NCBI GenBank assembly: GCA_964507855.1
Contig: CAZDQS010000001.1
Location: 102,121-166,120, forward strand
DNA: 64,000 nucleotides
Source: an uncultured Candidatus Saccharibacteria bacterium
GTDB lineage: Bacteria > Patescibacteriota > Saccharimonadia > Saccharimonadales > CAZDQS01
Direction of reading: 5' to 3'
The notes under the pieces: generated by a model
Seen by the model: the letters and a program-made list of their open reading frames with translations, nothing else
What the model was told of the DNA's origin: nothing
Databases searched by the model: none
Shown here: piece by piece, positions 1 through 64,000 of the stretch
Numbering within the stretch: position 1 is the first letter of the stretch
Layout of the letters: each line of letters starts with the position of its first letter
Made by a program: the position numbers and the translations under genes

Positions 1-1
1 A

Positions 2-721
2 CGACACGCCGAGCTTGATATGGCCACCTGGTATTGGGGCAGATACTATGAAGGGGCGATTATTAACGGTAGCCGAAGCGAGGTACCGCTCACGAACGTG
101 CAAAAACTTGATAAACGTATCGAGTATGCCGAGCAGGTCATATCTACCTACAGTTTCCAGAGCGGCCTCACGACCTCTTCTTCGAGCAACTGTATTGGTG
201 GAAATGGACAAGATACGCAATACGTAGACGGTTTCACTGTCTATAGCCAATACGATCCGGCCTGGAAAGACTTACCGTACGCCAGCAGCACCATAGGTGT
301 GGCAGGCTGTGGCCCAGCAGCGATGGCGATGATTATTACGAACCTGACAGGGCAACAGGTCACACCAGTTGACACAGCTAATTATGCCGCTCAGATAGGC
401 ATGTACGTGCCCGGTGTCGGCAGCAAATGGGAGATAGGGCCGCGCCTGGCCGCTCAATGGGGCCTCCAGTCATCTCCAATTGCGAATGACATCAGTGCAA
501 TTACAACTGCACTTCGTGAGGGTAAACTCATCATAGCTCCAGGGCAGGGCGCCAAGCCATTCACTTCCGGCGGTCACTTTATTGTTATCCGTGGCATCAC
601 GGCTGACGGGAAGTTCCGCGTTGGCGATTCAGGACACAACGACACAAGCGATAAAGATTGGGACCCGCAGTTTATTATCGACAATATGAGAGAAGGTGGG
701 GCATATGCAATATACCAATAA
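2..721 (+). CDS. C39-like cysteine peptidase domain protein (5' end may lie outside the window)
   Basis: ORF track 20..721, with the frame open back to the window edge. The motif VAGCGPAAMAMIITNLTG (catalytic Cys context) and the later GGHFIVIRG (His context) are typical of papain-like C39-type peptidase domains. Confidence 0.55.
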   Translation, partial: RHAELDMATWYWGRYYEGAIINGSRSEVPLTNVQKLDKRIEYAEQVISTYSFQSGLTTSSSSNCIGGNGQDTQYVDGFTVYSQYDPAWKDLPYASSTIGVAGCGPAAMAMIITNLTGQQVTPVDTANYAAQIGMYVPGVGSKWEIGPRLAAQWGLQSSPIANDISAITTALREGKLIIAPGQGAKPFTSGGHFIVIRGITADGKFRVGDSGHNDTSDKDWDPQFIIDNMREGGAYAIYQ

Positions 722-1283
722 TTATACCGGCCGGCCGGTTCAACCTCCTGTAAGGAGGCGAGTGGTGTTGCTCGTAGTGCTTGTGGTGGCACTTGGGCTG
801 GTTGTACTGCTTATATCCTTACGATCAAACCTTAACGACCGGTCCACAGAAAACACAGACGAGTATCTAGACCCACACTCGGGCGAAACCGTATCTAACC
901 CGCCAGGGAAATCACCGGAGGTGTACGGTACAGACGAATCACAGCCGGTATATCTAGGGTTTAGCAAGCTACTCAATGTTGGTATAACTGCGCTCCAAAT
1001 AGAGGTGTTGAAAGATTCAATCGATACCTTCGCGCAGCAAGAGTATGGAAAGCATGCATCCGAAGTGAGTATAGATGTGAGCACCATTACCCAAAGTGAG
1101 TTTGATCGCGATAGTGAAGACACGTCACGATATGTTGCCTTTGATGTCATCATTGATAGAGGGGATCGTTTCCAAGCAACCTTCTACCAGACAAGCCTAC
1201 GGGGTGGAAAATTAACCCTCCACAAAGCGAATAGTTTAGTTTTTGATTCCGGAGACATAGAAGCAGAGCTTCACGGCGACTAG
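696..1283 (+). CDS. hypothetical membrane-anchored protein
   Basis: 195-aa ORF with an N-terminal hydrophobic anchor (RRVVLLVVLVVALGLVVLLISL) followed by a soluble domain. It overlaps the upstream gene end by 26 nt. I recognise no family. Confidence 0.4.
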   Translation: MGHMQYTNNYTGRPVQPPVRRRVVLLVVLVVALGLVVLLISLRSNLNDRSTENTDEYLDPHSGETVSNPPGKSPEVYGTDESQPVYLGFSKLLNVGITALQIEVLKDSIDTFAQQEYGKHASEVSIDVSTITQSEFDRDSEDTSRYVAFDVIIDRGDRFQATFYQTSLRGGKLTLHKANSLVFDSGDIEAELHGD

Positions 1284-2335
1284 CTAAGCGGGATGATGTG
1301 GCATTTGTCCATGAAGTGTTGGACGACGACATCAGCGTCGGTGGTGGTGATAAATGTCTGATGGTCTTTGAGAAAGTTTGTGAGAGAACGGCGGCGCCTG
1401 CCGTCGAGTTCGCTAAATACATCATCGAGCAGCAGCAGAGGAGGTTGGCCGCGACTCTCTTCCAGTAGCTGCAGTTCTTTGACTTTAAGCGCCAGCATGA
1501 GGGTGCGGGTTTCACCGCGCGAAGCAGACTCTTGGGTGGGGTGGCCGTTCAGTGTCATGGCGATATCATCACGGTGCGGACCATCACCGGTAAAACCGCG
1601 CGCAAAATCCAGTTCCTGGTGCCGCTCGAGGCTCTTGAGCATGTGCGAACTATATGCGTCCAATTGATGCCGGCTCGTGTAGTCCAGCGATACCTGGCTC
1701 TTTGTGCCCGCCAGGCCGCCGTACAGCTCGTCCAAGCCCGCTGACAGCCGCTCTACTAATGCATACCTATGTCCAGCAACTTGCCCGCCCAGCTCGCTTA
1801 AACGGATGTTCCAGGCAAAGAGCTGTGACGCGCCCAGTGATTGATCTTTTTTCAGCAGGGCATTCCGCTGCGCGAGGGTGCGGCGGTACTGCTTCAGCAG
1901 CGTGCCGTAACCGGCGACCGTCTGCTCCAGTAAGCCGTCAATGAACTCGCGGCGCAGCTCCGGCGACCCGTTTAGGAGTTGGAGATGGTTCGGCTCAAAC
2001 AGCACCACGGGCACCGTTTTATTCAGTGAAAGTCGCTGTAGTTGCTGATCATCAATAGTAAAACTCTTTTTTGTCCGCTCGCCGTCCTTCTGGAGCTTTA
2101 CGGTCCGCGCCTGGTCATGACTATGCGCATCAATCCGCGCCCATTGGCTATCGAACGCCACCAGCTCCGCGTCTTTTGCCCGATATGATTTGCCGACCGA
2201 GGAGACCAGCACCGCCTCAAGCAGGTTCGTCTTGCCGCTGGCATTCGGCCCGACAATAATATTCACACCCGGCTCAAATTCAAATGTGTCATCTGAGTAG
2301 GACCTAAAATGCTGTAGCCGAATGTCGGTAATCAT
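1280..2335 (-). CDS. recF: DNA replication and repair protein RecF
   Basis: 351 aa. The N-terminus MITDIRLQHFRSY...IVGPNASGKTNLLEAV carries a Walker A motif and the C-terminus has LLLLDDVFSELD (Walker B). It sits in the classic dnaA-dnaN-recF synteny. Confidence 0.9.
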   Translation of the reverse strand: MITDIRLQHFRSYSDDTFEFEPGVNIIVGPNASGKTNLLEAVLVSSVGKSYRAKDAELVAFDSQWARIDAHSHDQARTVKLQKDGERTKKSFTIDDQQLQRLSLNKTVPVVLFEPNHLQLLNGSPELRREFIDGLLEQTVAGYGTLLKQYRRTLAQRNALLKKDQSLGASQLFAWNIRLSELGGQVAGHRYALVERLSAGLDELYGGLAGTKSQVSLDYTSRHQLDAYSSHMLKSLERHQELDFARGFTGDGPHRDDIAMTLNGHPTQESASRGETRTLMLALKVKELQLLEESRGQPPLLLLDDVFSELDGRRRRSLTNFLKDHQTFITTTDADVVVQHFMDKCHIIPLS

Positions 2336-2372
2336 GGCAGTATAAAGTTTTTAAAGTTTATAAAGATAAAAG

Positions 2373-2717
2373 TCATAGTGTCTTGATTAAACCTGAGAGT
2401 ATCTTTGATACTTCAGTCGCTCGTTGAACCAATTCTTTGCTTTGTTTGGGGTCGATAACTCCAAGGCTCCTCCCTAGATGCGCCATAGAACGCACTTCGC
2501 CACACGATCCTTTAGCAATAAATAAAAATTTTTTAAATTCTTTATTGCTTTGTCGCTCAAAACCTTCGGCAATGTTATTCATAATTGACACGCTCGCTCG
2601 CTGAAGTTGGTCTTTATAACCAAAATCTCGGCACTCTTTGAGCAAGCCGTAAACCTGGATACTCAACTCATGAGCTTTCTGCCACGCAACAATATCCTCA
2701 AAATGACTTATCGCCAT
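2373..2717 (-). CDS. four-helix-bundle protein (23S rRNA intervening-sequence protein / Avd-like family, TIGR02436 type)
   Basis: 114 aa with the family signature: ...WQKAHELSIQVYGLLK...QLQRASVSIMNNIAEGFERQSNKEFKKFLFIAKGSCGEVRS... Confidence 0.75.
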   Translation of the reverse strand: MAISHFEDIVAWQKAHELSIQVYGLLKECRDFGYKDQLQRASVSIMNNIAEGFERQSNKEFKKFLFIAKGSCGEVRSMAHLGRSLGVIDPKQSKELVQRATEVSKILSGLIKTL

Positions 2718-2763
2718 GGCTCAACTTTACACTTTTTACCTTAAACTTTCGACTTGCTCAAAT

Positions 2764-3855
2764 CTACGATTTGAGCGGCATAATGATGTGCGTATAATCG
2801 GGATTTTGCGCATCCTTGAGGACAGTCGCCTCAAGCTTGCCGTTAAAACCAAATGTTACCTCATCACCACCAAGCGCATGGAGTGCATCAAGGATGTAAC
2901 GTGAATTGAGCGTAATATCGCCGCTGCCGGTGATTTTGCCGGGAGCTTTGGCGGTGTTTTCACCGAGTTGTGAGGCAATCGAGCGGATACTGATTGATTG
3001 ATCCTCGTCGTCGACGTGGATTGTCACACTACCGGCGCTTTCGCGCGCAAAGAGACTAGAAACCTTGGTAACGTTCGTGAATTCAGCCCGCTTTACAACG
3101 GCAGATGTAGCAAACTGGCTTGGTATCAGTTTACGGTAGTCGGGGTAGTTTCCTTCAATGAGGCGGGTGACAAGCTCGACATCTCCCACCTTAAACAACA
3201 CCTGCTGGTCATCGTGGGTAACCTCAGCGTCTTCTTCGGCGTCCGAAAGGATGCGGAGCAAATCTTGCATTGCAGTAGCCGGAACCAAGATACCAACCTC
3301 ATCCTTTAGGTTAATAAGCTGTTTTTCGGCTAGCCGGTAGCTATCTGTCGCTACCATATGCAGCTTACCTTCAAAGGTATGGATATAGACACCTGTAAGC
3401 ACCGGCCGTGCCTCATCACTCGAGGCCGCAAACACCACCTGTTGCAGCGCTTTCTTCAGGAGCGGGCCGGGGACCTTCCAGCTCTTACCGTCACTGATGG
3501 CCGGCATGACCGGAAAGTCTTCTGCCGACACGCCATTAATGACCGAGTTGTATTGGTCGGTGCTGATGTGTAGTTTGCTGTCATCCAGCTCAAGTTGGAT
3601 CACGCCGCCAGGCAAGCTGCCGACAAAATCCTGCATGAGCCGGGCAGGGACGGTGATTGAACCTTCATTCGAAACCTTCGATCCGATATAGTGCGTGATA
3701 GCAATGTCGAGGTTAGTGGCTGCGATACTGAGCCGATTGTCGACCGTCTTAAGGAGCACATTAGAAAGAATAGGTAACGTGCTTCGGCTACTCGCTACCC
3801 GAGCGACAGAGTTAAGGGCTTTGGCGAGATTTTCCTGGGTGACTTGCAGCTTCAT
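2764..3855 (-). CDS. dnaN: DNA polymerase III subunit beta (sliding clamp)
   Basis: 363 aa. N-terminus MKLQVTQENLAKALNSVARVASSRSTLPILSNVLL and C-terminus HIIMPLKS. It lies immediately downstream of dnaA. Confidence 0.92.
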   Translation of the reverse strand: MKLQVTQENLAKALNSVARVASSRSTLPILSNVLLKTVDNRLSIAATNLDIAITHYIGSKVSNEGSITVPARLMQDFVGSLPGGVIQLELDDSKLHISTDQYNSVINGVSAEDFPVMPAISDGKSWKVPGPLLKKALQQVVFAASSDEARPVLTGVYIHTFEGKLHMVATDSYRLAEKQLINLKDEVGILVPATAMQDLLRILSDAEEDAEVTHDDQQVLFKVGDVELVTRLIEGNYPDYRKLIPSQFATSAVVKRAEFTNVTKVSSLFARESAGSVTIHVDDEDQSISIRSIASQLGENTAKAPGKITGSGDITLNSRYILDALHALGGDEVTFGFNGKLEATVLKDAQNPDYTHIIMPLKS

Positions 3856-4122
3856 GGTATTACTCCTTAATAACTTATTTATATATTAGTAGTAGTTTTA
3901 GTAAGGTGTGTGGATGGTGGGGAAAAGTGGGAGAAAAACAGAGGTAGTTTAGGCTCTAGCGGGGTGGAAAAGTGTGCGGAAAAGGTGGGTGTAGATTGAG
4001 TAAAACTTGTGTTCGTTATCCCCAGGGCATGTGGGTGAGGTGGGGCTTGTGGATGGGTGCGGGTATCTTCCCGCAGCTTGTTCACATGGTTATGCACAAG
4101 TGCTGCACAGCTTGAAGATGGC
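3856..4122. promoter_or_regulatory. candidate second oriC module in the dnaA-dnaN spacer (degenerate DnaA boxes plus AT-rich unwinding stretch)
   Basis: TGTGGATGG occurs at 3909..3917 and 4048..4056, with two mismatches to TGTGGATAA. The motif GGAAAAG (CTTTTCC on the gene strand) is repeated. A strongly AT-rich tract at about 3861..3900 abuts the dnaN start. Confidence 0.35.
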
Positions 4123-5496
4123 TTACGCATACAGCCGCTCCTTGATCTCTGCGATGGTCTGACGGATGCGCGGGTCGAAACCTGCTTCGCGCTCGATTTT
4201 TTCGATCGAATGGATAGCGGTGGTGTGGTCTTTGCGGCCGAGCTCCCGGGCAATCTTAGGGAAGCTGAGGTGCAGCTCGCTTCTGAGCATGTACATGGCG
4301 ATTTGCCGCGGCACAACAATGTCTTTGTCACGCTTTGGGCCGAGGATATCTTCGACAGATATCTGGAAGTGGCGGGCCGTACGTTCTATAACCTGCTTGG
4401 CGCTGAGGTGTTTTGGCCGTGTTTTGGCAGCGCCGAAGAGGCTGGTGGTGATAGTAATGTCCGGCTCCAGGCCGCGCATTTCGCAGAATGCCAACAGTTG
4501 GTTAAGCGCACCCTCGAGTTCGCGGATATTGGTTTGGACATGAGTTGCCAGATACTCGACGACGGGCTGGGGGAGGGTCACGTTATGGCTGTGGGCCTTT
4601 GCTTGGACGATGGCACAGCGGGTCTCAAAGTCCGGCGCCTGCATATCAATACTCATGCCCCAGGCGAAGCGCGACCGCAGGCGCTCTTCGAGCGTGGGGA
4701 TGTCTTTCGGTGGTTTGTCGCTCGAAATAATAATCTGCTTGTTGGCCTGGTGAAGGGCATTGAAGGTGTGAAAGAACTCTTCCTGGGTCTTTTCTTTGCC
4801 GGCTATGAATTGGACGTCATCAATAATAAGCACGTCACAATTACGGTAGTAGCTGGCAAAATCGGTATTCTTCTTGAAGCGGATAGCGTCGAGAAACTCC
4901 TGTACGAACTGCTCGGTGGATACGTAAACAATCCGTGCGCTAGGGTTGCCGGCGAGGACCGCATTGCCAACCGCTTGGATGAGGTGGGTTTTGCCGATAC
5001 CGACGCCGCCGTACACAAACAAGGGGTTGTATTTTGTGCCCGGGTTTGCGGCGATTGCTTGGCAGGCCGCATAAGCCAGTTCGTTGCCGGAACCAACGAT
5101 AAAGGTCTCGAACGTGTATCGCTCATTGAGTCCTTGGCGGTATGAGTGGGTGAGTGTGCTGGTGTGTTTTCGCGGCGCGACTGCAACCGGCTCCTCGGCC
5201 GGCCGCAGGATAACCGGCTCTTCTGATTCGGTTTTCTTTGGAAGGGTAATAGAAGAGTGGATCTTGAACTCCACCCGCTCCGGCTTGATGCCGTTTTTTT
5301 CTAATACGGCGGATATGAGGTCGCTGTATTTACGCTCTAGTTGTTGCTTGATAAATACGTTTGGCACCCCAATGACGGCCACACCGTCTTTATAGCGCAA
5401 CAGGCAGGTATTCTTAAACCACGTGATGTAATTGCCACGAGAGACAGATAGCTCGATTTCCCCTAAGACAGCTTGCCATGTGGCGGTTTCTTGCAT
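4123..5496 (-). CDS. dnaA: chromosomal replication initiator protein DnaA
   Basis: 457 aa with an AAA+ core (YNPLFVYGGVGIGKTHLIQAVGN, LIIDDVQFIAGKE) and a C-terminal DNA-binding domain (IVVPRQIAMYMLR...GRKDHTTAIHSIEKI). Confidence 0.95.
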   Translation of the reverse strand: MQETATWQAVLGEIELSVSRGNYITWFKNTCLLRYKDGVAVIGVPNVFIKQQLERKYSDLISAVLEKNGIKPERVEFKIHSSITLPKKTESEEPVILRPAEEPVAVAPRKHTSTLTHSYRQGLNERYTFETFIVGSGNELAYAACQAIAANPGTKYNPLFVYGGVGIGKTHLIQAVGNAVLAGNPSARIVYVSTEQFVQEFLDAIRFKKNTDFASYYRNCDVLIIDDVQFIAGKEKTQEEFFHTFNALHQANKQIIISSDKPPKDIPTLEERLRSRFAWGMSIDMQAPDFETRCAIVQAKAHSHNVTLPQPVVEYLATHVQTNIRELEGALNQLLAFCEMRGLEPDITITTSLFGAAKTRPKHLSAKQVIERTARHFQISVEDILGPKRDKDIVVPRQIAMYMLRSELHLSFPKIARELGRKDHTTAIHSIEKIEREAGFDPRIRQTIAEIKERLYA

Positions 5497-5554
5497 ACCC
5501 TCTCCTGATTCGGCGTCATGTTTTTGACGAGTTGCCCATAACTATACCGAACTT

Positions 5555-5700
5555 TGCTACTTTTCCACAAGCCCGTGGAGAAAATAGGTAAGAGTCACAA
5601 GACAATCCATCTCAACAGAGAACAAATTATCCACAAGCATAAATAACACCTAAGATTCTGTGGATAAAACCCACCAAAGCGTGGATAACCCTGACCGGAA
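5555..5700. promoter_or_regulatory. oriC DnaA-box cluster (dnaA-rpmH intergenic region)
   Basis: Perfect TTATCCACA at 5627..5635, and TGTGGATAA (the same box inverted) at 5659..5667. CGTGGATAA at 5680..5688 and TTTTCCACA at 5561..5569 each have one mismatch. Confidence 0.65.
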
Positions 5701-5840
5701 CTGTGGTTTAGTATTGTGAATTTCACGCTACGGCAGAACGCTTGCACCCACCCGCATCAACAAGAAGGGGATAGGGCGCGGTGTCAATATCGAGCGATAA
5801 GGGGTTGAGGTTTTTTGCCGTATCTGTTACTGTATAGTTT

Positions 5841-5978
5841 ATGCCGAAACGAACTTATCAACCAAAGAAGCGCAAGCGTGCCCGCGAGCATGGTTTCATG
5901 GCGCGCATGGCGACAAAAGCCGGTCGACGCGTGCTGAAAAGTCGCCGCATCAAAGGCCGCACACTCCTGAGCCGTTAA
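5841..5978 (+). CDS. rpmH: 50S ribosomal protein L34
   Basis: Hand-translated 45-aa ORF that is not in the track (<60 aa): [45 protein letters not shown]. It lies directly upstream of rnpA. Confidence 0.92.
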
Positions 5979-6032
5979 TCCAGCAAAACAACGTTTTCTT
6001 GCGGCTGGGATTTAAAACTTATCTCTAGCACT

Positions 6033-6404
6033 ATGATCTCCAGGACGCACCGCTTTCATGGCCACAACTCATTGCGCTACGTGTACCAGCACGGCAAGGT
6101 GGTGCGTGGATCTCATTTGTCAATCAAGCATATTATTAATGAGCGTCGCAAGACGTATCGCTGTGCTGTTGTGGTGAGCCGCAAGGTGCACAAATCAGCC
6201 GTTGTGCGCAACCGTATCCGTCGCCGAATATATGAGATTGTGCGGCGCCACGAAGGGCAGATAGAGCAGTCCCACGACATTGTTATTACGGTTTTTAGTG
6301 AGCAGATTGCTGCGATGCCAGCTGCCGAGCTAGAGCGAATGGTGCGTACATTGCTGCGCCGCGCCAAGATAATTACTCCGCCCGCCAAGTCCCGCGCCAG
6401 CTGA
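6033..6404 (+). CDS. rnpA: ribonuclease P protein component
   Basis: A 123-aa basic protein (…VVSRKVHKSAVVRNRIRRRIYEIVR…) in the conserved rpmH-rnpA-yidC order. Confidence 0.85.
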   Translation: MISRTHRFHGHNSLRYVYQHGKVVRGSHLSIKHIINERRKTYRCAVVVSRKVHKSAVVRNRIRRRIYEIVRRHEGQIEQSHDIVITVFSEQIAAMPAAELERMVRTLLRRAKIITPPAKSRAS

Positions 6405-6491
6405 TTTTCTTGTCAACGAACAGGCGACAGGTGAGCTAATAGATGGTACTATAAGTGCAGTAACAAACTGTACGCACCTGGGAGATTTCTT

Positions 6492-7427
6492 GTGTTTGAG
6501 ACCCTTATTGTTCAACCGATTTTTAACCTGCTCGTCCTCATTTATGCGCTGATTCCCGGACATAACTTTGGCCTGGCGATTATTATCTTTACGATTGTTG
6601 TCCGGCTGCTGATGTGGCCGCTGGTTAAGAAGCAGCTGCATCACACGCGCGAAATGCGCAAACTCCAGCCAGAGCTGAAGCGCATCAAAAAAGAGGCAAA
6701 AGGCGACCGCCAGCGCCAGCAACTCCTTATGATGGAGCTGTACAAGGAGCGGCACATTAATCCGTTCGCGCCGCTCGGCCTCGTGCTGGTCCAGGCGCCG
6801 ATATTCTTTGGGCTGTTTTTCGGCCTGCGCAATATTGTCGAAAACCCCAATGTTATCGTCGATAACGCCTATCCGTTTATCAGGAACCTTGGCACGCTCA
6901 AAGAGTTGGCTGTTGACATCACCCGCTTTGACAGCACACTGTTCGGCGTCGTCGACCTGACCCGTACCGCGCTCGGTGAGGCCGGCGTGTACTGGCCGGC
7001 GATGGTGATTGTCATCGCCAGTGCGGTCATGCAGTACTTCCAGAGCAAGCAGCTAACACCGCAGGATAAGGACGCCCGGGGCTTACGGCAAATTATGCGT
7101 GAGGCTGGGCAGGGCAAAGAGTCGGACCAGGAAGAGGTCAATGCGGCGATTGGGCGTATGTCGATGTACTTCCTGCCGGCGCTTATCTTCTTTATCTCGC
7201 TCGGCATTGCGGCTGCGTTGCCGCTGTACTGGTTCGTCGGTGGGGTGGTGGCCTATCTGCAGCAGCGTCATGTCTTGAGTCGCGACGAGACGGAGCTTGA
7301 GTCAATTGCCTCACGGCCCGCCAGTACCGACGTGATTGAAGGTGAAGTCATTGATGAAAAACCAAAAACAAAAAGTGCCAAAAAAGCTAAAAAAACCACG
7401 CAGCGTAAGAAAAAGCGGAGGAGATAG
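6492..7427 (+). CDS. yidC: membrane protein insertase YidC (short monoderm type with Lys-rich C-terminal tail)
   Basis: 311 aa with a GTG start. It has the YidC/Oxa1 core (…IIFTIVVRLLMWPLVKKQ…MRKLQPELKRIKK…) and the tail KPKTKSAKKAKKTTQRKKKRRR. Confidence 0.9.
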   Translation: MFETLIVQPIFNLLVLIYALIPGHNFGLAIIIFTIVVRLLMWPLVKKQLHHTREMRKLQPELKRIKKEAKGDRQRQQLLMMELYKERHINPFAPLGLVLVQAPIFFGLFFGLRNIVENPNVIVDNAYPFIRNLGTLKELAVDITRFDSTLFGVVDLTRTALGEAGVYWPAMVIVIASAVMQYFQSKQLTPQDKDARGLRQIMREAGQGKESDQEEVNAAIGRMSMYFLPALIFFISLGIAAALPLYWFVGGVVAYLQQRHVLSRDETELESIASRPASTDVIEGEVIDEKPKTKSAKKAKKTTQRKKKRRR

Positions 7428-7429
7428 CT

Positions 7430-7975
7430 ATGGCACAAGCTGACAATGATCACAGCACGCACGTCGATACCACTGAGGAAAACATGGAGCTGCGGCGCGA
7501 GGAGTCAATCCAGTACGCCAAGAAGTACCTAGAGGACATCCTGTCATTCTTTGGGCTCAACACCGACATCTACGCGACATCAGATGAGGATGTCATCGAG
7601 CTGCACATCCCGTCTACGCATCTTAATGGCTTTTTGATCGGTCAGCGCGGCGATACGCTGCGGGCACTCCAGTTTATGGTGTCAACAGCCTTGCGCAACA
7701 ACGAGTATGAACTTACGCGCGTCAACATAGATGTGGCTGACTACAAGAAGGCCCGCGCCGACCGCTTGGCACAGAAGGCTGAGGCGTGGATTAAAGAAGT
7801 CAAGGAAACGGGCGAGCCGATGCCGCTCCAGCCTATGAACGCCGCTGACCGGCGCATTATCCACAAGCTGGCAAGCGATGAGGGCCTAGAGACTGTCTCA
7901 GAAGGCGAAGGTCGCGATCGCCACGTGGTGTTGAAGCCCGGTACCGCAGGCGACACTACCGAAACAGAAGACTAA
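7430..7975 (+). CDS. jag: Jag/KhpB-type RNA-binding protein (KH + R3H domains)
   Basis: 181 aa. It carries an R3H motif context (MNAADRRIIHKLASDEGLETVSEGEGRDRHVVLKP) and starts 3 nt after the yidC stop. Confidence 0.8.
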   Translation: MAQADNDHSTHVDTTEENMELRREESIQYAKKYLEDILSFFGLNTDIYATSDEDVIELHIPSTHLNGFLIGQRGDTLRALQFMVSTALRNNEYELTRVNIDVADYKKARADRLAQKAEAWIKEVKETGEPMPLQPMNAADRRIIHKLASDEGLETVSEGEGRDRHVVLKPGTAGDTTETED

Positions 7976-8023
7976 CTTGACTTATATCAAAAAATATGAT
8001 ACAATGAGAAGATAGGGTAATGT

Positions 8024-8057
8024 ATGCGTTTCGCTGAACGAGGCGCATTCTTTTTTA
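8024..8057 (+). terminator. rho-independent terminator after jag
   Basis: The stem ATGCGTTTCG (8024..8033) pairs with CGAGGCGCAT (8039..8048), including G-U pairs. The loop is CTGAA and a TCTTTTTTA run follows. Confidence 0.5.
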
Positions 8058-8233
8058 TCAGAAAATCACGTTCAATATGAGGGTCAGCAAGATTGTCAGC
8101 AGAATACTGAGGATAATGCTCGGCCACCAAAGAAACTTAATCTGAATTTTACCGCGCTGCCTGCTCATAACAATCAACAATGTATCGCTAGTTGAGAGTA
8201 GGGGCTGTAAACTTCATTACTACTTATTGATTA

Positions 8234-11116
8234 ATGGTATTAACCGTGTCATGCTATCAAAAAGCTTGGTGGCATATGGTGATCAATAACCACTGGACAA
8301 CTATATTCCAGAAATTCGTCACAATGATGGCCGTTGTTGTGATGTTGCTGGTAGTGAGTCTTTTGACCAATCAGGCAGGCAGCCACGTTGATGCGGCGGA
8401 CGAGTTGGGGTGGATGCAGTCAGGTCTGGCTGCTTCGCTTGGCGAGGAAGTAGACCAGGCGGATGTTAACACTGGCCCACACGATTGTTACCAGACTACG
8501 TTGCGGGTACAGCGATATACACAGGGCTTCAATAATAACTGGTTACCACGTGAAGATCGAGTTATGCAGGTTTGTGCCCTGCAGACTCCTCTAGGTTTCG
8601 TGGCTGACACTGTTGAGGGGACGTATATCCAATTCACCGGCACCACGTACGCGCAAAAGCTTGTAGGCGCCTCAGGCCTCAGGGCTTATCCAGTTCCGGG
8701 ACAGCGGACGGTGGTGACGCGTGATGGCACGAGCACGAGCTATGCGTCGCGTCGGACCCGGATTCATTACAATATCGCCGCTGTTGGCGAGAGTGTGATC
8801 GAGAGCGGCGAGCGAGTGTTCAGGGTTAATTCATTTCCGGATCCATTTAGGGATGCAGATGGAAACACGCTGGAGGTGGACAACTACACGTTTTCGCGCA
8901 ATGGCGAATGGATGGTGGCAAACGTGCGCGGGGTGATTATGCGCATTCACGTCAAGACCAAGGCGATGCAGACGATTGGCAAGGGTGGGGTTGGCAGTAC
9001 GTCATTCCAGTTTGCAATAAGCAATGATGGGCAATATGTGTATTCGCGGGCAAGTTTTGGGCTTAGTGTCCCGTCGCAGCATCTATATGATTTGCGGGGT
9101 TGTCAGCCGAGCCAGGAGTATGAATATTCATATCCACACGCAATAGCGCCGGGCTGTACGCGGCGGGATATCGGACAGGTGTTGCGTCAGCAGGTGAGCG
9201 GGTTCTTTGGGTTATCTGGCATGCGGTTTAACCACGATGGTTACACGCTAACGGGCTACATGTCGTATACCAAACCGGGCGAGGACCGGCCCACCGGACT
9301 GCGGCGTATCAAGATTACACCGGAAGGGTATGTGGAGCCCTCGCTACAGTACTTGGCGCTAGGTGATTCGTTTGCTAGCGGTGAGGGTGATACGGAGGGC
9401 GGTATGTGGTACGAGCCGGGAACGGATACGAGCCAGAACAAATGCCACCTCAGCCGCCGCAGCTACCCTTACTTAATAGCCACGCAACTCGGCTGGCACG
9501 GCGGTATTAACCAGTCGCCCGCTCCCGAAAGCCCGTTTCACAGCATCGCCTGCAGCGGCGCAAGAAGCACCAATATATTTAATGGCACTGGGTTTGACCC
9601 TACCCTCACAATACCCACTAGAGACAATCAATATTCTGAAGTACCGGAAGTCAATGGTTTAGGGGATTGGATGCCTGGGTATATAGCTCAAATAGAGTTT
9701 ATGAAGAAATATAATCCAGAAGTAACTACAATCTCGGCAATAGGAAACAATATAGGTTTTACTGATAAGCTCATCCGTTGCCTCGAACCCGATACTTGCT
9801 ATAACACATATGAAGATCGTAAAGAGATAGCGCTTGAGATTCAAAGTAAATTCGAAGTACTGACAGCTATGTACCAGCAGCTGAAAGAAGCTGCTGGTAC
9901 AGAAGGAAAGATTTATGTGCTAGGTTACCCAAGGTTAGCGGACCCAAATGGTAACTGCGCTGTGAATGTGCGCCTCAACCAACACGAGTTGAAGTTTGCA
10001 AATGAGCTTGTACATTACCTAAACGCAGTAATTGAGTCGGCAGCGGAATATGCTGGTGTAATGTACGTTGACGTGGAGAGTGCGCTTAGGGGTAAAGAGC
10101 TCTGCGCCGGCCCAAGCAGTGAACTTGCGGTTAATGGATTAACAGCTGGAAATGACCAATTTGAAGTAGTGGGTAATGAGAGTTACCACCCTAATCATCG
10201 TGGCCACGAGCTCTATGTTCAGAGGGTCTTGGGCCAAACAGAAAGCTTTACTAGACCTATGCCTACTCATAACTACGCAATTTCTCCACCTCTAACCACG
10301 GACGATCAATTCAGTGATTTCTTTGCGGATGTACCGAAAGCCAATAGGCCTCTCAACAAGCTTAATTACGATAATGACACAGAAAATAATGTAGTCTATC
10401 GGGAGCAGTGGCTGGAGTGGACTTTGCAAGGAATTAAAAACCATACAGCACCACACAAAAAATATAGTGTGTTTATCAATTCGACCCCAACATACTTGGG
10501 TGATTTTGTAGCGGACGGTAATGGCGATCTGGTTATTGCAGCAAAGGTGCCGGGCTCGCTAACGCCTGGCTTCCATACGTTACATGCGTATGGTGAGAAC
10601 CTCGCAGGAGAGAGTGTGGACATATACCGAACGATATATGTGGCGGCAAGCGAAGATGACTATGACGGCGATGGTATATCGAACAGCGATGATGCTTGCA
10701 TTATTGCCGAGCCTTCAAGGCAAGATCGGGATAAGGATGGGATCGATGATGCTTGTGATGGCTATATCGGCTTACCATCAATTGCTTTATCCATAGGACA
10801 ACCAGACACACTGCCTGAAGTTAGAGGAGGCGATAGCCTATTAACAACTGCTAGTGTGCCTCTCCGAAGTCTTCTTGCCGCTTCACCATCAACTACAGTC
10901 GTGATGCAAAAATCAAAGAAAATAACTTCAGCTGAAGCCCGAAGTGTAGATAGTCAGCCTACACATACCCGCAGAGAGATTGTTGTTGAAGAGAGACATT
11001 GGTGGGGTAGGGCATGGCCAGCCATCATACCCGTCATGCTTATAATCCTTGTAGCAGTTGTACTTATAGGTAAGTTCTATAAAATCACTCACAAAGTGCA
11101 CAACAAGGTAAAATAA
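8234..11116 (+). CDS. large surface protein with SGNH/GDSL hydrolase domain, thrombospondin-type-3-like Ca-binding repeats and a C-terminal membrane anchor
   Basis: 960-aa ORF. The true start is probably ATG 8276 or 8324, just before the signal-like segment MMAVVVMLLVVSLL. It has GDS block I (YLALGDSFASGEG) and a block V-like motif (SYHPNHRGHELY). It also has DDYDGDGISNSDDAC...DRDKDGIDDACD and a C-terminal TM helix (AWPAIIPVMLIILVAVVLIGKF). Confidence 0.65.
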   Translation: MVLTVSCYQKAWWHMVINNHWTTIFQKFVTMMAVVVMLLVVSLLTNQAGSHVDAADELGWMQSGLAASLGEEVDQADVNTGPHDCYQTTLRVQRYTQGFNNNWLPREDRVMQVCALQTPLGFVADTVEGTYIQFTGTTYAQKLVGASGLRAYPVPGQRTVVTRDGTSTSYASRRTRIHYNIAAVGESVIESGERVFRVNSFPDPFRDADGNTLEVDNYTFSRNGEWMVANVRGVIMRIHVKTKAMQTIGKGGVGSTSFQFAISNDGQYVYSRASFGLSVPSQHLYDLRGCQPSQEYEYSYPHAIAPGCTRRDIGQVLRQQVSGFFGLSGMRFNHDGYTLTGYMSYTKPGEDRPTGLRRIKITPEGYVEPSLQYLALGDSFASGEGDTEGGMWYEPGTDTSQNKCHLSRRSYPYLIATQLGWHGGINQSPAPESPFHSIACSGARSTNIFNGTGFDPTLTIPTRDNQYSEVPEVNGLGDWMPGYIAQIEFMKKYNPEVTTISAIGNNIGFTDKLIRCLEPDTCYNTYEDRKEIALEIQSKFEVLTAMYQQLKEAAGTEGKIYVLGYPRLADPNGNCAVNVRLNQHELKFANELVHYLNAVIESAAEYAGVMYVDVESALRGKELCAGPSSELAVNGLTAGNDQFEVVGNESYHPNHRGHELYVQRVLGQTESFTRPMPTHNYAISPPLTTDDQFSDFFADVPKANRPLNKLNYDNDTENNVVYREQWLEWTLQGIKNHTAPHKKYSVFINSTPTYLGDFVADGNGDLVIAAKVPGSLTPGFHTLHAYGENLAGESVDIYRTIYVAASEDDYDGDGISNSDDACIIAEPSRQDRDKDGIDDACDGYIGLPSIALSIGQPDTLPEVRGGDSLLTTASVPLRSLLAASPSTTVVMQKSKKITSAEARSVDSQPTHTRREIVVEERHWWGRAWPAIIPVMLIILVAVVLIGKFYKITHKVHNKVK

Positions 11117-11127
11117 GGCAGGAGATA

Positions 11128-11649
11128 ATGATGAAAACCAAAAGAACCCCAATAGCATTAATCGCTATATTTATGTTGCTTGTAATACCTGCGGCTATAA
11201 TTGGTGTGCGGGCTTATAAAGAAAAAACTGATCTGGGGATGATAGAGGCGAGTATGGAAAGTTTACTCGCCGAAATCCAACCCTTAGGGGTTTCTGGCAG
11301 CATACAGAAAGGTTGCGGCAGGCCGGATGAAGTATTCGGTGAAGGAAATTTAAGTTGCTCAATGGGTATAGAGGGAGTATTTCAGTCTGTCGAGGGTGAA
11401 GTAGGTAGCAAGATTTCAGATATCGAGCAAGCCTTAGCGAATGACTTCGTGCTTATCGGAAATCAAAACCTACCTATCGTAAAAGATAATCATTTTATGA
11501 CGGTTATAAATAGCTATAGACATGATCATACCAACCTTAATTGTTATGCAGTTTATCAATCCGAGGAGATGGGTACTATTTCTACCGATAGCCTATCCGT
11601 GCAATATAGCATCTATTGCCCCAAGCAAACTCTTTTTGAATACTTCTAG
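11128..11649 (+). CDS. membrane-anchored Cys-motif protein, paralog 1 of 4 (unknown function)
   Basis: 173 aa with SD GGAGA upstream and an N-terminal anchor. It shares the motif CGRPDEVFGEGNLSCSMGI with the three following ORFs. Confidence 0.6.
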   Translation: MMKTKRTPIALIAIFMLLVIPAAIIGVRAYKEKTDLGMIEASMESLLAEIQPLGVSGSIQKGCGRPDEVFGEGNLSCSMGIEGVFQSVEGEVGSKISDIEQALANDFVLIGNQNLPIVKDNHFMTVINSYRHDHTNLNCYAVYQSEEMGTISTDSLSVQYSIYCPKQTLFEYF

Positions 11650-11683
11650 CTTACACCTAGACTAATGACTGGCAGTGCGACTA

Positions 11684-11857
11684 ATCCAGGGCTTTGTTAT
11701 TAACTTCGAGCGTTTGCTTGGCGCAGTGTTGCCAAGAGTAGAGGGAAGCGACTTTTTGCCTTTGGTAATTAACTCTGTTTTAAGCTTTTCATCATCAAGT
11801 ATATCGGCGATTTTATCCGCCATGTCCTGGACATTGAGAAGGGCTAAGTAATGGAAT
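11684..11857 (-). pseudogene. remnant of a GT4 glycosyltransferase 3' end (duplicate of the 3' end of the gene at 13843..14946, frameshifted)
   Basis: 11703..11854 aligns by eye with 13865..14017 (about 14 substitutions and one 1-nt indel, T5 versus T6). The track ORF 11662..11913 translates to LNVQDMADKIADILDDEKLKTELITKGKK, compared with LNVQDMADKITEILDNEKLKTELITKGKK in the intact gene, then diverges after the indel. No N-terminal GT sequence is present. Confidence 0.75.
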
Positions 11858-11968
11858 TGGCGTAAAATTATATCAATTACATTAACCATATTAATACTGA
11901 TGGGTGGCCTCAATATACTTAAGAGACATATGAACCAAACAGCAGATTAGGAGTACAATGAAAATATT

Positions 11969-12580
11969 ATGAGCATGAAAAATAAAGACTTCATACAACA
12001 TAAGCGCACGCTATCTATGATTATAGTTTTCGTGCTTTTAGTGTTTGCTGCCTACTTTGTGATGAAAGTCTTTGAGGGCGAAAAAGATTATCGTACTAGG
12101 GAAGACTTCAGAAGTACTGAAAACATAATTAATGGTGCCTATGCTGCTATCGAACATGATCTTAGTGAGCTGAACTTAAAACAAACTAACAATAAGTGCA
12201 CAAGAGCCAATCTAAAGTCAGAGCAGGGTCCGCTAATTTGTAGTACATCTATAAGCTTTACACTCCTGGCTGAAGATATTGAAGACGCGCAGAAATTGGC
12301 AGAACGGATACACGCATTGACAGGCCTACAGAAAGGCATCGATATAGCGGACGAAACCCCAAATTTGTTAGCTGCAGAAGAGGAGAAATATCCTGGCAGC
12401 AGCTTGCCGATAGAAGCTCGAAGTGGTTTTTCGATAGCCCAAGACATGTCCTGTTCTATAGTTTTCAGATTTTTGCCCAGTACAAAAAATGAAGGCATCT
12501 CCGATGTGGCCAACAACAGCCTCTACACTAATATAGGATGCAATGCTCGTGCCAAAAATGAAATTTATCCATCTGAATAA
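11969..12580 (+). CDS. membrane-anchored Cys-motif protein, paralog 2 of 4
   Basis: 203 aa with an N-terminal anchor (LSMIIVFVLLVFAAYFVM). It has the motif CTRANLKSEQGPLICSTSI and the C-terminal IGCNARAKNEIYP. Confidence 0.6.
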   Translation: MSMKNKDFIQHKRTLSMIIVFVLLVFAAYFVMKVFEGEKDYRTREDFRSTENIINGAYAAIEHDLSELNLKQTNNKCTRANLKSEQGPLICSTSISFTLLAEDIEDAQKLAERIHALTGLQKGIDIADETPNLLAAEEEKYPGSSLPIEARSGFSIAQDMSCSIVFRFLPSTKNEGISDVANNSLYTNIGCNARAKNEIYPSE

Positions 12581-12596
12581 AAACAAACTATTGTAG

Positions 12597-13199
12597 ATGA
12601 AATCGAATAAAGTCGACAGAAGGTGCGTACTTCTTGCAGCTCTTGTCTTTGTAGCTGCTGTTGCTGGTTTTACATACAAGACCCATCAATTTAATAGTAA
12701 ATATAGGCCTAAAGAGAGTTTTGAAAGCGCAAGAATCACGCTCATACACCTACACGCATCCATTGAGGAGGACTTAGGGAGGGTGGGTGTATCTGAAAAA
12801 TCGGAGAGCTGCGGTCGGCCAAATCTGAAGGCTGGCGAAGGAGATTTGAGCTGTAGCGTGGGTATTGATTATGCATATGCTGTATCAGATATTTACGAGG
12901 CTGATAAGTTGGTAAACCGAATAGGTACTACACTAAAGGACAAACCACAGATATCTGTAATGGGTGAACCAAAGAGTTTAATCGAAGCGTTTGAGCAGAC
13001 GACAGGAAGCCAATTAGCGGAGACGCGATTTACATTCTATGATACTCAAACTTCTATGAGATGTACAGCACACTTCAGGTATGTACCCAAAGGTGCAGAA
13101 TTGCCACACTTTACCATAGCCGACCCTTCAAGCAACAACTTAGATGCAAGTATTTCGTGTGGTGGTTACGCAAGAGGCGAATATTATCCGGTACGGTAA
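12597..13199 (+). CDS. membrane-anchored Cys-motif protein, paralog 3 of 4
   Basis: 200 aa with an anchor (CVLLAALVFVAAVAGF). It has the motif CGRPNLKAGEGDLSCSVGI and the C-terminal SCGGYARGEYYPV. Confidence 0.6.
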   Translation: MKSNKVDRRCVLLAALVFVAAVAGFTYKTHQFNSKYRPKESFESARITLIHLHASIEEDLGRVGVSEKSESCGRPNLKAGEGDLSCSVGIDYAYAVSDIYEADKLVNRIGTTLKDKPQISVMGEPKSLIEAFEQTTGSQLAETRFTFYDTQTSMRCTAHFRYVPKGAELPHFTIADPSSNNLDASISCGGYARGEYYPVR

Positions 13200-13205
13200 G
13201 CTCTC

Positions 13206-13811
13206 TTGAATATGAGAAGATATAAAGCCAACAAGAAAAAAGTTTTACTATTCTTTATTCTATTTGCCGTCGGCACTTGGCTTCTAGTAGCCAATCTTAA
13301 CAGCCACAATCCCGGTCAAAAGACCAAGGAGCAGTTTGAGGATACTTTTGCCGCCCAAAAAGAGCTGCGCCAGCGGATAATTAACCAGTTCGGCGAACCC
13401 ATCTCGACGCGAGAAGAGAAGTCGTGTGGGTATGCATCACGTAAGTTCGAGAAAGGGCCGCTAGGGTGTGGAGTTCGTGTTTATCTATCATACGAAGTCA
13501 CTGATCATGAGGTAGCCGACAGACAAGCGCGACAAATAGATGAATTTGTTGGGCAGCAGACAGATGTGCTGACCAGGAGTAGCAATATATTTTTTATTGG
13601 ACCAGAGAAAAGATTTTCTCCACGTGAGCTCTCTGGTCGGCATCAGCAAGCGTCTGCTGGATTCGACTTTATAGACGAGAGTTTATTAGGGCTAAGTCTT
13701 TCATTTAATTATTACTTGGAGGAGGATTCCCGAGACAGGCTAGAGGTTGGATTAAGCGCTGGCGGAGAAGCGAGGGGTGAATTTTATCCCGTAAAAGAAA
13801 GCCCTTATTAG
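13206..13811 (+). CDS. membrane-anchored Cys-motif protein, paralog 4 of 4
   Basis: 201 aa from TTG 13206 (alternative ATG at 13212) with an anchor (VLLFFILFAVGTWLLV). It has the motif CGYASRKFEKGPLGCGVRV and the C-terminal GGEARGEFYPV. Confidence 0.6.
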   Translation: MNMRRYKANKKKVLLFFILFAVGTWLLVANLNSHNPGQKTKEQFEDTFAAQKELRQRIINQFGEPISTREEKSCGYASRKFEKGPLGCGVRVYLSYEVTDHEVADRQARQIDEFVGQQTDVLTRSSNIFFIGPEKRFSPRELSGRHQQASAGFDFIDESLLGLSLSFNYYLEEDSRDRLEVGLSAGGEARGEFYPVKESPY

Positions 13812-13842
13812 GTATTGGGCATATCTGAGCTAGTTTTATTGG

Positions 13843-14946
13843 CTAGCGGAGAGCCTTACTGTAGACTTCGAGTGTTTGTTCGGCGCAGTGGCGCCAGGAG
13901 TAGAGGGAGGCGACTTTTTTGCCTTTGGTAATTAACTCTGTTTTAAGTTTTTCATTATCAAGTATCTCGGTGATTTTATCCGCCATGTCCTGGACATTGA
14001 GAGGGTCGAAGTAATGGGCGCCGTCTTTGTACACTTCCGGCAAGCACGTAGCGTTGCTCGAGGCCACCGGCGCGCCGTGAACCATGGCTTCGAGGCCGGG
14101 AAGGCCAAAGCCTTCGCTCAAAGACGGGAAGCAATAGGCGGCCGTATTCTCGTACATCCAGCGCAACTGGCCGTCGGACACAAAGCCGGTGAAGACAATA
14201 TCCCTCACCCCTGCCCTCTCAGCTCTGTTCGCTATTTGTTCGTATAGTGCATCTTTCTTGCCGGCAAAGGCAAGGACCAGACCAGGATGAGATTGCTTAA
14301 GTATATTAAACGCTTCAATTAACCGCTCGAGGTTCTTGTGCGGCTGTGGCCGGCCAACATACATGATGAACTGCTTGCCCTGCAGCGCTTCGACCGGTTC
14401 CGGTGCGTCCGCTATCGGATCGGCGGCTTCGTACGTGACGGTAATCTTGCCCTCATCTATGCCGGCAAAGTGTGCAACATCTTGACGCACGTATTCCGTG
14501 GGTGTGATGACGGCCGCGGACTTCCGGGCGGCAATAAGATTGACGCGTTTGTATACGGCCTGCTTGGCTTTAAACATGAGTCTGTTCTTGGTCGGGTTGT
14601 CGAAGCGGATGGCCGTAAGGTCATGCATGGTGGTGACCGCCCTCCCCCGGTACAGTATCGGCTGCTGCACAAATCCGAAATGGACGAGATCGGGCTTGAG
14701 CCTCTGGAGCTGCCTCAGCAAACCGGTTTGCTCGCCGATACTCCCGAGCGCGTAATCAGACGGCTCGAGCGTGAAGTTCAGCGGCAGCTGAAGGCGCGAC
14801 AGATAGCTGGTCGGGACAAGCACGGTGTAGCGATATGGTGAATCAAGCGTGCTGAGATATTTCAGCAGGCCCTTCAGGTACGTCCCGCTGGAGGTGTCTA
14901 TCATGCGGGCGTCAATGACAATGTGTTTAGCGGCTGAGTTGTTCAT
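13843..14946 (-). CDS. glycosyltransferase family 4 (GT-B, Glycos_transf_1 type)
   Basis: 367 aa. The C-terminal half has the typical GT4 donor-binding region: YCFPSLSEGFGLPGLEAMVHGAPVASSN. Confidence 0.8.
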   Translation of the reverse strand: MNNSAAKHIVIDARMIDTSSGTYLKGLLKYLSTLDSPYRYTVLVPTSYLSRLQLPLNFTLEPSDYALGSIGEQTGLLRQLQRLKPDLVHFGFVQQPILYRGRAVTTMHDLTAIRFDNPTKNRLMFKAKQAVYKRVNLIAARKSAAVITPTEYVRQDVAHFAGIDEGKITVTYEAADPIADAPEPVEALQGKQFIMYVGRPQPHKNLERLIEAFNILKQSHPGLVLAFAGKKDALYEQIANRAERAGVRDIVFTGFVSDGQLRWMYENTAAYCFPSLSEGFGLPGLEAMVHGAPVASSNATCLPEVYKDGAHYFDPLNVQDMADKITEILDNEKLKTELITKGKKVASLYSWRHCAEQTLEVYSKALR

Positions 14947-16039
14947 AGGTTTCTAGGTGTAGTCTAACAATTTCATCCCACGAAAAATATTGTTGCAACT
15001 GGCGCGTGCCTGCCTGGAGCTGATTTCGCAAATCAGGAGACTGCTCAAGCTTACGCAAAGCGGTGGCGATGCTTTCTGCCGATACGTCCGGTATCAACGC
15101 GGCGTTTTGCCGGTCAGCGTATGGTTCGTTCAAGGATGGGTCTGGTGCGGCTTTGCCGATAATGGTCAGCCCGTGGATGACGGCCGTGATGGTGGTGCCG
15201 GATTTGGCGGTAAGCGGAATTTCTTGTGGCTGCACGAAGTAGCGGCACTCCTGAATTACTTGTGAAACTGTCTCATCGTCCAAAAAGCCGGTAATTCCTA
15301 TTGCCTTTCGTTGGGTGTTAATCCTTGATGCCTCTTCAAGTAATTGCGCGTGGTACGGGTCTTGCGGTCGGAGTTCGCTCATAATGAGGAGCTGTAGTTC
15401 GGGCGATTGCTCCATGGCGGCAATCAGGTTTTCTAGCTTCTTGCTGGGAAAGGCAAAGCCGAAAAACGCAATAGTCGGTCGAGATGCGTCCAGGCCTGCA
15501 GCCGCCATGATGTTTTCAAAAACTTTCCTACTGGCAGCTACTCGTGAAATGTTCGAGCCTATCGGAACGAGAGAAGTCTTGCGTTTCAGGGGCGCAGGTA
15601 GCGCAGCTTTATCGTACGGGTTGGATACCAGTATGCGGTGCGCGAACCAGGTAGTAACCAGGTTGCGAATCCGGCCAAGCAGCGGCGAGCCGTGGTATTC
15701 GTGCAGCGTCACAACAATGGGCGCACGCGGGCCAAAGAGCCGCAAACAAAGTGGCAGGAGGTTGATGCCGAGATTGCGTCTGTACCCTACCGCCGGGTAT
15801 TGAATATGTATGACATCAGGGCGCTCGGCGCGGGCCTTGCGGAGCAGAGCAGGAATGCGCCGAATCTTCCAGTCCGGAAGCGAGTAAGTTTGATGCCCCT
15901 CGAGCGGATTAGTTCCTTCGGTGGTCACGACCGAAACATCGACATGTTCACGCAAGTATGGCAGCAGCGTGTTACTGTAGTAACCTATGCCGCACCTGAT
16001 GGGCGGAAGCGATCCGGTGATAAAAAGTATTTTTCTCAT
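14927..16039 (-). CDS. glycosyltransferase (GT4-like, GT-B fold)
   Basis: 370 aa. N-terminus MRKILFITGSLPPIRCGIGYYSNTL and HIQYP... are typical of GT4 N-domains. It overlaps the downstream GT by 20 nt. Confidence 0.65.
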   Translation of the reverse strand: MRKILFITGSLPPIRCGIGYYSNTLLPYLREHVDVSVVTTEGTNPLEGHQTYSLPDWKIRRIPALLRKARAERPDVIHIQYPAVGYRRNLGINLLPLCLRLFGPRAPIVVTLHEYHGSPLLGRIRNLVTTWFAHRILVSNPYDKAALPAPLKRKTSLVPIGSNISRVAASRKVFENIMAAAGLDASRPTIAFFGFAFPSKKLENLIAAMEQSPELQLLIMSELRPQDPYHAQLLEEASRINTQRKAIGITGFLDDETVSQVIQECRYFVQPQEIPLTAKSGTTITAVIHGLTIIGKAAPDPSLNEPYADRQNAALIPDVSAESIATALRKLEQSPDLRNQLQAGTRQLQQYFSWDEIVRLHLETYEQLSR

Positions 16040-16138
16040 ATGACAATGCTAAATTAAGTCTATCCTATAGTTTGAGATTGCGTTAGGGGCTTTAGCTGGT
16101 GGCGAGGGTGTTGCTGCTTGTGACACAATCTTTTCAGG

Positions 16139-16144
16139 TATAAT
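16139..16144 (+). promoter_or_regulatory. candidate -10 box (TATAAT) for gmd
   Basis: A perfect TATAAT hexamer lies 25 nt upstream of the gmd ATG in a divergent intergenic region. SD GAGGAG is at about 16160. The -35 element is weak. Confidence 0.25.
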
Positions 16145-16169
16145 GAAACAAAACTAATCGAGGAGCGAC

Positions 16170-25535: not shown

Positions 25536-27711
25536 GAAAATTAAGAGCTACAGACCAAATATTTCTGCCTCAATTGGTACTATAAGCAGAGCACAAACAA
25601 TAGCTTATATTGGTGTACACGCCGCTATTTTCTTTACGTACCTTTTAGTTAGTCTTCGGTATAGTGGGCCGGCGTATTTGAGTGATGAGATGGGATACCT
25701 CAGCAAAGCGGCGGCAATTGCGGGATATCCCTCTGATATGGCAAGTAGCTGGCATGCTGGCTATTCTTTTTTGATTGCCCCGATCTTCGCTCTATTCTCT
25801 GACCCTTTTCTCATCTGGAAGGCCATTATGGTTGCGAATACAGCAATGTGGACCGTTAGTTTCATGGCACTTTTCTACATCTTGCGTCGGTTATTTGCAC
25901 AGAAGCCCTTCGAGGCAATCTTGGGGGCGGTAGCGGTTTCAGCAATCTATCCTAGTTGGGTGGTCATGAGCGGGTATGCATTTTCGACATCGGCGTTTGT
26001 GGTGGTGTTTATGCTGGCGCTCGCTGCTTTACTAAAAAGCGAACTAAAGAAAACTCCATACCTCTTACTTCATTCGGTATTAATAGGCTACCTATATTGG
26101 ATACATCCGGTAGGTATAGCTGCTGTGGCTGCCTCGGTGGGAATTTTTGTCATCAAAATGATTAAAGAGCGAAATGTATGGGGCCAACTTCCATATGTGT
26201 GCATACCCGTACTCATGGTTGCTGCGTATAGCCTCACCGTGCACCCGGGGTTATCCGACCTGATGACACCTGACAATTATGAGGCAAGCGCTCACTATAG
26301 GGATCCGTCGAGCTTTACTCGCAGGGTTGGTGAAGTTGAGTTTTGGAGACGTTGGGCAACCATATTTTTTGGACAGGCTTCATACTTGCTAATTGCAACA
26401 TTCGGCGTCATTGCTGTTGGGGTATGGGAAGTGATCACGAGGATCAAGAGAGAGATAAGAAACAAAGACTTTATAAAATCCATCACCAATGATGAGAGAT
26501 CTATGATATTGCTCGTAATGATTTTGTCTCTTCTAGGTATATTGATTATTGGATCGCTTAGCTTCACTCAAGGAAAAAGGATAAGGCCTGACCACTGGAT
26601 ATACGGAAGGTATGCGGAGATGGTAATTCTGCCCCTCATTGGAATCGGCATACTAGCGTGGTGGCGATTTAAGCAATTCTTCACGGCAATAACTGTGGTG
26701 TTGATAACTGGTCTTGCTCTCCGCGTTTCTGTTAACGGAGCTAACACCAATCTTGCTGATAATAATCTGGTAAATGTACAGTCCTTGTGGCCGCAGGCAT
26801 TTATTCACGATGTTCGGTTTTTATTATGGTTCGTGATGGGTGTGGGTGGCATCTTGCTTGTTAAAGTCTTAGGGAAGCGGTTTGCTCTTCTTGCAATCGT
26901 GCCGATTTATATCATTGCGATTAACTGGCAGGGTAAATGGCACAGTGACATTCTGACCTACTATAGCAATCCCTCAGGATTAGTGTCGGCCATGAGGTCT
27001 CAGGGGGCAGAGGATGCTTGTATTGGCTTCGACCCTAAGATGCCGTCCGGACGTCATCTTAGAGAGAGAGTCAAAATGTATTCATTCTATTTGTATGAGT
27101 TTATGCCTCAGAGGATGTCAGCGGAAGAGTGGCTCCAGAGTAGTTGTGATTACTACCTGACCTATGATTCAGATGTATTTATCGATAATCAGAGCGCAAC
27201 AGTTGTTGGAAAAGAGGAGTCCAACGGTCTTTATCTAGTGGTCAAGGCCGCTGAACTAGCTGAACTTAAGGGGGTTGAAAGTAGAGCAAATGACTTTTAT
27301 ATCAATACCCTTTCAGAGGACAGTGAATTATGCCTCGTGAAGGGGTGCTTTGGCAGGGGTGCTCGGCAGCTGGAGCCATTCCTGGGTGTAGGGCGTTATG
27401 ATAATGGTGCGATCGTAACGCAAGGTGTTGCAGGTTTTCTCTTCTCCGGTCCTTATGTTGGTCTGGCGCAGGGTGATTACATACTTACTATTGAGGGCGA
27501 ACTACACAATCTTAAGGGCGTCTTTATTGATCTTAAGGGTGGTGTTGACGCCGAACCATTTTTTGTAAAGAAACTTACGGGAGAGGGCGAGAGCACCATA
27601 AAAGTGCCTTTTTCTCTTAAGGAAGACATAAGTAATATAGAAATTCGTTTAGCGGTGAGCGAAGAGAGCGATATCTCGTTCAAAGAATACTATATAGAGG
27701 TACAGCAGTAG
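25528..27711 (+). CDS. polytopic membrane protein, possible GT-C-fold glycosyltransferase with C-terminal soluble domain
   Basis: About 727 aa from ATG 25528 (track TTG 25516). It has more than 10 TM segments and an acidic motif in the first loop (YLSDEMGYLSKAA) that resembles the GT-C DE motif. The last roughly 230 aa are non-membrane. Confidence 0.4.
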   Translation: MLKKIKSYRPNISASIGTISRAQTIAYIGVHAAIFFTYLLVSLRYSGPAYLSDEMGYLSKAAAIAGYPSDMASSWHAGYSFLIAPIFALFSDPFLIWKAIMVANTAMWTVSFMALFYILRRLFAQKPFEAILGAVAVSAIYPSWVVMSGYAFSTSAFVVVFMLALAALLKSELKKTPYLLLHSVLIGYLYWIHPVGIAAVAASVGIFVIKMIKERNVWGQLPYVCIPVLMVAAYSLTVHPGLSDLMTPDNYEASAHYRDPSSFTRRVGEVEFWRRWATIFFGQASYLLIATFGVIAVGVWEVITRIKREIRNKDFIKSITNDERSMILLVMILSLLGILIIGSLSFTQGKRIRPDHWIYGRYAEMVILPLIGIGILAWWRFKQFFTAITVVLITGLALRVSVNGANTNLADNNLVNVQSLWPQAFIHDVRFLLWFVMGVGGILLVKVLGKRFALLAIVPIYIIAINWQGKWHSDILTYYSNPSGLVSAMRSQGAEDACIGFDPKMPSGRHLRERVKMYSFYLYEFMPQRMSAEEWLQSSCDYYLTYDSDVFIDNQSATVVGKEESNGLYLVVKAAELAELKGVESRANDFYINTLSEDSELCLVKGCFGRGARQLEPFLGVGRYDNGAIVTQGVAGFLFSGPYVGLAQGDYILTIEGELHNLKGVFIDLKGGVDAEPFFVKKLTGEGESTIKVPFSLKEDISNIEIRLAVSEESDISFKEYYIEVQQ

Positions 27712-27717
27712 AGTAAA

Positions 27718-28836
27718 TTAATCTGTGCGCCCTACTGTGTGACGAGTAAATGTAGCGATTTTTTCAGCCATAGCATCCCAGCTGTTTTCCTGGCAGAATT
27801 TTTTGATGGCGGGTTTCATGGATTGTAGCTGCTTGCGGTCAATATTCTTTATTGCTGCTGCAAGATCTGCGGGGGAGTCGGGAGGTACGAGCCACCCGGT
27901 CTTATCCTCAATAACTGCGTCCTGCAACCCACCAACGCGACTGGCAATGACTGGCTTTTGATAGTTGTAAGCAAGCGTAACCACGCCACTACCGGTAGCC
28001 GAGAGATAGGGAAGGACTACGACGTCAGCTCGGGCAAAGTAGTTTGCTGCTTCTTGCTCGCTGACGTACTTCAAATGCGCTTCGACATTCGGTATGGCAG
28101 CAAGGCGGCTGCGCAAAACTTGCTCATTGTCCCATGTCTCGCCGACGATAGTTAAGTGGACCTCCTTATCATCCAACTGCGCGAGCGCTTCCAGCAGTAC
28201 ATCAAGACCCTTGTACGGTCGGATAAAACCGAAAAACAATAACTCGAGACGCCCGCGTTGCGCCAGTGTTTTATTGGGAGCAGGAAAGTGAGTGTAAATG
28301 GGATGGGGGCGCATGAGAATTTTAGTCCCAGGCTTGAGCTGCTCAAGAGCCTTCGCCTCTTCGGATGAATGCACAATATAGCCGTCAGCTTGTTTTAGGA
28401 ACCATTCGCTGAGGCGTCGTTTCAGGCCGGAGGTGTCATGGTCTACCAGGTTGTGGCAGAGAAAAACTGTTTTAATGCCGCGCTTACGCAGGCGCCGCGC
28501 AATAAAAGCAAATCCCGGCTGCCAGAACAATGTCCACCAACTAATGATTGCAACCTCACAATCAGAATGGGAAATGTGGCGGACAGTGCGCCACAGACTC
28601 AATGGTGAGTAAGCGTCTAGAATATAGGTGACATTCTTTTCTCGATGCTTGGCTGCTCTCTCGTCAATATCACTTTTGCCCGGATATAGAAAACGAGGAT
28701 ATTGCCGCTTGAAAGAGATGGTATGGAGAGTGGTGTAGTTAGCAAGTACGTGGTGCAGCTGTGTGGTGTACTGTGAGATACCGCCACGATATGGGGCAAC
28801 GGGTCCGATGAGTGCTATTTTTGTCCTCTTAGTCAT
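27718..28836 (-). CDS. glycosyltransferase family 4
   Basis: 372 aa with KIALIGPVAPYRGGISQYT at the N-terminus and a GT4 C-domain (VVLPYLSATGSGVVTLAYNYQKPVIASRVGG). Confidence 0.75.
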   Translation of the reverse strand: MTKRTKIALIGPVAPYRGGISQYTTQLHHVLANYTTLHTISFKRQYPRFLYPGKSDIDERAAKHREKNVTYILDAYSPLSLWRTVRHISHSDCEVAIISWWTLFWQPGFAFIARRLRKRGIKTVFLCHNLVDHDTSGLKRRLSEWFLKQADGYIVHSSEEAKALEQLKPGTKILMRPHPIYTHFPAPNKTLAQRGRLELLFFGFIRPYKGLDVLLEALAQLDDKEVHLTIVGETWDNEQVLRSRLAAIPNVEAHLKYVSEQEAANYFARADVVVLPYLSATGSGVVTLAYNYQKPVIASRVGGLQDAVIEDKTGWLVPPDSPADLAAAIKNIDRKQLQSMKPAIKKFCQENSWDAMAEKIATFTRHTVGRTD

Positions 28837-29743
28837 GTCCTGATGTCTGTCTATATGCTAGGCTTCTGGCGGTCAATGACTCAAGAAGTTCCATGTCACT
28901 TGCATAGAATTCCAAGAGCTGCTCATACAGCAGGTCATCTTTATTAAGCTTAGTGTCATCTGCCTTGGTATTCCACAAATTGATGGAGTACTCAACTCGC
29001 TTCCGTATAGGCTGGGGTGTAAGATTTTTCCAAAAAAACTTTACCAGCGGGACCTTAAACAAGAAGCCGGGCGTTAGCATTTTATAGCGTGGTCTTGCGC
29101 CACCTTGACGGTACTTTTTATTGGTGTTTGCTGGGGTGTAGTTATGGTTGATTTCTAGGAATTTACAAAGCGTACGTATGGTCTTAACGGGATCATCCCG
29201 CAGTTCGTCGGTTGTAAGTACGAGAATATTTTTTGCGGGGAACAAACTATAGTAGGTCTTTAATATCCGACCATACTCACTGCCGAAAATATAGTTAAAT
29301 TGCGGCTTGACCTTTTGTCTATAAGCAGATGGGTTAGTCAGGGACTGTTTAACGATCTCTTCAAACTCTTTATGTTCATGTCCTCTCTGTACCATCATCT
29401 TATAGTGCGAAAATGCGCGTTCTGCAGGATTTCTTAAGAGGGCCACAAGCTTGACATTTGGTAGTTCTTTTTTTATTCTTTCGGCAACAATCTGGGGGTT
29501 AGTATCCCCTTCGCCGAGCATGTATTGAGGAGTCACAGTCCCCCACAGTTTCTTTTCGTCAGCATCTGGGAAGTAGGCCTTTAAGTAGCGCTCCATGCCT
29601 TTTTTATAGACTTTATTATCACTAAAGTATGGTACCTCTTTGGCGCTCGGAATGTATATCTCAGGGTGGGATTTTATAAGCTCGTAGAGTGTTGTGGTGG
29701 CGGATTTTGCGGCACCAATCACAAGAAAGTCCAACTGTTTCAT
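28829..29743 (-). CDS. PAPS-dependent sulfotransferase
   Basis: 304 aa with a 5'-PSB loop (DFLVIGAAKSATTTLYELI) and a 3'-PB motif (LLRNPAERAFSHY). It overlaps the downstream GT4 by 8 nt. Confidence 0.75.
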   Translation of the reverse strand: MKQLDFLVIGAAKSATTTLYELIKSHPEIYIPSAKEVPYFSDNKVYKKGMERYLKAYFPDADEKKLWGTVTPQYMLGEGDTNPQIVAERIKKELPNVKLVALLRNPAERAFSHYKMMVQRGHEHKEFEEIVKQSLTNPSAYRQKVKPQFNYIFGSEYGRILKTYYSLFPAKNILVLTTDELRDDPVKTIRTLCKFLEINHNYTPANTNKKYRQGGARPRYKMLTPGFLFKVPLVKFFWKNLTPQPIRKRVEYSINLWNTKADDTKLNKDDLLYEQLLEFYASDMELLESLTARSLAYRQTSGHD

Positions 29744-29779
29744 GGTAACAGTTTAACCCAAAGGCTACCTATGCCATAA

Positions 29780-30748
29780 TTGGTAGTTATGTATAAGAGA
29801 GTTCTGCCGAAGCTGCTGACGGTTGGGTTTTTAGCGGCTTTTGGCTGGTTTTGGTATAAAAATCCAACAATCTTTTCACCACTCAAAGATATTTCTATAA
29901 GCACGATTGTGCTTATAGGGGTCGCCAAATCTGCATTTCATGTGGGTAACGGATTGTTCACCAAGTGGACAGCGGAGCACTTCACCCCGAGCAAGCTTAC
30001 ACTAGGAGAGAGTTATTATGTAGGTGTGCTAACGGCATTAGGAAATTTTTTTGGTCCTATTTTAGGAGGGACTAGCATTCGGGCCGTCTATTTGAAGAAG
30101 GTTCATAAACTTTCCTATAGTAAGTTCACCTCAACGCTCATCGGCTATTACCTGGTGCTGTTCACAACTACCTGCATTATGGCGCTTGGGGCACTTTTCG
30201 TTCTGCCAACCACACAACAGACAAATCTTCTTATTTTATTCTTTGGCCTTTGGCTGGTCATGATGCTGGCATTCTCGGTAATACGTTTGCCGGCCAAAAA
30301 TAAGCTTACTTTTGTGGCCAGCAATAAGTACATTGCTAAAATTGTGAACATAATTTATGAAATAGAGGACGGATGGAAGTTAATCTTGAGGAACCGTCGG
30401 CTCGTCTTAAGGCTCCTGATGCTTGCCCTTGGCATTTTTGTAGCAACGGTTATTATTACTTTCTTGGAATTTGATGCGATAGGATCATCGATTTCACTAC
30501 CTGGTGCAATAATGTTTTCAGTGCTAACCACAGTCGCTCTACTTATTAGCTTTACGCCAGGAGCAATTGGTGTCCGTGAGTCGATACTTCTTGTGGTAGG
30601 CGCGACGATGGGAGTTACTAACCAGCAAATACTTCAGGTTGCGGTGATTGATCGCGCTATAACATTCGGTCTCTTACTCGTACTATTTGTGACGACGAGG
30701 AGCAAAAAGTTAAAAAGGCTTTTCACGTCACGTGATATTCAGATTTAA
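29780..30748 (+). CDS. flippase-like membrane protein (UPF0104 / lysyl-PG-synthase TM-region family)
   Basis: 322 aa from TTG 29780 (alternative ATG 29789) with about 8 TM segments. The motif SFTPGAIGVRESILLVVG is typical of this family. Confidence 0.5.
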   Translation: MVVMYKRVLPKLLTVGFLAAFGWFWYKNPTIFSPLKDISISTIVLIGVAKSAFHVGNGLFTKWTAEHFTPSKLTLGESYYVGVLTALGNFFGPILGGTSIRAVYLKKVHKLSYSKFTSTLIGYYLVLFTTTCIMALGALFVLPTTQQTNLLILFFGLWLVMMLAFSVIRLPAKNKLTFVASNKYIAKIVNIIYEIEDGWKLILRNRRLVLRLLMLALGIFVATVIITFLEFDAIGSSISLPGAIMFSVLTTVALLISFTPGAIGVRESILLVVGATMGVTNQQILQVAVIDRAITFGLLLVLFVTTRSKKLKRLFTSRDIQI

Positions 30749-30806
30749 TCACAACAACCCTACGAGCTTGAGCGTGGTACATTTGATATGGACATAAGGA
30801 GGCTGG

Positions 30807-32534
30807 ATGACAACACATCTGAATGAGGCGCATGGCGGTAAGTTGGTAAACCTACTTGCAGGCAAAGAGAAAGCAGGCAAGCTTAAGAAAAAGGCAGCAG
30901 GCTATAAGTCCTGGAATCTTACGCATAGGCAACTCTGTGATGTAGAGATGATTCTTAATGGAGGCTTCTCTCCGCTTGAAGGATTCTTAAACAAAGATGA
31001 CTATGAGTCAGTTTGCAAAGACATGCGGCTTAAGGATGGCACGCTATGGCCTATGCCAGTCACGCTGGATGTAGACGAAGCTTTTGCGAAAAGCTTGAAG
31101 AAAGGCGAGCGAGTTGCCTTACGTGATCAAGAAGGAGTGGTGCTGGCAATCCTGGAGGTTGGTGACGTATGGAAGCCGAATAAACATAAAGAGGCTGAGC
31201 TTGTTTTTGGGGCAGATGACAAGGCCCATCCAACTGTTGCATATCTTCATGAGAAAGCTGGTGATTACTATGTCGGCGGAAAGCTGATAGGGCTGGAACT
31301 ACCGACACATTATGATTATCGGGATTTACGTCGGACACCCAAAGAGCTTCGTGAGCATTTTGCAAAGCTAGGCTGGACCAAGGTGGTTGCTTTTCAGACG
31401 CGCAATCCTATGCACCGGGCTCATGTTGAGTTGACGCTGCGTGCCGCCAAACAAACAGAGGCTAATTTGCTTATTCATCCCGTCGTGGGAATGACTAAGC
31501 CGGGAGACATTGATCACCATACCCGAGTTCGTGTCTATAAGGCTGTGCTGGAGCGGTACCCTGAATCAACTGCTATGATTTCACTCTTGCCGCTTGCCAT
31601 GCGTATGGGCGGTCCCCGTGAGGTGCTGTGGCACATGATTATTCGCAAGAACTATGGGGTGACGCATTTTATTGTTGGGCGTGACCATGCGGGGCCCGGC
31701 AACAACTCAAATGGCGAAAATTTCTACGGGCCATATGATGCGCAAGAGATGGCGCAAAAACATGCGGCTGAAATTGGTGTTGAAGTTGTTCCGTTCCAGA
31801 TGATGGTTTATGTTCAGGATCAGAATAAATATATGCCTATCGATGATGTGCCTAAAGGCATAGAGCCGATGACTATCTCAGGTACGCAATTGAGGGGCAT
31901 GCTGAAAGAAGGAAGAGGCTTGCCAGAGTGGTTTACCTATCCCGAGGTGGCGGAGGAGCTCCAAAAAACCCACAAACCGCGTCATGAACAGGGCCTCACA
32001 ATATTCTTTACCGGGCTTTCTGGGGCTGGTAAATCAACCATAGCAAATGCGCTCATGATCAAGTTGCTTGAGCAGGGGCGGCGTACAGTAACCTTACTGG
32101 ATGGTGATGTGGTGCGTAGTCACCTATCTTCCGAGCTTGGCTTTAGCAAAGAGCATCGTGATTTGAACGTCAAGCGTATAGGCTATGTCGCCTCCGAAAT
32201 ATCTCGGCATGGAGGTATTGCAGTGTGTGCGCCTATTGCTCCTTACGACAGTATAAGAAAAGAAGTGCGGAACATGGTGCGCGCCAATGGTGGGGGATTT
32301 ATATTGGTACATGTTGCGACGCCGCTAGAAGAATGTGAGAAGCGTGACCGTAAAGGGCTTTATGCTGCCGCCCGGGCGGGCAAGATAAAGGAGTTTACGG
32401 GCATTTCCGATCCGTATGAGGAGCCAAGCGATGCTGATATCGTGCTTGATACAGTTACCTATACGGCGGATGAGCTGGCTAACCAGATGCTGCTGTTCTT
32501 AGAAAAAGAAGGATTTATTAAGGCGCAAGCCTAG
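30807..32534 (+). CDS. bifunctional sulfate adenylyltransferase / adenylylsulfate kinase (PAPS synthase)
   Basis: 575 aa. ATP sulfurylase motifs: FQTRNPMHRAHVELT and HFIVGRDHAGPG. APS kinase P-loop: IFFTGLSGAGKSTIANAL. SD GGAGG lies upstream. Confidence 0.9.
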   Translation: MTTHLNEAHGGKLVNLLAGKEKAGKLKKKAAGYKSWNLTHRQLCDVEMILNGGFSPLEGFLNKDDYESVCKDMRLKDGTLWPMPVTLDVDEAFAKSLKKGERVALRDQEGVVLAILEVGDVWKPNKHKEAELVFGADDKAHPTVAYLHEKAGDYYVGGKLIGLELPTHYDYRDLRRTPKELREHFAKLGWTKVVAFQTRNPMHRAHVELTLRAAKQTEANLLIHPVVGMTKPGDIDHHTRVRVYKAVLERYPESTAMISLLPLAMRMGGPREVLWHMIIRKNYGVTHFIVGRDHAGPGNNSNGENFYGPYDAQEMAQKHAAEIGVEVVPFQMMVYVQDQNKYMPIDDVPKGIEPMTISGTQLRGMLKEGRGLPEWFTYPEVAEELQKTHKPRHEQGLTIFFTGLSGAGKSTIANALMIKLLEQGRRTVTLLDGDVVRSHLSSELGFSKEHRDLNVKRIGYVASEISRHGGIAVCAPIAPYDSIRKEVRNMVRANGGGFILVHVATPLEECEKRDRKGLYAAARAGKIKEFTGISDPYEEPSDADIVLDTVTYTADELANQMLLFLEKEGFIKAQA

Positions 32535-32541
32535 TTAGTAA

Positions 32542-33357
32542 ATGAAAGAACTTGATGATAGCGAACTCTTGCAGGAATTACTTGAGCGCGTAATCGAGAT
32601 CGCACAAATTGCCGGGGCAGCTATTCTGGAAGTATATGAGACGTCTGATGCTGAAGTCTCAATCAAAGATGACAATTCGCCCTTAACGAAGGCAGACAAG
32701 ACCGCTCATTCAATTATTGAAAGGAAGCTTCAGGCAATTAGCGACTTTCCGGTTATTTCTGAAGAAGGACGCCATGATGCCAGAGAGGCAGCTGTCTTTT
32801 GGTTAATTGATCCGCTTGATGGTACCAAAGAGTTTCTGAAGAGAAATGGCGAATTCACGGTCAACATTGCGCTCATCAAAGATGAGGTGCCAGTGCTGGG
32901 CGTGGTTTACGCGCCTGCCAAAGAATTATTGTATGCTGGCATAGTTTCTCGAGGCGCCTATAAGATTGTGGCAGGCAAGCGTCAAGAGATTACCTCTGTG
33001 TTTACTGGTGCGACACCAAAGATTCTTGTCAGTAGGTCACACCGGGATGCGTTGACTGAAACGTTACTACAAAAGATCGGGGAATACGAGGAGGCAAGCA
33101 GCGGATCGTCACTAAAGCTTTGCCTGGTGGCCGAAGGACGCGCAGCCCTTTATCCCCGCCTGGCGCCAACTTACGAGTGGGATACTGCAGCCGGCGATTG
33201 TGTCGTCCGTGCTGCTGGAGGAAAGGTACAAGATTTATATGGTCAGCCGTTACGGTACCATCCCCATGCTCAGAAGAATCCCTTTTTTGTTGTGTCGACG
33301 GGGAATGATGAATGGTTTCAAGTCTTTCGTAACGAGCTAAAAGATTTTGCCTCGTAG
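32542..33357 (+). CDS. cysQ: 3'(2'),5'-bisphosphate nucleotidase
   Basis: 271 aa with inositol-monophosphatase-family motifs (ISEEG, WLIDPLDGTKEF, WDTAAGDCVV). It lies directly after the PAPS synthase gene. Confidence 0.85.
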   Translation: MKELDDSELLQELLERVIEIAQIAGAAILEVYETSDAEVSIKDDNSPLTKADKTAHSIIERKLQAISDFPVISEEGRHDAREAAVFWLIDPLDGTKEFLKRNGEFTVNIALIKDEVPVLGVVYAPAKELLYAGIVSRGAYKIVAGKRQEITSVFTGATPKILVSRSHRDALTETLLQKIGEYEEASSGSSLKLCLVAEGRAALYPRLAPTYEWDTAAGDCVVRAAGGKVQDLYGQPLRYHPHAQKNPFFVVSTGNDEWFQVFRNELKDFAS

Positions 33358-33358
33358 C

Positions 33359-34297
33359 TTATTTATACTGAAGTCTCTTTAGCCGCTCCAGGGCGTCTTC
33401 TGCCAATGTGCGATTGGTGCGGATGAGATCTGCAATGATGGCTAGTGTGAAGGCGATGATGGATGCGAAGAGTAAGACGGCTCCAAGGAGCAGGGACTGG
33501 ATGTGATCGCCACGATCACCCTGTATGTAGATGATAGCGTAACGTGCAAATGGTGCCAGGCCACCGACAAGCAATAGAGTACCAAGGCTAAAGAAGAGTA
33601 GGTGAGGGCGGTACATGATATAGCTGCGGATAATCGCTGCGCTGGATTTGTACATGTGCTGCCAAATATTTTTAAACAGACGTGATTCACGAGTTTTTGG
33701 GTTGGTTTCTATTTTTATGCTGGTAATTGGAATACGTTTGTTGCCAGCCTGGATAATTGTTTCCATGCAGTAGCTAAACTGCGTAATGATGTTAATCCGC
33801 AGGAGCGCTTCTTTGGAATAGGCACGAAAGCCGCTGGCTGCATCCGGAATATTCGTACGCGCTGCTTTGTTGACGACCCAGCTGCCGAAGCGCTGCATGA
33901 GCTTCTTGAAGCCCGAGAAGTGTGCAATGGTGGCGGTTTGTCGGTCGCCAACAACAATCTCAGCTTCGCCGTTTAATATCGGCTGCACGAGGTCACCGAT
34001 ACGCTCTTGGGGATACTGATTGTCGCCATCGGTGTTTACTACGATGTCGGCACCAATGCCTAGTGCGTAATTAATGCCATCATGGAATGAGCGTGCTAAG
34101 CCCATGTTCTTTGGGTGTCGGACAAAGTGTTTGACACCATAGTGCTTGGCGACCTCTATGGTCTTATCGGTCGAGCCGTCATCAATAATAAGGACGACAA
34201 TCTCATTAATGCCTTTAATTTTCTTAGGAATAGACTCTAACACTAAAGGGAGCGTTTTCTCCTCATTGAGGCAGGGGATTTGTACAACAAGCTTCAT
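33359..34297 (-). CDS. GT2 polyprenol-phosphate glycosyltransferase (GtrB/DPM1-like) with C-terminal TM helices
   Basis: 312 aa with VVQIPCLNEEKTL, LIIDDGSTDKT and NTDGDNQYP (DxD region), plus two C-terminal TM segments. Confidence 0.8.
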   Translation of the reverse strand: MKLVVQIPCLNEEKTLPLVLESIPKKIKGINEIVVLIIDDGSTDKTIEVAKHYGVKHFVRHPKNMGLARSFHDGINYALGIGADIVVNTDGDNQYPQERIGDLVQPILNGEAEIVVGDRQTATIAHFSGFKKLMQRFGSWVVNKAARTNIPDAASGFRAYSKEALLRINIITQFSYCMETIIQAGNKRIPITSIKIETNPKTRESRLFKNIWQHMYKSSAAIIRSYIMYRPHLLFFSLGTLLLVGGLAPFARYAIIYIQGDRGDHIQSLLLGAVLLFASIIAFTLAIIADLIRTNRTLAEDALERLKRLQYK

Positions 34298-34299
34298 TA

Positions 34300-35691
34300 T
34301 TAGTTTCCGTTCTTACTTCCGTTTCTTCCTACTCCAAGATATTGTAACCCACTCTTTTCTACCTCTGAAATATTAAACGAATTCATGCAATCAACGAAAA
34401 GCTTGCCGGACATGTTTTTGCGAACTGCCGTAAGATCAAGCTTGAGAAACTCATCCCATGCAGTGGCCACAAAGACAGCATCCGCATCCGTAAGCGCCTC
34501 TTGGGCCGTTTTACATAATTTGACCTCGCGGCGTAGCTCGGGGCCTGCTTCTTCTGAAGCTTTAGGGTCATAGGCACGCACCTGCGCCTTATTCTTGGCA
34601 AGGATGTTTGCCAGGAAAACTGCTGGCGATTTCCGGGCATCACTCGTATTTGCCTTAAATGCCAGACCGAGCACAGCGCATTTTTTATCTTTCAGTTCGC
34701 CCAAAACGTCTTTTGCCTTATTGACAATGTAGCCGGGCATGGTTTCGTTGACTTCGGTTGCGGCTCGTAAGATCTGCATATCGATCCCATGTTTGGTTGC
34801 GCTGTCGATCAGTCCGCTGACATCCTTAGGGAAACAGCCGCCGCCATACCCCCGGCCGGCATTGAGAAATGCTCTGCCGATGCGACGGTCGGCGCCAACA
34901 GCATCCATGACCTCGTTAACGTCCGCGTTGGTGCTGTCGGCAAGCTTGGCGATGGTATTGGCAAAGGAGATTTTAAGGGCCAAAAAGGCATTGGCGGTAA
35001 CTTTTATTAGCTCTGCGCTGTTTCGTGTGGTGATGAAGTACGTGCCTGCTGCTGCGGCAGCGGTTGGTTTAGAGGCACCGCTTAATTGTGAAAGATCGGC
35101 CTTGTGGTGCTCGATTGCTTTGTACAGTTCGCTTACCATCGTGGCGGCGCGACCATCCTCGCTGCCGCAGACGACACGGTCGAACCAAATGGTGTCGGCC
35201 AGGGCGCTGCCTTCACGCAAGAACTCGGGATTTGAAACATAGGTTATGGTTGTGCCATGCTGGCGGGCCAGGTCCTCGAGCTGCTGGCCGGTTCCGACCG
35301 GGACGGTGCTTTTTTGGATAAAGATTGCGTCTTCCCTGACAAGGGGGAGGCATGACTGAAAAGCTTCGAATACGTAGGTCAGGTTTGGACTGCCGTCTGG
35401 GTTGTCTGGTGTCCCGACGCAGGAGAATATAAATTTGCTTTCGGGTATGGCGGTAGCGTAGGAACGTGTCGGGAGTAGCATGGTGGAGTCAACAGCTTTG
35501 CGGACGAGGTTGTTGATGCCCGGTTCGTAAAACCAGGCCTTCCCGTTTTTGATAACATTCAGGCGCTGTTGATTCGGGTCTATGAGGTAGACCCTAAACC
35601 CGCTATTTGCAAACACAGCGGCGGTGGTTAGGCCGACATAGCCGGCACCTAGTACAGTAATGGTTTTATCAGGACTATGTGAAACTGTCAT
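34300..35691 (-). CDS. nucleotide-sugar 6-dehydrogenase (UDP-glucose/GDP-mannose dehydrogenase family)
   Basis: 463 aa with an N-terminal Rossmann fold (ITVLGAGYVGLTTAAVFANSG) and a catalytic-Cys context (GYGGGCFPKDV). Confidence 0.8.
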   Translation of the reverse strand: MTVSHSPDKTITVLGAGYVGLTTAAVFANSGFRVYLIDPNQQRLNVIKNGKAWFYEPGINNLVRKAVDSTMLLPTRSYATAIPESKFIFSCVGTPDNPDGSPNLTYVFEAFQSCLPLVREDAIFIQKSTVPVGTGQQLEDLARQHGTTITYVSNPEFLREGSALADTIWFDRVVCGSEDGRAATMVSELYKAIEHHKADLSQLSGASKPTAAAAAGTYFITTRNSAELIKVTANAFLALKISFANTIAKLADSTNADVNEVMDAVGADRRIGRAFLNAGRGYGGGCFPKDVSGLIDSATKHGIDMQILRAATEVNETMPGYIVNKAKDVLGELKDKKCAVLGLAFKANTSDARKSPAVFLANILAKNKAQVRAYDPKASEEAGPELRREVKLCKTAQEALTDADAVFVATAWDEFLKLDLTAVRKNMSGKLFVDCMNSFNISEVEKSGLQYLGVGRNGSKNGN

Positions 35692-35853
35692 GAGGAATTG
35701 TATCTATTGTACCGCATGTCAAATAAGAGGTGCAGCAGTAGCTAGTTAGGGCAGGAGTAGTGTATGATTATGTAAGGCATTAGCCCAATAGGCACGAACA
35801 GTATAGTCCGGGACAAGCGCGCCGGGGAAACGAAGTCGTTCGCATCTGAAATT

Positions 35854-36999
35854 ATGAAGATTTTGCATTTTACTACTCACAATGAAGATTGTGGTATCGC
35901 CAAGTATCAAGAGCAGTTTATTGCTGCTATGCATACGGTTGGCGGCGTAGAACATACAGTTTTTGAGTATTCGCCAAACGTCACCAAGCACATGAGCGAG
36001 GCTGAATTTACCCCCGTGCTCAAGCAGCTGGTTGCCCAAATGCGTGATCAAGACATTTTGCACATTCAGCACGAGATCTCTTTCTTTAAGAAGAATGAAC
36101 TTTACCGGGTCGTCAAAGCTGTGCGCAGGATGCGCAAGAAAGTCATGATGACTGTCCACACGGCTCCCGACGCGATGTATAAGGAGCCGAAGCTGGAAGG
36201 GTATGGCCCTCGCAGCTGGTTGAAATATCTCCGAGCGATGAAGGCTGCACGTGAATTCACGGATGTTCATATCCGTCCTATGCGCGAAGTTGATCTGGTA
36301 ATTGTTCACAATACGGTTACCAAAAAGAATCTCATGAAGCATGGGGTCAAGGAAGATCGCATACGGATTATCGATATGCCGGTGCCAAACATCTCCTTTG
36401 AACGTACATCGACAGTCATCAAGAAGGCGCTTGATTATCGGTCCGGTGATGTTTTGTTTTGTGCTGTCGGCTTCGTGTCGAAAACCAAAGGGTTTGACCA
36501 TGCTGTAAAAGCACTCAATTTCCTGCCGAAAAATTACAAATTGGCCATCATCGGGGGCATGCATCCTGAGGGCAGGAATGACAAATACTTGGATAAACTA
36601 TGCGACATAATTGCGGAGTATGGGTTGCAGGACAGGGTATATATTACGGGCTTCTTGGCAGACGATGAGGAGCTCAATGCTGCTATACGAGAGTGTGATA
36701 TATGTGTTTACCCGTACGACAGAGAATATTACTCTTATGTGTCGTCAGCATCTTTGAGCAATGCCCTCGCAAATCATAAGCCTACGGTAGCTTACCCGAC
36801 CGCTTCTTTCCGTGAGGTAAATTCTGAAATGGATGTGCTGGCTCTTACGAAGTCATTTAATTATTACGAGCTTGCCCGGGAGATACGGGCAATTGATGTG
36901 CCTTCTCGACACGAAAAATCCAAGCAGTACGCACAACTTCATGCCTACGATAAAGAAGGCGAAAAGTTCATTGATATCTACCAGCAGCTTATAGCCTAG
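35854..36999 (+). CDS. glycosyltransferase family 4
   Basis: 381 aa with MKILHFTTHNEDCGIAKY at the N-terminus and the C-domain VGFVSKTKGFDHAVKAL...YITGFL... Confidence 0.7.
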   Translation: MKILHFTTHNEDCGIAKYQEQFIAAMHTVGGVEHTVFEYSPNVTKHMSEAEFTPVLKQLVAQMRDQDILHIQHEISFFKKNELYRVVKAVRRMRKKVMMTVHTAPDAMYKEPKLEGYGPRSWLKYLRAMKAAREFTDVHIRPMREVDLVIVHNTVTKKNLMKHGVKEDRIRIIDMPVPNISFERTSTVIKKALDYRSGDVLFCAVGFVSKTKGFDHAVKALNFLPKNYKLAIIGGMHPEGRNDKYLDKLCDIIAEYGLQDRVYITGFLADDEELNAAIRECDICVYPYDREYYSYVSSASLSNALANHKPTVAYPTASFREVNSEMDVLALTKSFNYYELAREIRAIDVPSRHEKSKQYAQLHAYDKEGEKFIDIYQQLIA

Positions 37000-39518
37000 G
37001 GCTTGACGACGAATTTCCAGTGAAGGCCAACGTCATTGAGCCAAGCGACACCGTCTATTACAGGCCGGAAGTATTCATTATATGTTCCTGTTGAGGCTGG
37101 AGTTTTAACAGAGAACTCGAACGTGCCTATCTCGCCTGGTCTTACTTTTGATTCTTTCAACCGAGCGGCGCGGTTGCAATTAATCCAGGAATTGTCACAG
37201 AAGCTACTTATTCGATCCACTGGGTTGCTGGTGCCGAGCCGGGTGCTGCTTGACCAGTTCCGGCCGCTGATGTTCTTTGCCCGTAGGCGCAGGTAATACG
37301 TTGTATTCGGTTTTGCATCATTAAGATTGGCTGCTTGCGTGCGATTGCTATCGAGGAAGGTCTGCTGCCCTTGGTACTCCCAGACGAAATCAGGAGAATC
37401 CATCTTAAAGGTAATGTGCTGGCCCAGGTCGTTCATCCACATTTTACCTTCCGCAACCGGCCGGAAGTATTCGCTGAAACTGGTGCCGTCGAGTGCGTAC
37501 GGCGCCTTGGCCCAGAATTCAAATGTGCCGATTTCTCCTGGAGCGACAGATGTTTCGGTAATTGCGGTAGGGCGGTTACAGCTTCCCCATGAGGGGTCAC
37601 AGAATTTACTTGGTCGGTCAATTGGCACGTTCGTGCCCAGCCGGACTGGATTCGATCCACTCTTTTGCCACGTGACGTTGCCGGTGTTTTGGGCGCGGAT
37701 CACAACGTAGACCCGCTGGTTGCCGCTTATAGCATTGATATTGGCAGCCTCGGCTTTTGTGCTATCTGTGTAGACTGCTTGTCCGGCGAACTTCCAGGCA
37801 TAAGTCGGAGGTTTGACTGATAGCGCCCAGTGCTGGCCCAGGTCGTTCATCCAGGCCTTGCCTTCAGCAACTAGCCTGAAGTACTCCTTAAATTCGCCGT
37901 GACGATTTGGAGTCGTGATAGAGAAATTAAAGGTTCCAATCCCGCCGGGTTCAACACTGGATTCTTGGAGAGCGGTAGGGCGATTGCAGCTTCCCCAGGA
38001 GCCATTACAGAAGGCACTGTTTCGGTCAATCGGTACATTCGTGCCCAACCGGACTGGGTTCGACCCGCTCTTTTGCCATGTGACGTTGCCGGTATTGCGA
38101 GCTTTAAGCTGGAGGTGGTACGTGGTATTGGGGGCTAGCAGCTTTGGGTTTACGGGTACAGTACGGTCACTGTCGGCATGAATCGATTGTCCGGCAAAGC
38201 TCCATTGATAGGTTGATGGTTTGATGCCGAAGCTCCAGTGAAAGCCGATATCGTTCATCCAGGCCTCACCCTCTGCTAGCAGGTTGAAATATTCGTGGTG
38301 AGTACCGTGATTTGACGGTGTTTTAATCGAGAATTCAAAGGTTCCGGTGCCACCAGGGAGTACTTCAGCTTCTTTGAGTTTGGCAGCCCGATTGCAGCCG
38401 AACCATGATTTGTCACAAAAGATACTTGCGCGCTCTCCCGGATGGCTCGTTCCGAGCATGACGGGGTTGGCGCCGCTGTTCTTCCATGTCCTGTTGCCAG
38501 TGTTTTTGGCAGTTACACGCGCATAGTATGTTGTATCAGGAGATAGCAAGCCTGGGTTGACTGGCTTGGTCCGGGCTTCATCGACATAAACTTGTTGATT
38601 GACTCTCCACCATGAGTAATTCGGTGCATAGGTAGAGCCAAACCAGTCGTTAAAGAGGCGCCAAAAGTTACGGTTACCGTAGGCGCTACAAGCATCACCG
38701 GTTCCATAGAGATGCTGGAGGGCAGCGGCGTTTGGCTGATAAGGGGTGTAGTTGTATAGACCGGCGGTAGCGGCAGTTTGCATGGTGAGGTTAGTGCCTC
38801 CGCACCCGGGGGCATTGGCCTGATATGCGACAAAACTAGTTCTCCCGAGTGCATGGTTAAAATCTTCTGGGAACAGTTTGTATCTTTGGAATTGTTTAGC
38901 TGCATTGTAGACCTGATTGAAAAAGCCCGCATAGTCAGGGTGGCACCATCCGGGATTGTTTGGATCATCGGGGCAGTAGTATCCCATGGCTTTTTCGTAC
39001 TGCACAGGCCATGGCCAATCGTCAGTCACTAGGCTTTGTTCCTTTTCGAGCATGACAATGAGGGCTTTTTGGCTGATGTTGCATGCCCTAGCAACGGTGT
39101 CGATAATTTGCGCCGCGCTGCGGTTACTAGCTGCGCTAATGTGTGAACATAGCCCTGAGTCTGATCGAGCGTTGTAGCTACCCACATAATCTTTTAGGCA
39201 GGTGAAGGGTGTCGAAATGCCCCGCCGCTGGCTGTATACCTTTCGCGTTACGGTATCGTTGTGCGTGGGGTCAAAGACTAGTTTATTACCTTGGGTGTCG
39301 CACGAGGGTACTTTTGAGTTGAGGAAATTCTGGATCTCAGCTGCCGTCAAAGCATTGCCGTTATAGAATACGGCATCATCAATGATCCGATTGGCGACAA
39401 AATCACTACCTGAAAGTGCGGAAGCATGCGGGTTTGCTACGGTCATGACCACCGTTAGCGACGAAAGCGTTGCTGCCGCAAGGAGGAGTAAATTTTGTAT
39501 TGAAAATATTTTCCGCAT
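36996..39518 (-). CDS. secreted protein: conserved N-terminal domain plus four tandem beta-sandwich-like repeats of about 115-135 aa (possibly NBR1-like Ig domains)
   Basis: 840 aa with a signal peptide (MRKIFSIQNLLLLAAATLSSLTVVMTVANPHASA). Four repeats each contain NTGN.TW...G.NPV.LGT..P.DR.S.FC...W..CNR......V.PG..GTF.F...P......EYF.....G..WMND.G. Confidence 0.6.
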   Translation of the reverse strand: MRKIFSIQNLLLLAAATLSSLTVVMTVANPHASALSGSDFVANRIIDDAVFYNGNALTAAEIQNFLNSKVPSCDTQGNKLVFDPTHNDTVTRKVYSQRRGISTPFTCLKDYVGSYNARSDSGLCSHISAASNRSAAQIIDTVARACNISQKALIVMLEKEQSLVTDDWPWPVQYEKAMGYYCPDDPNNPGWCHPDYAGFFNQVYNAAKQFQRYKLFPEDFNHALGRTSFVAYQANAPGCGGTNLTMQTAATAGLYNYTPYQPNAAALQHLYGTGDACSAYGNRNFWRLFNDWFGSTYAPNYSWWRVNQQVYVDEARTKPVNPGLLSPDTTYYARVTAKNTGNRTWKNSGANPVMLGTSHPGERASIFCDKSWFGCNRAAKLKEAEVLPGGTGTFEFSIKTPSNHGTHHEYFNLLAEGEAWMNDIGFHWSFGIKPSTYQWSFAGQSIHADSDRTVPVNPKLLAPNTTYHLQLKARNTGNVTWQKSGSNPVRLGTNVPIDRNSAFCNGSWGSCNRPTALQESSVEPGGIGTFNFSITTPNRHGEFKEYFRLVAEGKAWMNDLGQHWALSVKPPTYAWKFAGQAVYTDSTKAEAANINAISGNQRVYVVIRAQNTGNVTWQKSGSNPVRLGTNVPIDRPSKFCDPSWGSCNRPTAITETSVAPGEIGTFEFWAKAPYALDGTSFSEYFRPVAEGKMWMNDLGQHITFKMDSPDFVWEYQGQQTFLDSNRTQAANLNDAKPNTTYYLRLRAKNISGRNWSSSTRLGTSNPVDRISSFCDNSWINCNRAARLKESKVRPGEIGTFEFSVKTPASTGTYNEYFRPVIDGVAWLNDVGLHWKFVVKP

Positions 39519-39520
39519 AG

Positions 39521-40138
39521 CTACTTGATACTTATTACCATTGCTTCTGAATTACCTTCGTGGCGGGGAGAGGAGTATTGTATAACTGCTCTCCATTCGC
39601 CAGCATCTAATTGACTTCTGCTGATAGCAATGCGGCCACAAACGGTACTCTGCGCATCAGGGATAGCACGTTTGGCTTCAGAAGTTGTGGTGCCGGCTTT
39701 CTGTAGGATGAGCTTGCATGTGCCTTCGGTTTCTACAATACCTGGTACGTATCCGTTGGCCTCTACATCACCATTGCTAGCCTGCTGGATATAGCCAATG
39801 ATGGGGGTTACTGCCTGTTTGGGTTCTGTTGTGTCTGGTGTATCGCCCTCGTCTTGCTGCGGGTTTTCAGAGTTTTCGCTCAACTGCTGTTTATGGCGTT
39901 CAACTCGTTCCTTATCTTCGTCGGTTGCTGGGGCAAGATTGGTTGTGCCGCCGCCGCTGTCAATAACCGATTCAGATTCCGGTGCGCTGTCTCTGTCCTG
40001 TAATGTTCTATACAGTAAAAATGAGCTAGCGCCTAACAAGGCCACGAGTATTACTATGGCAAGCCATTTTGTCTTTTTGTGTTTTGATGTGGAGTGCAAT
40101 TTCATACGCATCCTACTTTTGTGTTTTTGAATGAACAA
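39521..40138 (-). CDS. hypothetical membrane-anchored / secreted protein
   Basis: 205 aa with an N-terminal anchor (WLAIVILVALLGASSFLLY), an acidic low-complexity linker and a C-terminal domain with two Cys. Its stop lies 2 nt upstream of the start of the 840-aa gene on the same strand. Confidence 0.4.
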   Translation of the reverse strand: MFIQKHKSRMRMKLHSTSKHKKTKWLAIVILVALLGASSFLLYRTLQDRDSAPESESVIDSGGGTTNLAPATDEDKERVERHKQQLSENSENPQQDEGDTPDTTEPKQAVTPIIGYIQQASNGDVEANGYVPGIVETEGTCKLILQKAGTTTSEAKRAIPDAQSTVCGRIAISRSQLDAGEWRAVIQYSSPRHEGNSEAMVISIK

Positions 40139-40267
40139 AATCTATATATATCATGTCATGGTTCTTTGATTGGGGCAATAGTAAAAACATAACCATAAAG
40201 GAACTCTATTATAAAGATTCGTTTCTCTTGAAGCAAGGGTTGGCGATTTCTGGATGGGCGTCGTTAG

Positions 40268-42325
40268 CTAGTCGATTTTGTTGCGGACATCGTACTCATA
40301 TGTCCATATGTATCGTGCATTATCTAGTTGTATTATGTTAGCCGGCGTACCGTAAATATCTCGAAGTCGTTCATTTGTGCAGCCACCCCAGAACATGGCA
40401 TCATTACCTGCTCGTTCGATAAGAAGGGCACTTCTCTTGTTGTTTTCCGGTGAGAACCAATCACCTCGCGAGAGGGCGAGAAAGGCATCGTCACAGCCAA
40501 TGATAGGAGCAAACTTGACGTTGTCCTGGGACCAGAAGCGTGTCGTAGCCCCCAGCCAGTGACCGGAAAGCACGATGTCTACATCATGCTCTTTTAGGGT
40601 TTGAGCGACCAAATCATAGCGGGCACGGGTCGGTTCTTCGATTTGCTTTAGTTTCGCATATCTCTCCGGCATGATAGGCGCATTAGCGAGGATGCCAAGG
40701 ACTATGAGTAATACCAAGCCGATCTTCAAAATACGATGGTCGTCGTAGTAGTGCTTTATTGTCCACACAAATAATGGTACGGCCAAAAAGACCATAAAGG
40801 TGATGTATCTTGCTGGGCCGGTGATTAGTTTACCGTCAACAGGGTGTGCCGCTTGGCCGGAGAAGACATACATGAAGAAAGTCAGGAAGAAGCAGATGGC
40901 TACTATGACAATGCTGCTGTGTGTCTGGAGTTCGGCGATGAGGCTGCGCTTTTGCAAAAGCTCTCGGTTGGTACGCTGTAGCAACAGTATGCCTCCGCCA
41001 ATAGCTATGATAAGCAGGAAAGCGTTTATAAACATACTAGTGCTGCGAGGAGCGAGAGCTTGTCCAAATATATTTGCTCCCGTCAGTGTCAGTAATTGAG
41101 AAAAGGCAGTTTGTATTGATATGCCGAGATGCTCAAGAGATACGATTTTATGTGCGAAGCTTCCGGAAGAGTGAAGGGCAATGTAGTCAGCATATACCAG
41201 GAAGGCTAAGATAGCCTTCGCGAGCAAGCTGGCGCTAAGAACAGAAACGCCGGCAATCACCATGCGGTTTGTGAGGCGTCGTGTCTGCGCGAAGACCAAG
41301 GCGAGGAAGGCAAGAATCGCAAGTGATACCGTGTACTGAAAATACACGTCACTTGCCACCAGAATGGCATAGCCGAACGTTATCAGTGCAAGCAGGACAT
41401 GTTCACGTCTTGTGGGCACAGTTTTGCGGCCAAGGTAGGTTGTTAAAAGATATATGTACAGGAGAGCAAGAGGAAACTCGATATTTCTAATCGTAGTCCA
41501 TACGAAATCGTTATTAAACGTCAATGAACCAAAAACAAATGTGGTAAGGGTAAGGGTAATCAATAATGTATAGTGCTTGCCTAATATCTTTCGAAGCAGA
41601 TAGACCCAACCAAGTACCGCACTGATGCTCAAAAAGAGATTAAGGGTAGCAAAGCTTGTGGTTGTGTAGGGGAAGAGAGACTGAAGATAAAAAAGCGGGA
41701 ACTTTAGGATATTGGTATGCTCTGGCTGCAGGTTAATTTGGGCATGGCGTACACCATCTCCCACTAGGTATGTGTTAACGAGTGCGTCAGCGTTTGTTTC
41801 GGCAACGTAGCTTACCTGGAGTGTGCCATATGCGGTACAGCTGACAAGCAATAATAATGCAGCTGCTGTTACACTGCTGTATATCCAGTTGGTTCGGTAA
41901 TACGCAAGGACGTGGCGATAGGGTTCTCTGAAGCTATTTTGGGAAAAGATGACATGCTTGTATAGGACGTAGTTCCAGGCAGTTGTTATAAGCAACGCTC
42001 CTGTTCGCGAGAACGCTACGTATTGTTCTGGCAGGATGCTGACCACTGCGATTGTAAAAAAATAATTGAAACCGACAAGGAGGGCGTAAAGCCCCCACTG
42101 TTTGCTTAGTGCTCTTAACTCCTTCTGGTAATTCTGAAAGGCTAGGATTTTTTGGAGGTAGAATGCGACGAGCAGGCCAACCCAAAAAGCTACGGCGGTT
42201 GCTGCCCCCGCTGAAAAGCCGAAAATACGATGGAGCGCCAAGAGTACGGCGAGCTCTAGCGCATATGACAGGGCACCAATGCCCACATAGCGCACCAAAG
42301 AGGAAGAAATGAGTTTATGCTTCAT
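40268..42325 (-). CDS. GtrA-like domain fused to a large polytopic membrane protein (putative GtrC-type glycan-modifying enzyme)
   Basis: 685 aa. The first 130 or so aa look like GtrA (VRYVGIGALSYALELAVLLALHRIFG...NYVLYKHVIF). At least 10 more TM segments follow, then a C-terminal soluble region of about 150 aa. Confidence 0.5.
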   Translation of the reverse strand: MKHKLISSSLVRYVGIGALSYALELAVLLALHRIFGFSAGAATAVAFWVGLLVAFYLQKILAFQNYQKELRALSKQWGLYALLVGFNYFFTIAVVSILPEQYVAFSRTGALLITTAWNYVLYKHVIFSQNSFREPYRHVLAYYRTNWIYSSVTAAALLLLVSCTAYGTLQVSYVAETNADALVNTYLVGDGVRHAQINLQPEHTNILKFPLFYLQSLFPYTTTSFATLNLFLSISAVLGWVYLLRKILGKHYTLLITLTLTTFVFGSLTFNNDFVWTTIRNIEFPLALLYIYLLTTYLGRKTVPTRREHVLLALITFGYAILVASDVYFQYTVSLAILAFLALVFAQTRRLTNRMVIAGVSVLSASLLAKAILAFLVYADYIALHSSGSFAHKIVSLEHLGISIQTAFSQLLTLTGANIFGQALAPRSTSMFINAFLLIIAIGGGILLLQRTNRELLQKRSLIAELQTHSSIVIVAICFFLTFFMYVFSGQAAHPVDGKLITGPARYITFMVFLAVPLFVWTIKHYYDDHRILKIGLVLLIVLGILANAPIMPERYAKLKQIEEPTRARYDLVAQTLKEHDVDIVLSGHWLGATTRFWSQDNVKFAPIIGCDDAFLALSRGDWFSPENNKRSALLIERAGNDAMFWGGCTNERLRDIYGTPANIIQLDNARYIWTYEYDVRNKID

Positions 42326-42372
42326 CTGTTAAAGATATTGTACAATAGCCCTAGTAATAGTTAGAGAGAATT

Positions 42373-43323
42373 GTGAAACGAGAGAAAAAAATAATTATCA
42401 TTGTGCCGTGTTATAACGAAGAGGATTCACTGCCGTATCTAGTGGATGCGATCGAAAAAATGCGGGCAAAGCTTACCAGGCGCTATCAGCTTGATCTCCT
42501 GCTTATAAATGATGGAAGTTCAGACAAAACTCAAGAACTTCTGGAGATCTTGAGCAAAGAAAAGTCATTCGTGTACTACCGCGAATTCGCTCGTAATGCC
42601 GGACACCAGTCTGCCTTGCGAGCGGGTATAGCGGCCGCTGGCGATTATGACGCCGCAATCATGATGGATGCGGACATGCAGCATCCTCCTGAGCTTGTCC
42701 CTCAGCTTTTGGAGGCATGGGAGCAAGGTGCCAAGATAGTACAGATGGTTCGCCGAGATTCAAGCAAGGAGGCAGGCTTTTTCAAGTACCTAACTTCAAG
42801 AGCCTATTACCAATTCATCAATCGAATTACAAACTTGCAGTTGGAGTATGGCGCATCGGACTTTCGACTCATCGATCGTTCGGTTGTCCAAGCAGTTACT
42901 TCTAGCAAAGAACAGGATCTTTTCCTGCGCGGGTATTTTTCTTGGCTGCCCGTTTCGCGGGTGACCATTCCCTATAAGTCACATAAACGGATTGCCGGGA
43001 AGAGCAAGTACAGCGTCCGTAAAATGATTGATTTGGCCCAGAAGGGTGTGTTGCAGTTTAGCGAAAAACCATTGCAGCTAGCCATGTCTGTTGGTATTGG
43101 GCTCGCGCTTCTTTCTTTTTTGTACGGACTGTTCCTGATAGTTCGCTATCTTTTGGGTGATTATAGTGTTAGTGGCTGGACATCGTTGATGGTAATAATG
43201 CTTTTCTGCTTTGGCATTAACTTTATTCTTATGGGAATTATTGGCAGTTATCTCGCGCAATCAATTCGTATCCAAAAGCAGCGTCCAGAATTTATTATCG
43301 CTTCCGAGAAGCTGCCGAGTTGA
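42373..43323 (+). CDS. GT2 polyprenol-phosphate glycosyltransferase (GtrB/ArnC-like)
   Basis: 316 aa with a GTG start. It has IIIVPCYNEEDSL, LLINDGSSDKT and MMDADMQHPP, plus two C-terminal TM helices. Confidence 0.8.
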   Translation: MKREKKIIIIVPCYNEEDSLPYLVDAIEKMRAKLTRRYQLDLLLINDGSSDKTQELLEILSKEKSFVYYREFARNAGHQSALRAGIAAAGDYDAAIMMDADMQHPPELVPQLLEAWEQGAKIVQMVRRDSSKEAGFFKYLTSRAYYQFINRITNLQLEYGASDFRLIDRSVVQAVTSSKEQDLFLRGYFSWLPVSRVTIPYKSHKRIAGKSKYSVRKMIDLAQKGVLQFSEKPLQLAMSVGIGLALLSFLYGLFLIVRYLLGDYSVSGWTSLMVIMLFCFGINFILMGIIGSYLAQSIRIQKQRPEFIIASEKLPS

Positions 43324-44632
43324 TCTCATCAATCAGGGCTGCGACAGTTTCGCCTTCTCGAACGGCATAATTCGTGCCTCTGTCTTCTGGGTAGATTTGA
43401 GAAAAGTTTGATAGGTAGACGTTGGCGAGCGGAGTTTTGTGCGACGGTTTTATTTTGGTGTAGTTTTTTTCAACGATATGCTGGGCATTGGCGAAGCGGA
43501 AGAAGTGTTTTTCGCGGACTTTTTTGGCGTCAAAGTTTGGAAAAATCTGTTTTAGGTGCTCAAACCAGAGCGCTTCCAGCTCTTTGTCCGAGCAGGTAAA
43601 TAGACGGTGTTCATGAGGTACGTAGGTTGCAATATAGTAGATATATTTGTTGTTGTAACTGGTCTTATCTATGAGCTTGGTGTGGTTTATGAAGACCAGA
43701 AAGGGAAGATCTAAATCATTAATATTGTGCCAATAATATGGACTAAGGTTTTGTGTCGAGGAGAAAATGAGTAGGCGTGCACCCAAGTACTTAATGCTTT
43801 TCAGGCTTTTTAGGTAGGTGGGCTTTACGTTTGTGTTCTTCTCGATAAGATTCGCAAAAACATAAGATGGAATGGTAGCGACACAGTCGTCGAATGTCCG
43901 ACTGCTGCCGTTCGCAAAGATTATCTTAACTTTTTGGCGCGGTGTGTTGGAAATACGGGCAATCTCAACGCTTGTCTCTATGGCTACGCCGAGCTCTTGT
44001 AGTTGTCGCACAAGGGCGTCGGTGAAGGTCTGAAACCCACCCTCGAAATAACCGAGTTTTTCGCCGCCAGCTTCCCGTGACTGCGCGCGGATATGGATAC
44101 GTGCCCACAGCCATGCCATGGAAACCTTGTCGTAGTATTTATCAAACTTGCCTTTCAGGAGCGGTTCCCAAATGACGCGGGTCACCTGCTTGCCAGCCGC
44201 CTTACGCATCCAGTTATAGGCGCTGACGTTCTGGAGTTTCTGCCAATTTTTAGTTTTTTGCAGATATAGAACAGCCAATCCTGCCCGAATTCGGTTATGG
44301 AAGTGCAGGGGTTTGAAGCGGATGAGATCGAGCGCCCCCTTAAAGGGATATAAAACTCCATCGTAGTACAACGAAACGGAACTATCGTGCCAGAGTAGTT
44401 TGTCGCCTACGCCCAGTTCTTGCGCCAGGTTGATAATATGGGTGTCGGTCTTGAAAAGGTGGTGGTATGCCCGCTCAAGTGACGCGCCCTCAACAGTAAA
44501 ATCACTTGCTAGTCCGCCGACTACTGGCCCTCGCTCTAGAATTTTCACCTGATGACCCTTTTTCGCGAGCCGCAAGGCGGCGACGAGTCCGGTATATCCG
44601 GCACCAATAATCACAATTCGCTTACTCAACAC
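43295..44632 (-). CDS. FAD/NAD(P)-binding oxidoreductase (amine-oxidase / phytoene-desaturase-like fold)
   Basis: 445 aa with an N-terminal dinucleotide-binding motif (IVIIGAGYTGLVAALRLAKKGHQVKILE). It forms a convergent 29-nt overlap with the GT2 at 42373..43323. Confidence 0.65.
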   Translation of the reverse strand: MLSKRIVIIGAGYTGLVAALRLAKKGHQVKILERGPVVGGLASDFTVEGASLERAYHHLFKTDTHIINLAQELGVGDKLLWHDSSVSLYYDGVLYPFKGALDLIRFKPLHFHNRIRAGLAVLYLQKTKNWQKLQNVSAYNWMRKAAGKQVTRVIWEPLLKGKFDKYYDKVSMAWLWARIHIRAQSREAGGEKLGYFEGGFQTFTDALVRQLQELGVAIETSVEIARISNTPRQKVKIIFANGSSRTFDDCVATIPSYVFANLIEKNTNVKPTYLKSLKSIKYLGARLLIFSSTQNLSPYYWHNINDLDLPFLVFINHTKLIDKTSYNNKYIYYIATYVPHEHRLFTCSDKELEALWFEHLKQIFPNFDAKKVREKHFFRFANAQHIVEKNYTKIKPSHKTPLANVYLSNFSQIYPEDRGTNYAVREGETVAALIDEINSAASRKR

Positions 44633-46676
44633 GGTACCCCCTTGCCCTTAAATCTTGTTTTACCTGATCTTTGTCATCTATTCGAACATAGATATTGCCT
44701 ACGCGCCAATCGCCCTTGAGCCGAGTATACGATTCAGACAGCAGATTCTCTATAAAGTGTGCTGGCCGATCCTTGTCTGATTCCTGAAGGTTATAGCTCC
44801 CATACCATATGATGAATTTCGGCTGCTCCGCTCTAAGTTGGTTCTCTAGCTCCTGGCGACATTTGGGACAATCATTATGCCAGGCGATAAAGAAAGTGTA
44901 GTTTGTAGCACGCTTAGGTTTGGCGTGCAGCTGGCTAACAAAATCAAACGGGCCAATCCATATTTTGTCATTGGGCAGGGTAACTTCATTGATTGCTCTA
45001 AGGTGTGCGGAAGGAGAACCCCTCGTATACGTTAGGATGCTAGTAGTGTCGATGGGCTTAGCGGCAGTTCGAACGGCGCTGTCAAGGCGTGGCACTAATC
45101 CAAAGACGATAACTATTACGGCACTGACCCCCACTGCCGTGAAGAGTCTTTGCGAAGTTGCCCAGGAGTGGCGTCTGGTCTGGTGTGCGAGGCGCAGGGC
45201 GCTTATCAGGAAGACAAATGCCAATGTACGATAGACAAGTGCATGTTGAGAAACGGACCCAAAGCCTGTGGCAATAGCAGGCGGTCCAAACAGGCCAACG
45301 CGTGAATTTACAAACCCAAGTATCATAAGACAGAAAAAGCTTTCCAAGTATCGCCGCCGATACAAAAGCATGAAAGGGAGCGAGAGATAAGAAACAAGCA
45401 CTGCGAAGGCTTGCAGATTGGAGCTTGTCCATGGGCCGCGAAGGACATCTATGATTTGTCGAAGAGACTGTATAAAGATGTCCCAGGCCATAGTGAGAGG
45501 GTTGTTTCCCATGTCGCCAAAATATGGCGCGTAATACTCAGCATTAAACGTGAAATTCTGGAAGAGAAAGGGCCTGAGGCTGGCTGTTAACAGTAGGTAA
45601 GTGCCAAATAAGAGGTACGGAAAAGCAAATATTGCAAGTGGCCGTAGCAATGCTCGTAGTGTTCTTGAGTGTTTGTAGAGAACAATGACAAGGCAGAGAT
45701 AGGTAAGCGCCAGTACGTAAACATATGCCAAGCCGAGCCAAAAGACAAAAAAGAGCATAAAAGCCGTCGTCCACAAAAATTTACCCTCAAGGAACCTCTC
45801 GCGATAATCTGTCAGAAACCAGAGCGCGAAACCAGCGGCAAATATAAGAGATATTACTGATTCGGCGAGTGCTAGGTGCCGCCAAAACACTATGTGCGAG
45901 AGCGCCATGAGCAACAGAAGGCTAGCTGCCAACCATCGCCCCGTATGAACGCGGACTTTCAGGAACAGCCCGGTGAGGGCAGTAAAGGACAATATATTGA
46001 ACACAAGCCTGAAGTAGAAAATGTTATCAAGGCTTGCAAGATAAATCGGTATTGATATGAAGTACATTCCCGGCATGTGGTGTGAGAAAAAATCTTTGTA
46101 AGGTAGCTCGCCGGAAAGTATTAGTTTTGCCCCTAGCATGTTATCAATTTCATCAGGAGAGAATAGATAAGACGTTGCCGCAAAGAACATCAGTGCCGAG
46201 CTGGATACGGCTACAGCTTCTACCCAATACTTACGCAACCAGCGGTAAATGATCTGCAGGCTATTTGTTTCCTTTGTCCTAAATGTCCTAAATGCCAAAT
46301 TCCTGTTTAGGGTGTACTGGACTATTACGACTACCACGAGGCTGGCTGCTTTTACGAGGTTTGCGTTGAAGCCAGCGTAACCGTAGAAGGTGCGCAGAAG
46401 CATTGAGCTTAAGAGAATACCGACTACGCCGGTTGCATAAAAAAACACGAAGCGGAGCAGGGCGAGGTCGTATTTCTTAAAGTTGAACGAGCGGTTGAGT
46501 ATAAAGTTGTTGGTGATCCCGAGCGAAGTAGAACAAAAGTTTGCCAACAGGACATTAACACCAAAAATATTAAAGAGCGTTAAAAATGAAATGTAGTCAA
46601 TCGCAACGCCACTGATGCCAATAAGAGAATATCGGATAAAAGATTCATGATCGTGGAAAATTTTAGGCAGGTTCAT
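44622..46676 (-). CDS. GtrA-like domain fused to GT-C-fold (ArnT/PMT-like) glycosyltransferase
   Basis: I chose ATG 46676 (MNLPKIFHDH...) over track start 46787, which would overlap the upstream gene by 125 nt. GtrA segment: FIRYSLIGISGVAIDY...NNFILNRSFNFK. GT-C first-loop motif: SPDEIDNMLGAKLILSGELPYKDFFSHHMPG. Many TM segments follow. Confidence 0.6.
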   Translation of the reverse strand: MNLPKIFHDHESFIRYSLIGISGVAIDYISFLTLFNIFGVNVLLANFCSTSLGITNNFILNRSFNFKKYDLALLRFVFFYATGVVGILLSSMLLRTFYGYAGFNANLVKAASLVVVVIVQYTLNRNLAFRTFRTKETNSLQIIYRWLRKYWVEAVAVSSSALMFFAATSYLFSPDEIDNMLGAKLILSGELPYKDFFSHHMPGMYFISIPIYLASLDNIFYFRLVFNILSFTALTGLFLKVRVHTGRWLAASLLLLMALSHIVFWRHLALAESVISLIFAAGFALWFLTDYRERFLEGKFLWTTAFMLFFVFWLGLAYVYVLALTYLCLVIVLYKHSRTLRALLRPLAIFAFPYLLFGTYLLLTASLRPFLFQNFTFNAEYYAPYFGDMGNNPLTMAWDIFIQSLRQIIDVLRGPWTSSNLQAFAVLVSYLSLPFMLLYRRRYLESFFCLMILGFVNSRVGLFGPPAIATGFGSVSQHALVYRTLAFVFLISALRLAHQTRRHSWATSQRLFTAVGVSAVIVIVFGLVPRLDSAVRTAAKPIDTTSILTYTRGSPSAHLRAINEVTLPNDKIWIGPFDFVSQLHAKPKRATNYTFFIAWHNDCPKCRQELENQLRAEQPKFIIWYGSYNLQESDKDRPAHFIENLLSESYTRLKGDWRVGNIYVRIDDKDQVKQDLRARGYRVE

Positions 46677-47634
46677 CAGAATCGGTGATTGATTCAATGA
46701 TATAGAGCGGTCGACCTTGCACCTCAGTGTAAATACGGCCAATGTAACTACCAAGTATACCAAGCATAACAAGCTGGATACCGCCAATGAGCAGGATTGT
46801 AATAATCATTAGAGTCCACCCAGGCACCGTCACGTGTGGGTAGGCGAGCTTCATGACGATTGCATAGATGATGCCAACCAAGCTCAATAGGGAGAAGAAG
46901 TAGCCGATGCGGCTGATTAGTTTAATTGGCGTCCATGAAAAGCTCAGAATACCGTCAGTAGCAAACTTCAACATCTTCTTCATGGGGTAGCCCGTCACAC
47001 CAGCATATCTTTCGTCGCGGTCAAAGAGCACAGAAGTTTGCTTAAAGCCAATATAGCTAACCATGCCGCGCAGGAAGCGATTATGTTCCCGAAACTGATT
47101 AAGGGAATCCAACGCCTTACGATCAAGAAGTCGAAAGTCGCCAGTGTTGCGAGGTATCTGAATATCTGCAAGTTTGTCGAGTAACCAGTAAAAACCATAA
47201 GCAGTCAAACGCTTGAAGGCGGCGTCCTTCCTGGTGCGCCGCTGTGCGTAGACGACATGGTTCCCGGCTTCCCATTTCTCTATGAGCTTTAAGCTGACCC
47301 GTGGCGGGTCCTGCATGTCACTATCCATAATAATGACTGCATCGCCTCGGGCATTATCAAGGCCGGCAGTGACGGCCAGCTGGTGTCCAAAGTTCCTCGA
47401 AAGATTAATAATTTTGACATGGAGATCCTTGGAGCGTAGAGCCAGCAGCTTTTCTAAGGATTTATCTTTACTGCCGTCGTTGACAAAGATAATTTCAAAC
47501 TGATATTGAGATAGTTTCGGCGTAAGGATATTAGAAATAGTTTTGAATAGTAGCTCAACGTTTCCCTCTTCGTTATATATAGGGAAGACATAGCTAATAA
47601 GCCTCTTCGTGTTTTTGCTCTTGACCTTCGGCAT
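46663..47634 (-). CDS. GT2 polyprenol-phosphate glycosyltransferase (GtrB-like)
   Basis: 323 aa with SYVFPIYNEEGNV, IFVNDGSKDKS and IMDSDMQDPP, plus two C-terminal TM helices. Its end overlaps the start of the GtrA-GT-C gene. Confidence 0.8.
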   Translation of the reverse strand: MPKVKSKNTKRLISYVFPIYNEEGNVELLFKTISNILTPKLSQYQFEIIFVNDGSKDKSLEKLLALRSKDLHVKIINLSRNFGHQLAVTAGLDNARGDAVIIMDSDMQDPPRVSLKLIEKWEAGNHVVYAQRRTRKDAAFKRLTAYGFYWLLDKLADIQIPRNTGDFRLLDRKALDSLNQFREHNRFLRGMVSYIGFKQTSVLFDRDERYAGVTGYPMKKMLKFATDGILSFSWTPIKLISRIGYFFSLLSLVGIIYAIVMKLAYPHVTVPGWTLMIITILLIGGIQLVMLGILGSYIGRIYTEVQGRPLYIIESITDSDEPA

Positions 47635-47691
47635 TTTGCATATTCTAACAGAAAAGACCCGAAAGGTACCAGTTGCGTATGACGCGGTAAT

Positions 47692-48768
47692 GTGAAGGCT
47701 TTAGTTTCTTCTGGTATGATGAGTAGGATGATAACCGTAATTATCGCCGGGGGGTCGGGAACTCGTTTGTGGCCGTTGTCGACACCGGACTATCCCAAGC
47801 ACCTACTGAAGATTAATGGCCACCAGAAGTCGCTTGTCCAGAATACCTATGATCGGGTCAAAGACATCAGCACTGAAGTGTACGTTATAACTGATGCATC
47901 GCATGCGCATCATGTACGACAACAACTGCCAGAGCTCAAGGAAGGCAACTTTATCATCGAGCCGGCCCGGCGTGGCACCGCCAGTTGTATCGTGGCGGGG
48001 CTGGAGCATATTAGTAAGCGGCATGATCATGATGAACCGGTGGCTTTTGTGGCAGCCGATCACTACATCCGTGACCTGGAAGGCTTCAAACATTCTTTCA
48101 AGATTGCCAGTGATGTCAGTAAACGCGAAGGCCGTATTGTGCTGGTGGGCGTTGAGCCTGACCATCCTGCAACAGGATTCGGCTACATTGAGAAGGGTAG
48201 AGTGTTTGATGATGAAACATTTGTGTTCGAGGTTGAGGCCTTTAAGGAAAAGCCGGAATTTGAGCTTGCCAGGAAGTACTTTAAGAGCGGCCAGTACCTA
48301 TGGAATTGCGGTTATTTCGTGGCCTCAATTGATACGTTCCTCAATAAGATGAAGCAGTACGCGCCGGAGCTTGCTGATAACTACAAGCGGCTGGCGGCAG
48401 CGAAGTCGCCAGAGGCGTATCGCGAGGTATATTTGAGCTTTGAGAGTATTGCAATCGATTACGCGCTTATTGAAAAGGTTAAAGATCTGCTGGTAACGCC
48501 AGCGGCCTTTGACTGGATGGATTTGGGCTCTTATGACGATATGCATAAGGCGGTCGAGACCAATGAGCTGCGGAATCATGTGCATGGTGACCGGGTAGAG
48601 GTTGAAGGGGTGGAAAACTCTTTTATCCAGAACCATGAAGACAAGCCGCTCGCGGTCATAGGCCTTGATAACGTGGTGGTTATCAATACGGAAAACGGTA
48701 TTCTAGTTGCCCGCAAAGATCTGTCGCAAAAGGTCGGCGACGTCAGCAAGCGCTTCACGAGTAAATAA
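47692..48768 (+). CDS. manC: mannose-1-phosphate guanylyltransferase
   Basis: 358 aa from GTG 47692; ATG 47716, 47719 or 47728 may be the real start. It has the nucleotidyltransferase motif VIIAGGSGTRLWPLS and ...GFGYIEKG... Confidence 0.8.
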   Translation: MKALVSSGMMSRMITVIIAGGSGTRLWPLSTPDYPKHLLKINGHQKSLVQNTYDRVKDISTEVYVITDASHAHHVRQQLPELKEGNFIIEPARRGTASCIVAGLEHISKRHDHDEPVAFVAADHYIRDLEGFKHSFKIASDVSKREGRIVLVGVEPDHPATGFGYIEKGRVFDDETFVFEVEAFKEKPEFELARKYFKSGQYLWNCGYFVASIDTFLNKMKQYAPELADNYKRLAAAKSPEAYREVYLSFESIAIDYALIEKVKDLLVTPAAFDWMDLGSYDDMHKAVETNELRNHVHGDRVEVEGVENSFIQNHEDKPLAVIGLDNVVVINTENGILVARKDLSQKVGDVSKRFTSK

Positions 48769-48779
48769 GGGGGTTATTG

Positions 48780-49556
48780 ATGACAAAACGTGTAATAGCA
48801 TTTGATTTGGACGGGACATTGGCAGACAGCAAGTCGCCGATTGCGGACCGCATGGCCGAGCTGCTCAACGAGCTACTGGAGCGCTTTCATGTCTGTGTGA
48901 TGTCGGGTGGAAAGTTTGAACAGTTTGAGAAGCAACTGATTGCCAACCTGAAGGCGGACCCGGATAGGTTGGAGCGATTGCATTTGATGCCAACCTGTGG
49001 GACGCGCTACTACCGGTTTAATGCCGCTGATGGCGCTTGGAGCCAAATCTATGCCGAAGATTTTACGGAAGCTGAGAAGAAAAAAATCATCGATGCGCTT
49101 AATAAAGGCATGGATGATTTGGGCTTGCGAGAAAAGAAGGTGTGGGGAGAAATCATCGAAGACCGCGGCAGCCAAGTGACGTTCTCGGCACTTGGTCAGG
49201 ACGTGGTGGCTGAGCTGGGCGACGAGGGTGTGCGGCTGAAAGAAAAGTGGGACCCCACCGGCGCGAAAAAACTGAAGCTGCGGGATTACGTGGCTGAGCT
49301 TATTCCTGACTTTGAAGTACGCGTCGGCGGCGAGACATCCATTGATGTGACGAAGCCAGGGATAGACAAGGCCTATGGCATGCAAAAGCTGATGGACATG
49401 CTTGATTTGTCAAAAGATGACATTTTGTTCATTGGTGACCGGCTTGCCGAAGGAGGCAATGATTATCCGGTCAAGGCCATGGGCGTAGATTCGATCGAGA
49501 TATCAAACTGGCGCGAAACAGCTGTGGCTATTAACACGGTACTGCACGTTATTTAG
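48780..49556 (+). CDS. HAD-IIB hydrolase, probable phosphomannomutase
   Basis: About 258 aa from ATG 48780. HAD motif I (IAFDLDGTLADS) and motif IV (FIGDRLAEGGNDYP). It is adjacent to manC. Confidence 0.55.
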   Translation: MTKRVIAFDLDGTLADSKSPIADRMAELLNELLERFHVCVMSGGKFEQFEKQLIANLKADPDRLERLHLMPTCGTRYYRFNAADGAWSQIYAEDFTEAEKKKIIDALNKGMDDLGLREKKVWGEIIEDRGSQVTFSALGQDVVAELGDEGVRLKEKWDPTGAKKLKLRDYVAELIPDFEVRVGGETSIDVTKPGIDKAYGMQKLMDMLDLSKDDILFIGDRLAEGGNDYPVKAMGVDSIEISNWRETAVAINTVLHVI

Positions 49557-50568
49557 TCTGTTGATGTAAGTGTTGCTGCCAGCGCCAAGCATCGCGGACG
49601 GCGTCTTCAACGGTTTTGACTGCCTTCCAGCCGAGCTCCTGTTCGGCTTTGGCAGCGATAGCATAGTAAGAAACTGGGTCGCCTTCGCGTCTCGGGCCAA
49701 GCTCATAGGGAACCTTGACCTGGTTCACTTTCTCAAACGTTTGTATGAGCTCTAAAACACTGGTGGGTTTGCCTGTGCCGAGGTTGTAGACGGTATATGA
49801 TCCAGTAGTATCAGCCAGGATTTTCTTTAGCGCGGCCACATGCGCCCGCGCTAAGTCTACGACATGAATGTAGTCGCGAAGGCACGTGCCATCAGGCGTT
49901 GGATAGTCAGTTCCAAACACGGTGAGCGGTGGGATCTGCCCGCTCGTTGCTTGGACAATGATCGGCAAGAGATTCTGTGGCTTGCCCTTTGGTAGCTCGC
50001 CAATCATGGCTGAGTCATGTGAGCCGACGACGTTAAAGTAACGGAGCGCCACGCCTTTCAGGCTGGTATTGGCCGTGCAGGTGTCACGTAAAATAATTTC
50101 GTCCATATACTTACTCCAGCCATAGGGAGAGAGTGGTGCGCATACGGTCTCTTCGGTGACTTTATCTGTTGGCGGATTGCCATATACGGCGGCACTCGAT
50201 GAAAATACAATGGTATCTATACCGGATTCGACAAGTACTTCGAGGAATTCGGTAAATCCGGTGACGTTATTTTGGTAATACTTCAGCGGCTGTTCGACTG
50301 ATTCTCCGACGGCTTTATAGGCAGCGAAGTGGATGACGCCGCTGATAGCTTCTTTCTGGATGAGATCACGGATAAATTCTTTATCGCGGTAGTCGTGCTC
50401 ATAAAAAGCGACGTCTTGATCGGTAATGTGTTTAATGCCCTTCAGTACGTCCTGGTCTGAGTTAGACAGATTATCAACAATAACTGGTCGGTATCCTGCG
50501 GAAATAAGTTCTACGACGGTGTGGGAGCCGATAAACCCCGCGCCGCCGGTTACTAAAATGTTTTTCAT
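49549..50568 (-). CDS. galE: UDP-glucose 4-epimerase
   Basis: 339 aa with MKNILVTGGAGFIGSHTVVEL, SPYGWSKYM (YxxxK) and RYFNVVG. Confidence 0.85.
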   Translation of the reverse strand: MKNILVTGGAGFIGSHTVVELISAGYRPVIVDNLSNSDQDVLKGIKHITDQDVAFYEHDYRDKEFIRDLIQKEAISGVIHFAAYKAVGESVEQPLKYYQNNVTGFTEFLEVLVESGIDTIVFSSSAAVYGNPPTDKVTEETVCAPLSPYGWSKYMDEIILRDTCTANTSLKGVALRYFNVVGSHDSAMIGELPKGKPQNLLPIIVQATSGQIPPLTVFGTDYPTPDGTCLRDYIHVVDLARAHVAALKKILADTTGSYTVYNLGTGKPTSVLELIQTFEKVNQVKVPYELGPRREGDPVSYYAIAAKAEQELGWKAVKTVEDAVRDAWRWQQHLHQQTK

Positions 50569-50572
50569 ATCT

Positions 50573-52405
50573 CTATTCTACCGTAACTGATTTTGCCAGG
50601 TTGCGGGGACGGTCGACGTTGAGGCCCTTGTGCGTGGCGACGTAGTAGGCAAACAGCTGCAGAGCAACGGCCGCCAGTATGGGTTGGGTTTGCTCGAGCG
50701 TATCGGGAATGGTGATAACGTCATCAGCCAGTTTCTTGAATGACTGGTTGCCTTCTGTCACGAGCGCCAGCACCGGCCCTTTACGGGCCTTGATCTCTTC
50801 GATGTTCGATATGGTTTTTTCAAGCAAGGGACTGTTGAGGGCAATGGCGAACGTCGGGAACTGCTCGTCAATCATGGCCAGGGGGCCATGCTTCATCTCG
50901 CCGGCGGCATAGCCTTCGGCATGAATGTAGGATAGCTCCTTCAGCTTCAAGGCACCCTCAAGCGCACACGGGTAGGCATAATTGCGGCCAATGTACAGGA
51001 AGTCGCGGTAGTGCGCATATTTTGCGGCCAGCTTCTCGATCTGTGGCGCGGTTTTGAGGAGCTGGTTAATTTTTTCTGGCAATGCGGCCAGCTCGTGCAG
51101 CAGCGGCTTATAGAGCGGCGAGCGTCCTTGGCTTAAGTGCAGGGCGATTTCGGTGAGCACGGTGACTTGGGCTACAAATGCCTTAGTGCTGGCAACAGAT
51201 TGTTCGGGGCCAGCGTGGCAATACACGCCAGCGTCAGTTATCCGCGCAATAGTCGAGCCAACCGCATTGACGATGCCGAGCTTGAGGACGCCATAGTTCT
51301 CAACTTTCTTAATGGCGGCGATGGTATCGGCGGTCTCGCCGGACTGCGAAATTGCCAGCAAGGCCGTGCTGCGCGAGAACGGTTCGTTGCGGTACTTGAA
51401 CTCGCTGGCGAGCTGGACTTCGACCGGCAGGCCGGCCAGTTCTTCAATGAGGTACTCGCCGACCAAGCCGGCGTAGTACGACGTGCCGCAGGCGACAATG
51501 ACAATGCGGTCTATGTAGCGCAGCTGTTCGGCGACGCTCTCCAATCCGCCCAGCTTGACAGTATTAGTTTCGACTTTGATACGGCCGCGGCTGGCGGCCT
51601 GGACGGTCTGCGGCGCTTCGTGGATTTCTTTCAGCATAAAATTCGGGAAGTCACCGAGCGCTGCTTTCTCCGCATCATAGTCCAGTTCTTCGGCGGTGCG
51701 CTGGACGTCGTGCGCCTGCTTGTAGTTATGGATTTTTACACCTTGTGGTGTAATGGCGGCCAGTTCGTAATCATCCAAGTAAATAACCTTCTTGGTCTTG
51801 CTCAGCAGCGCGGTGGCATCCGAGGCGATGAAGTGCTCTTTGCTGCCGACGCCGATAACCAGGGGGCTGGAAAGGCGGGCGACATACAACGTCTCCGGCT
51901 CGCTGGTGTGTAAGGCAGCAATAGCGTACGCGCCGCGCAAATCCTTGAGAGCTGCTATGAGCGCGTTCTTGAAGTCTTTCTTTTCTTTCAGGTAATAATC
52001 AATGAGGTGAGGGATGACCTCGGTATCTGTCTGCGATACAAAGGTGTAGCCGGATTGCTGGAGGCGGCCTTTCAGCTCCTGGTAATTTTCAATAATGCCG
52101 TTGTGTACGGCGAAAATACTGCCGCTTTCATTGCTATGCGGGTGGGCGTTGGTGAGGGTAGGCTCACCGTGCGTGGCCCAGCGGGTATGCCCGATGGCGA
52201 TATCGGCGGCTTTGGTGCTGCCATTGGCCTGAAGCTCATCCTTGAGGGCGTCAACGCGCCCGACTTGTTTGGTGACGTGCGCCTTAGTATCTCGAATGGC
52301 TACCATGCCAGCCGAGTCATAGCCGCGATATTCCAATGCCTCTAAGCCTTCAATGACGAAATCAACAGCTTGTTTTTTGCCAACATAACCGACAATGCCG
52401 CACAT
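50573..52405 (-). CDS. glmS: glutamine--fructose-6-phosphate aminotransferase
   Basis: 610 aa with MCGIVGYVG at the N-terminus (Cys nucleophile), two SIS domains and the C-terminus DRPRNLAKSVTVE. Confidence 0.95.
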   Translation of the reverse strand: MCGIVGYVGKKQAVDFVIEGLEALEYRGYDSAGMVAIRDTKAHVTKQVGRVDALKDELQANGSTKAADIAIGHTRWATHGEPTLTNAHPHSNESGSIFAVHNGIIENYQELKGRLQQSGYTFVSQTDTEVIPHLIDYYLKEKKDFKNALIAALKDLRGAYAIAALHTSEPETLYVARLSSPLVIGVGSKEHFIASDATALLSKTKKVIYLDDYELAAITPQGVKIHNYKQAHDVQRTAEELDYDAEKAALGDFPNFMLKEIHEAPQTVQAASRGRIKVETNTVKLGGLESVAEQLRYIDRIVIVACGTSYYAGLVGEYLIEELAGLPVEVQLASEFKYRNEPFSRSTALLAISQSGETADTIAAIKKVENYGVLKLGIVNAVGSTIARITDAGVYCHAGPEQSVASTKAFVAQVTVLTEIALHLSQGRSPLYKPLLHELAALPEKINQLLKTAPQIEKLAAKYAHYRDFLYIGRNYAYPCALEGALKLKELSYIHAEGYAAGEMKHGPLAMIDEQFPTFAIALNSPLLEKTISNIEEIKARKGPVLALVTEGNQSFKKLADDVITIPDTLEQTQPILAAVALQLFAYYVATHKGLNVDRPRNLAKSVTVE

Positions 52406-52439
52406 AGGAACTGTATCTCCTGTCTAATTTAGGTATGTC

Positions 52440-53525
52440 CTATTGTAGAACGGATTGTATGAATTGGCGCAAATTATTTTGGAAATTGTTACTTGAGAAT
52501 CGCTGAGCAGTATTTTTTATCTCACCAGATGAATAATTTGAAGTATTGAATTGTTGCAGTATTTCAGCCAATGATTCCGGTGTCTGCTCGTCGAAAAACA
52601 TGCCGGTTGTATCGTTTACGTAGTCCAGCGCGCCGCCTGCTCGGTAAGCAATGACCGGGGTGCCGGCGGCCATGGCCTCTACGGGAGCAATACCAAAATC
52701 CTCGAAGCCAGCGAAGATAAAACCTTCAGCGCTTGCAAGATAACGGGCGACGTCTTCGTCGCTGGCATTGGTGTCGAACTGTATGGTTGGACCGGCAAGT
52801 TTTTGCAGCCGGGTAAGCTCCGGTCCGCGGCCGACGACGGTCAGTGGCAGGCCGAGCTGCGTGCAGGCGGCAACGATGATGTCTGGGCGCTTATTCGGCA
52901 CAAGCCGCCCGACAGTTACGAAGCCGTTACGCTCTGCTGCCTTGACGGCAGAGAACCGCTCAATATCTACCGGGGGAAAGATTACTACGGCTTCACGGCC
53001 ATAAAACTTCTCAACGTCATTTTTAATGTGCGTGGAATTGGCAATGAAATAATCCGGCCGCTGTGCCGCCTGGTAATCCCACTTCCGCAACGGGCCGACG
53101 AGAAGTTTGAGGCCTAAGCGGGCCAGCGGGTTAAGCGCGCCAAAGCCCGGATTCTTGAGGTAATTATCATAGTGGCGCCAGTAGAAGTGGGTCGGGGAGT
53201 GGCAGTAGCAGATATGGATGGTACTTTTGGGCACTCTGATGCCTTTGGCTTCGCCGTTGCCTGAGCTGCTGATGATCACATCGTAGCCGTCGAGCTTCAG
53301 CCGCGAAAACCACCAGATGCGCAAGACCGGCAAGAATTTCCGGAGGCGTGAAAAAGGCCATTTTTGTAAAAATCCCGTAACGACTTTGCCATCCAGCTTC
53401 TCGCGCCATTCGTCGGTACAGTATGAAGTATATATCGGTGCGTCCGGAAACATGCGGTGCAGTTCCAGCACGACCCGTTCCGCGCCGCCGCCGACCAGCC
53501 AGTCATGGACTATAGCAACCTTCAT
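52440..53525 (-). CDS. glycosyltransferase family 4
   Basis: 361 aa with MKVAIVHDWLVGGGAERVVLEL and FIFAGFEDFGIAPVEAMAAGTPVIAY. Confidence 0.75.
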   Translation of the reverse strand: MKVAIVHDWLVGGGAERVVLELHRMFPDAPIYTSYCTDEWREKLDGKVVTGFLQKWPFSRLRKFLPVLRIWWFSRLKLDGYDVIISSSGNGEAKGIRVPKSTIHICYCHSPTHFYWRHYDNYLKNPGFGALNPLARLGLKLLVGPLRKWDYQAAQRPDYFIANSTHIKNDVEKFYGREAVVIFPPVDIERFSAVKAAERNGFVTVGRLVPNKRPDIIVAACTQLGLPLTVVGRGPELTRLQKLAGPTIQFDTNASDEDVARYLASAEGFIFAGFEDFGIAPVEAMAAGTPVIAYRAGGALDYVNDTTGMFFDEQTPESLAEILQQFNTSNYSSGEIKNTAQRFSSNNFQNNLRQFIQSVLQ

Positions 53526-53529
53526 GAGG

Positions 53530-54978
53530 CTATTCCGCTCCGCGGCCGTTAATGACTGCCCGGAATGTTTTGAGCAGGATTACAAGGTCAAACCAAAAGC
53601 TCCAGTTCTGCACGTAGTAAACATCAAGCTTGCGGCGCTCATCGAAACTGATGGCCCGACGCCCTGATACTTGCGCCAGACCAGTCAGGCCGGATTTGAC
53701 CGCGAGGATGGCATGGCGTTTCTCATAGAGATCGAGCTCTTCGGGCACCAGCGCGCGTGGTCCCACCAAACTCAAGTCACCCTTAAGGACATTAAAAAGT
53801 TGTGGAAGCTCATCAAGGCTGGTTTTACGTAGCACACGACCTAGCAAACCAAACCGTGGGTCATGGGGGATTTGGTCGCCGTTCTCGCGGTACTGCTTGA
53901 TAAGCTCTGGCCGCCCCATTTTTCTGAACGCTTCTTCAGGGCTGAGACCGTTGTAGGCGGCCTTGACGGTGCGGAATTTGAATACTTTGAATCTGTGGTT
54001 ATAACGGGTGAGGCGCACTTGACGGAAAAATACTGCGCCTTTGGGATCTGCTAACTTGATGACAAAAGCTATCAGCAGCATGAGCGGCGCGGCAACGACA
54101 AGCATCAAGCTCGCCATGACGAAGTCAAACAATCGCTTGACGATCCGGCCCCAGCCGGTGAGCGCGGTTTGGTGGACGGCTATGACCGGGATGGAGCGGA
54201 ACAGCTCGACATCGATATTACCAACGAACAATTCGCTGTTGCCGGGCACGAACCGGTAGGCTGCGTGGTGGGTTTGCGCGAAACTTAAGATTTCATTGTT
54301 TTTGGCGGGGTCGGCAAACAGCTCGGTTTGGACGATGCTGTGTATGCTGTCCTCGCCTATTTTCTTCACTGCTTCTTCGAAACTGCCGAAAACCGCTAAA
54401 TTCGGGTAGCGCTCATACGAGCGGTGTTTCTTGCTCACAACGCCAAGCACTCGGTAGCCGGAGTGGCGGCTGTCAATGAGTTGTCCGACCAGCTCTAGTG
54501 AAGCGTTGGTATTGCCGACAATCAGCACATTGCTGAGGCCTATGTTATAGGCAAACAAAATAGTACGGAGCGAGCGGGCAATGTTGCGGAAGGCAACGAG
54601 GAACGTAAACGCCAGGGCGAAGCCATAGACTGGTACGAGCCGAGCAGGGAAGATGGTGCTGTCGGGATCAACTGCAAAGTCATAAAAAATGACGAACAGC
54701 AAGCCGATAAAGGACCCGACCAGCAGGCGGCCAATTTCTGAGAAACGCTTTTCGTAAATTGAACTGTTGTAGAGCCCCAGGAGACCAAAGACCACCAGCC
54801 AGAACGGCAACAACACCAAAAAGATACTTAAGTAGGTGAGGGCAGGGATTTGCTCAATAAGCGGGCGGGCGTCAAACGTGACCCGCAGCAGGTAAGCGCC
54901 ACCAAATGCAGCGACGAGCGCCAAGAAGTCGCCAACCAGAAGAAAGAAACTATAAACCAGCGAAGCGCTATTCTTCAT
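53530..54978 (-). CDS. polyprenyl-phosphate sugar phosphotransferase (WbaP/bacterial sugar transferase family), initiating enzyme
   Basis: 482 aa with N-terminal TM segments and the C-terminal catalytic domain KRLFDFVMASLML...DELPQLFNVLKGDLSLVGPR. Confidence 0.85.
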   Translation of the reverse strand: MKNSASLVYSFFLLVGDFLALVAAFGGAYLLRVTFDARPLIEQIPALTYLSIFLVLLPFWLVVFGLLGLYNSSIYEKRFSEIGRLLVGSFIGLLFVIFYDFAVDPDSTIFPARLVPVYGFALAFTFLVAFRNIARSLRTILFAYNIGLSNVLIVGNTNASLELVGQLIDSRHSGYRVLGVVSKKHRSYERYPNLAVFGSFEEAVKKIGEDSIHSIVQTELFADPAKNNEILSFAQTHHAAYRFVPGNSELFVGNIDVELFRSIPVIAVHQTALTGWGRIVKRLFDFVMASLMLVVAAPLMLLIAFVIKLADPKGAVFFRQVRLTRYNHRFKVFKFRTVKAAYNGLSPEEAFRKMGRPELIKQYRENGDQIPHDPRFGLLGRVLRKTSLDELPQLFNVLKGDLSLVGPRALVPEELDLYEKRHAILAVKSGLTGLAQVSGRRAISFDERRKLDVYYVQNWSFWFDLVILLKTFRAVINGRGAE

Positions 54979-55001
54979 CTATACTATTGAATATACCATT
55001 T

Positions 55002-56375
55002 ATGAAGCAATCAGAGACAGAGCAGTTGTCAGAAAAACCCTCGCGACTCACCCGGCTGATGGAGGCGGGCATAGTGAGCATTCTTGTGCTCGTACCGTTC
55101 CACGCGCTGTTTACTACCTGGTTGGGCGTGGAATTTGGTTACATTGACGTATTTCGTATTTGGAAAGAAATCCTTATCACTATGGTTGCCGTGCTTGCTG
55201 CAGTTGTGCTTGTCCGGCGGCAGCATACGCGGGCATTTTTCAGGGATCGCATCATATATCTAATACTTGCCTATGCGCTGTTGCACGTGCTCTTGGGCGG
55301 CTGGGCATTTGCCCGCGGACAGGTAAGTGCTGAGGCGCTTCTGTTTGCGCTCGTCGTCAATCTGCGCCTCTTTGCGTTCTTTGCGTTGGCGTGGTTTGTC
55401 GGGCTGCTGGTACCGCGCCTCAGAGCGCTCCGGTATAAGTTGCTGCTGGTTCCTGCAGTAATCGTGATTGGCTTTGGGCTGTTGCAGCTGCTGGTATTGC
55501 CGCATGATTTTTTGACACATTTCGGCTACGGGCCGGATACCATAACGGCCGTTTATACTGTTGATAACAAACTGGAGTACCAACGGCTGCAATCTACTTT
55601 GCGCGGGCCGAATCCGCTTGGCGCTTACCTCATGGTCATTTTGGCGGCCGTAACGGCTCTGTGGCTGGCACGCGATACGTATCTTTCGAAGGCAAAATTG
55701 AGCCTGACGGCAGTTACAGGCGCGATTGTGCTGATCTTTACATACTCGCGGAGTGCGTGGCTTGGGACAATCGCGGCCCTGGCGCTGCTTGTTTTTTGGA
55801 GCCTGAAGAATGCGCAGGCAAAACGAGCCCTACTTGCCGGCGGTGTTGTACTGCTTGTGTTCGCTGCGGGTGTCGTATGGCTTATGCGTGATAATGATGT
55901 GTTGCAGAACGCGCTGTTCCATACCGATGAGCACTCCTCATCCGCTGCCAGTTCCAACGCCGAGCGGGCGGAAAACGTCAGCCGTGGCGTGCGTGAGGTT
56001 GTTGCAGAGCCGCTCGGCCGCGGGCCGGGTACGGCCGGGCCAGCCTCATTCCGGAACACTGCTCAGCCGGCACGCCTTGCCGAAAATTATTTCCTGCAGC
56101 TGGGGCAGGAGGTGGGTGTCGTCGGCCTCGGGCTGTTCGTGGCTATCTCCATCCTTGTTGCGCAGCGGCTGTGGCAACTGCGACATGATACGATTGCCCG
56201 GATGCTCGTGGCCAGCCTGGCCGGTATCACGCTTGTTAACATTCTGTCCCATGCCTGGACTGATGACACCCTGGCAATGCTATGGTGGGGACTGGCCGGT
56301 ATCACACTTGCTACTCTGAAAACAAAAACACAAGGTGATATACTGAAGGCCAAGAGGCAACACACAAAAACATGA
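55002..56375 (+). CDS. O-antigen ligase/polymerase-like membrane protein (Wzy_C domain)
   Basis: I chose ATG 55002 (MKQSETEQ...) over track start 54906, which overlaps the divergent upstream gene. It is polytopic, with FTYSRSAWLGTIAAL followed by a large loop, as in the O-antigen ligase family. Confidence 0.6.
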   Translation: MKQSETEQLSEKPSRLTRLMEAGIVSILVLVPFHALFTTWLGVEFGYIDVFRIWKEILITMVAVLAAVVLVRRQHTRAFFRDRIIYLILAYALLHVLLGGWAFARGQVSAEALLFALVVNLRLFAFFALAWFVGLLVPRLRALRYKLLLVPAVIVIGFGLLQLLVLPHDFLTHFGYGPDTITAVYTVDNKLEYQRLQSTLRGPNPLGAYLMVILAAVTALWLARDTYLSKAKLSLTAVTGAIVLIFTYSRSAWLGTIAALALLVFWSLKNAQAKRALLAGGVVLLVFAAGVVWLMRDNDVLQNALFHTDEHSSSAASSNAERAENVSRGVREVVAEPLGRGPGTAGPASFRNTAQPARLAENYFLQLGQEVGVVGLGLFVAISILVAQRLWQLRHDTIARMLVASLAGITLVNILSHAWTDDTLAMLWWGLAGITLATLKTKTQGDILKAKRQHTKT

Positions 56376-56809
56376 AACTAAAACTTCGCAAAAAACAGAA
56401 ACGAGAAGTTCGGCGCATTGTCGAATACATGGTCAGCGGTGGCGCCTACTTCTGGAGCGGCTACCTTATGTTCTTTGCGCTCGACAAGGGGTTGGGGCTT
56501 AGCCTGTGGTGGGCGAAATTGCTGGCGAACATAACGGGGTGGATTGTGAACTATATGCTGCAACGCTATTGGGTGTTCAATAACCCCAAGCTGGCCAAGC
56601 ATCAGACAGAGGTGACCACGCGCTATCTGACAATTACTGGCGTGAATTTCGTGCTCGATTATTTGATTGTTAATAGCCTGAGAACCATCGGTATTACCCC
56701 TTATATCGGCCAATTTGTTTCATCGGGCTTCTTTACCATGTGGAATTATCTATGGTACCGATTCTGGGTCTTCCCTGATAAATATCCGCGCAAGCGGAGG
56801 GTGCTATGA
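56372..56809 (+). CDS. GtrA family protein (stand-alone)
   Basis: 145 aa with four TM segments and the motifs RIVEYMVSGGAYFWSGY...NYMLQRYWVFN...WNYLWYRFWVF. Confidence 0.75.
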   Translation: MKLKLRKKQKREVRRIVEYMVSGGAYFWSGYLMFFALDKGLGLSLWWAKLLANITGWIVNYMLQRYWVFNNPKLAKHQTEVTTRYLTITGVNFVLDYLIVNSLRTIGITPYIGQFVSSGFFTMWNYLWYRFWVFPDKYPRKRRVL

Positions 56810-57276
56810 GTACTAAGGCGGAAGCGTCCATCCGACCAACCAAAAAACAGCGCGAGCTACTGGTCTTTATCGAGAATTTTATCGGTGAGCACGGCTATAG
56901 CCCAAGCTACCGGGAGATTATGACAGGCCTCAATTATACGTCTGTGGCCACCGTTGCGCTGCACGTCAACAGTCTCATTAAGCGCGGCCACTTGCGGAAG
57001 CGTGACCGATCAGCCCGATCGCTGGAGGTTGTGAAGGAAGACGCCGGTTCAGACAAGGTGCCGACTAACCGTATCAAAGAAGCCGAAGAGAAGTGGCTCG
57101 TCCAAAAGGTCGATTATTACTTTCAGGCTGCCGAACAGTCCAGCCAGCTCACAAGCGGGGAAGTAGACCAGCTGTATGTGTTGATTGGTGCGCTGAAGGT
57201 CCTTGGTCTCGATGGCGCGGCCCAGTCATTCATCCCACGCTTGTCGGTGCTCAAGGCAAAAGAAGCCGGCAAATAA
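56806..57276 (+). CDS. LexA-N-terminal-type winged-helix DNA-binding protein lacking an S24 peptidase domain
   Basis: 156 aa. TKKQRELLVFIENFIGEHGYSPSYREIMTGLNYTSVATVALHVNSLIKRGHLRK matches the LexA DNA-binding domain pattern. The C-terminal roughly 85 aa show no Ser/Lys-dyad context. Its start overlaps the gtrA-like stop (ATGA). Confidence 0.6.
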   Translation: MSTKAEASIRPTKKQRELLVFIENFIGEHGYSPSYREIMTGLNYTSVATVALHVNSLIKRGHLRKRDRSARSLEVVKEDAGSDKVPTNRIKEAEEKWLVQKVDYYFQAAEQSSQLTSGEVDQLYVLIGALKVLGLDGAAQSFIPRLSVLKAKEAGK

Positions 57277-57303
57277 GCACTGGTTCGGTATACTTAAAAA
57301 TAG

Positions 57304-58101
57304 ATGAATTTGTTGCAAGCGTTGATTATGGGTCTGCTGCAGGGCTTGACGGAATTCCTGCCAGTTTCCAGTTCCGGGCATTTGCTGTTTGCGCAACATC
57401 TTTTTGGTGTTGAAGAATATGGGCTAGCTTTTGACGTAGCGCTGCACATTGGTACGCTCGGCGCACTTATTATTTATTTTCATCGGGACATTGTGAATCT
57501 GGCAGTCGCGCTCTTTAGGAAGGGCCGGCAGACGAGATTGGCGTGGCTGGTTGTGCTGGCGACAATGCCGGCGGTCCTGGCTGGCATGTTGTTGCAAGAC
57601 TTTGCGGAATCAACGTTTCGGTCACCTTACCTGGTGTCGTTTACGCTCATGGCTGTTGCTGTGCTGATGATTGTAGCTGAGCGGATAAACGCACGGCGCA
57701 CTCAGCTGGCTCATCTCCAACACATGAACCGCTGGCAGGCATTAGCCGTTGGTGCGGCTCAGGCGGTCGCTTTGGTGCCTGGGGTGTCGCGCTCTGGCAG
57801 CACAATTACCGCCGGGTTGTTCGCCGGTCTTGACCGGGTAGCGGCGACGCGGTTTTCATTCTTGCTCTCCATCCCAATTACCGCCGGAGCCATCGCCAAG
57901 GTGCTACTGGAGGATTCGGAGCTGCAGCAAATTAGCCAAGAGCCGGGCATCTTCCTGATCGGTATCTTGGCAGCGTTTGTGAGCGGCCTCCTGGCAATAC
58001 GGTTCCTGCTGAAGTTCGTTGCCCGGCATAGCTTGAACGTATTTGCGTATTACCGGATTGGTCTGGGTGTGCTGATGCTGGCTGGGCTTATTCTTCTGTA
58101 G
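57304..58101 (+). CDS. uppP: undecaprenyl-diphosphate phosphatase
   Basis: 265 aa with LLQGLTEFLPVSSSGHL and PGVSRSGSTI, the BacA/UppP signatures. Confidence 0.9.
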   Translation: MNLLQALIMGLLQGLTEFLPVSSSGHLLFAQHLFGVEEYGLAFDVALHIGTLGALIIYFHRDIVNLAVALFRKGRQTRLAWLVVLATMPAVLAGMLLQDFAESTFRSPYLVSFTLMAVAVLMIVAERINARRTQLAHLQHMNRWQALAVGAAQAVALVPGVSRSGSTITAGLFAGLDRVAATRFSFLLSIPITAGAIAKVLLEDSELQQISQEPGIFLIGILAAFVSGLLAIRFLLKFVARHSLNVFAYYRIGLGVLMLAGLILL

Positions 58102-59068
58102 GAGACCTAGGGTCGACATACTCGACGCTAACTAAATCCGACATGCCGTGCCGCTTGAAGAGCGGCAATGCTCGACGTGCCATCTCGCCAAACGTATCGT
58201 GAACAGAATCTCCGGCTACCGGCTCACAGAGTCCAGCATCCTCAACAAATGCCTGGTCATCGGGCACAATTTTACCGGCTTCAAAGCTCGGCATGCTCTT
58301 GACGAGGCAGAACAGGGTGGTCCGGCCAAGCAGAAAGCGGACATTGCTCCTGCTTAGAGGTTGCAACCGGAGCACGTCACCCGAATCAGTGTGCGTGAGC
58401 TGATCATGGCTGGCACCCGGATGGACAAAGATAACATTTCCAGCCTCGGCAGTGGCTGCATCAAGATCTTTCTTGACCTGATTATTGTGCGCGCCGCGTA
58501 CTCTCGTGGGTATTGTCCCGGCAAGCTTGCCGTTTTTTGAGTTTGGCAAAGTGCGGATAACGTTGCTGATATGTCGTAGGCCGCCCTGTACTACTGAGCC
58601 GCCAGTTAATTCTGTCCCGAGCGTATCAACAAACCGGCTGATGGTCGAATAGTAGTGACGGGCTGCTTCCGCGCGGTCCTTATACACGCCGAACTTCACG
58701 CCGGCTTCAATCCAGGCCATGATCATCGTTGGCGAATCAGCAAAATGGGCATGGTTCATGGCTACAGTCAGGGAGCCTTTCTCAAGTAAGTTCGGTATGT
58801 CGTGACGTTCCCATATGTGACATACCGCCGGTACGACGTCATCTTCGAAATTAGCGGCAAGGGAAGGCGCGCCAAGTCCCACGAGCACGTCTGTCATGTC
58901 ACTGTTCTCGGTGTAGGGAAGGCGGGTCTGGCTGAAGTCGTGGAGTTCAGGGTCAAAAGCTACTTCATCGAACCCGCTATACCGTGGGTCGGTACGTTTT
59001 ACGTTCAAAAAGTGTTCATGGACGACCTCGCTATGGGAGGTTAGCTCACGTGACCCGATTCTATTCAT
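58088..59068 (-). CDS. hypothetical protein (contains an NHx4D-like motif; possible acyltransferase-like)
   Basis: 326-aa ORF. The only recognisable element is MNHAHFADSP (NHxxxxD, as in PlsC-type acyltransferases) and a later FVHPGAS. This is a weak assignment. Confidence 0.35.
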   Translation of the reverse strand: MNRIGSRELTSHSEVVHEHFLNVKRTDPRYSGFDEVAFDPELHDFSQTRLPYTENSDMTDVLVGLGAPSLAANFEDDVVPAVCHIWERHDIPNLLEKGSLTVAMNHAHFADSPTMIMAWIEAGVKFGVYKDRAEAARHYYSTISRFVDTLGTELTGGSVVQGGLRHISNVIRTLPNSKNGKLAGTIPTRVRGAHNNQVKKDLDAATAEAGNVIFVHPGASHDQLTHTDSGDVLRLQPLSRSNVRFLLGRTTLFCLVKSMPSFEAGKIVPDDQAFVEDAGLCEPVAGDSVHDTFGEMARRALPLFKRHGMSDLVSVEYVDPRSPTEE

Positions 59069-59169
59069 CAGTGACTATAATACCAGAATGTTTCATAATA
59101 ATGGTCAAGCTTAGACAAAAATACTACATATAGCGTAGGTTGCTTGTGCTACACTACTAGCAGGTACGA

Positions 59170-59367
59170 TTAACAATAAAAAGCTGGAAGTCCGGTGTGA
59201 ATCCGGAGGCAGTGCCGCTACGGTGATGCTTGCAATATGCAAGACAAGCCCGACACAGCAAGTAAGTCAGCCTTTCTTAAGTCTATGAGTGAGAAAGGTC
59301 TCCCGAGCAGGAGCAACAGGTCTTTTATAGAGGCCCTCAGTTCCGCTCGGAAACTGAGGGTATTTTT
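59170..59367 (+). promoter_or_regulatory. candidate compact cobalamin riboswitch with terminator expression platform
   Basis: 59177..59259, AAAAGCTGGAAGTCCGGTGTGAATCCGGAGGCAGTGCCGCTACGGTGA...AAGCCCGACACAGC, matches the recalled cobalamin core (GGAAG.C.GGTG.GAATCC.G.GCAG..CCGCTAC.GTGA) and a partial B12 box (AAGCCCGA). GCTG and CAGC can close the aptamer. An intrinsic terminator follows. Confidence 0.6.
59334..59367 (+). terminator. intrinsic terminator / SD-sequestering hairpin immediately 5' of ATG 59368
   Basis: CCCTCAGTT (59334..59342) pairs with AACTGAGGG (59352..59360). The loop is CCGCTCGG(A) and TATTTTT follows. The 3' stem arm contains the only SD-like GAGGG for the downstream ORF. 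Confidence 0.6.
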
Positions 59368-60726
59368 ATGGCCGCAATCGCGGAGTTACACAAACAAACG
59401 TTTGAAGAAGTTACAGCACCGGATACGTGGCGACCGCTCGTGATGGCGATGCCGGAGACGGTTTATGAGCAGGCGCCGCGTATGCGGGCAGCTCAGTTTA
59501 TCGGCGCGGCTGCGACGAGCGTGGAAGTTGGACGCGAGCATGTCAGTGAGACATCTACATACTCCTTGATGCATGCGGTTCATGAAGCGGCCCGAGGCAG
59601 CGAAGAGGCGCGGTCTATGGTGCGCCGCAATGTAGCCACCGACGTCGTGGAGCGGACGATAAAAAGCGGCCACATTACTCGGGTCGAATTGAGTGTTGAC
59701 GATCAGGGCAGGGTGATGCAGCATGGCCAATCAGCTATAGATATACAGCGCAATAGTTTACGGTATGCGGCACATAGCCCGCAGATGCGCCGGCGGGTTG
59801 AAGCTGAAGCCCGGAATATGTTCCGGATAGAGGAAGCCTTTCGTCATGGGTTGCTGGAGGATTATGTCTTTGTTGTCTTTTCGCGGGCGCCTGACGATAT
59901 GAGCGAGGAGCAGGCAGCCAAGACAGGCTTCTTCACCGATACCATGAGCTGTGCAATTCAAGTCACGTCATATGATAAGGGTGCTTTGACGGTTGAAAGC
60001 GCTTTCGTGGCCGGCAAGACAGCTTGGGATAAGTCACGCCATGATGCCGAAACAGTTGGTCGGATCGGTGATTTGCTGGGTGTGAATCTGCGAGACAAAG
60101 GTGCTACCGAGCTGCTCGACTTCCCACTCCTGGTTCATAAAAGTCTGCTGGAAAATGGTGTCGTAGATTTGGTACAGCTTTATGACCATAGCGCTGGCAA
60201 CACATTTTTTGGTGAAGCGAAACAACAGCAAGACTACCTGGCCTATGTCCAGGCATGCCGAGAACGCGAAGCAACATTTGATACGCGCGTGAACACAATC
60301 GTCCGACGTCTGATTGCTGAAGCTCATCAACTGCGGACACCACAGGCTGCCAGTCGTCGTTTGAGTAAATTGTCCGGGGAAGAAATGCTAGAGCAGAGTA
60401 TCGTTGACACTAGTATTGATCCGCGGGTTTTTGGTATTGATGCGGCTTGGCGTATTGAGCATGCCCGGTATCTGGTCGAAGCCGGCCAGATGGACACAGT
60501 AAGATCAGTTATTGATGAGGCGAAGTTACTGGAGCGTTCGTCATCTTGCCCTAGCGGGGCAGGTGGTGCCGCAGGAAGTGAAGGCGACAAGTCTGATAGC
60601 ACGAACAGTGGAGAACTGGACGATTGCGAGTTTGTTTCCAAAGAATGTCCAAAGTGTCATAAGAAAAATGTAAAAACAGTTGTGAAGAAGGGGCGCTACC
60701 ACGGTGCCTGCGGGTGCAAGAGTTAA
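59368..60726 (+). CDS. hypothetical protein with C-terminal zinc-ribbon
   Basis: 452-aa ORF directly after the riboswitch terminator. I recognise no family. The C-terminus is CEFVSKECPKCHKKNVKTVVKKGRYHGACGC. Confidence 0.5.
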   Translation: MAAIAELHKQTFEEVTAPDTWRPLVMAMPETVYEQAPRMRAAQFIGAAATSVEVGREHVSETSTYSLMHAVHEAARGSEEARSMVRRNVATDVVERTIKSGHITRVELSVDDQGRVMQHGQSAIDIQRNSLRYAAHSPQMRRRVEAEARNMFRIEEAFRHGLLEDYVFVVFSRAPDDMSEEQAAKTGFFTDTMSCAIQVTSYDKGALTVESAFVAGKTAWDKSRHDAETVGRIGDLLGVNLRDKGATELLDFPLLVHKSLLENGVVDLVQLYDHSAGNTFFGEAKQQQDYLAYVQACREREATFDTRVNTIVRRLIAEAHQLRTPQAASRRLSKLSGEEMLEQSIVDTSIDPRVFGIDAAWRIEHARYLVEAGQMDTVRSVIDEAKLLERSSSCPSGAGGAAGSEGDKSDSTNSGELDDCEFVSKECPKCHKKNVKTVVKKGRYHGACGCKS

Positions 60727-60740
60727 TTAAGGGGATTGCA

Positions 60741-60941
60741 ATGGCACAGTTATCAAAAGAACAGTACAAACAGCAGCAGGCCGATTGCGACGGACTGTGT
60801 GACATTACTGACGAAATGCTGGCGCAGGAGCCGGATTTGATGCGGTGCGTGACCTGTCCGTTCTGTAAGCAGACCGTTGATGCTATCTTGACGCCAACGA
60901 CTATCAGTTGCCCCAAATGCTATATAGTTGTGTCGCGCTAG
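60741..60941 (+). CDS. small Cys-rich zinc-ribbon protein
   Basis: 66 aa from ATG 60741 (SD AAGGGG upstream): MAQLSKEQYKQQQADCDGLCDITDEMLAQEPDLMRCVTCPFCKQTVDAILTPTTISCPKCYIVVSR. It has CxxxC, CxxCxxC and CxxC motifs. Confidence 0.45.
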   Translation: MAQLSKEQYKQQQADCDGLCDITDEMLAQEPDLMRCVTCPFCKQTVDAILTPTTISCPKCYIVVSR

Positions 60942-60991
60942 TTACCAGTTGCTATATGGTGCAAAGCCGCAGGACTCTGTAAAATAAATGC

Positions 60992-61141
60992 ATGACTGAT
61001 GACGAGCGGCAGCTATATGAGGAGGTGGTAAAGGAGCAGTCTCCGTACCTTTTCTGTGACAGTTGCGGGCATTATCCGATCGAGCCCAGAACAGTCCAGT
61101 GGACTGTTTCTGTAGACACGAGGGAACCGTCATGGCAGTAG
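60992..61141 (+). CDS. possible small ORF (49 aa, CxxC)
   Basis: Hand translation: MTDDERQLYEEVVKEQSPYLFCDSCGHYPIEPRTVQWTVSVDTREPSWQ. There is no clear SD. Its stop overlaps the ATG at 61132 by 10 nt. It could be the frameshifted N-terminal part of the next ORF. Confidence 0.25.
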   Translation: MTDDERQLYEEVVKEQSPYLFCDSCGHYPIEPRTVQWTVSVDTREPSWQ

Positions 61142-61242
61142 CGAACAGGCTGTACTCATGTATAGAGCTACATGGGCACTTTGTCTGTCCGGCCTGTCAC
61201 ATGCCCACCAAATGCTGTGAAGGAGCTCCATTGTATGAATAG
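61132..61242 (+). CDS. small Cys-rich peptide ending in KCCEGAPLYE (copy 1)
   Basis: Hand translation, 36 aa: MAVANRLYSCIELHGHFVCPACHMPTKCCEGAPLYE. SD-like GAGGG lies upstream. The frame is open from 61060, so an earlier GTG or TTG start is possible. Confidence 0.4.
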   Translation: MAVANRLYSCIELHGHFVCPACHMPTKCCEGAPLYE

Positions 61243-61372
61243 AACGAACTGCATAAGAGAGGAGAGCAGCCCGAGCTTGAATTCATTTCAAGCACGGCGC
61301 GATGAGAGAGGATGCTCCCCTCTCGTAAGCGGTAGCGCTAAGTGTTGCGAAGGAGCTCCATTGTATGAGTGA
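61235..61372 (+). CDS. small Cys-containing peptide ending in KCCEGAPLYE (copy 2)
   Basis: 45 aa from ATG 61235 (track ORF 61172..61372): MNRTNCIREESSPSLNSFQARRDERGCSPLVSGSAKCCEGAPLYE. An AGGAG SD lies 9 nt upstream, and the ATG is embedded in the tail of the previous ORF. Confidence 0.4.
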   Translation: MNRTNCIREESSPSLNSFQARRDERGCSPLVSGSAKCCEGAPLYE

Positions 61373-62132
61373 TGCAAATGTTGCTGCAATTGATGCAGTT
61401 GCAGTTGAGCGGAAAGTGACGAGCGGCAGTCTGCCGCGCCGCCTGTTTTGGTGGTTTGTTGGCATCACTGCTGTTCTGTTGATAATTCACCTTGCCCTGC
61501 AGTACCTCAACGTCAACGTGTATAACGAAAAGCACGGACAGATATTTGAGTTGTCCAACCGGTTTGATATGGATGATGAGGTAAGCGTGCCGAGCTGGTT
61601 TGCACAGTTTGCGTTGTCGGTGTCAGGGGTGTTGGCATTGCTTGCGGTCGTTATGAGCGCTGATAAGGGCCTGCAGCGGCTATGGACGGGCTTGGGGGTT
61701 TTGGGTGTATTGCTGGCGCTCGACGAGGGGGCGGGGCTTCATGAGTTTGTCCTGCAGATTGTCCACTTGGGTTTCTTTGGCCTCGATTCGCCAACTGCCG
61801 CGCTGAACGCCTGGTGGGTGGTCATACCGTTTATTGTTGGTATTGGTCTGTGGATCCTCTGGTATGTCTGGAAGCATGTGCCGCGGAAGACGTTTGCGCT
61901 CATGGCGGTGGGCGGGGTGCTATATGTGGCAGGCGCGGTTGTCATGGATCTTTCAAGCAGCAGTTACAAGGGGGTGAATTTCTTCTACCAAGGTATACTG
62001 ACGGGCGTCGAGGAGACCTTGGAACTGTTGGGAACAAGTATTGTTATCTATGGTGTAGCGTCCTATATAGATACCCATCATGGCGATACGGTCCGTAAAG
62101 CGTGGCGCCAACTCAAGCCAAAAGGCGAATAA
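61365..62132 (+). CDS. polytopic membrane protein, unknown function
   Basis: 255 aa with about 6 TM segments. It has the same AGGAG-N9-ATG initiation block as the preceding small ORF, and its ATG is embedded in that ORF's tail. Confidence 0.55.
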   Translation: MSDANVAAIDAVAVERKVTSGSLPRRLFWWFVGITAVLLIIHLALQYLNVNVYNEKHGQIFELSNRFDMDDEVSVPSWFAQFALSVSGVLALLAVVMSADKGLQRLWTGLGVLGVLLALDEGAGLHEFVLQIVHLGFFGLDSPTAALNAWWVVIPFIVGIGLWILWYVWKHVPRKTFALMAVGGVLYVAGAVVMDLSSSSYKGVNFFYQGILTGVEETLELLGTSIVIYGVASYIDTHHGDTVRKAWRQLKPKGE

Positions 62133-62136
62133 CTTC

Positions 62137-62742
62137 ATGCGCAGTGTTGGAATTTTTGCCGGTACGTTTGATCCGATTCATGTCGGGCATATTGCGGTGT
62201 GCTTGGATGCCAAGCAAAAGTTTGGGTTAGGGCAGGTGCAGCTGATGGTCGAGCCGCAGCCGTGGCGGAAAGCCGACGTGACCCCCTACGACCTGCGTTA
62301 TGAAATGTGCCTGCTGGCGACCCAGGCCTACCCTGACATTATTCTCGAATATTCACAAGAAGAGCGGTTTAGCGTCGCCTCAACCTTACCGGCGCTTATG
62401 GGCAAATATGAAGGCATGAACGTGTACTACATCGTCGGGGCGGATGAGTTTGCCTATTTGCCTCAGTGGCAGGACATCAGCTCTTTTGTAGCGGCTGTCG
62501 GATTCATCGTGGCATTACGAGCCGGGCAAGACGAGGGTTCCGTGCAGCAAACGCTTAAGAAGTTACACGAGGTAACCGGCATCAGTCCGCGCTGTGAGGT
62601 GTTTGAGAGCACGTTGCCGGCTGTGTCTTCGACCGTCGTTAAGCAGGATTTGCGCGAATCGGGCCACAGTGATTTTCTTGATCCGCAGGTGCAGGCTTAC
62701 ATTAAAAGCCATAAGCTTTATGCTCCTGGGCCGGTCGGGTAG
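62137..62742 (+). CDS. nadD: nicotinate-nucleotide adenylyltransferase
   Basis: I chose ATG 62137 (MRSVGIFAGTFDPIHVGHI, the HxGH nucleotidyltransferase motif) over track start 62080, which overlaps the upstream gene. Confidence 0.8.
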   Translation: MRSVGIFAGTFDPIHVGHIAVCLDAKQKFGLGQVQLMVEPQPWRKADVTPYDLRYEMCLLATQAYPDIILEYSQEERFSVASTLPALMGKYEGMNVYYIVGADEFAYLPQWQDISSFVAAVGFIVALRAGQDEGSVQQTLKKLHEVTGISPRCEVFESTLPAVSSTVVKQDLRESGHSDFLDPQVQAYIKSHKLYAPGPVG

Positions 62743-62755
62743 AATAGACGTATAC

Positions 62756-63427
62756 ATGGCCTATAGAAAAATCAGACACTATACAAAACTCAAACGAGAA
62801 ATCCGCCGCACCCACCGAGAGTTGCGGCGGCACCAACGGCGGCTGCACAAACAGCATATTGAGCAGCTGGGTTGGCACAAGAAATGGAAGCACTGGCGGT
62901 ACAAGAACACCACCCTGTTGATTGTCAGCATGTTCGTGTTCTTTGTCCTGGCAACCACAGAATTTATGCGGAACCTCATTAGCATGCTTGGGTCGACCGG
63001 CTACCTGGGTGCTTTCTTGATGGGGGCGCTCCTCGTGTCGGTCTTTACGGCCGCACCGGCGATAGTGGTGCTGTTCAATCTGGCCAACCACCTGCCGCCA
63101 GTTGAGATTGCGCTGCTGGCAGGTGCAGGCGCAGTCGTCGGTGATTATGTGCTGTTTCGCTACCTCAAGGATAATGTTTTTGAAGAGCTGGCACCGCTAT
63201 TTCGTAAGGTAACTACTCATCGTGTCTCCAAATTGTTCTACACGCCGTACTTTATGTGGTTAACGCCTATTTTGGGCGCGATTATTATCGCGTCGCCTGG
63301 CCCGGATGAGATCGGTATTGGGCTTTTGGGTTTAAGCAAAATCAAGGAATGGCAGTTTATTCTCATGACATTCGCGCTCAATTTCACCGGTATCTTGATA
63401 ACCATTTTGGTGGCGCAGGCTACGTAA
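62756..63427 (+). CDS. hypothetical membrane protein
   Basis: I chose ATG 62756 (MAYRKIRHYTKLKREIRR...) over track start 62594, which lies inside nadD. It has a basic N-terminus and then 4-5 TM segments. Confidence 0.45.
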   Translation: MAYRKIRHYTKLKREIRRTHRELRRHQRRLHKQHIEQLGWHKKWKHWRYKNTTLLIVSMFVFFVLATTEFMRNLISMLGSTGYLGAFLMGALLVSVFTAAPAIVVLFNLANHLPPVEIALLAGAGAVVGDYVLFRYLKDNVFEELAPLFRKVTTHRVSKLFYTPYFMWLTPILGAIIIASPGPDEIGIGLLGLSKIKEWQFILMTFALNFTGILITILVAQAT

Positions 63428-63431
63428 GCGC

Positions 63432-64000
63432 TTAGGCTTCTTGGGCCGCCGGTTCGAAGTGGGTTTGTAGGTACGCGATGTGTTTGTCGCGGTAGTGTTT
63501 GAACTCGGTCTTGCTGAAGCCGTTGCGCCGAATGAAGGAATTGATTTTTTCGCTACCGATGTAATGGGGCAACATGACGTATGAAGCACCGCTGCTGTAG
63601 AGCTCGGATGCATGCTCCGCAGTGTCAGCCGAGCAGACAAAGACGGCGGACGGGTTGTGGGTGTTTAACCAATCGGCCAACAGCAGGTTGGTCTTTTGGT
63701 CGCTGATGGTAGAAACCACCAGCTTTGATTTGTCGATGTTCATTTCGTCAAGCAGCTCCGGGTCGGATGCGTCGCCGTAGAGATATTGGAGGTCGTGGTG
63801 TTCGAGCACGTCAATAACCTCAGGGTCATAGTCAACCACGACGAACCTCCGGTTCATCTGCCGGAATGTTTTGATAAAGTCCGGCCCGCCCTTACGATAG
63901 CCAAACAGAACGATAGGGTAGTGCCGGTTTTGGCCAGCTTGTGTCCGGCGAACCACCTTCCGCTCAAAGAACCTGAGATGCCGTTCCAGGAGGCGAAACA
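63432..64000 (-). CDS. RCK/TrkA-N domain protein (probable K+ channel or transporter regulatory subunit), 5' end outside the window
   Basis: The NAD-binding RCK pattern is present: IVLFGYRKGGPDFIKTF...FVVVDYDPEVIDVLE...YLYGDASDPELL. The frame stays open upstream of GTG 63956 to the window edge. Confidence 0.6.
   Translation of the reverse strand, partial: FRLLERHLRFFERKVVRRTQAGQNRHYPIVLFGYRKGGPDFIKTFRQMNRRFVVVDYDPEVIDVLEHHDLQYLYGDASDPELLDEMNIDKSKLVVSTISDQKTNLLLADWLNTHNPSAVFVCSADTAEHASELYSSGASYVMLPHYIGSEKINSFIRRNGFSKTEFKHYRDKHIAYLQTHFEPAAQEA

Follow-up and report, generated by a model that had tools for sequence, protein, structure and literature searches.

Saccharibacteria are very small bacteria that live as epibionts on other bacteria, and to our knowledge neither they nor other ultrasmall epibionts synthesize membrane lipids of their own. 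In the window, the whole 64-kb stretch of Saccharibacteria DNA analysed here, four small genes stand in tandem directly behind the gene of a large surface hydrolase. What are these four proteins, and what do they have to do with the hydrolase?

Four paralogs of an unnamed protein family

The four ORFs all lie on the forward strand: p1 (11128..11649, 173 aa), p2 (11969..12580, 203 aa), p3 (12597..13199, 200 aa) and p4 (13206..13811), the last of which has 201 aa from a TTG start or 199 aa from an ATG two codons on (13212). A preliminary description of the locus had listed same-strand ORFs of 173, 203, 200 and 201 aa, and both coordinates and lengths were confirmed. The sequence GGAG is found 7 nt ahead of the ATG of p1, which begins 11 nt past the stop codon of the hydrolase gene, and the array is thus downstream of that gene. 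The earlier view of the four as divergent paralogs is borne out by pairwise BLASTP, with E values down to 1e-24 for p2–p3, followed by 6e-16 (p3–p4), 1e-7 (p1–p3), 5e-6 (p2–p4), 6e-5 (p1–p2) and 5e-3 (p1–p4). Protein identity among them is 20-32%.

A profile search seeded with the four sequences returned 490 clusters (50% identity) at E<=1e-3, of which 173 reach E<=1e-10. Among the 150 that rank highest of the 490, nearly all match over their full length and measure 165-230 aa. Two named family members are annotated as Saccharimonadales. We defined the family by a profile (A3) of a 142-member alignment, against which the window proteins score from 76 bits (p1, E 7e-23) through 117 (p2) and 134 (p4) to 147 bits (p3, E 2e-44). 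Judging from their sequences, the four ORFs are true members of an uncharacterised and unnamed Saccharimonadales protein family. It was the exhaustive profile search that revealed this family, and word-indexed searches did not. A word-indexed homolog search with p3 found p3 itself as the sole match, and one with the 142-sequence alignment found 9 proteins only, while the related-locus search gave nothing in the representative genomes with p3 alone and only 2 metagenome loci with a subset alignment.

The preliminary description could assign the proteins to no known domain, and this still stands. Searches of Pfam, NCBIfam and PDB sequences with the four proteins and with the 142 members gave no family match, and the seeded profile search did not place them in any characterised family. 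Matches to DUF420, TolQ, TPR_21 and geopilin arose from the transmembrane segment and from helices, and were dismissed as noise. An identity as bitopic pilus-assembly proteins (PilN/PilO/GspM) was rejected, T2SSM having matched 1 of the 142 members (3e-3), and so was the PilO fold (3JC8, E 5e-2, TM-score 0.26). Related genomes hold intact copies of the genes rather than disrupted ones. The array has a GC content of 0.40-0.45 against 0.495 across the whole window, as implied when it was first placed in a low-GC island; low GC is, however, a trait of the family, seen at 10 of 10 other loci measured, and therefore is by itself no sign of recent transfer.

Each of the four proteins has a basic N-terminus and one predicted transmembrane anchor, as first described. 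Among the full-length family members, 128 of 129 have a hydrophobic N-terminal segment with a basic start, and in 99% of those 128 the charge ahead of the segment is net positive (median +5). By the positive-inside rule, the topology of the family is predicted to be N-in, C-out, in keeping with the membrane-anchored, extracytoplasmic placement proposed earlier.

The conserved Cys block recognised at the outset (C..G.L.C, with the spacing C-x13-C) is found in 4 of 4 window proteins. Its form is R-type in p2 (CTRANLKSEQGPLIC) and p3 (CGRPNLKAGEGDLSC) and Y-type in p4 (CGYASRKFEKGPLGC), and both of its cysteines, the loop pair (Cys72 and Cys86 in p3), are invariant in the 142 family members. A third and a fourth Cys (p3 positions 156 and 188) are ~98% conserved across the family; the two members without C156 also lack C188, and one more lacks C188 alone. 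All four conserved cysteines are carried by p1, p2 and p3, and p4 has only the loop pair, being without the equivalents of C156 and C188 (p3 numbering). A DsbA-like gene was not found within the 64-kb window, a negative that carries no weight for or against disulfide formation. The C-terminal ending ARGE[YF]YPV had been credited to three copies, which holds for p3 and p4, where it is exact, and fails for p2 (AKNEIYPS); p1 ends in TLFEYF, and the family consensus is A-K-x-E-[HY]-[YF]-P. The most divergent member is p1, with a shortened middle region and no YP motif in its ...FEYF ending. Throughout the family this middle region is hypervariable in sequence and variable in length (p3 residues ~115-150; pLDDT 68-73).

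The adjacent surface hydrolase

The gene in front of the array (8234..11116, forward strand) encodes a predicted cell-surface SGNH/GDSL hydrolase of 960 aa that matches Pfam Lipase_GDSL_2 (PF13472) at 4.5e-9 and 37.5 bits, over the 32.9-bit cutoff. Its N-terminal part comprises a hydrophobic segment, a ~300-aa domain and then the SGNH catalytic domain (~residues 373-662); its C-terminal part comprises thrombospondin-type-3-like Asp-rich repeats, a low-complexity linker and a transmembrane anchor. Most orthologs with a complete C-terminus finish in a hydrophobic stretch and a basic tail. The SGNH blocks I (GDS), II (G), III (GxN/D) and V (H) are all present in the window hydrolase, as LALGDSFASGEG, ACSGA, GNNIGF and SYHPNHRGH. 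Across 13 orthologs, GDS, ACSGA, GN[DN] and SYHPN are kept almost unchanged, and a few orthologs have single substitutions.

The closest solved relatives of the hydrolase are the Streptomyces phospholipase A1 4HYQ (8.6e-11) and the S. rimosus lipase 5MAL (1.8e-8). The likeness to these SGNH lipases concerns the hydrolase only, not the four ORFs, and it covers GDS, C-x-[RT]-[ST]-x-x-[AS]-YP and ACSGA. The Saccharibacteria enzyme differs from them in being four times longer and in having an extra N-terminal domain, Asp-rich calcium-binding-like repeats, a long linker, a C-terminal anchor and a partner gene. The hydrolase looks catalytically competent and lipase-like, and as such an enzyme would be tethered to the membrane, self-damage is a plausible problem.

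Predicted structure of the family

The AlphaFold model of p3 is confident (pLDDT 92.2, pTM 0.82). The models have an alpha+beta architecture, two helices with a sheet of six to seven strands, and the helix that was originally proposed to follow the Cys motif appears at residues 99-114. In the p3 model the globular domain starts ~3 residues past the transmembrane helix and so would sit at the membrane surface. The ectodomain is accordingly modelled as a compact alpha+beta domain of ~160 aa near the outer membrane face. The most conserved feature of the family is a 13-residue loop, predicted to be closed by the two invariant cysteines, together with the conserved C-terminal tail.

The structure predictions led to no convincing structural neighbour. 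Foldseek searches of the PDB with full-length and ectodomain-only models gave no neighbour with E<1e-3, the query-normalised TM-scores of the structural matches are <=0.38, and a BFVD structure search gave no usable neighbour. The best Foldseek match of the full-length model is MTC28 (Rv0040c, 4OL4; probability 0.9), and LpqN (6E5D) reaches 0.69. Both are alpha+beta sandwich proteins of the mycobacterial envelope, either secreted or lipoproteins, that lie outside the cytoplasm, are of broadly comparable size and pack an antiparallel sheet against helices, but the E values are 2e-3 to 3e-2 and the sequence identity is 8-9%. The MTC28/LpqN fold was rejected with TM-scores of 0.28-0.34, below ~0.5, and an rmsd of 8-11 A, and it drops out of the ectodomain-only top 50. 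A START or Bet v 1-like helix-grip fold (CERT START, E 1.4e-2 to 8e-2, TM-score <=0.37, rmsd 13-18 A) was also rejected as a fold assignment, as were class II aminoacyl-tRNA synthetase cores and phage tail terminators.

Saccharibacteria depend on host-derived lipids, and the family might be thought to bind fatty acids or lysolipids that the lipase releases from the host and to hand them to the epibiont membrane, with different copies for different lipids. The predicted position of the globular domain at the membrane surface would suit such an acceptor, and the weak Foldseek likeness to CERT START, Ups1/PRELID, MTC28 and LpqN (probability <=0.9, E 2e-3 to 3e-2) points the same way. However, the matches to lipid-handling folds have TM-scores of 0.28-0.38 and an rmsd of 8-15 A, which amounts to no fold assignment, and the conserved polar loop, predicted to be disulfide-closed, resembles a protein-binding element more than a lipid pocket. 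We consider a lipid acceptor improbable.

Conserved pairing with the hydrolase gene

The preliminary description had mentioned the large surface hydrolase as a neighbour of the array, and adjacency to it proved to be the rule for the family and not incidental. In 12 other genomes (loci L084, L038, L041, L011, L088, L089, L090, L091, L092, L093, L096 and L098), one family member directly precedes a hydrolase ortholog on its own strand, the gap between the two being 14-98 nt. The adjoining orthologs are 845-1003 aa long where the gene is intact and share 30-54% pairwise identity. Hydrolase adjacency holds in 12 of 13 other interpretable contexts, with member P0074 (L094) as the exception, and three hydrolase orthologs (L012, L010 and L024) are without an adjacent family member. 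The wider surroundings vary: they include a dnaA-rnpA-yidC-jag / glycosyltransferase region, a divergent type IV pilus operon, which the pair adjoins in three genomes, sigma factors and others. Since the surroundings differ between loci, the pair travels as a unit and the pairing is specific. On the matter of recent transfer, to which low GC alone does not speak, the closest representative genome has an empty jag-glycosyltransferase slot where the window carries the block. In each of the 12 other genomes the hydrolase gene has a single member beside it, and the diversified four-copy array is seen only in the window (1 of 14 genomes), where the copies lie downstream of the hydrolase gene, in contrast to the upstream partner elsewhere.

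By this conserved gene adjacency, the family is the dedicated genetic partner of a membrane-tethered SGNH (phospho)lipase-like enzyme, and it is very likely coupled to it in function. In the literature on Saccharibacteria with GDSL or phospholipase we found nothing on a hydrolase-partner cassette, and the Southlakia Tn-seq paper makes no mention of lipases, esterases, SGNH/GDSL or disulfides.

Members of the family could instead be independent surface proteins, such as adhesins or factors of host recognition or antigenic variation, that are co-regulated with the hydrolase without binding it, the array serving to broaden host range. Fast divergence with a middle region of changing sequence and length, the type IV pilus operon beside the pair in three genomes and the one member that occurs without a hydrolase are all in agreement with such a role. 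Yet co-regulation alone would hardly explain adjacency in 12 of 13 contexts across changing neighbourhoods, and the small, membrane-close ectodomain seen in the model would be poorly placed to reach the host through the epibiont wall. We give an independent surface protein little credence.

Origin of the four copies

The window copies belong to at least three lineages of the family, with no local duplication burst; in neighbor-joining (NJ) trees they are monophyletic in 0 of 200 bootstraps. The best match of p3 is P0006, the partner at L088 (36% identity, 6e-31), and the L088 hydrolase is the closest to that of the window (48%; 100% bootstrap). Copy p3 is likely the cognate partner of the window hydrolase. 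The best match of p2 is p3, followed by P0006, and p2, p3 and the L088 partner form a clade with 69% bootstrap; p2 is an older duplicate inside the p3 lineage. For p4, the best matches are P0013 (L091 partner; 34%, 3e-21) and further members of the Y-type, among them P0020 (L092 partner), and its top 12 matches contain no window paralog. The best relatives of p1 are members from other genomes, not its window neighbours; 77% of NJ bootstraps join p1 to the L011 partner, both being long branches.

Partner and hydrolase trees have three clades in common, (window, L088), (L084, L090) and (L038, L041). Such tree congruence is more informative for the comparison than an identity correlation, in which the top-HSP identities of partner and hydrolase gave a Spearman rho of 0.20 (p 0.15) and identity is skewed by short local HSPs. 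Of the two proteins, the partner changes more quickly, with 36% against 48% identity between the window and L088 and 47% against 54% between L084 and L090.

Direct repeats flank p2-p4. The left repeat (11703..11854, reverse strand; ~152 bp, 90% identical) is a relic copy of the 3' end of the glycosyltransferase gene at 13843-14946, and an ORF at 11662-11913(-) translates to the glycosyltransferase C-terminal peptide. The right repeat (13865..14017, reverse strand) lies within the 3' end of an intact GT4 glycosyltransferase gene (13843-14946, reverse strand) that bounds the array. A blastn comparison of 11703-11854 with 13865-14017 gave 138/153 identities (E 5e-55). The independent Logan contig L001 corresponds to window positions 11810-13945 and breaks within both repeats. 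Sequencing runs SRR7082966, SRR7082968 and SRR7082976 from the source samples contain the locus. Simple tandem duplication was rejected as the origin of the array, because the copies are never monophyletic and because the flanking repeat has 90% DNA identity, in contrast to the 20-32% protein identity of the paralogs.

A possible inhibitor of the surface lipase

The family is probably an inhibitor or a helper of the adjoining surface lipase. Between these, we tentatively lean toward a membrane-tethered inhibitor or immunity factor for the lipase, by a mechanism that we infer as follows. The N-terminal anchor (N-in, C-out) would hold the ectodomain close to the outer membrane face, the ectodomain would bind the catalytic domain of the lipase, and this binding would keep the lipase off the producer's own membrane. 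The resident hydrolase would have p3 as its cognate copy, along with the older duplicate p2. Copies p4 and p1, from partner lineages that accompany other hydrolase clades elsewhere, would be orphan copies, and these may neutralise lipase variants of competing epibionts on the same host. Non-monophyletic copies with foreign-partner affinities are the pattern expected of orphan immunity genes, not of a dedicated foldase.

A comparable arrangement is found in Staphylococcus aureus, where tilA immediately adjoins the phospholipase A gene tslA on its 5' side and occurs in multiple non-identical tandem copies; TilA is a membrane-tethered extracellular inhibitor of TslA with a Kd of 14 nM (PMC10730906). 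The two systems are alike in a gene just 5' of a phospholipase-type gene, in a product tethered to a monoderm's cytoplasmic membrane on its outer side, and in non-identical tandem paralogs whose unmatched copies are read as protection against foreign variants (PMC10730906). The parallel is one of gene arrangement only. TilA belongs to the DUF576 'tandem lipoproteins', and no DUF576 match is present among the window proteins or the 142 members; the window proteins are tethered by a transmembrane helix and have no Cys in a lipobox position. The enzyme here is an SGNH hydrolase with its own C-terminal helix, whereas TslA is a T7SS-secreted alpha/beta-hydrolase with Lap-like partners. In addition, arrays occur here in one genome only, and inhibition by the family is something we infer.

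Several observations count against an inhibitor. The family is conserved most strongly in one loop and at the C-terminal tail, a pattern that would fit a constant target such as the catalytic cleft and would fit a conserved ligand or foldase contact equally well. The immunity interfaces of polymorphic toxins are usually variable. The hydrolase is conserved and anchored, and no T6SS/T7SS or polymorphic-toxin hallmarks were seen. The L012, L010 and L024 hydrolases stand without an adjacent member and P0074 without a hydrolase; multi-copy arrays were seen in only 1 of 14 genomes, and the placement of p1 involves long branches.

The main rival to the inhibitor is a foldase, steric chaperone or assembly factor that helps the secreted SGNH domain, with its several conserved cysteines, to fold, oxidise or insert. 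Lipase-specific foldases (Lif), which have an N-terminal membrane anchor and an extracytoplasmic domain, fold lipases of Pseudomonas and Burkholderia. Like Lif/LipB/LimA of Pseudomonas, Burkholderia and Vibrio, the family comprises small anchored extracytoplasmic proteins, each encoded as one of two genes in a unit whose other product is a secreted lipase. Partner and hydrolase genes are closely linked, apparently as an operon, with the partner translated first, and a contact that stays constant is suggested by the conservation of the loop and the tail. One hydrolase, however, would not need four non-monophyletic copies of such low identity, and three hydrolase orthologs have no partner beside them. 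There is also no match to the Pfam family PF03280 Lipase_chap (four proteins at E<=1; 142 members at E<=0.01). Lif genes are single-copy and come after the gene of a lipase that is an alpha/beta-hydrolase, and their products have an all-helical scaffold, whereas the partner in this family precedes an SGNH enzyme, has conserved cysteines and is predicted to adopt an alpha+beta fold. A foldase is a serious alternative that we nevertheless judge rather unlikely.

Significance for Saccharibacteria

The new result is the context, namely the conserved pairing of an unnamed family with a surface lipase-like gene. Even if the inhibitor mechanism is wrong, a family that comprises 490 clusters, has a confident structure prediction and can be clearly recognised by its signature in the genome is suited to database annotation and to the choice of targets in genetically tractable strains. 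The two-gene unit is a concrete, testable candidate for the interface between host-lipid acquisition and the avoidance of self-damage. A broader scenario, which we regard as doubtful though possible, has the hydrolase as a contact-range tethered phospholipase that harvests or attacks the membranes of the host or of rival epibionts, and the family as its cognate anchored inhibitor. If this is true, the window array would stand as the first case of a collection of orphan immunity genes within the candidate phyla radiation, and would point both to competition between epibionts by means of lipases and to an enzyme for host lipid acquisition. Should the partner be an inhibitor, the four-copy array would indicate an enzyme-based rivalry between epibionts.

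A family of membrane-anchored proteins in Saccharibacteria

The four ORFs p1 (11128–11649, 173 aa), p2 (11969–12580, 203 aa), p3 (12597–13199, 200 aa) and p4 (13206–13811, 201 aa from a TTG start or 199 aa from an ATG two codons downstream) all lie on the plus strand, with the positions and lengths given in a preliminary description. Their homology is beyond chance, as BLASTP links p2–p3 at 1e-24, p3–p4 at 6e-16, p1–p3 at 1e-7, p2–p4 at 5e-6, p1–p2 at 6e-5 and p1–p4 at 5e-3. The alignment confirmed the architecture proposed there, consisting of a basic N-terminus, a hydrophobic segment, a C-x13-C block, a helix after the block and an aromatic C-terminus. The ending ARGE[YF]YPV had been assigned to three copies; it is exact in p3 and p4, whereas p2 ends in AKNEIYPS and p1 in TLFEYF. 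A low-GC setting directly behind a large surface hydrolase had also been described, and both points stand: the array has a GC content of 0.40–0.45, lower than the 0.495 of the whole window or the 0.55 of the following gene, and p1 begins 11 nt past the hydrolase stop with a GGAG 7 nt 5' of its ATG. Together with gaps of 16 nt (p2–p3) and 6–12 nt (p3–p4), this spacing indicates co-transcription.

A word-indexed search with p3 found no match beyond p3, which it recovered from one NCBI genome and three Logan runs. When p1–p4, their anchors trimmed off, were used for an exhaustive profile search, 490 clusters fell at E ≤ 1e-3, of which 173 reached E ≤ 1e-10; among the best 150 of the 490, nearly all are 165–230 aa long and match end to end. 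The two members named by their source are annotated Saccharimonadales. The window itself carries dnaA, rnpA, yidC and jag; its Jag shares 81% identity with the one in an uncultured Saccharibacteria genome, and the 80 loci related to the window all come from Saccharibacteria/Patescibacteria MAGs. The view that the proteins cannot be assigned to a known domain was upheld: Pfam gave meaningful matches in 0 of 142 members, no NCBIfam model covers the family, and a search of PDB sequences returned no match.

In the 142-member alignment the Cys pair of the loop is invariant and two further Cys are ~98% conserved, with exactly four Cys in 122 members. The third Cys is absent from two proteins, one of them p4. 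Because both also lack the fourth, the alignment suggests a C3–C4 pair besides the C1–C2 pair that closes the loop. The loop sequence follows one of two patterns, C-x-R-[PA]-N-L-K or C-x-Y-[AS]-S-x-[KE]-F, both of which occur in the window. An N-terminal hydrophobic segment is found in 128 of 129 full-length members, preceded in nearly all 128 by net positive charge, which indicates an N-in, C-out anchor. The sequence-based topology places the ectodomain outside the membrane and anchored to it, as had been proposed for this diversified family. Some members (P0034, P0064 and P0093, the last at L093 8001–8966) reach ~300–320 aa through an N-terminal extension of ~100–150 aa with several extra hydrophobic helices, a polytopic-anchor variant; in L093 the hydrolase is still next downstream.

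Predicted fold

An AlphaFold2 model of p3, with the family alignment as input, is confident, with a pLDDT of 92.2 and a pTM of 0.82. The predicted transmembrane helix (8–35) is followed almost at once by an amphipathic helix (39–60) whose conserved F42/A45/L49/L52/I56 face is buried. Strands 65–73 and 85–96 flank the Cys72…Cys86 loop and lead to helix 99–114, a poorly conserved segment of lower confidence (~115–150), and later strands at 141–149, 154–163 (Cys156) and 180–192 (Cys188). The ectodomain modelled alone has the same topology (pLDDT 88, pTM 0.83). Foldseek found no PDB entry below E 1e-3, and a BFVD structure search gave nothing better than the PDB matches. The best Foldseek matches, namely MTC28, LpqN, the CERT START domain, class II aaRS cores and phage tail terminators, have query-normalised TM-scores of 0.28–0.38 at rmsd 8–15 Å. 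The fold is left unassigned. A role as an acceptor of lipid or product would draw on these weak hints from the fold. In tests by sequence or fold the family fell outside Lif, DUF576/TilA, MTC28/LpqN, START and PilO/GspM, and it is placed solely under a new family defined in this analysis.

Coupling to an SGNH hydrolase

The gene 5' of the array (8234–11116, plus strand) encodes a 960-aa SGNH/GDSL hydrolase. The best alignments of its catalytic domain are to Streptomyces phospholipase A1 (4HYQ, 8.6e-11) and S. rimosus lipase (5MAL). The GDS, ACSGA, GNN and SYHPN blocks are intact and essentially conserved in 13 orthologs, and the C-terminus is a hydrophobic anchor with a basic tail. The start is ambiguous (8234–8330): the longest ORF runs from 8234, and in-frame ATGs at codon 15 and codons ~30–32 (MMAVVVMLLVV…) would make the N-terminus a more typical signal/anchor.

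Of all the loci that could be obtained, those from 12 other genomes have one family member directly 5' of a hydrolase ortholog, on the same strand and with a gap of 14–98 nt (L084, hydrolase 36% identical, E 9e-135; L088, 47.5% identical; L011, L038, L041, L089, L090, L091, L092, L093, L096 and L098). Some pairs lie in the dnaA-rnpA-yidC-jag/glycosyltransferase region, three adjoin a type IV pilus operon, one follows sigma-factor genes, and further loci differ again; the two genes thus form a unit of their own, which general synteny does not account for. There is genetic coupling between the family and this tethered, lipase-like SGNH enzyme. An independent surface protein would be hard to reconcile with hydrolase adjacency in 12 of 13 other contexts, the exception being L094. 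Hydrolase orthologs without an adjacent member occur in L010, L012 and L024, and two further contigs break off within the downstream gene. Partner GC is below that of its locus in 10 of 10 other loci measured, so low GC characterises the family and does not prove recent import.

Several neighbours were also recorded. In L089 (1–7961), L092 (1–7853) and L093 (1–7906) the pair is divergent from an adjoining type IV pilus assembly operon (PilM, PilN-like, PilB/PilT ATPases, and PilC in L093). Two genes directly 5' of the L084 member (5918–7235) encode products with a prepilin-type N-terminal methylation motif that appear to be pilin-like surface proteins, one with a sub-threshold PsbP_2-like match (E 1.9e-4). 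Four consecutive small genes 5' of the L088 partner (2089–4289, minus strand; 151–183 aa, no Pfam match) look like another small tandem paralog family, since three products share the motif …A(A/K)(G/A)TGY(S/T/A)(L/M)(S/T)…. Past the 3' end of the partner-less L010 hydrolase, two overlapping small ORFs (10341–10981) encode near-identical MKKLPK…-type single-pass membrane peptides.

Origin of the four-copy array

Related Saccharibacteria differ in what lies between jag and the first glycosyltransferase (7976–13842). This slot holds the hydrolase and four partners in the window, partner plus hydrolase in L011, L038, L041, L088 and L091, the hydrolase alone in L010 and L012, and ~1 kb of different sequence in L005. 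L004, the closest of the representative genomes, has nothing in the slot: jag directly joins the glycosyltransferase there, which makes the entire block accessory at this site. Just past jag lie a promoter-like site (7977–8005) and a terminator-like hairpin (8024–8048). The divergent dnaA (minus strand) and rnpA (plus strand) at 4123–6404 place the locus beside the presumed replication origin, yet the cumulative GC skew climbs almost monotonically over the 64 kb, with no sign change at dnaA/rnpA.

Among 14 genomes surveyed, the window is the sole one with more than one copy, carrying four against a single copy elsewhere, and the sole one with copies 3' of the hydrolase. The copies come from different lineages of the family. 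The best relative of p3 is the L088 partner (36%, 6e-31), that of p2 is p3, p4 is closest to the Y-type partners in L091 and L092, and the best matches of p1 all lie outside the window. NJ bootstraps grouped (p2, p3, L088) at 69%, (p4, L091, L092) at 50% and, with long branches involved, (p1, L011) at 77%. Monophyly of p1–p4 appeared in 0 of 200; together with the outside relatives of p1, p3 and p4, this shows that the copies did not arise in a recent duplication burst. Among the hydrolases, too, that of L088 is nearest to the window's own (~48%; 100% bootstrap), and the partner and hydrolase trees share the clades (window, L088), (L084, L090) and (L038, L041).

A relic of a GT4 glycosyltransferase 3' end lies between p1 and p2 (11703–11854). 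It is 90% identical over ~152 bp to a stretch (13865–14017) inside the GT4 gene at 13843–14946 on the minus strand, so p2–p4 have a direct repeat on either side. Logan contig L001, assembled independently, corresponds to 11810–13945 and breaks within both repeats. As the paralogs are just 20–32% identical in protein sequence against 90% for the repeats, this footprint points away from simple tandem duplication and towards insertion or replacement mediated by recombination.

Proposed role

Systems of this kind, pairing a lipase with a membrane-tethered accessory or immunity protein, are already known. We favour the reading that the family is a membrane-tethered binder or inhibitor that guards the producer's own membrane. 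The ectodomain would bind or inhibit the tethered enzyme and so stop its attack on that membrane; p3 and p2 would be the cognate copies for the window hydrolase, and p4 and p1 orphan copies aimed at foreign enzyme variants. TilA/TslA of Staphylococcus aureus is the closest precedent: there the immunity gene is immediately 5' of a phospholipase A gene, TilA is tethered outside the membrane and inhibits TslA with nanomolar affinity, and multiple non-identical TilA copies are interpreted as cover against toxin variants (PMC10730906).

Against inhibition, the hydrolase is without polymorphic-toxin hallmarks, partner-less hydrolases exist, arrays are rare, and the strongly conserved loop would suit a ligand site or the contact of a foldase equally. 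The rival reading as a Lif-like foldase is itself weakened by the same partner-less hydrolases, by the non-monophyly of the four copies and by a predicted fold that is non-helical. The libraries and literature searched describe neither the family nor a fold assignment, the SGNH/C-terminal-anchor context or an occurrence in Saccharibacteria. The system makes it possible to test how ultrasmall epibiotic bacteria put a surface lipase to use and escape harm from it.

Follow-up and report, generated by a model that had tools for sequence, protein, structure and literature searches.

Rhizobia (NodPQ/NodH and LpsS) and mycobacteria (CysDNC/Stf0) couple a supply of PAPS to a glycoconjugate sulfotransferase and need CysQ-type removal of the by-product PAP. 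Their PAPS enzymes are of the CysD/CysN-CysC GTPase type rather than homo-oligomeric Sat-CysC fusions, and we know of no flippase in these modules. In the "low-salt" N-glycosylation pathway of Haloferax volcanii (Agl5-Agl15), a DolP-bound hexose is sulfated on its cytoplasmic polyprenol-phosphate carrier, with a contribution from Agl7, and is then translocated (PMC3892788). The cluster also codes for a Dol-P-sugar synthase of the GT2 type and for nucleotide-sugar enzymes. UPF0104 domains have been linked to such archaeal pathways; one of them forms a fusion with AglD, a Dol-P-sugar synthase, and is predicted to act as a flippase (PMC5898192). In gpgSDF of P. aeruginosa and hexSDF of C. difficile, genes for a glycosyltransferase (GT) "synthase," an enzyme that modifies the head group in the cytoplasm, and a UPF0104 protein are grouped together; the P. 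aeruginosa product is GlcN-phosphatidylglycerol (PMC12713373). In Synechocystis, a free-living phototroph whose sulfur metabolism is complete, the sulfated exopolysaccharide synechan is made by the products of the xss cluster, a Wzx/Wzy-type locus in which genes for PAPS-dependent sulfotransferases are embedded (PMC8205485).

The locus described here lies in a window of 64 kb, the whole stretch of DNA analyzed, from a 309.8-kb contig. Like the rhizobial and mycobacterial modules, it would spend PAPS on a surface or secreted glycoconjugate. It resembles the Haloferax pathway in its proposed logic; that pathway, however, is archaeal, targets asparagine residues of the S-layer protein, and has a gene cluster without PAPS-synthesis genes, whereas the locus described here belongs to a bacterium whose envelope is of the Gram-positive type. 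In gpgSDF and hexSDF the modifier is a deacetylase that yields a cationic lipid, whereas the product of a sulfotransferase would be anionic, and the present operon brings its own genes for cofactor supply, Sat-CysC and CysQ. The xss cluster, unlike this locus, has neither a dedicated Sat-CysC/CysQ pair nor UPF0104. We consider it fairly probable that the locus is a self-contained cassette, in which dedicated PAPS is used to sulfate an envelope saccharide on its lipid carrier in the cytoplasm, before the product is flipped. The window also encodes DnaA and is close to the chromosomal origin; this DnaA is 78-83% identical to proteins of many Candidatus Saccharibacteria/Saccharimonadales, in agreement with the reduced-genome lineage assumed in the original prediction.

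The sulfotransferase and the enzymes encoded around it

All five ORFs initially described were recovered with the coordinates and orientations given for them. The PAPS-dependent, carbohydrate-type sulfotransferase (28829-29743, minus strand, 304 aa) matched PF00685 (E value, 2.3e-16; 60 bits against a cut-off of 22) as well as PF13469, and both motifs quoted for it are present, namely, GAAKSATTTL (residues 10-19) and RNPAERAFSHY (residues 104-114). In the family alignment, K13 is conserved and E36, R104, P106, R109, and S112 are invariant. K13 aligns with the 5'-PSB lysine of heparan-sulfate (HS) 3-OST-1, E36 with its catalytic Glu, and R104 and S112 with its 3'-PB Arg/Ser; the PAPS-binding and catalytic residues are thus retained.

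A profile search of the PDB placed 3RNL (Alicyclobacillus, function unknown) first (1.3e-46), followed by HS 3-OST and NDST (~1e-25). An AF2 model (pLDDT, 89.4) gave 3RNL, 3-OST-1/3/5, and NDST1 as best Foldseek matches; values for the HS sulfotransferases (E, ~1e-10; TM, ~0.65) contrasted with far weaker ones for tyrosylprotein, cytosolic, and CurM-type sulfotransferases (E, ~1e-5; TM, ~0.4). Sequence and predicted fold hence place the protein nearest to HS 3-O- and N-sulfotransferases and clearly apart from the other three types. The HS 3-OSTs, the NDST sulfotransferase domain, and 3RNL have the PAPS-binding and catalytic residues named above in common with it but are only 18-22% identical to it, and the animal enzymes lack the very basic C-terminal region of the bacterial family (residues ~200-260; 13 K/R versus 1 D/E in residues 200-260 of this protein). 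A hydropathy scan predicted no transmembrane (TM) helix or signal sequence, which points to a soluble enzyme.

The comparison with NodH, Stf0, and LpsS proposed earlier was apt in part: a Pfam scan of the protein gave no match to the Stf0 family PF09037, and its nearest relatives are the animal HS sulfotransferases and the uncharacterized bacterial 3RNL. The closest rhizobial relatives are ~30% identical and located on pSymB-type replicons, not on the nodH plasmid. Matches on Synechocystis plasmids were also obtained by tblastn, and more distant homologues were found in polysaccharide loci. Homologues with 49-54% identity occur in three high-GC loci (L083-L085), on apparently actinobacterial contigs, where they adjoin a UPF0104 gene and PAPS genes are absent nearby.

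The stop region of the sulfotransferase ORF shares 8 nt with the start of a cytoplasmic GT4 glycosyltransferase (27718-28836, minus strand, 372 aa), so that the two are likely cotranslated. The GT4 carries the Pfam domains Glyco_trans_1_4, Glycos_transf_1, and Glyco_transf_4 and had only generic GT4 matches in NCBIfam; its assignment as a GpgS equivalog was rejected (48 bits against a cut-off of 480, confined to the generic C-terminal domain). Convergent on it is a 731-aa membrane protein (25516-27711, plus strand) with ~11-12 TM helices in its hydropathy profile, a C-terminal domain of ~265 aa, and no Pfam or NCBIfam match. The equivalent GT4-adjacent slot of L001/L082 and L086 holds a PMT_2-like GT-C protein of 679-691 aa. 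Since no sequence similarity between the two was detected, we infer only tentatively that the 731-aa protein is a candidate outside-acting, GT-C-like transferase.

Divergent from the sulfotransferase runs the operon UPF0104-SatCysC-CysQ. Its first gene encodes a UPF0104/LPG_synthase_TM membrane protein (MprF flippase domain, "PplT"; 29780-30748, plus strand, 322 aa) that matched PF03706 (77.4 bits; cut-off, 33.4) and TIGR00374 (46.8 bits; cut-off, 43.2). The ORF starts with TTG, with an ATG 9 nt downstream; a crude hydropathy scan revealed six hydrophobic segments, and the profile matched no solved structure. Stand-alone UPF0104 flippase activity, that of GpgF included, is predicted rather than demonstrated (PMC12713373). 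The original prediction had recognized the protein as flippase-like but under-read its place as an integral, cotranscribed member of the cassette, as it did for the neighboring dehydrogenase and GT2 described below.

The second gene encodes Sat-CysC (30807-32534, plus strand, 575 aa), a bifunctional ATP sulfurylase/APS kinase with PUA_2, ATP-sulfurylase, and APS_kinase domains (NF004040, 922 bits; cut-off, 669). The motifs QTRNPMHRAH, GRDHAG, GLSGAGKST (P-loop), and LDGD can be read from its sequence; the kinase P-loop and DGD are canonical, whereas the non-catalytic fungal domain of P. chrysogenum 1I2D is degenerate at both in the alignment. The enzyme is accordingly predicted to form PAPS from sulfate and 2 ATP. 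CysQ (32542-33357, plus strand, 271 aa), a 3'(2'),5'-bisphosphate nucleotidase by its TIGR01331 score (265.6 bits; cut-off, 228.8) and its DPLDGT and WDTAAG motifs, is predicted to hydrolyze PAP.

Beyond CysQ lies a GT2 of the polyprenyl-phosphate sugar synthase type (GtrB/ArnC/AglJ/PpgS-like; 33359-34297, minus strand, 312 aa), with PF00535, two C-terminal TM helices (233-251 and 270-288), and AglJ and PpgS as best NCBIfam matches, both below cut-off. A UDP-glucose (nucleotide-sugar) 6-dehydrogenase (34300-35691, minus strand, 463 aa), encoded 2 nt upstream of the GT2, matched TIGR03026 (384 bits; cut-off, 190), with TuaD and AglM next and below cut-off, and is predicted to provide uronic acid. 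Promoter and terminator scans performed no better than on shuffled sequence.

Conservation of the cassette in Saccharibacteria-type genomes

We compared ten Saccharibacteria-type genomes, represented by the window and by 17-22 kb stretches of nine related genomes. Four of the ten (L168-L171, on contigs of 0.66-1.13 Mb, including the complete 1.13-Mb genome CP060232.1, L170) were chosen via Sat-CysC alone. Common to all are Sat-CysC, CysQ, a flippase, one or two sulfotransferases, a nucleotide-sugar dehydrogenase, and a membrane-anchored GT2; the last two are thus members of the conserved unit. In the search based on the sulfotransferase, the dehydrogenase, GT2, CysQ, Sat-CysC, flippase, and sulfotransferase genes formed one block (L082/L001, L002, L004, L005, and L086), and in L086 the GT2, Wzx, and sulfotransferase genes overlap and are all codirectional. 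In the search based on Sat-CysC, UPF0104, sulfotransferase(s), and CysQ were encoded at most ~3 kb from Sat-CysC in 4/4 genomes, within rhamnose/mannose glycan loci. Among the nine related genomes, only L169 does not have CysQ directly next to Sat-CysC; there it lies 1.8 kb downstream, with toxin-antitoxin-like ORFs between.

The flippase slot is occupied by UPF0104 in seven genomes and by a Wzx-like (Wzx/MOP) protein in three, never by both, and it adjoins the sulfotransferase on the Sat-CysC side (with one intervening ORF in L169). An SLC13-type anion permease often accompanies the cassette and does not show this complementarity; the 64-kb window itself contains no recognizable sulfate transporter. 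In L168 and L171 the position of the window UPF0104 gene is held by orthologues with 48-50% identity, and in L082, L002, L169, and L170 by more divergent members of the family. Orthologues of the GT2 (66-79% identity; L002-L005, L082, L086, L169, and L170) and of the dehydrogenase (52-61%; syntenic in eight loci) were also found. GT4 orthologues (53-55% identity) adjoin the sulfotransferase in L002, L086, and L091, and TagF-like or other GTs occur instead in L003-L005 and L168-L171. Because the GT4 and the sulfotransferase subfamily both vary between cassette genomes, strains probably differ in the precise acceptor that is sulfated.

Proposed route of the sulfate and possible acceptors

In the mechanism that we favor, Sat-CysC would generate PAPS from sulfate in the cytoplasm, and the soluble sulfotransferase would place the sulfate on a sugar still bound to a membrane lipid carrier, most probably a polyprenyl-phosphate-linked (uronic-acid-containing) sugar or short saccharide made by the dehydrogenase, GT2, and GT4. 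CysQ would destroy the inhibitory PAP, and the MprF-type UPF0104 protein, cotranscribed with Sat-CysC and CysQ, would move the sulfated product to the outer face, where a membrane transferase may join it to wall glycan or another surface acceptor.

Alternatively, the GT4 may glycosylate diacylglycerol or phosphatidylglycerol, the sulfotransferase sulfate the head group, and UPF0104 flip the anionic product outward. The contiguity of the three genes, the sulfotransferase/GT4 overlap, and the sulfotransferase-UPF0104 pairs without GTs in the high-GC loci are in line with such a sulfated membrane glycolipid, and the basic, hydrophobic insert of the sulfotransferase would fit a membrane surface. 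The module would be a "synthase-modifier-flippase" set with a sulfotransferase as modifier, comparable to gpgSDF with its GT4, deacetylase, and UPF0104 (PMC12713373), and the founding member of the flippase family, MprF, has a modified phospholipid as the substrate that it flips (PMC5898192; bioRxiv 10.1101/2022.03.11.483950). This possibility appears rather unlikely, given that the GT4 falls far below the GpgS cut-off and is not kept across cassettes, that the dehydrogenase and membrane-anchored GT2 are always there, and that UPF0104 is replaced by Wzx-type flippases in three genomes. Wzx-type flippases are known for polyprenyl-PP-linked saccharides.

Sulfation at the polymer level, with the sulfotransferase decorating or capping the non-reducing end of an undecaprenyl-PP-linked polysaccharide that is assembled in the cytoplasm and exported by Wzm/Wzt, and with UPF0104 having an unrelated role, is unlikely. 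The sulfotransferase-GT4 operon does abut a block with a Wzm/Wzt ABC transporter (18178-20221) and the GTs of its pathway (22032-25535). The window Wzt also has a Wzt_C domain; in E. coli O9a, such a domain recognizes a terminal cap. The polysaccharide loci of the distant sulfotransferase homologues would agree with this scenario as well. However, Wzm/Wzt is missing from the ~20-kb neighborhoods of the other nine cassettes, a WbdD-like methyltransferase/kinase directly 3' of wzt is the more obvious terminator, and the constant UPF0104-or-Wzx slot and the UPF0104-SatCysC-CysQ operon would be left unexplained.

Sat, CysC, and CysQ catalyze the first assimilatory steps in many bacteria, and PAPS could thus go to a reductase and a sulfite reductase encoded elsewhere, the proximity of the sulfotransferase being incidental. 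We regard this as very improbable. As first claimed for this locus, no assimilatory genes are present: the Pfam scan of the window (ORFs of at least 110 aa, minus those mostly inside longer ones) gave no match to PAPS/APS reductase, sulfite reductase, CysK, or CysE, and cysH, sir, cysK, and cysE were not found in the stretches of the nine related genomes. To our knowledge, Saccharibacteria as a rule lack de novo amino acid synthesis. The proposed use of PAPS for glycan or glycolipid sulfation is supported by the retained sulfotransferase residues, the carbohydrate-sulfotransferase-like model, the intact kinase motifs, and the genomic setting of Sat-CysC and CysQ, which in 10/10 genomes have a sulfotransferase and a flippase as neighbors within glycan loci and in none have reduction genes next to them. 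An acceptor other than a glycan, such as a tyrosine residue of a protein, a small metabolite, or a molecule obtained from the host, is equally hard to credit. Some PAPS-dependent bacterial sulfotransferases do act on peptides or secondary metabolites, but the structural matches to tyrosylprotein, cytosolic, and CurM-type enzymes are far weaker than those to HS sulfotransferases and the genomic context is glycan biosynthesis throughout.

In the literature searched, we found neither a prior description of a sulfation cassette nor a report of a sulfated glycan or lipid in Saccharibacteria. Because the same gene set recurs in related genomes, the proposed cassette for cytoplasmic sulfation and flipping of a lipid-linked saccharide suggests that these tiny, host-dependent bacteria probably wear a sulfated surface glycan.

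Gene arrangement and the predicted sulfotransferase

The ORF list and family scores of the window agreed with the gene arrangement of the original prediction. The gene for the PAPS-type sulfotransferase (304 aa, 28829-29743, minus strand; Sulfotransfer_1/Sulfotransfer_3 family) has its stop overlapped by 8 nt by a GT4 gene on the same strand (372 aa, 27718-28836). Divergent from it, on the plus strand, are the genes for an LPG_synthase_TM/UPF0104 membrane protein (322 aa, 29780-30748; TIGR00374 "flippase-like domain," above cut-off), for the Sat-CysC fusion (575 aa, 30807-32534; NF004040 equivalog), 58 nt after the UPF0104 gene, and for CysQ (271 aa, 32542-33357; TIGR01331), 7 nt after the Sat-CysC gene. 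One operon links a flippase-family protein to PAPS synthesis. A scan of positions 27 to 36.5 kb resembled shuffled sequence in both promoters (13 versus 12.8) and terminators (10 versus 9.0). The 272-aa minus-strand ORF at 35746-36564 lies mostly inside a GT4 gene of the opposite strand (35854-36999) and most likely represents a shadow ORF rather than a gene.

The sulfotransferase exceeded the Pfam gathering thresholds of PF00685 (60.4 bits; cut-off, 22) and PF13469 (51.1 bits; cut-off, 27), and both motifs quoted in the original prediction were recovered, at residues 10-19 and 104-114. Its 5'-phosphosulfate-binding loop, of the GxxKxGTT type, is IGAAKSATTTL (residues 9-19), in which the catalytic lysine, K13, is conserved across at least 90% of the 33 aligned family members and falls on the PSB lysine of 3-OST-1. 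The 3'-phosphate-binding motif is LLRNPAERAFSHY, which aligns to LRDPSERVLSDY of 3-OST-1; in the profile alignment, R104 and S112 fall on the Arg and Ser of the latter. Residues E36, R104, P106, R109, and S112 are invariant in the alignment of the 33 family members. The PAPS-binding residues are therefore kept on alignment with 3-OST-1 (K13, R104, and S112), as would be expected of a PAPS-type enzyme. Furthermore, E36 lines up with the "ENEVHFF" Glu of 3UAN (3-OST-1); in the clade of 3-OST- and NST-like enzymes, the catalytic base is the Glu after beta-2, namely, Glu90 in 3-OST-1 and Glu642 in NST-1.

When the family profile was compared with the PDB, an uncharacterized bacterial sulfotransferase (3RNL) scored 1.3e-46, and the HS 3-OSTs and the NDST domain scored about 1e-25. 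An AlphaFold model built from the alignment (pLDDT 89.4, pTM 0.88) gave the same order in Foldseek, with 3RNL at the top (E 1.9e-14) and 3-OST-1/3/5 and NDST1 at E values of 1e-10 to 1e-8 (TMq of 0.61-0.67 to the 3-OSTs and NDST), whereas TPST, SULT, and CurM matched at 1e-5 or weaker with a TMq of about 0.4. The nearest structural neighbors of the model are thus carbohydrate sulfotransferases and not cytosolic or tyrosylprotein ones, and we assign the protein, from its sequence and predicted structure, as a putative carbohydrate-type sulfotransferase resembling HS 3-OST and NST. No match to Stf0 (PF09037) was found, PF00685 and PF13469 being the only families reported at E ≤ 0.001, and no Stf0 structure was among the 50 Foldseek matches with the lowest E values. 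A tblastn search against plasmids revealed genes of about 29-31% identity on pSymB-type replicons of Sinorhizobium/Ensifer; a tie to a named rhizobial sulfotransferase was dropped, since the homologous region of S. meliloti pSymB carries no annotation.

A hydropathy scan found no hydrophobic segment in the sulfotransferase, which should therefore act in the cytoplasm, the site of PAPS synthesis. Residues 200-260 form an insert that the animal enzymes do not have; it is basic and rich in aromatic residues (13 K/R versus 1 D/E) and, suggestively, would suit a membrane-proximal or anionic acceptor.

PAPS supply and envelope-glycan context

Sat-CysC scored 922.1 bits against NF004040 (cut-off, 669), with residues 5-572 covering positions 5-571 of the 572 in the model. 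Its best PDB match was the Penicillium ATP sulfurylase, and the bifunctional Aquifex enzyme (2GKS) matched at 8.9e-184. The C-terminal kinase-like domain of the Penicillium enzyme is regulatory. In the alignment, the P-loop GLSGAGKST of the window protein stands opposite GYMNSGKDA of P. chrysogenum 1I2D, and its LDGD motif opposite LLGD, so that the APS-kinase domain of Sat-CysC is predicted to be of the catalytically competent type, unlike the allosteric fungal domain. CysQ scored 265.6 bits against TIGR01331 (cut-off, 228.8) and keeps the metal-binding motifs DPLDGT and WDTAAG (DPxDGT/WDxAAG). As judged from these sequences, the window encodes PAPS synthesis, PAP removal, and a predicted cytoplasmic carbohydrate-type sulfotransferase.

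In the search for assimilation genes, ORFs nested largely within longer ones were discarded, and all remaining ORFs of at least 110 aa were compared with Pfam. The claim that assimilatory genes are lacking held within the 64-kb window, in which no PAPS/APS reductase, sulfite reductase, CysK, or CysE was found; nor was a sulfate transporter recognized there. Similarly, no sulfate-reduction or cysteine synthase genes were found in stretches of 17-22 kb around nine related Saccharibacteria-type loci (L002, L004, L005, L082, L086, and L168-L171).

The first 8 kb of the window carry recF, dnaN, dnaA, rnpA, yidC, and jag, which mark the chromosomal origin region; recF and dnaN are separated by an ORF of family PF05635, the "23S rRNA-intervening sequence protein" (2373-2717). 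The DnaA protein is 78-83% identical to many proteins, all named ones being from Candidatus Saccharibacteria or Saccharimonadales, in agreement with the assignment to a reduced-genome lineage. Beyond the origin genes, the Pfam scan identified almost entirely envelope-glycan genes, encoding Gmd and a reductase/epimerase, several GT4 and GT2 enzymes, GtrA-fused polytopic proteins, ManC, a PMM-like phosphatase, GalE, GlmS, a Bac_transf priming transferase, a Wzy_C protein, and UppP. No tRNA genes or Rfam families were found in the 64 kb.

Next to cysQ, the GT2 (33359-34297) matches PF00535 over residues 6-165 and has TM segments at 233-251 and 270-288. Its best NCBIfam matches, all below cut-off, were AglJ, PpgS, and Dol-P-hexose transferase, and from its sequence we class it as a putative polyprenyl-phosphate-sugar synthase (GtrB/ArnC/DPM-like), the type of enzyme that works with a flippase and a GT-C transferase in three-component extracytoplasmic glycosylation. 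On the other side of the GT4 gene, a 731-aa protein with 12 TM segments (25516-27711) matched no Pfam or NCBIfam family. PMT_2-like GT-C proteins hold the equivalent position in L082, L086, and L001, a locus with the gene set of L082, and phmmer detected no similarity between them and the 731-aa protein.

Several other features of the window were recorded. Positions 18178-21702 encode Wzm (ABC2_membrane), Wzt with a C-terminal Wzt_C carbohydrate-binding domain, and a 494-aa methyltransferase and kinase-like protein with the same architecture as the WbdD chain terminator of E. coli O9a; this set suggests an ABC-transporter-dependent, end-capped glycan in a Saccharibacterium. Four tandem paralogous ORFs at 11128-13811 (173-203 aa; 25-43% mutual identity in local alignments) each have an N-terminal membrane anchor, and three of the four have two conserved Cys residues; they matched no Pfam family, and the GC content of this stretch is 0.43 versus about 0.50. 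The regions 40268-47634 and 56372-56809 encode two large polytopic proteins of 685 and 721 aa, both with a GtrA domain at the N terminus and a GT2 beside them, as well as an amine-oxidase-like flavoprotein and another, small GtrA protein. As a group, these genes suggest that several polyprenyl-phosphate-sugar systems for outside glycosylation occur in one locus. Finally, positions 36996-40138 encode, downstream of a 205-aa membrane-anchored protein, a secreted protein of 840 aa in which NBR1-like Ig domains (PF16158) are repeated. Its orthologues (32-47% identity) accompany the sulfation genes in six loci (L001, L002, L004, L005, L082, and L086), and it may be a surface protein linked in function to the glycan.

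Distribution of the sulfation cassette

With the window sulfotransferase as the starting point, the closest species-representative genomes were five Candidatus Saccharibacteria MAGs, with sulfotransferase identities of 40-54%. At L002, L004, and L005, a single block contains the sulfotransferase gene together with orthologues of Sat-CysC (65-73%), CysQ (51-57%), the GT2 (66-78%), and the UDP-sugar dehydrogenase encoded at 34300-35691 of the window (53-61%). L082, from a marine Saccharibacterium, and L086 were added as cassette loci, and a metagenome scan revealed few extra close relatives of the sulfotransferase, mostly on short contigs. To avoid circularity, we sampled a second time from the Sat-CysC side, where more than 100 cluster representatives had identities of 65-83% and the closest named ones were nearly all from Saccharibacteria or Saccharimonadales. 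Four of them on long contigs, with neighbors not known beforehand, were taken: L168, L169, L170 (complete genome CP060232.1), and L171. In each of the four, UPF0104, CysQ, and either one or two sulfotransferases were encoded no more than about 3 kb from Sat-CysC, and all four also had a nucleotide-sugar dehydrogenase and a membrane-anchored GT2, in rhamnose/mannose glycan loci. These data support a wider, conserved sulfation cassette to which UPF0104, the GT2, and the dehydrogenase also belong.

The neighbor of the sulfotransferase on the Sat-CysC side was UPF0104 in seven genomes (the window, L082, L002, and L168-L171, with one unassigned ORF between the two genes at L169) and a Wzx/MOP-type flippase in the other three (L004, L005, and L086); the two never occurred together. 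The sulfotransferase is the variable part of the cassette: those of L168-L171 are 0-31% identical to that of the window, while UPF0104, Sat-CysC, and CysQ stay orthologous, as expected for strain-variable decoration of a surface glycan. A second, unrelated sulfotransferase was observed in two cassettes, a Sulfotransfer_2 protein at L002:9120-9893 and a weak Sulfotransfer_3 match at L171:8025-8858, which implies at least two positions or acceptors for sulfation. Four cassettes also contain a 585-aa CitMHS/Na_sulph_symp (SLC13-type) permease with two TrkA_C domains (L002:3622-5379, L005:4251-6008, L082:4664-6421, and L169:14270-16030), whichever flippase type is there. This permease is a likely candidate for a sulfate importer; no counterpart was found in the 64-kb window.

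The window UPF0104 protein scored 77.4 bits against PF03706 (cut-off, 33.4) and 46.8 against TIGR00374 (cut-off, 43.2), and a crude scan revealed six hydrophobic segments, as befits a polytopic member of the MprF flippase-domain family (PplT). No meaningful match in the PDB was obtained with the single sequence or with an 11-member profile, and a single-sequence AF2 model was unusable (pLDDT 53.5). The idea that UPF0104 is the missing sulfate importer was rejected, because three genomes have both it and the SLC13-type permease, it excludes Wzx instead, and it pairs with the sulfotransferase where no Sat gene is nearby.

Such pairs were observed outside the Saccharibacteria. Three close homologues of the sulfotransferase (49-54% identity; L083, L084, and L085) are on high-GC contigs (69-71%) with actinobacterial markers such as Lsr2. 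In all three cases UPF0104 is encoded next to the sulfotransferase, and the surroundings contain neither PAPS genes nor GTs. A rough NJ tree, built without support values, placed the three inside the Saccharibacteria-type sequences, a position that may reflect gene exchange between epibionts and the host phylum. The distant relatives (28-40%; Solirubrobacterales and Gammaproteobacteria) have no UPF0104 within 10 kb, and several adjoin Wzx-like genes. Among the closest homologues was also P0004 (60% identity), whose contig (L081) is probably not from a Saccharibacterium, since it carries a sigma-54 activator and a CHASE4/PAS histidine kinase and has no glycan or PAPS genes around the homologue.

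Possible routes to a sulfated surface and their significance

Since PAPS is cytoplasmic, a surface sulfate ester would be made before export. The acceptor of the sulfotransferase would be a sugar carried by a membrane lipid, and the lipid-linked product, once sulfated, would be flipped outward. Besides the location of PAPS, three observations argue for a lipid-linked acceptor and flipping: one slot is filled by either of two unrelated flippase families, the sulfotransferase pairs with UPF0104 even where other cassette genes are missing, and a polyprenyl-phosphate-sugar-type GT2 and a uronic-acid-forming dehydrogenase are always alongside. There are precedents for parts of such a route. In Haloferax volcanii, DolP-hexose is sulfated before translocation, and flipping may even depend on this sulfation (PMC3892788); UPF0104 domains, which are predicted flippases, occur fused to the Dol-P-sugar synthase AglD (PMC5898192). 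We put forward, tentatively and as a possibility that may well prove wrong, that Saccharibacteria sulfate a polyprenyl-phosphate-linked sugar in the cytoplasm, that UPF0104 or Wzx flips it, and that outside glycosylation uses this ready-made "sulfo-sugar" donor.

The main rival, which we rank below the lipid-linked acceptor with flipping, is a sulfated glycoglycerolipid made by the GT4, the sulfotransferase, and UPF0104 as a synthase-modifier-flippase module of the gpgSDF/hexSDF type. It draws on the gpgSDF operon, in which a GT4, a head-group-modifying enzyme, and UPF0104 yield GlcN-phosphatidylglycerol (PMC12713373). However, the GT4 is not conserved across the cassettes, and that of the window is no GpgS equivalog, reaching 48 bits against NF053787 (cut-off, 480) and in the C-terminal domain only. 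Sulfation of a polymer exported by Wzm/Wzt comes second; it fits the layout of the window but not the other nine loci, which have no Wzm/Wzt nearby. The proposal that PAPS is dedicated to glycan or glycolipid sulfation gained support, in that none of the 10 Sat-CysC cassettes examined has reduction genes nearby and a sulfotransferase and a flippase lie alongside; a role of Sat-CysC and CysQ in assimilation is unlikely, as is a non-glycan acceptor for the carbohydrate-type enzyme predicted here.

PAPS supply coupled to glycoconjugate sulfation is known in rhizobia (NodPQ/NodH and LpsS) and mycobacteria (CysDNC/Stf0). A cyanobacterial example is the xss/synechan cluster (PMC8205485). In contrast to these systems, the present cassette uses a Sat-CysC fusion, carries CysQ and often its own anion permease, includes a flippase-family gene in its operon, and sits in a CPR lineage. 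No description of it in Saccharibacteria or Patescibacteria was found in open-access papers and bioRxiv; it is unreported for Saccharibacteria, though mechanistically unsurprising to glycobiologists.

The genomes of Saccharibacteria and other CPR bacteria are very small, and at least seven genes for one surface modification represent a real investment. Surveys score sat/cysC of these bacteria as "sulfate reduction capacity" (PMC10413278), and automated pathway calls probably score these same cassette genes in that way. The cassette context favors PAPS-dependent envelope sulfation over reduction, which changes the reading of sat/cysC in these lineages and sets right what is probably a misinterpretation of sulfur genes in CPR genomes. 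It also gives a context to the poorly understood stand-alone UPF0104 "flippase-like" proteins: here the UPF0104 gene shares an operon with PAPS synthesis, has a sulfotransferase as its partner in different phyla, and can be substituted by Wzx. The nesting of the high-GC pairs hints at a unit moving between epibiont and host lineages. We predict that an epibiotic lineage, about whose surface chemistry very little has been described, carries a sulfated surface glycoconjugate that contains uronic acid. If the sulfo-sugar donor exists, bacterial surface sulfate esters would be made without extracellular PAPS, a strategy so far documented only for haloarchaeal dolichol-linked glycans; interchangeable sulfotransferases would give strain-specific sulfated surface codes, and sulfate on the surface could play a part in attachment to the host cell.
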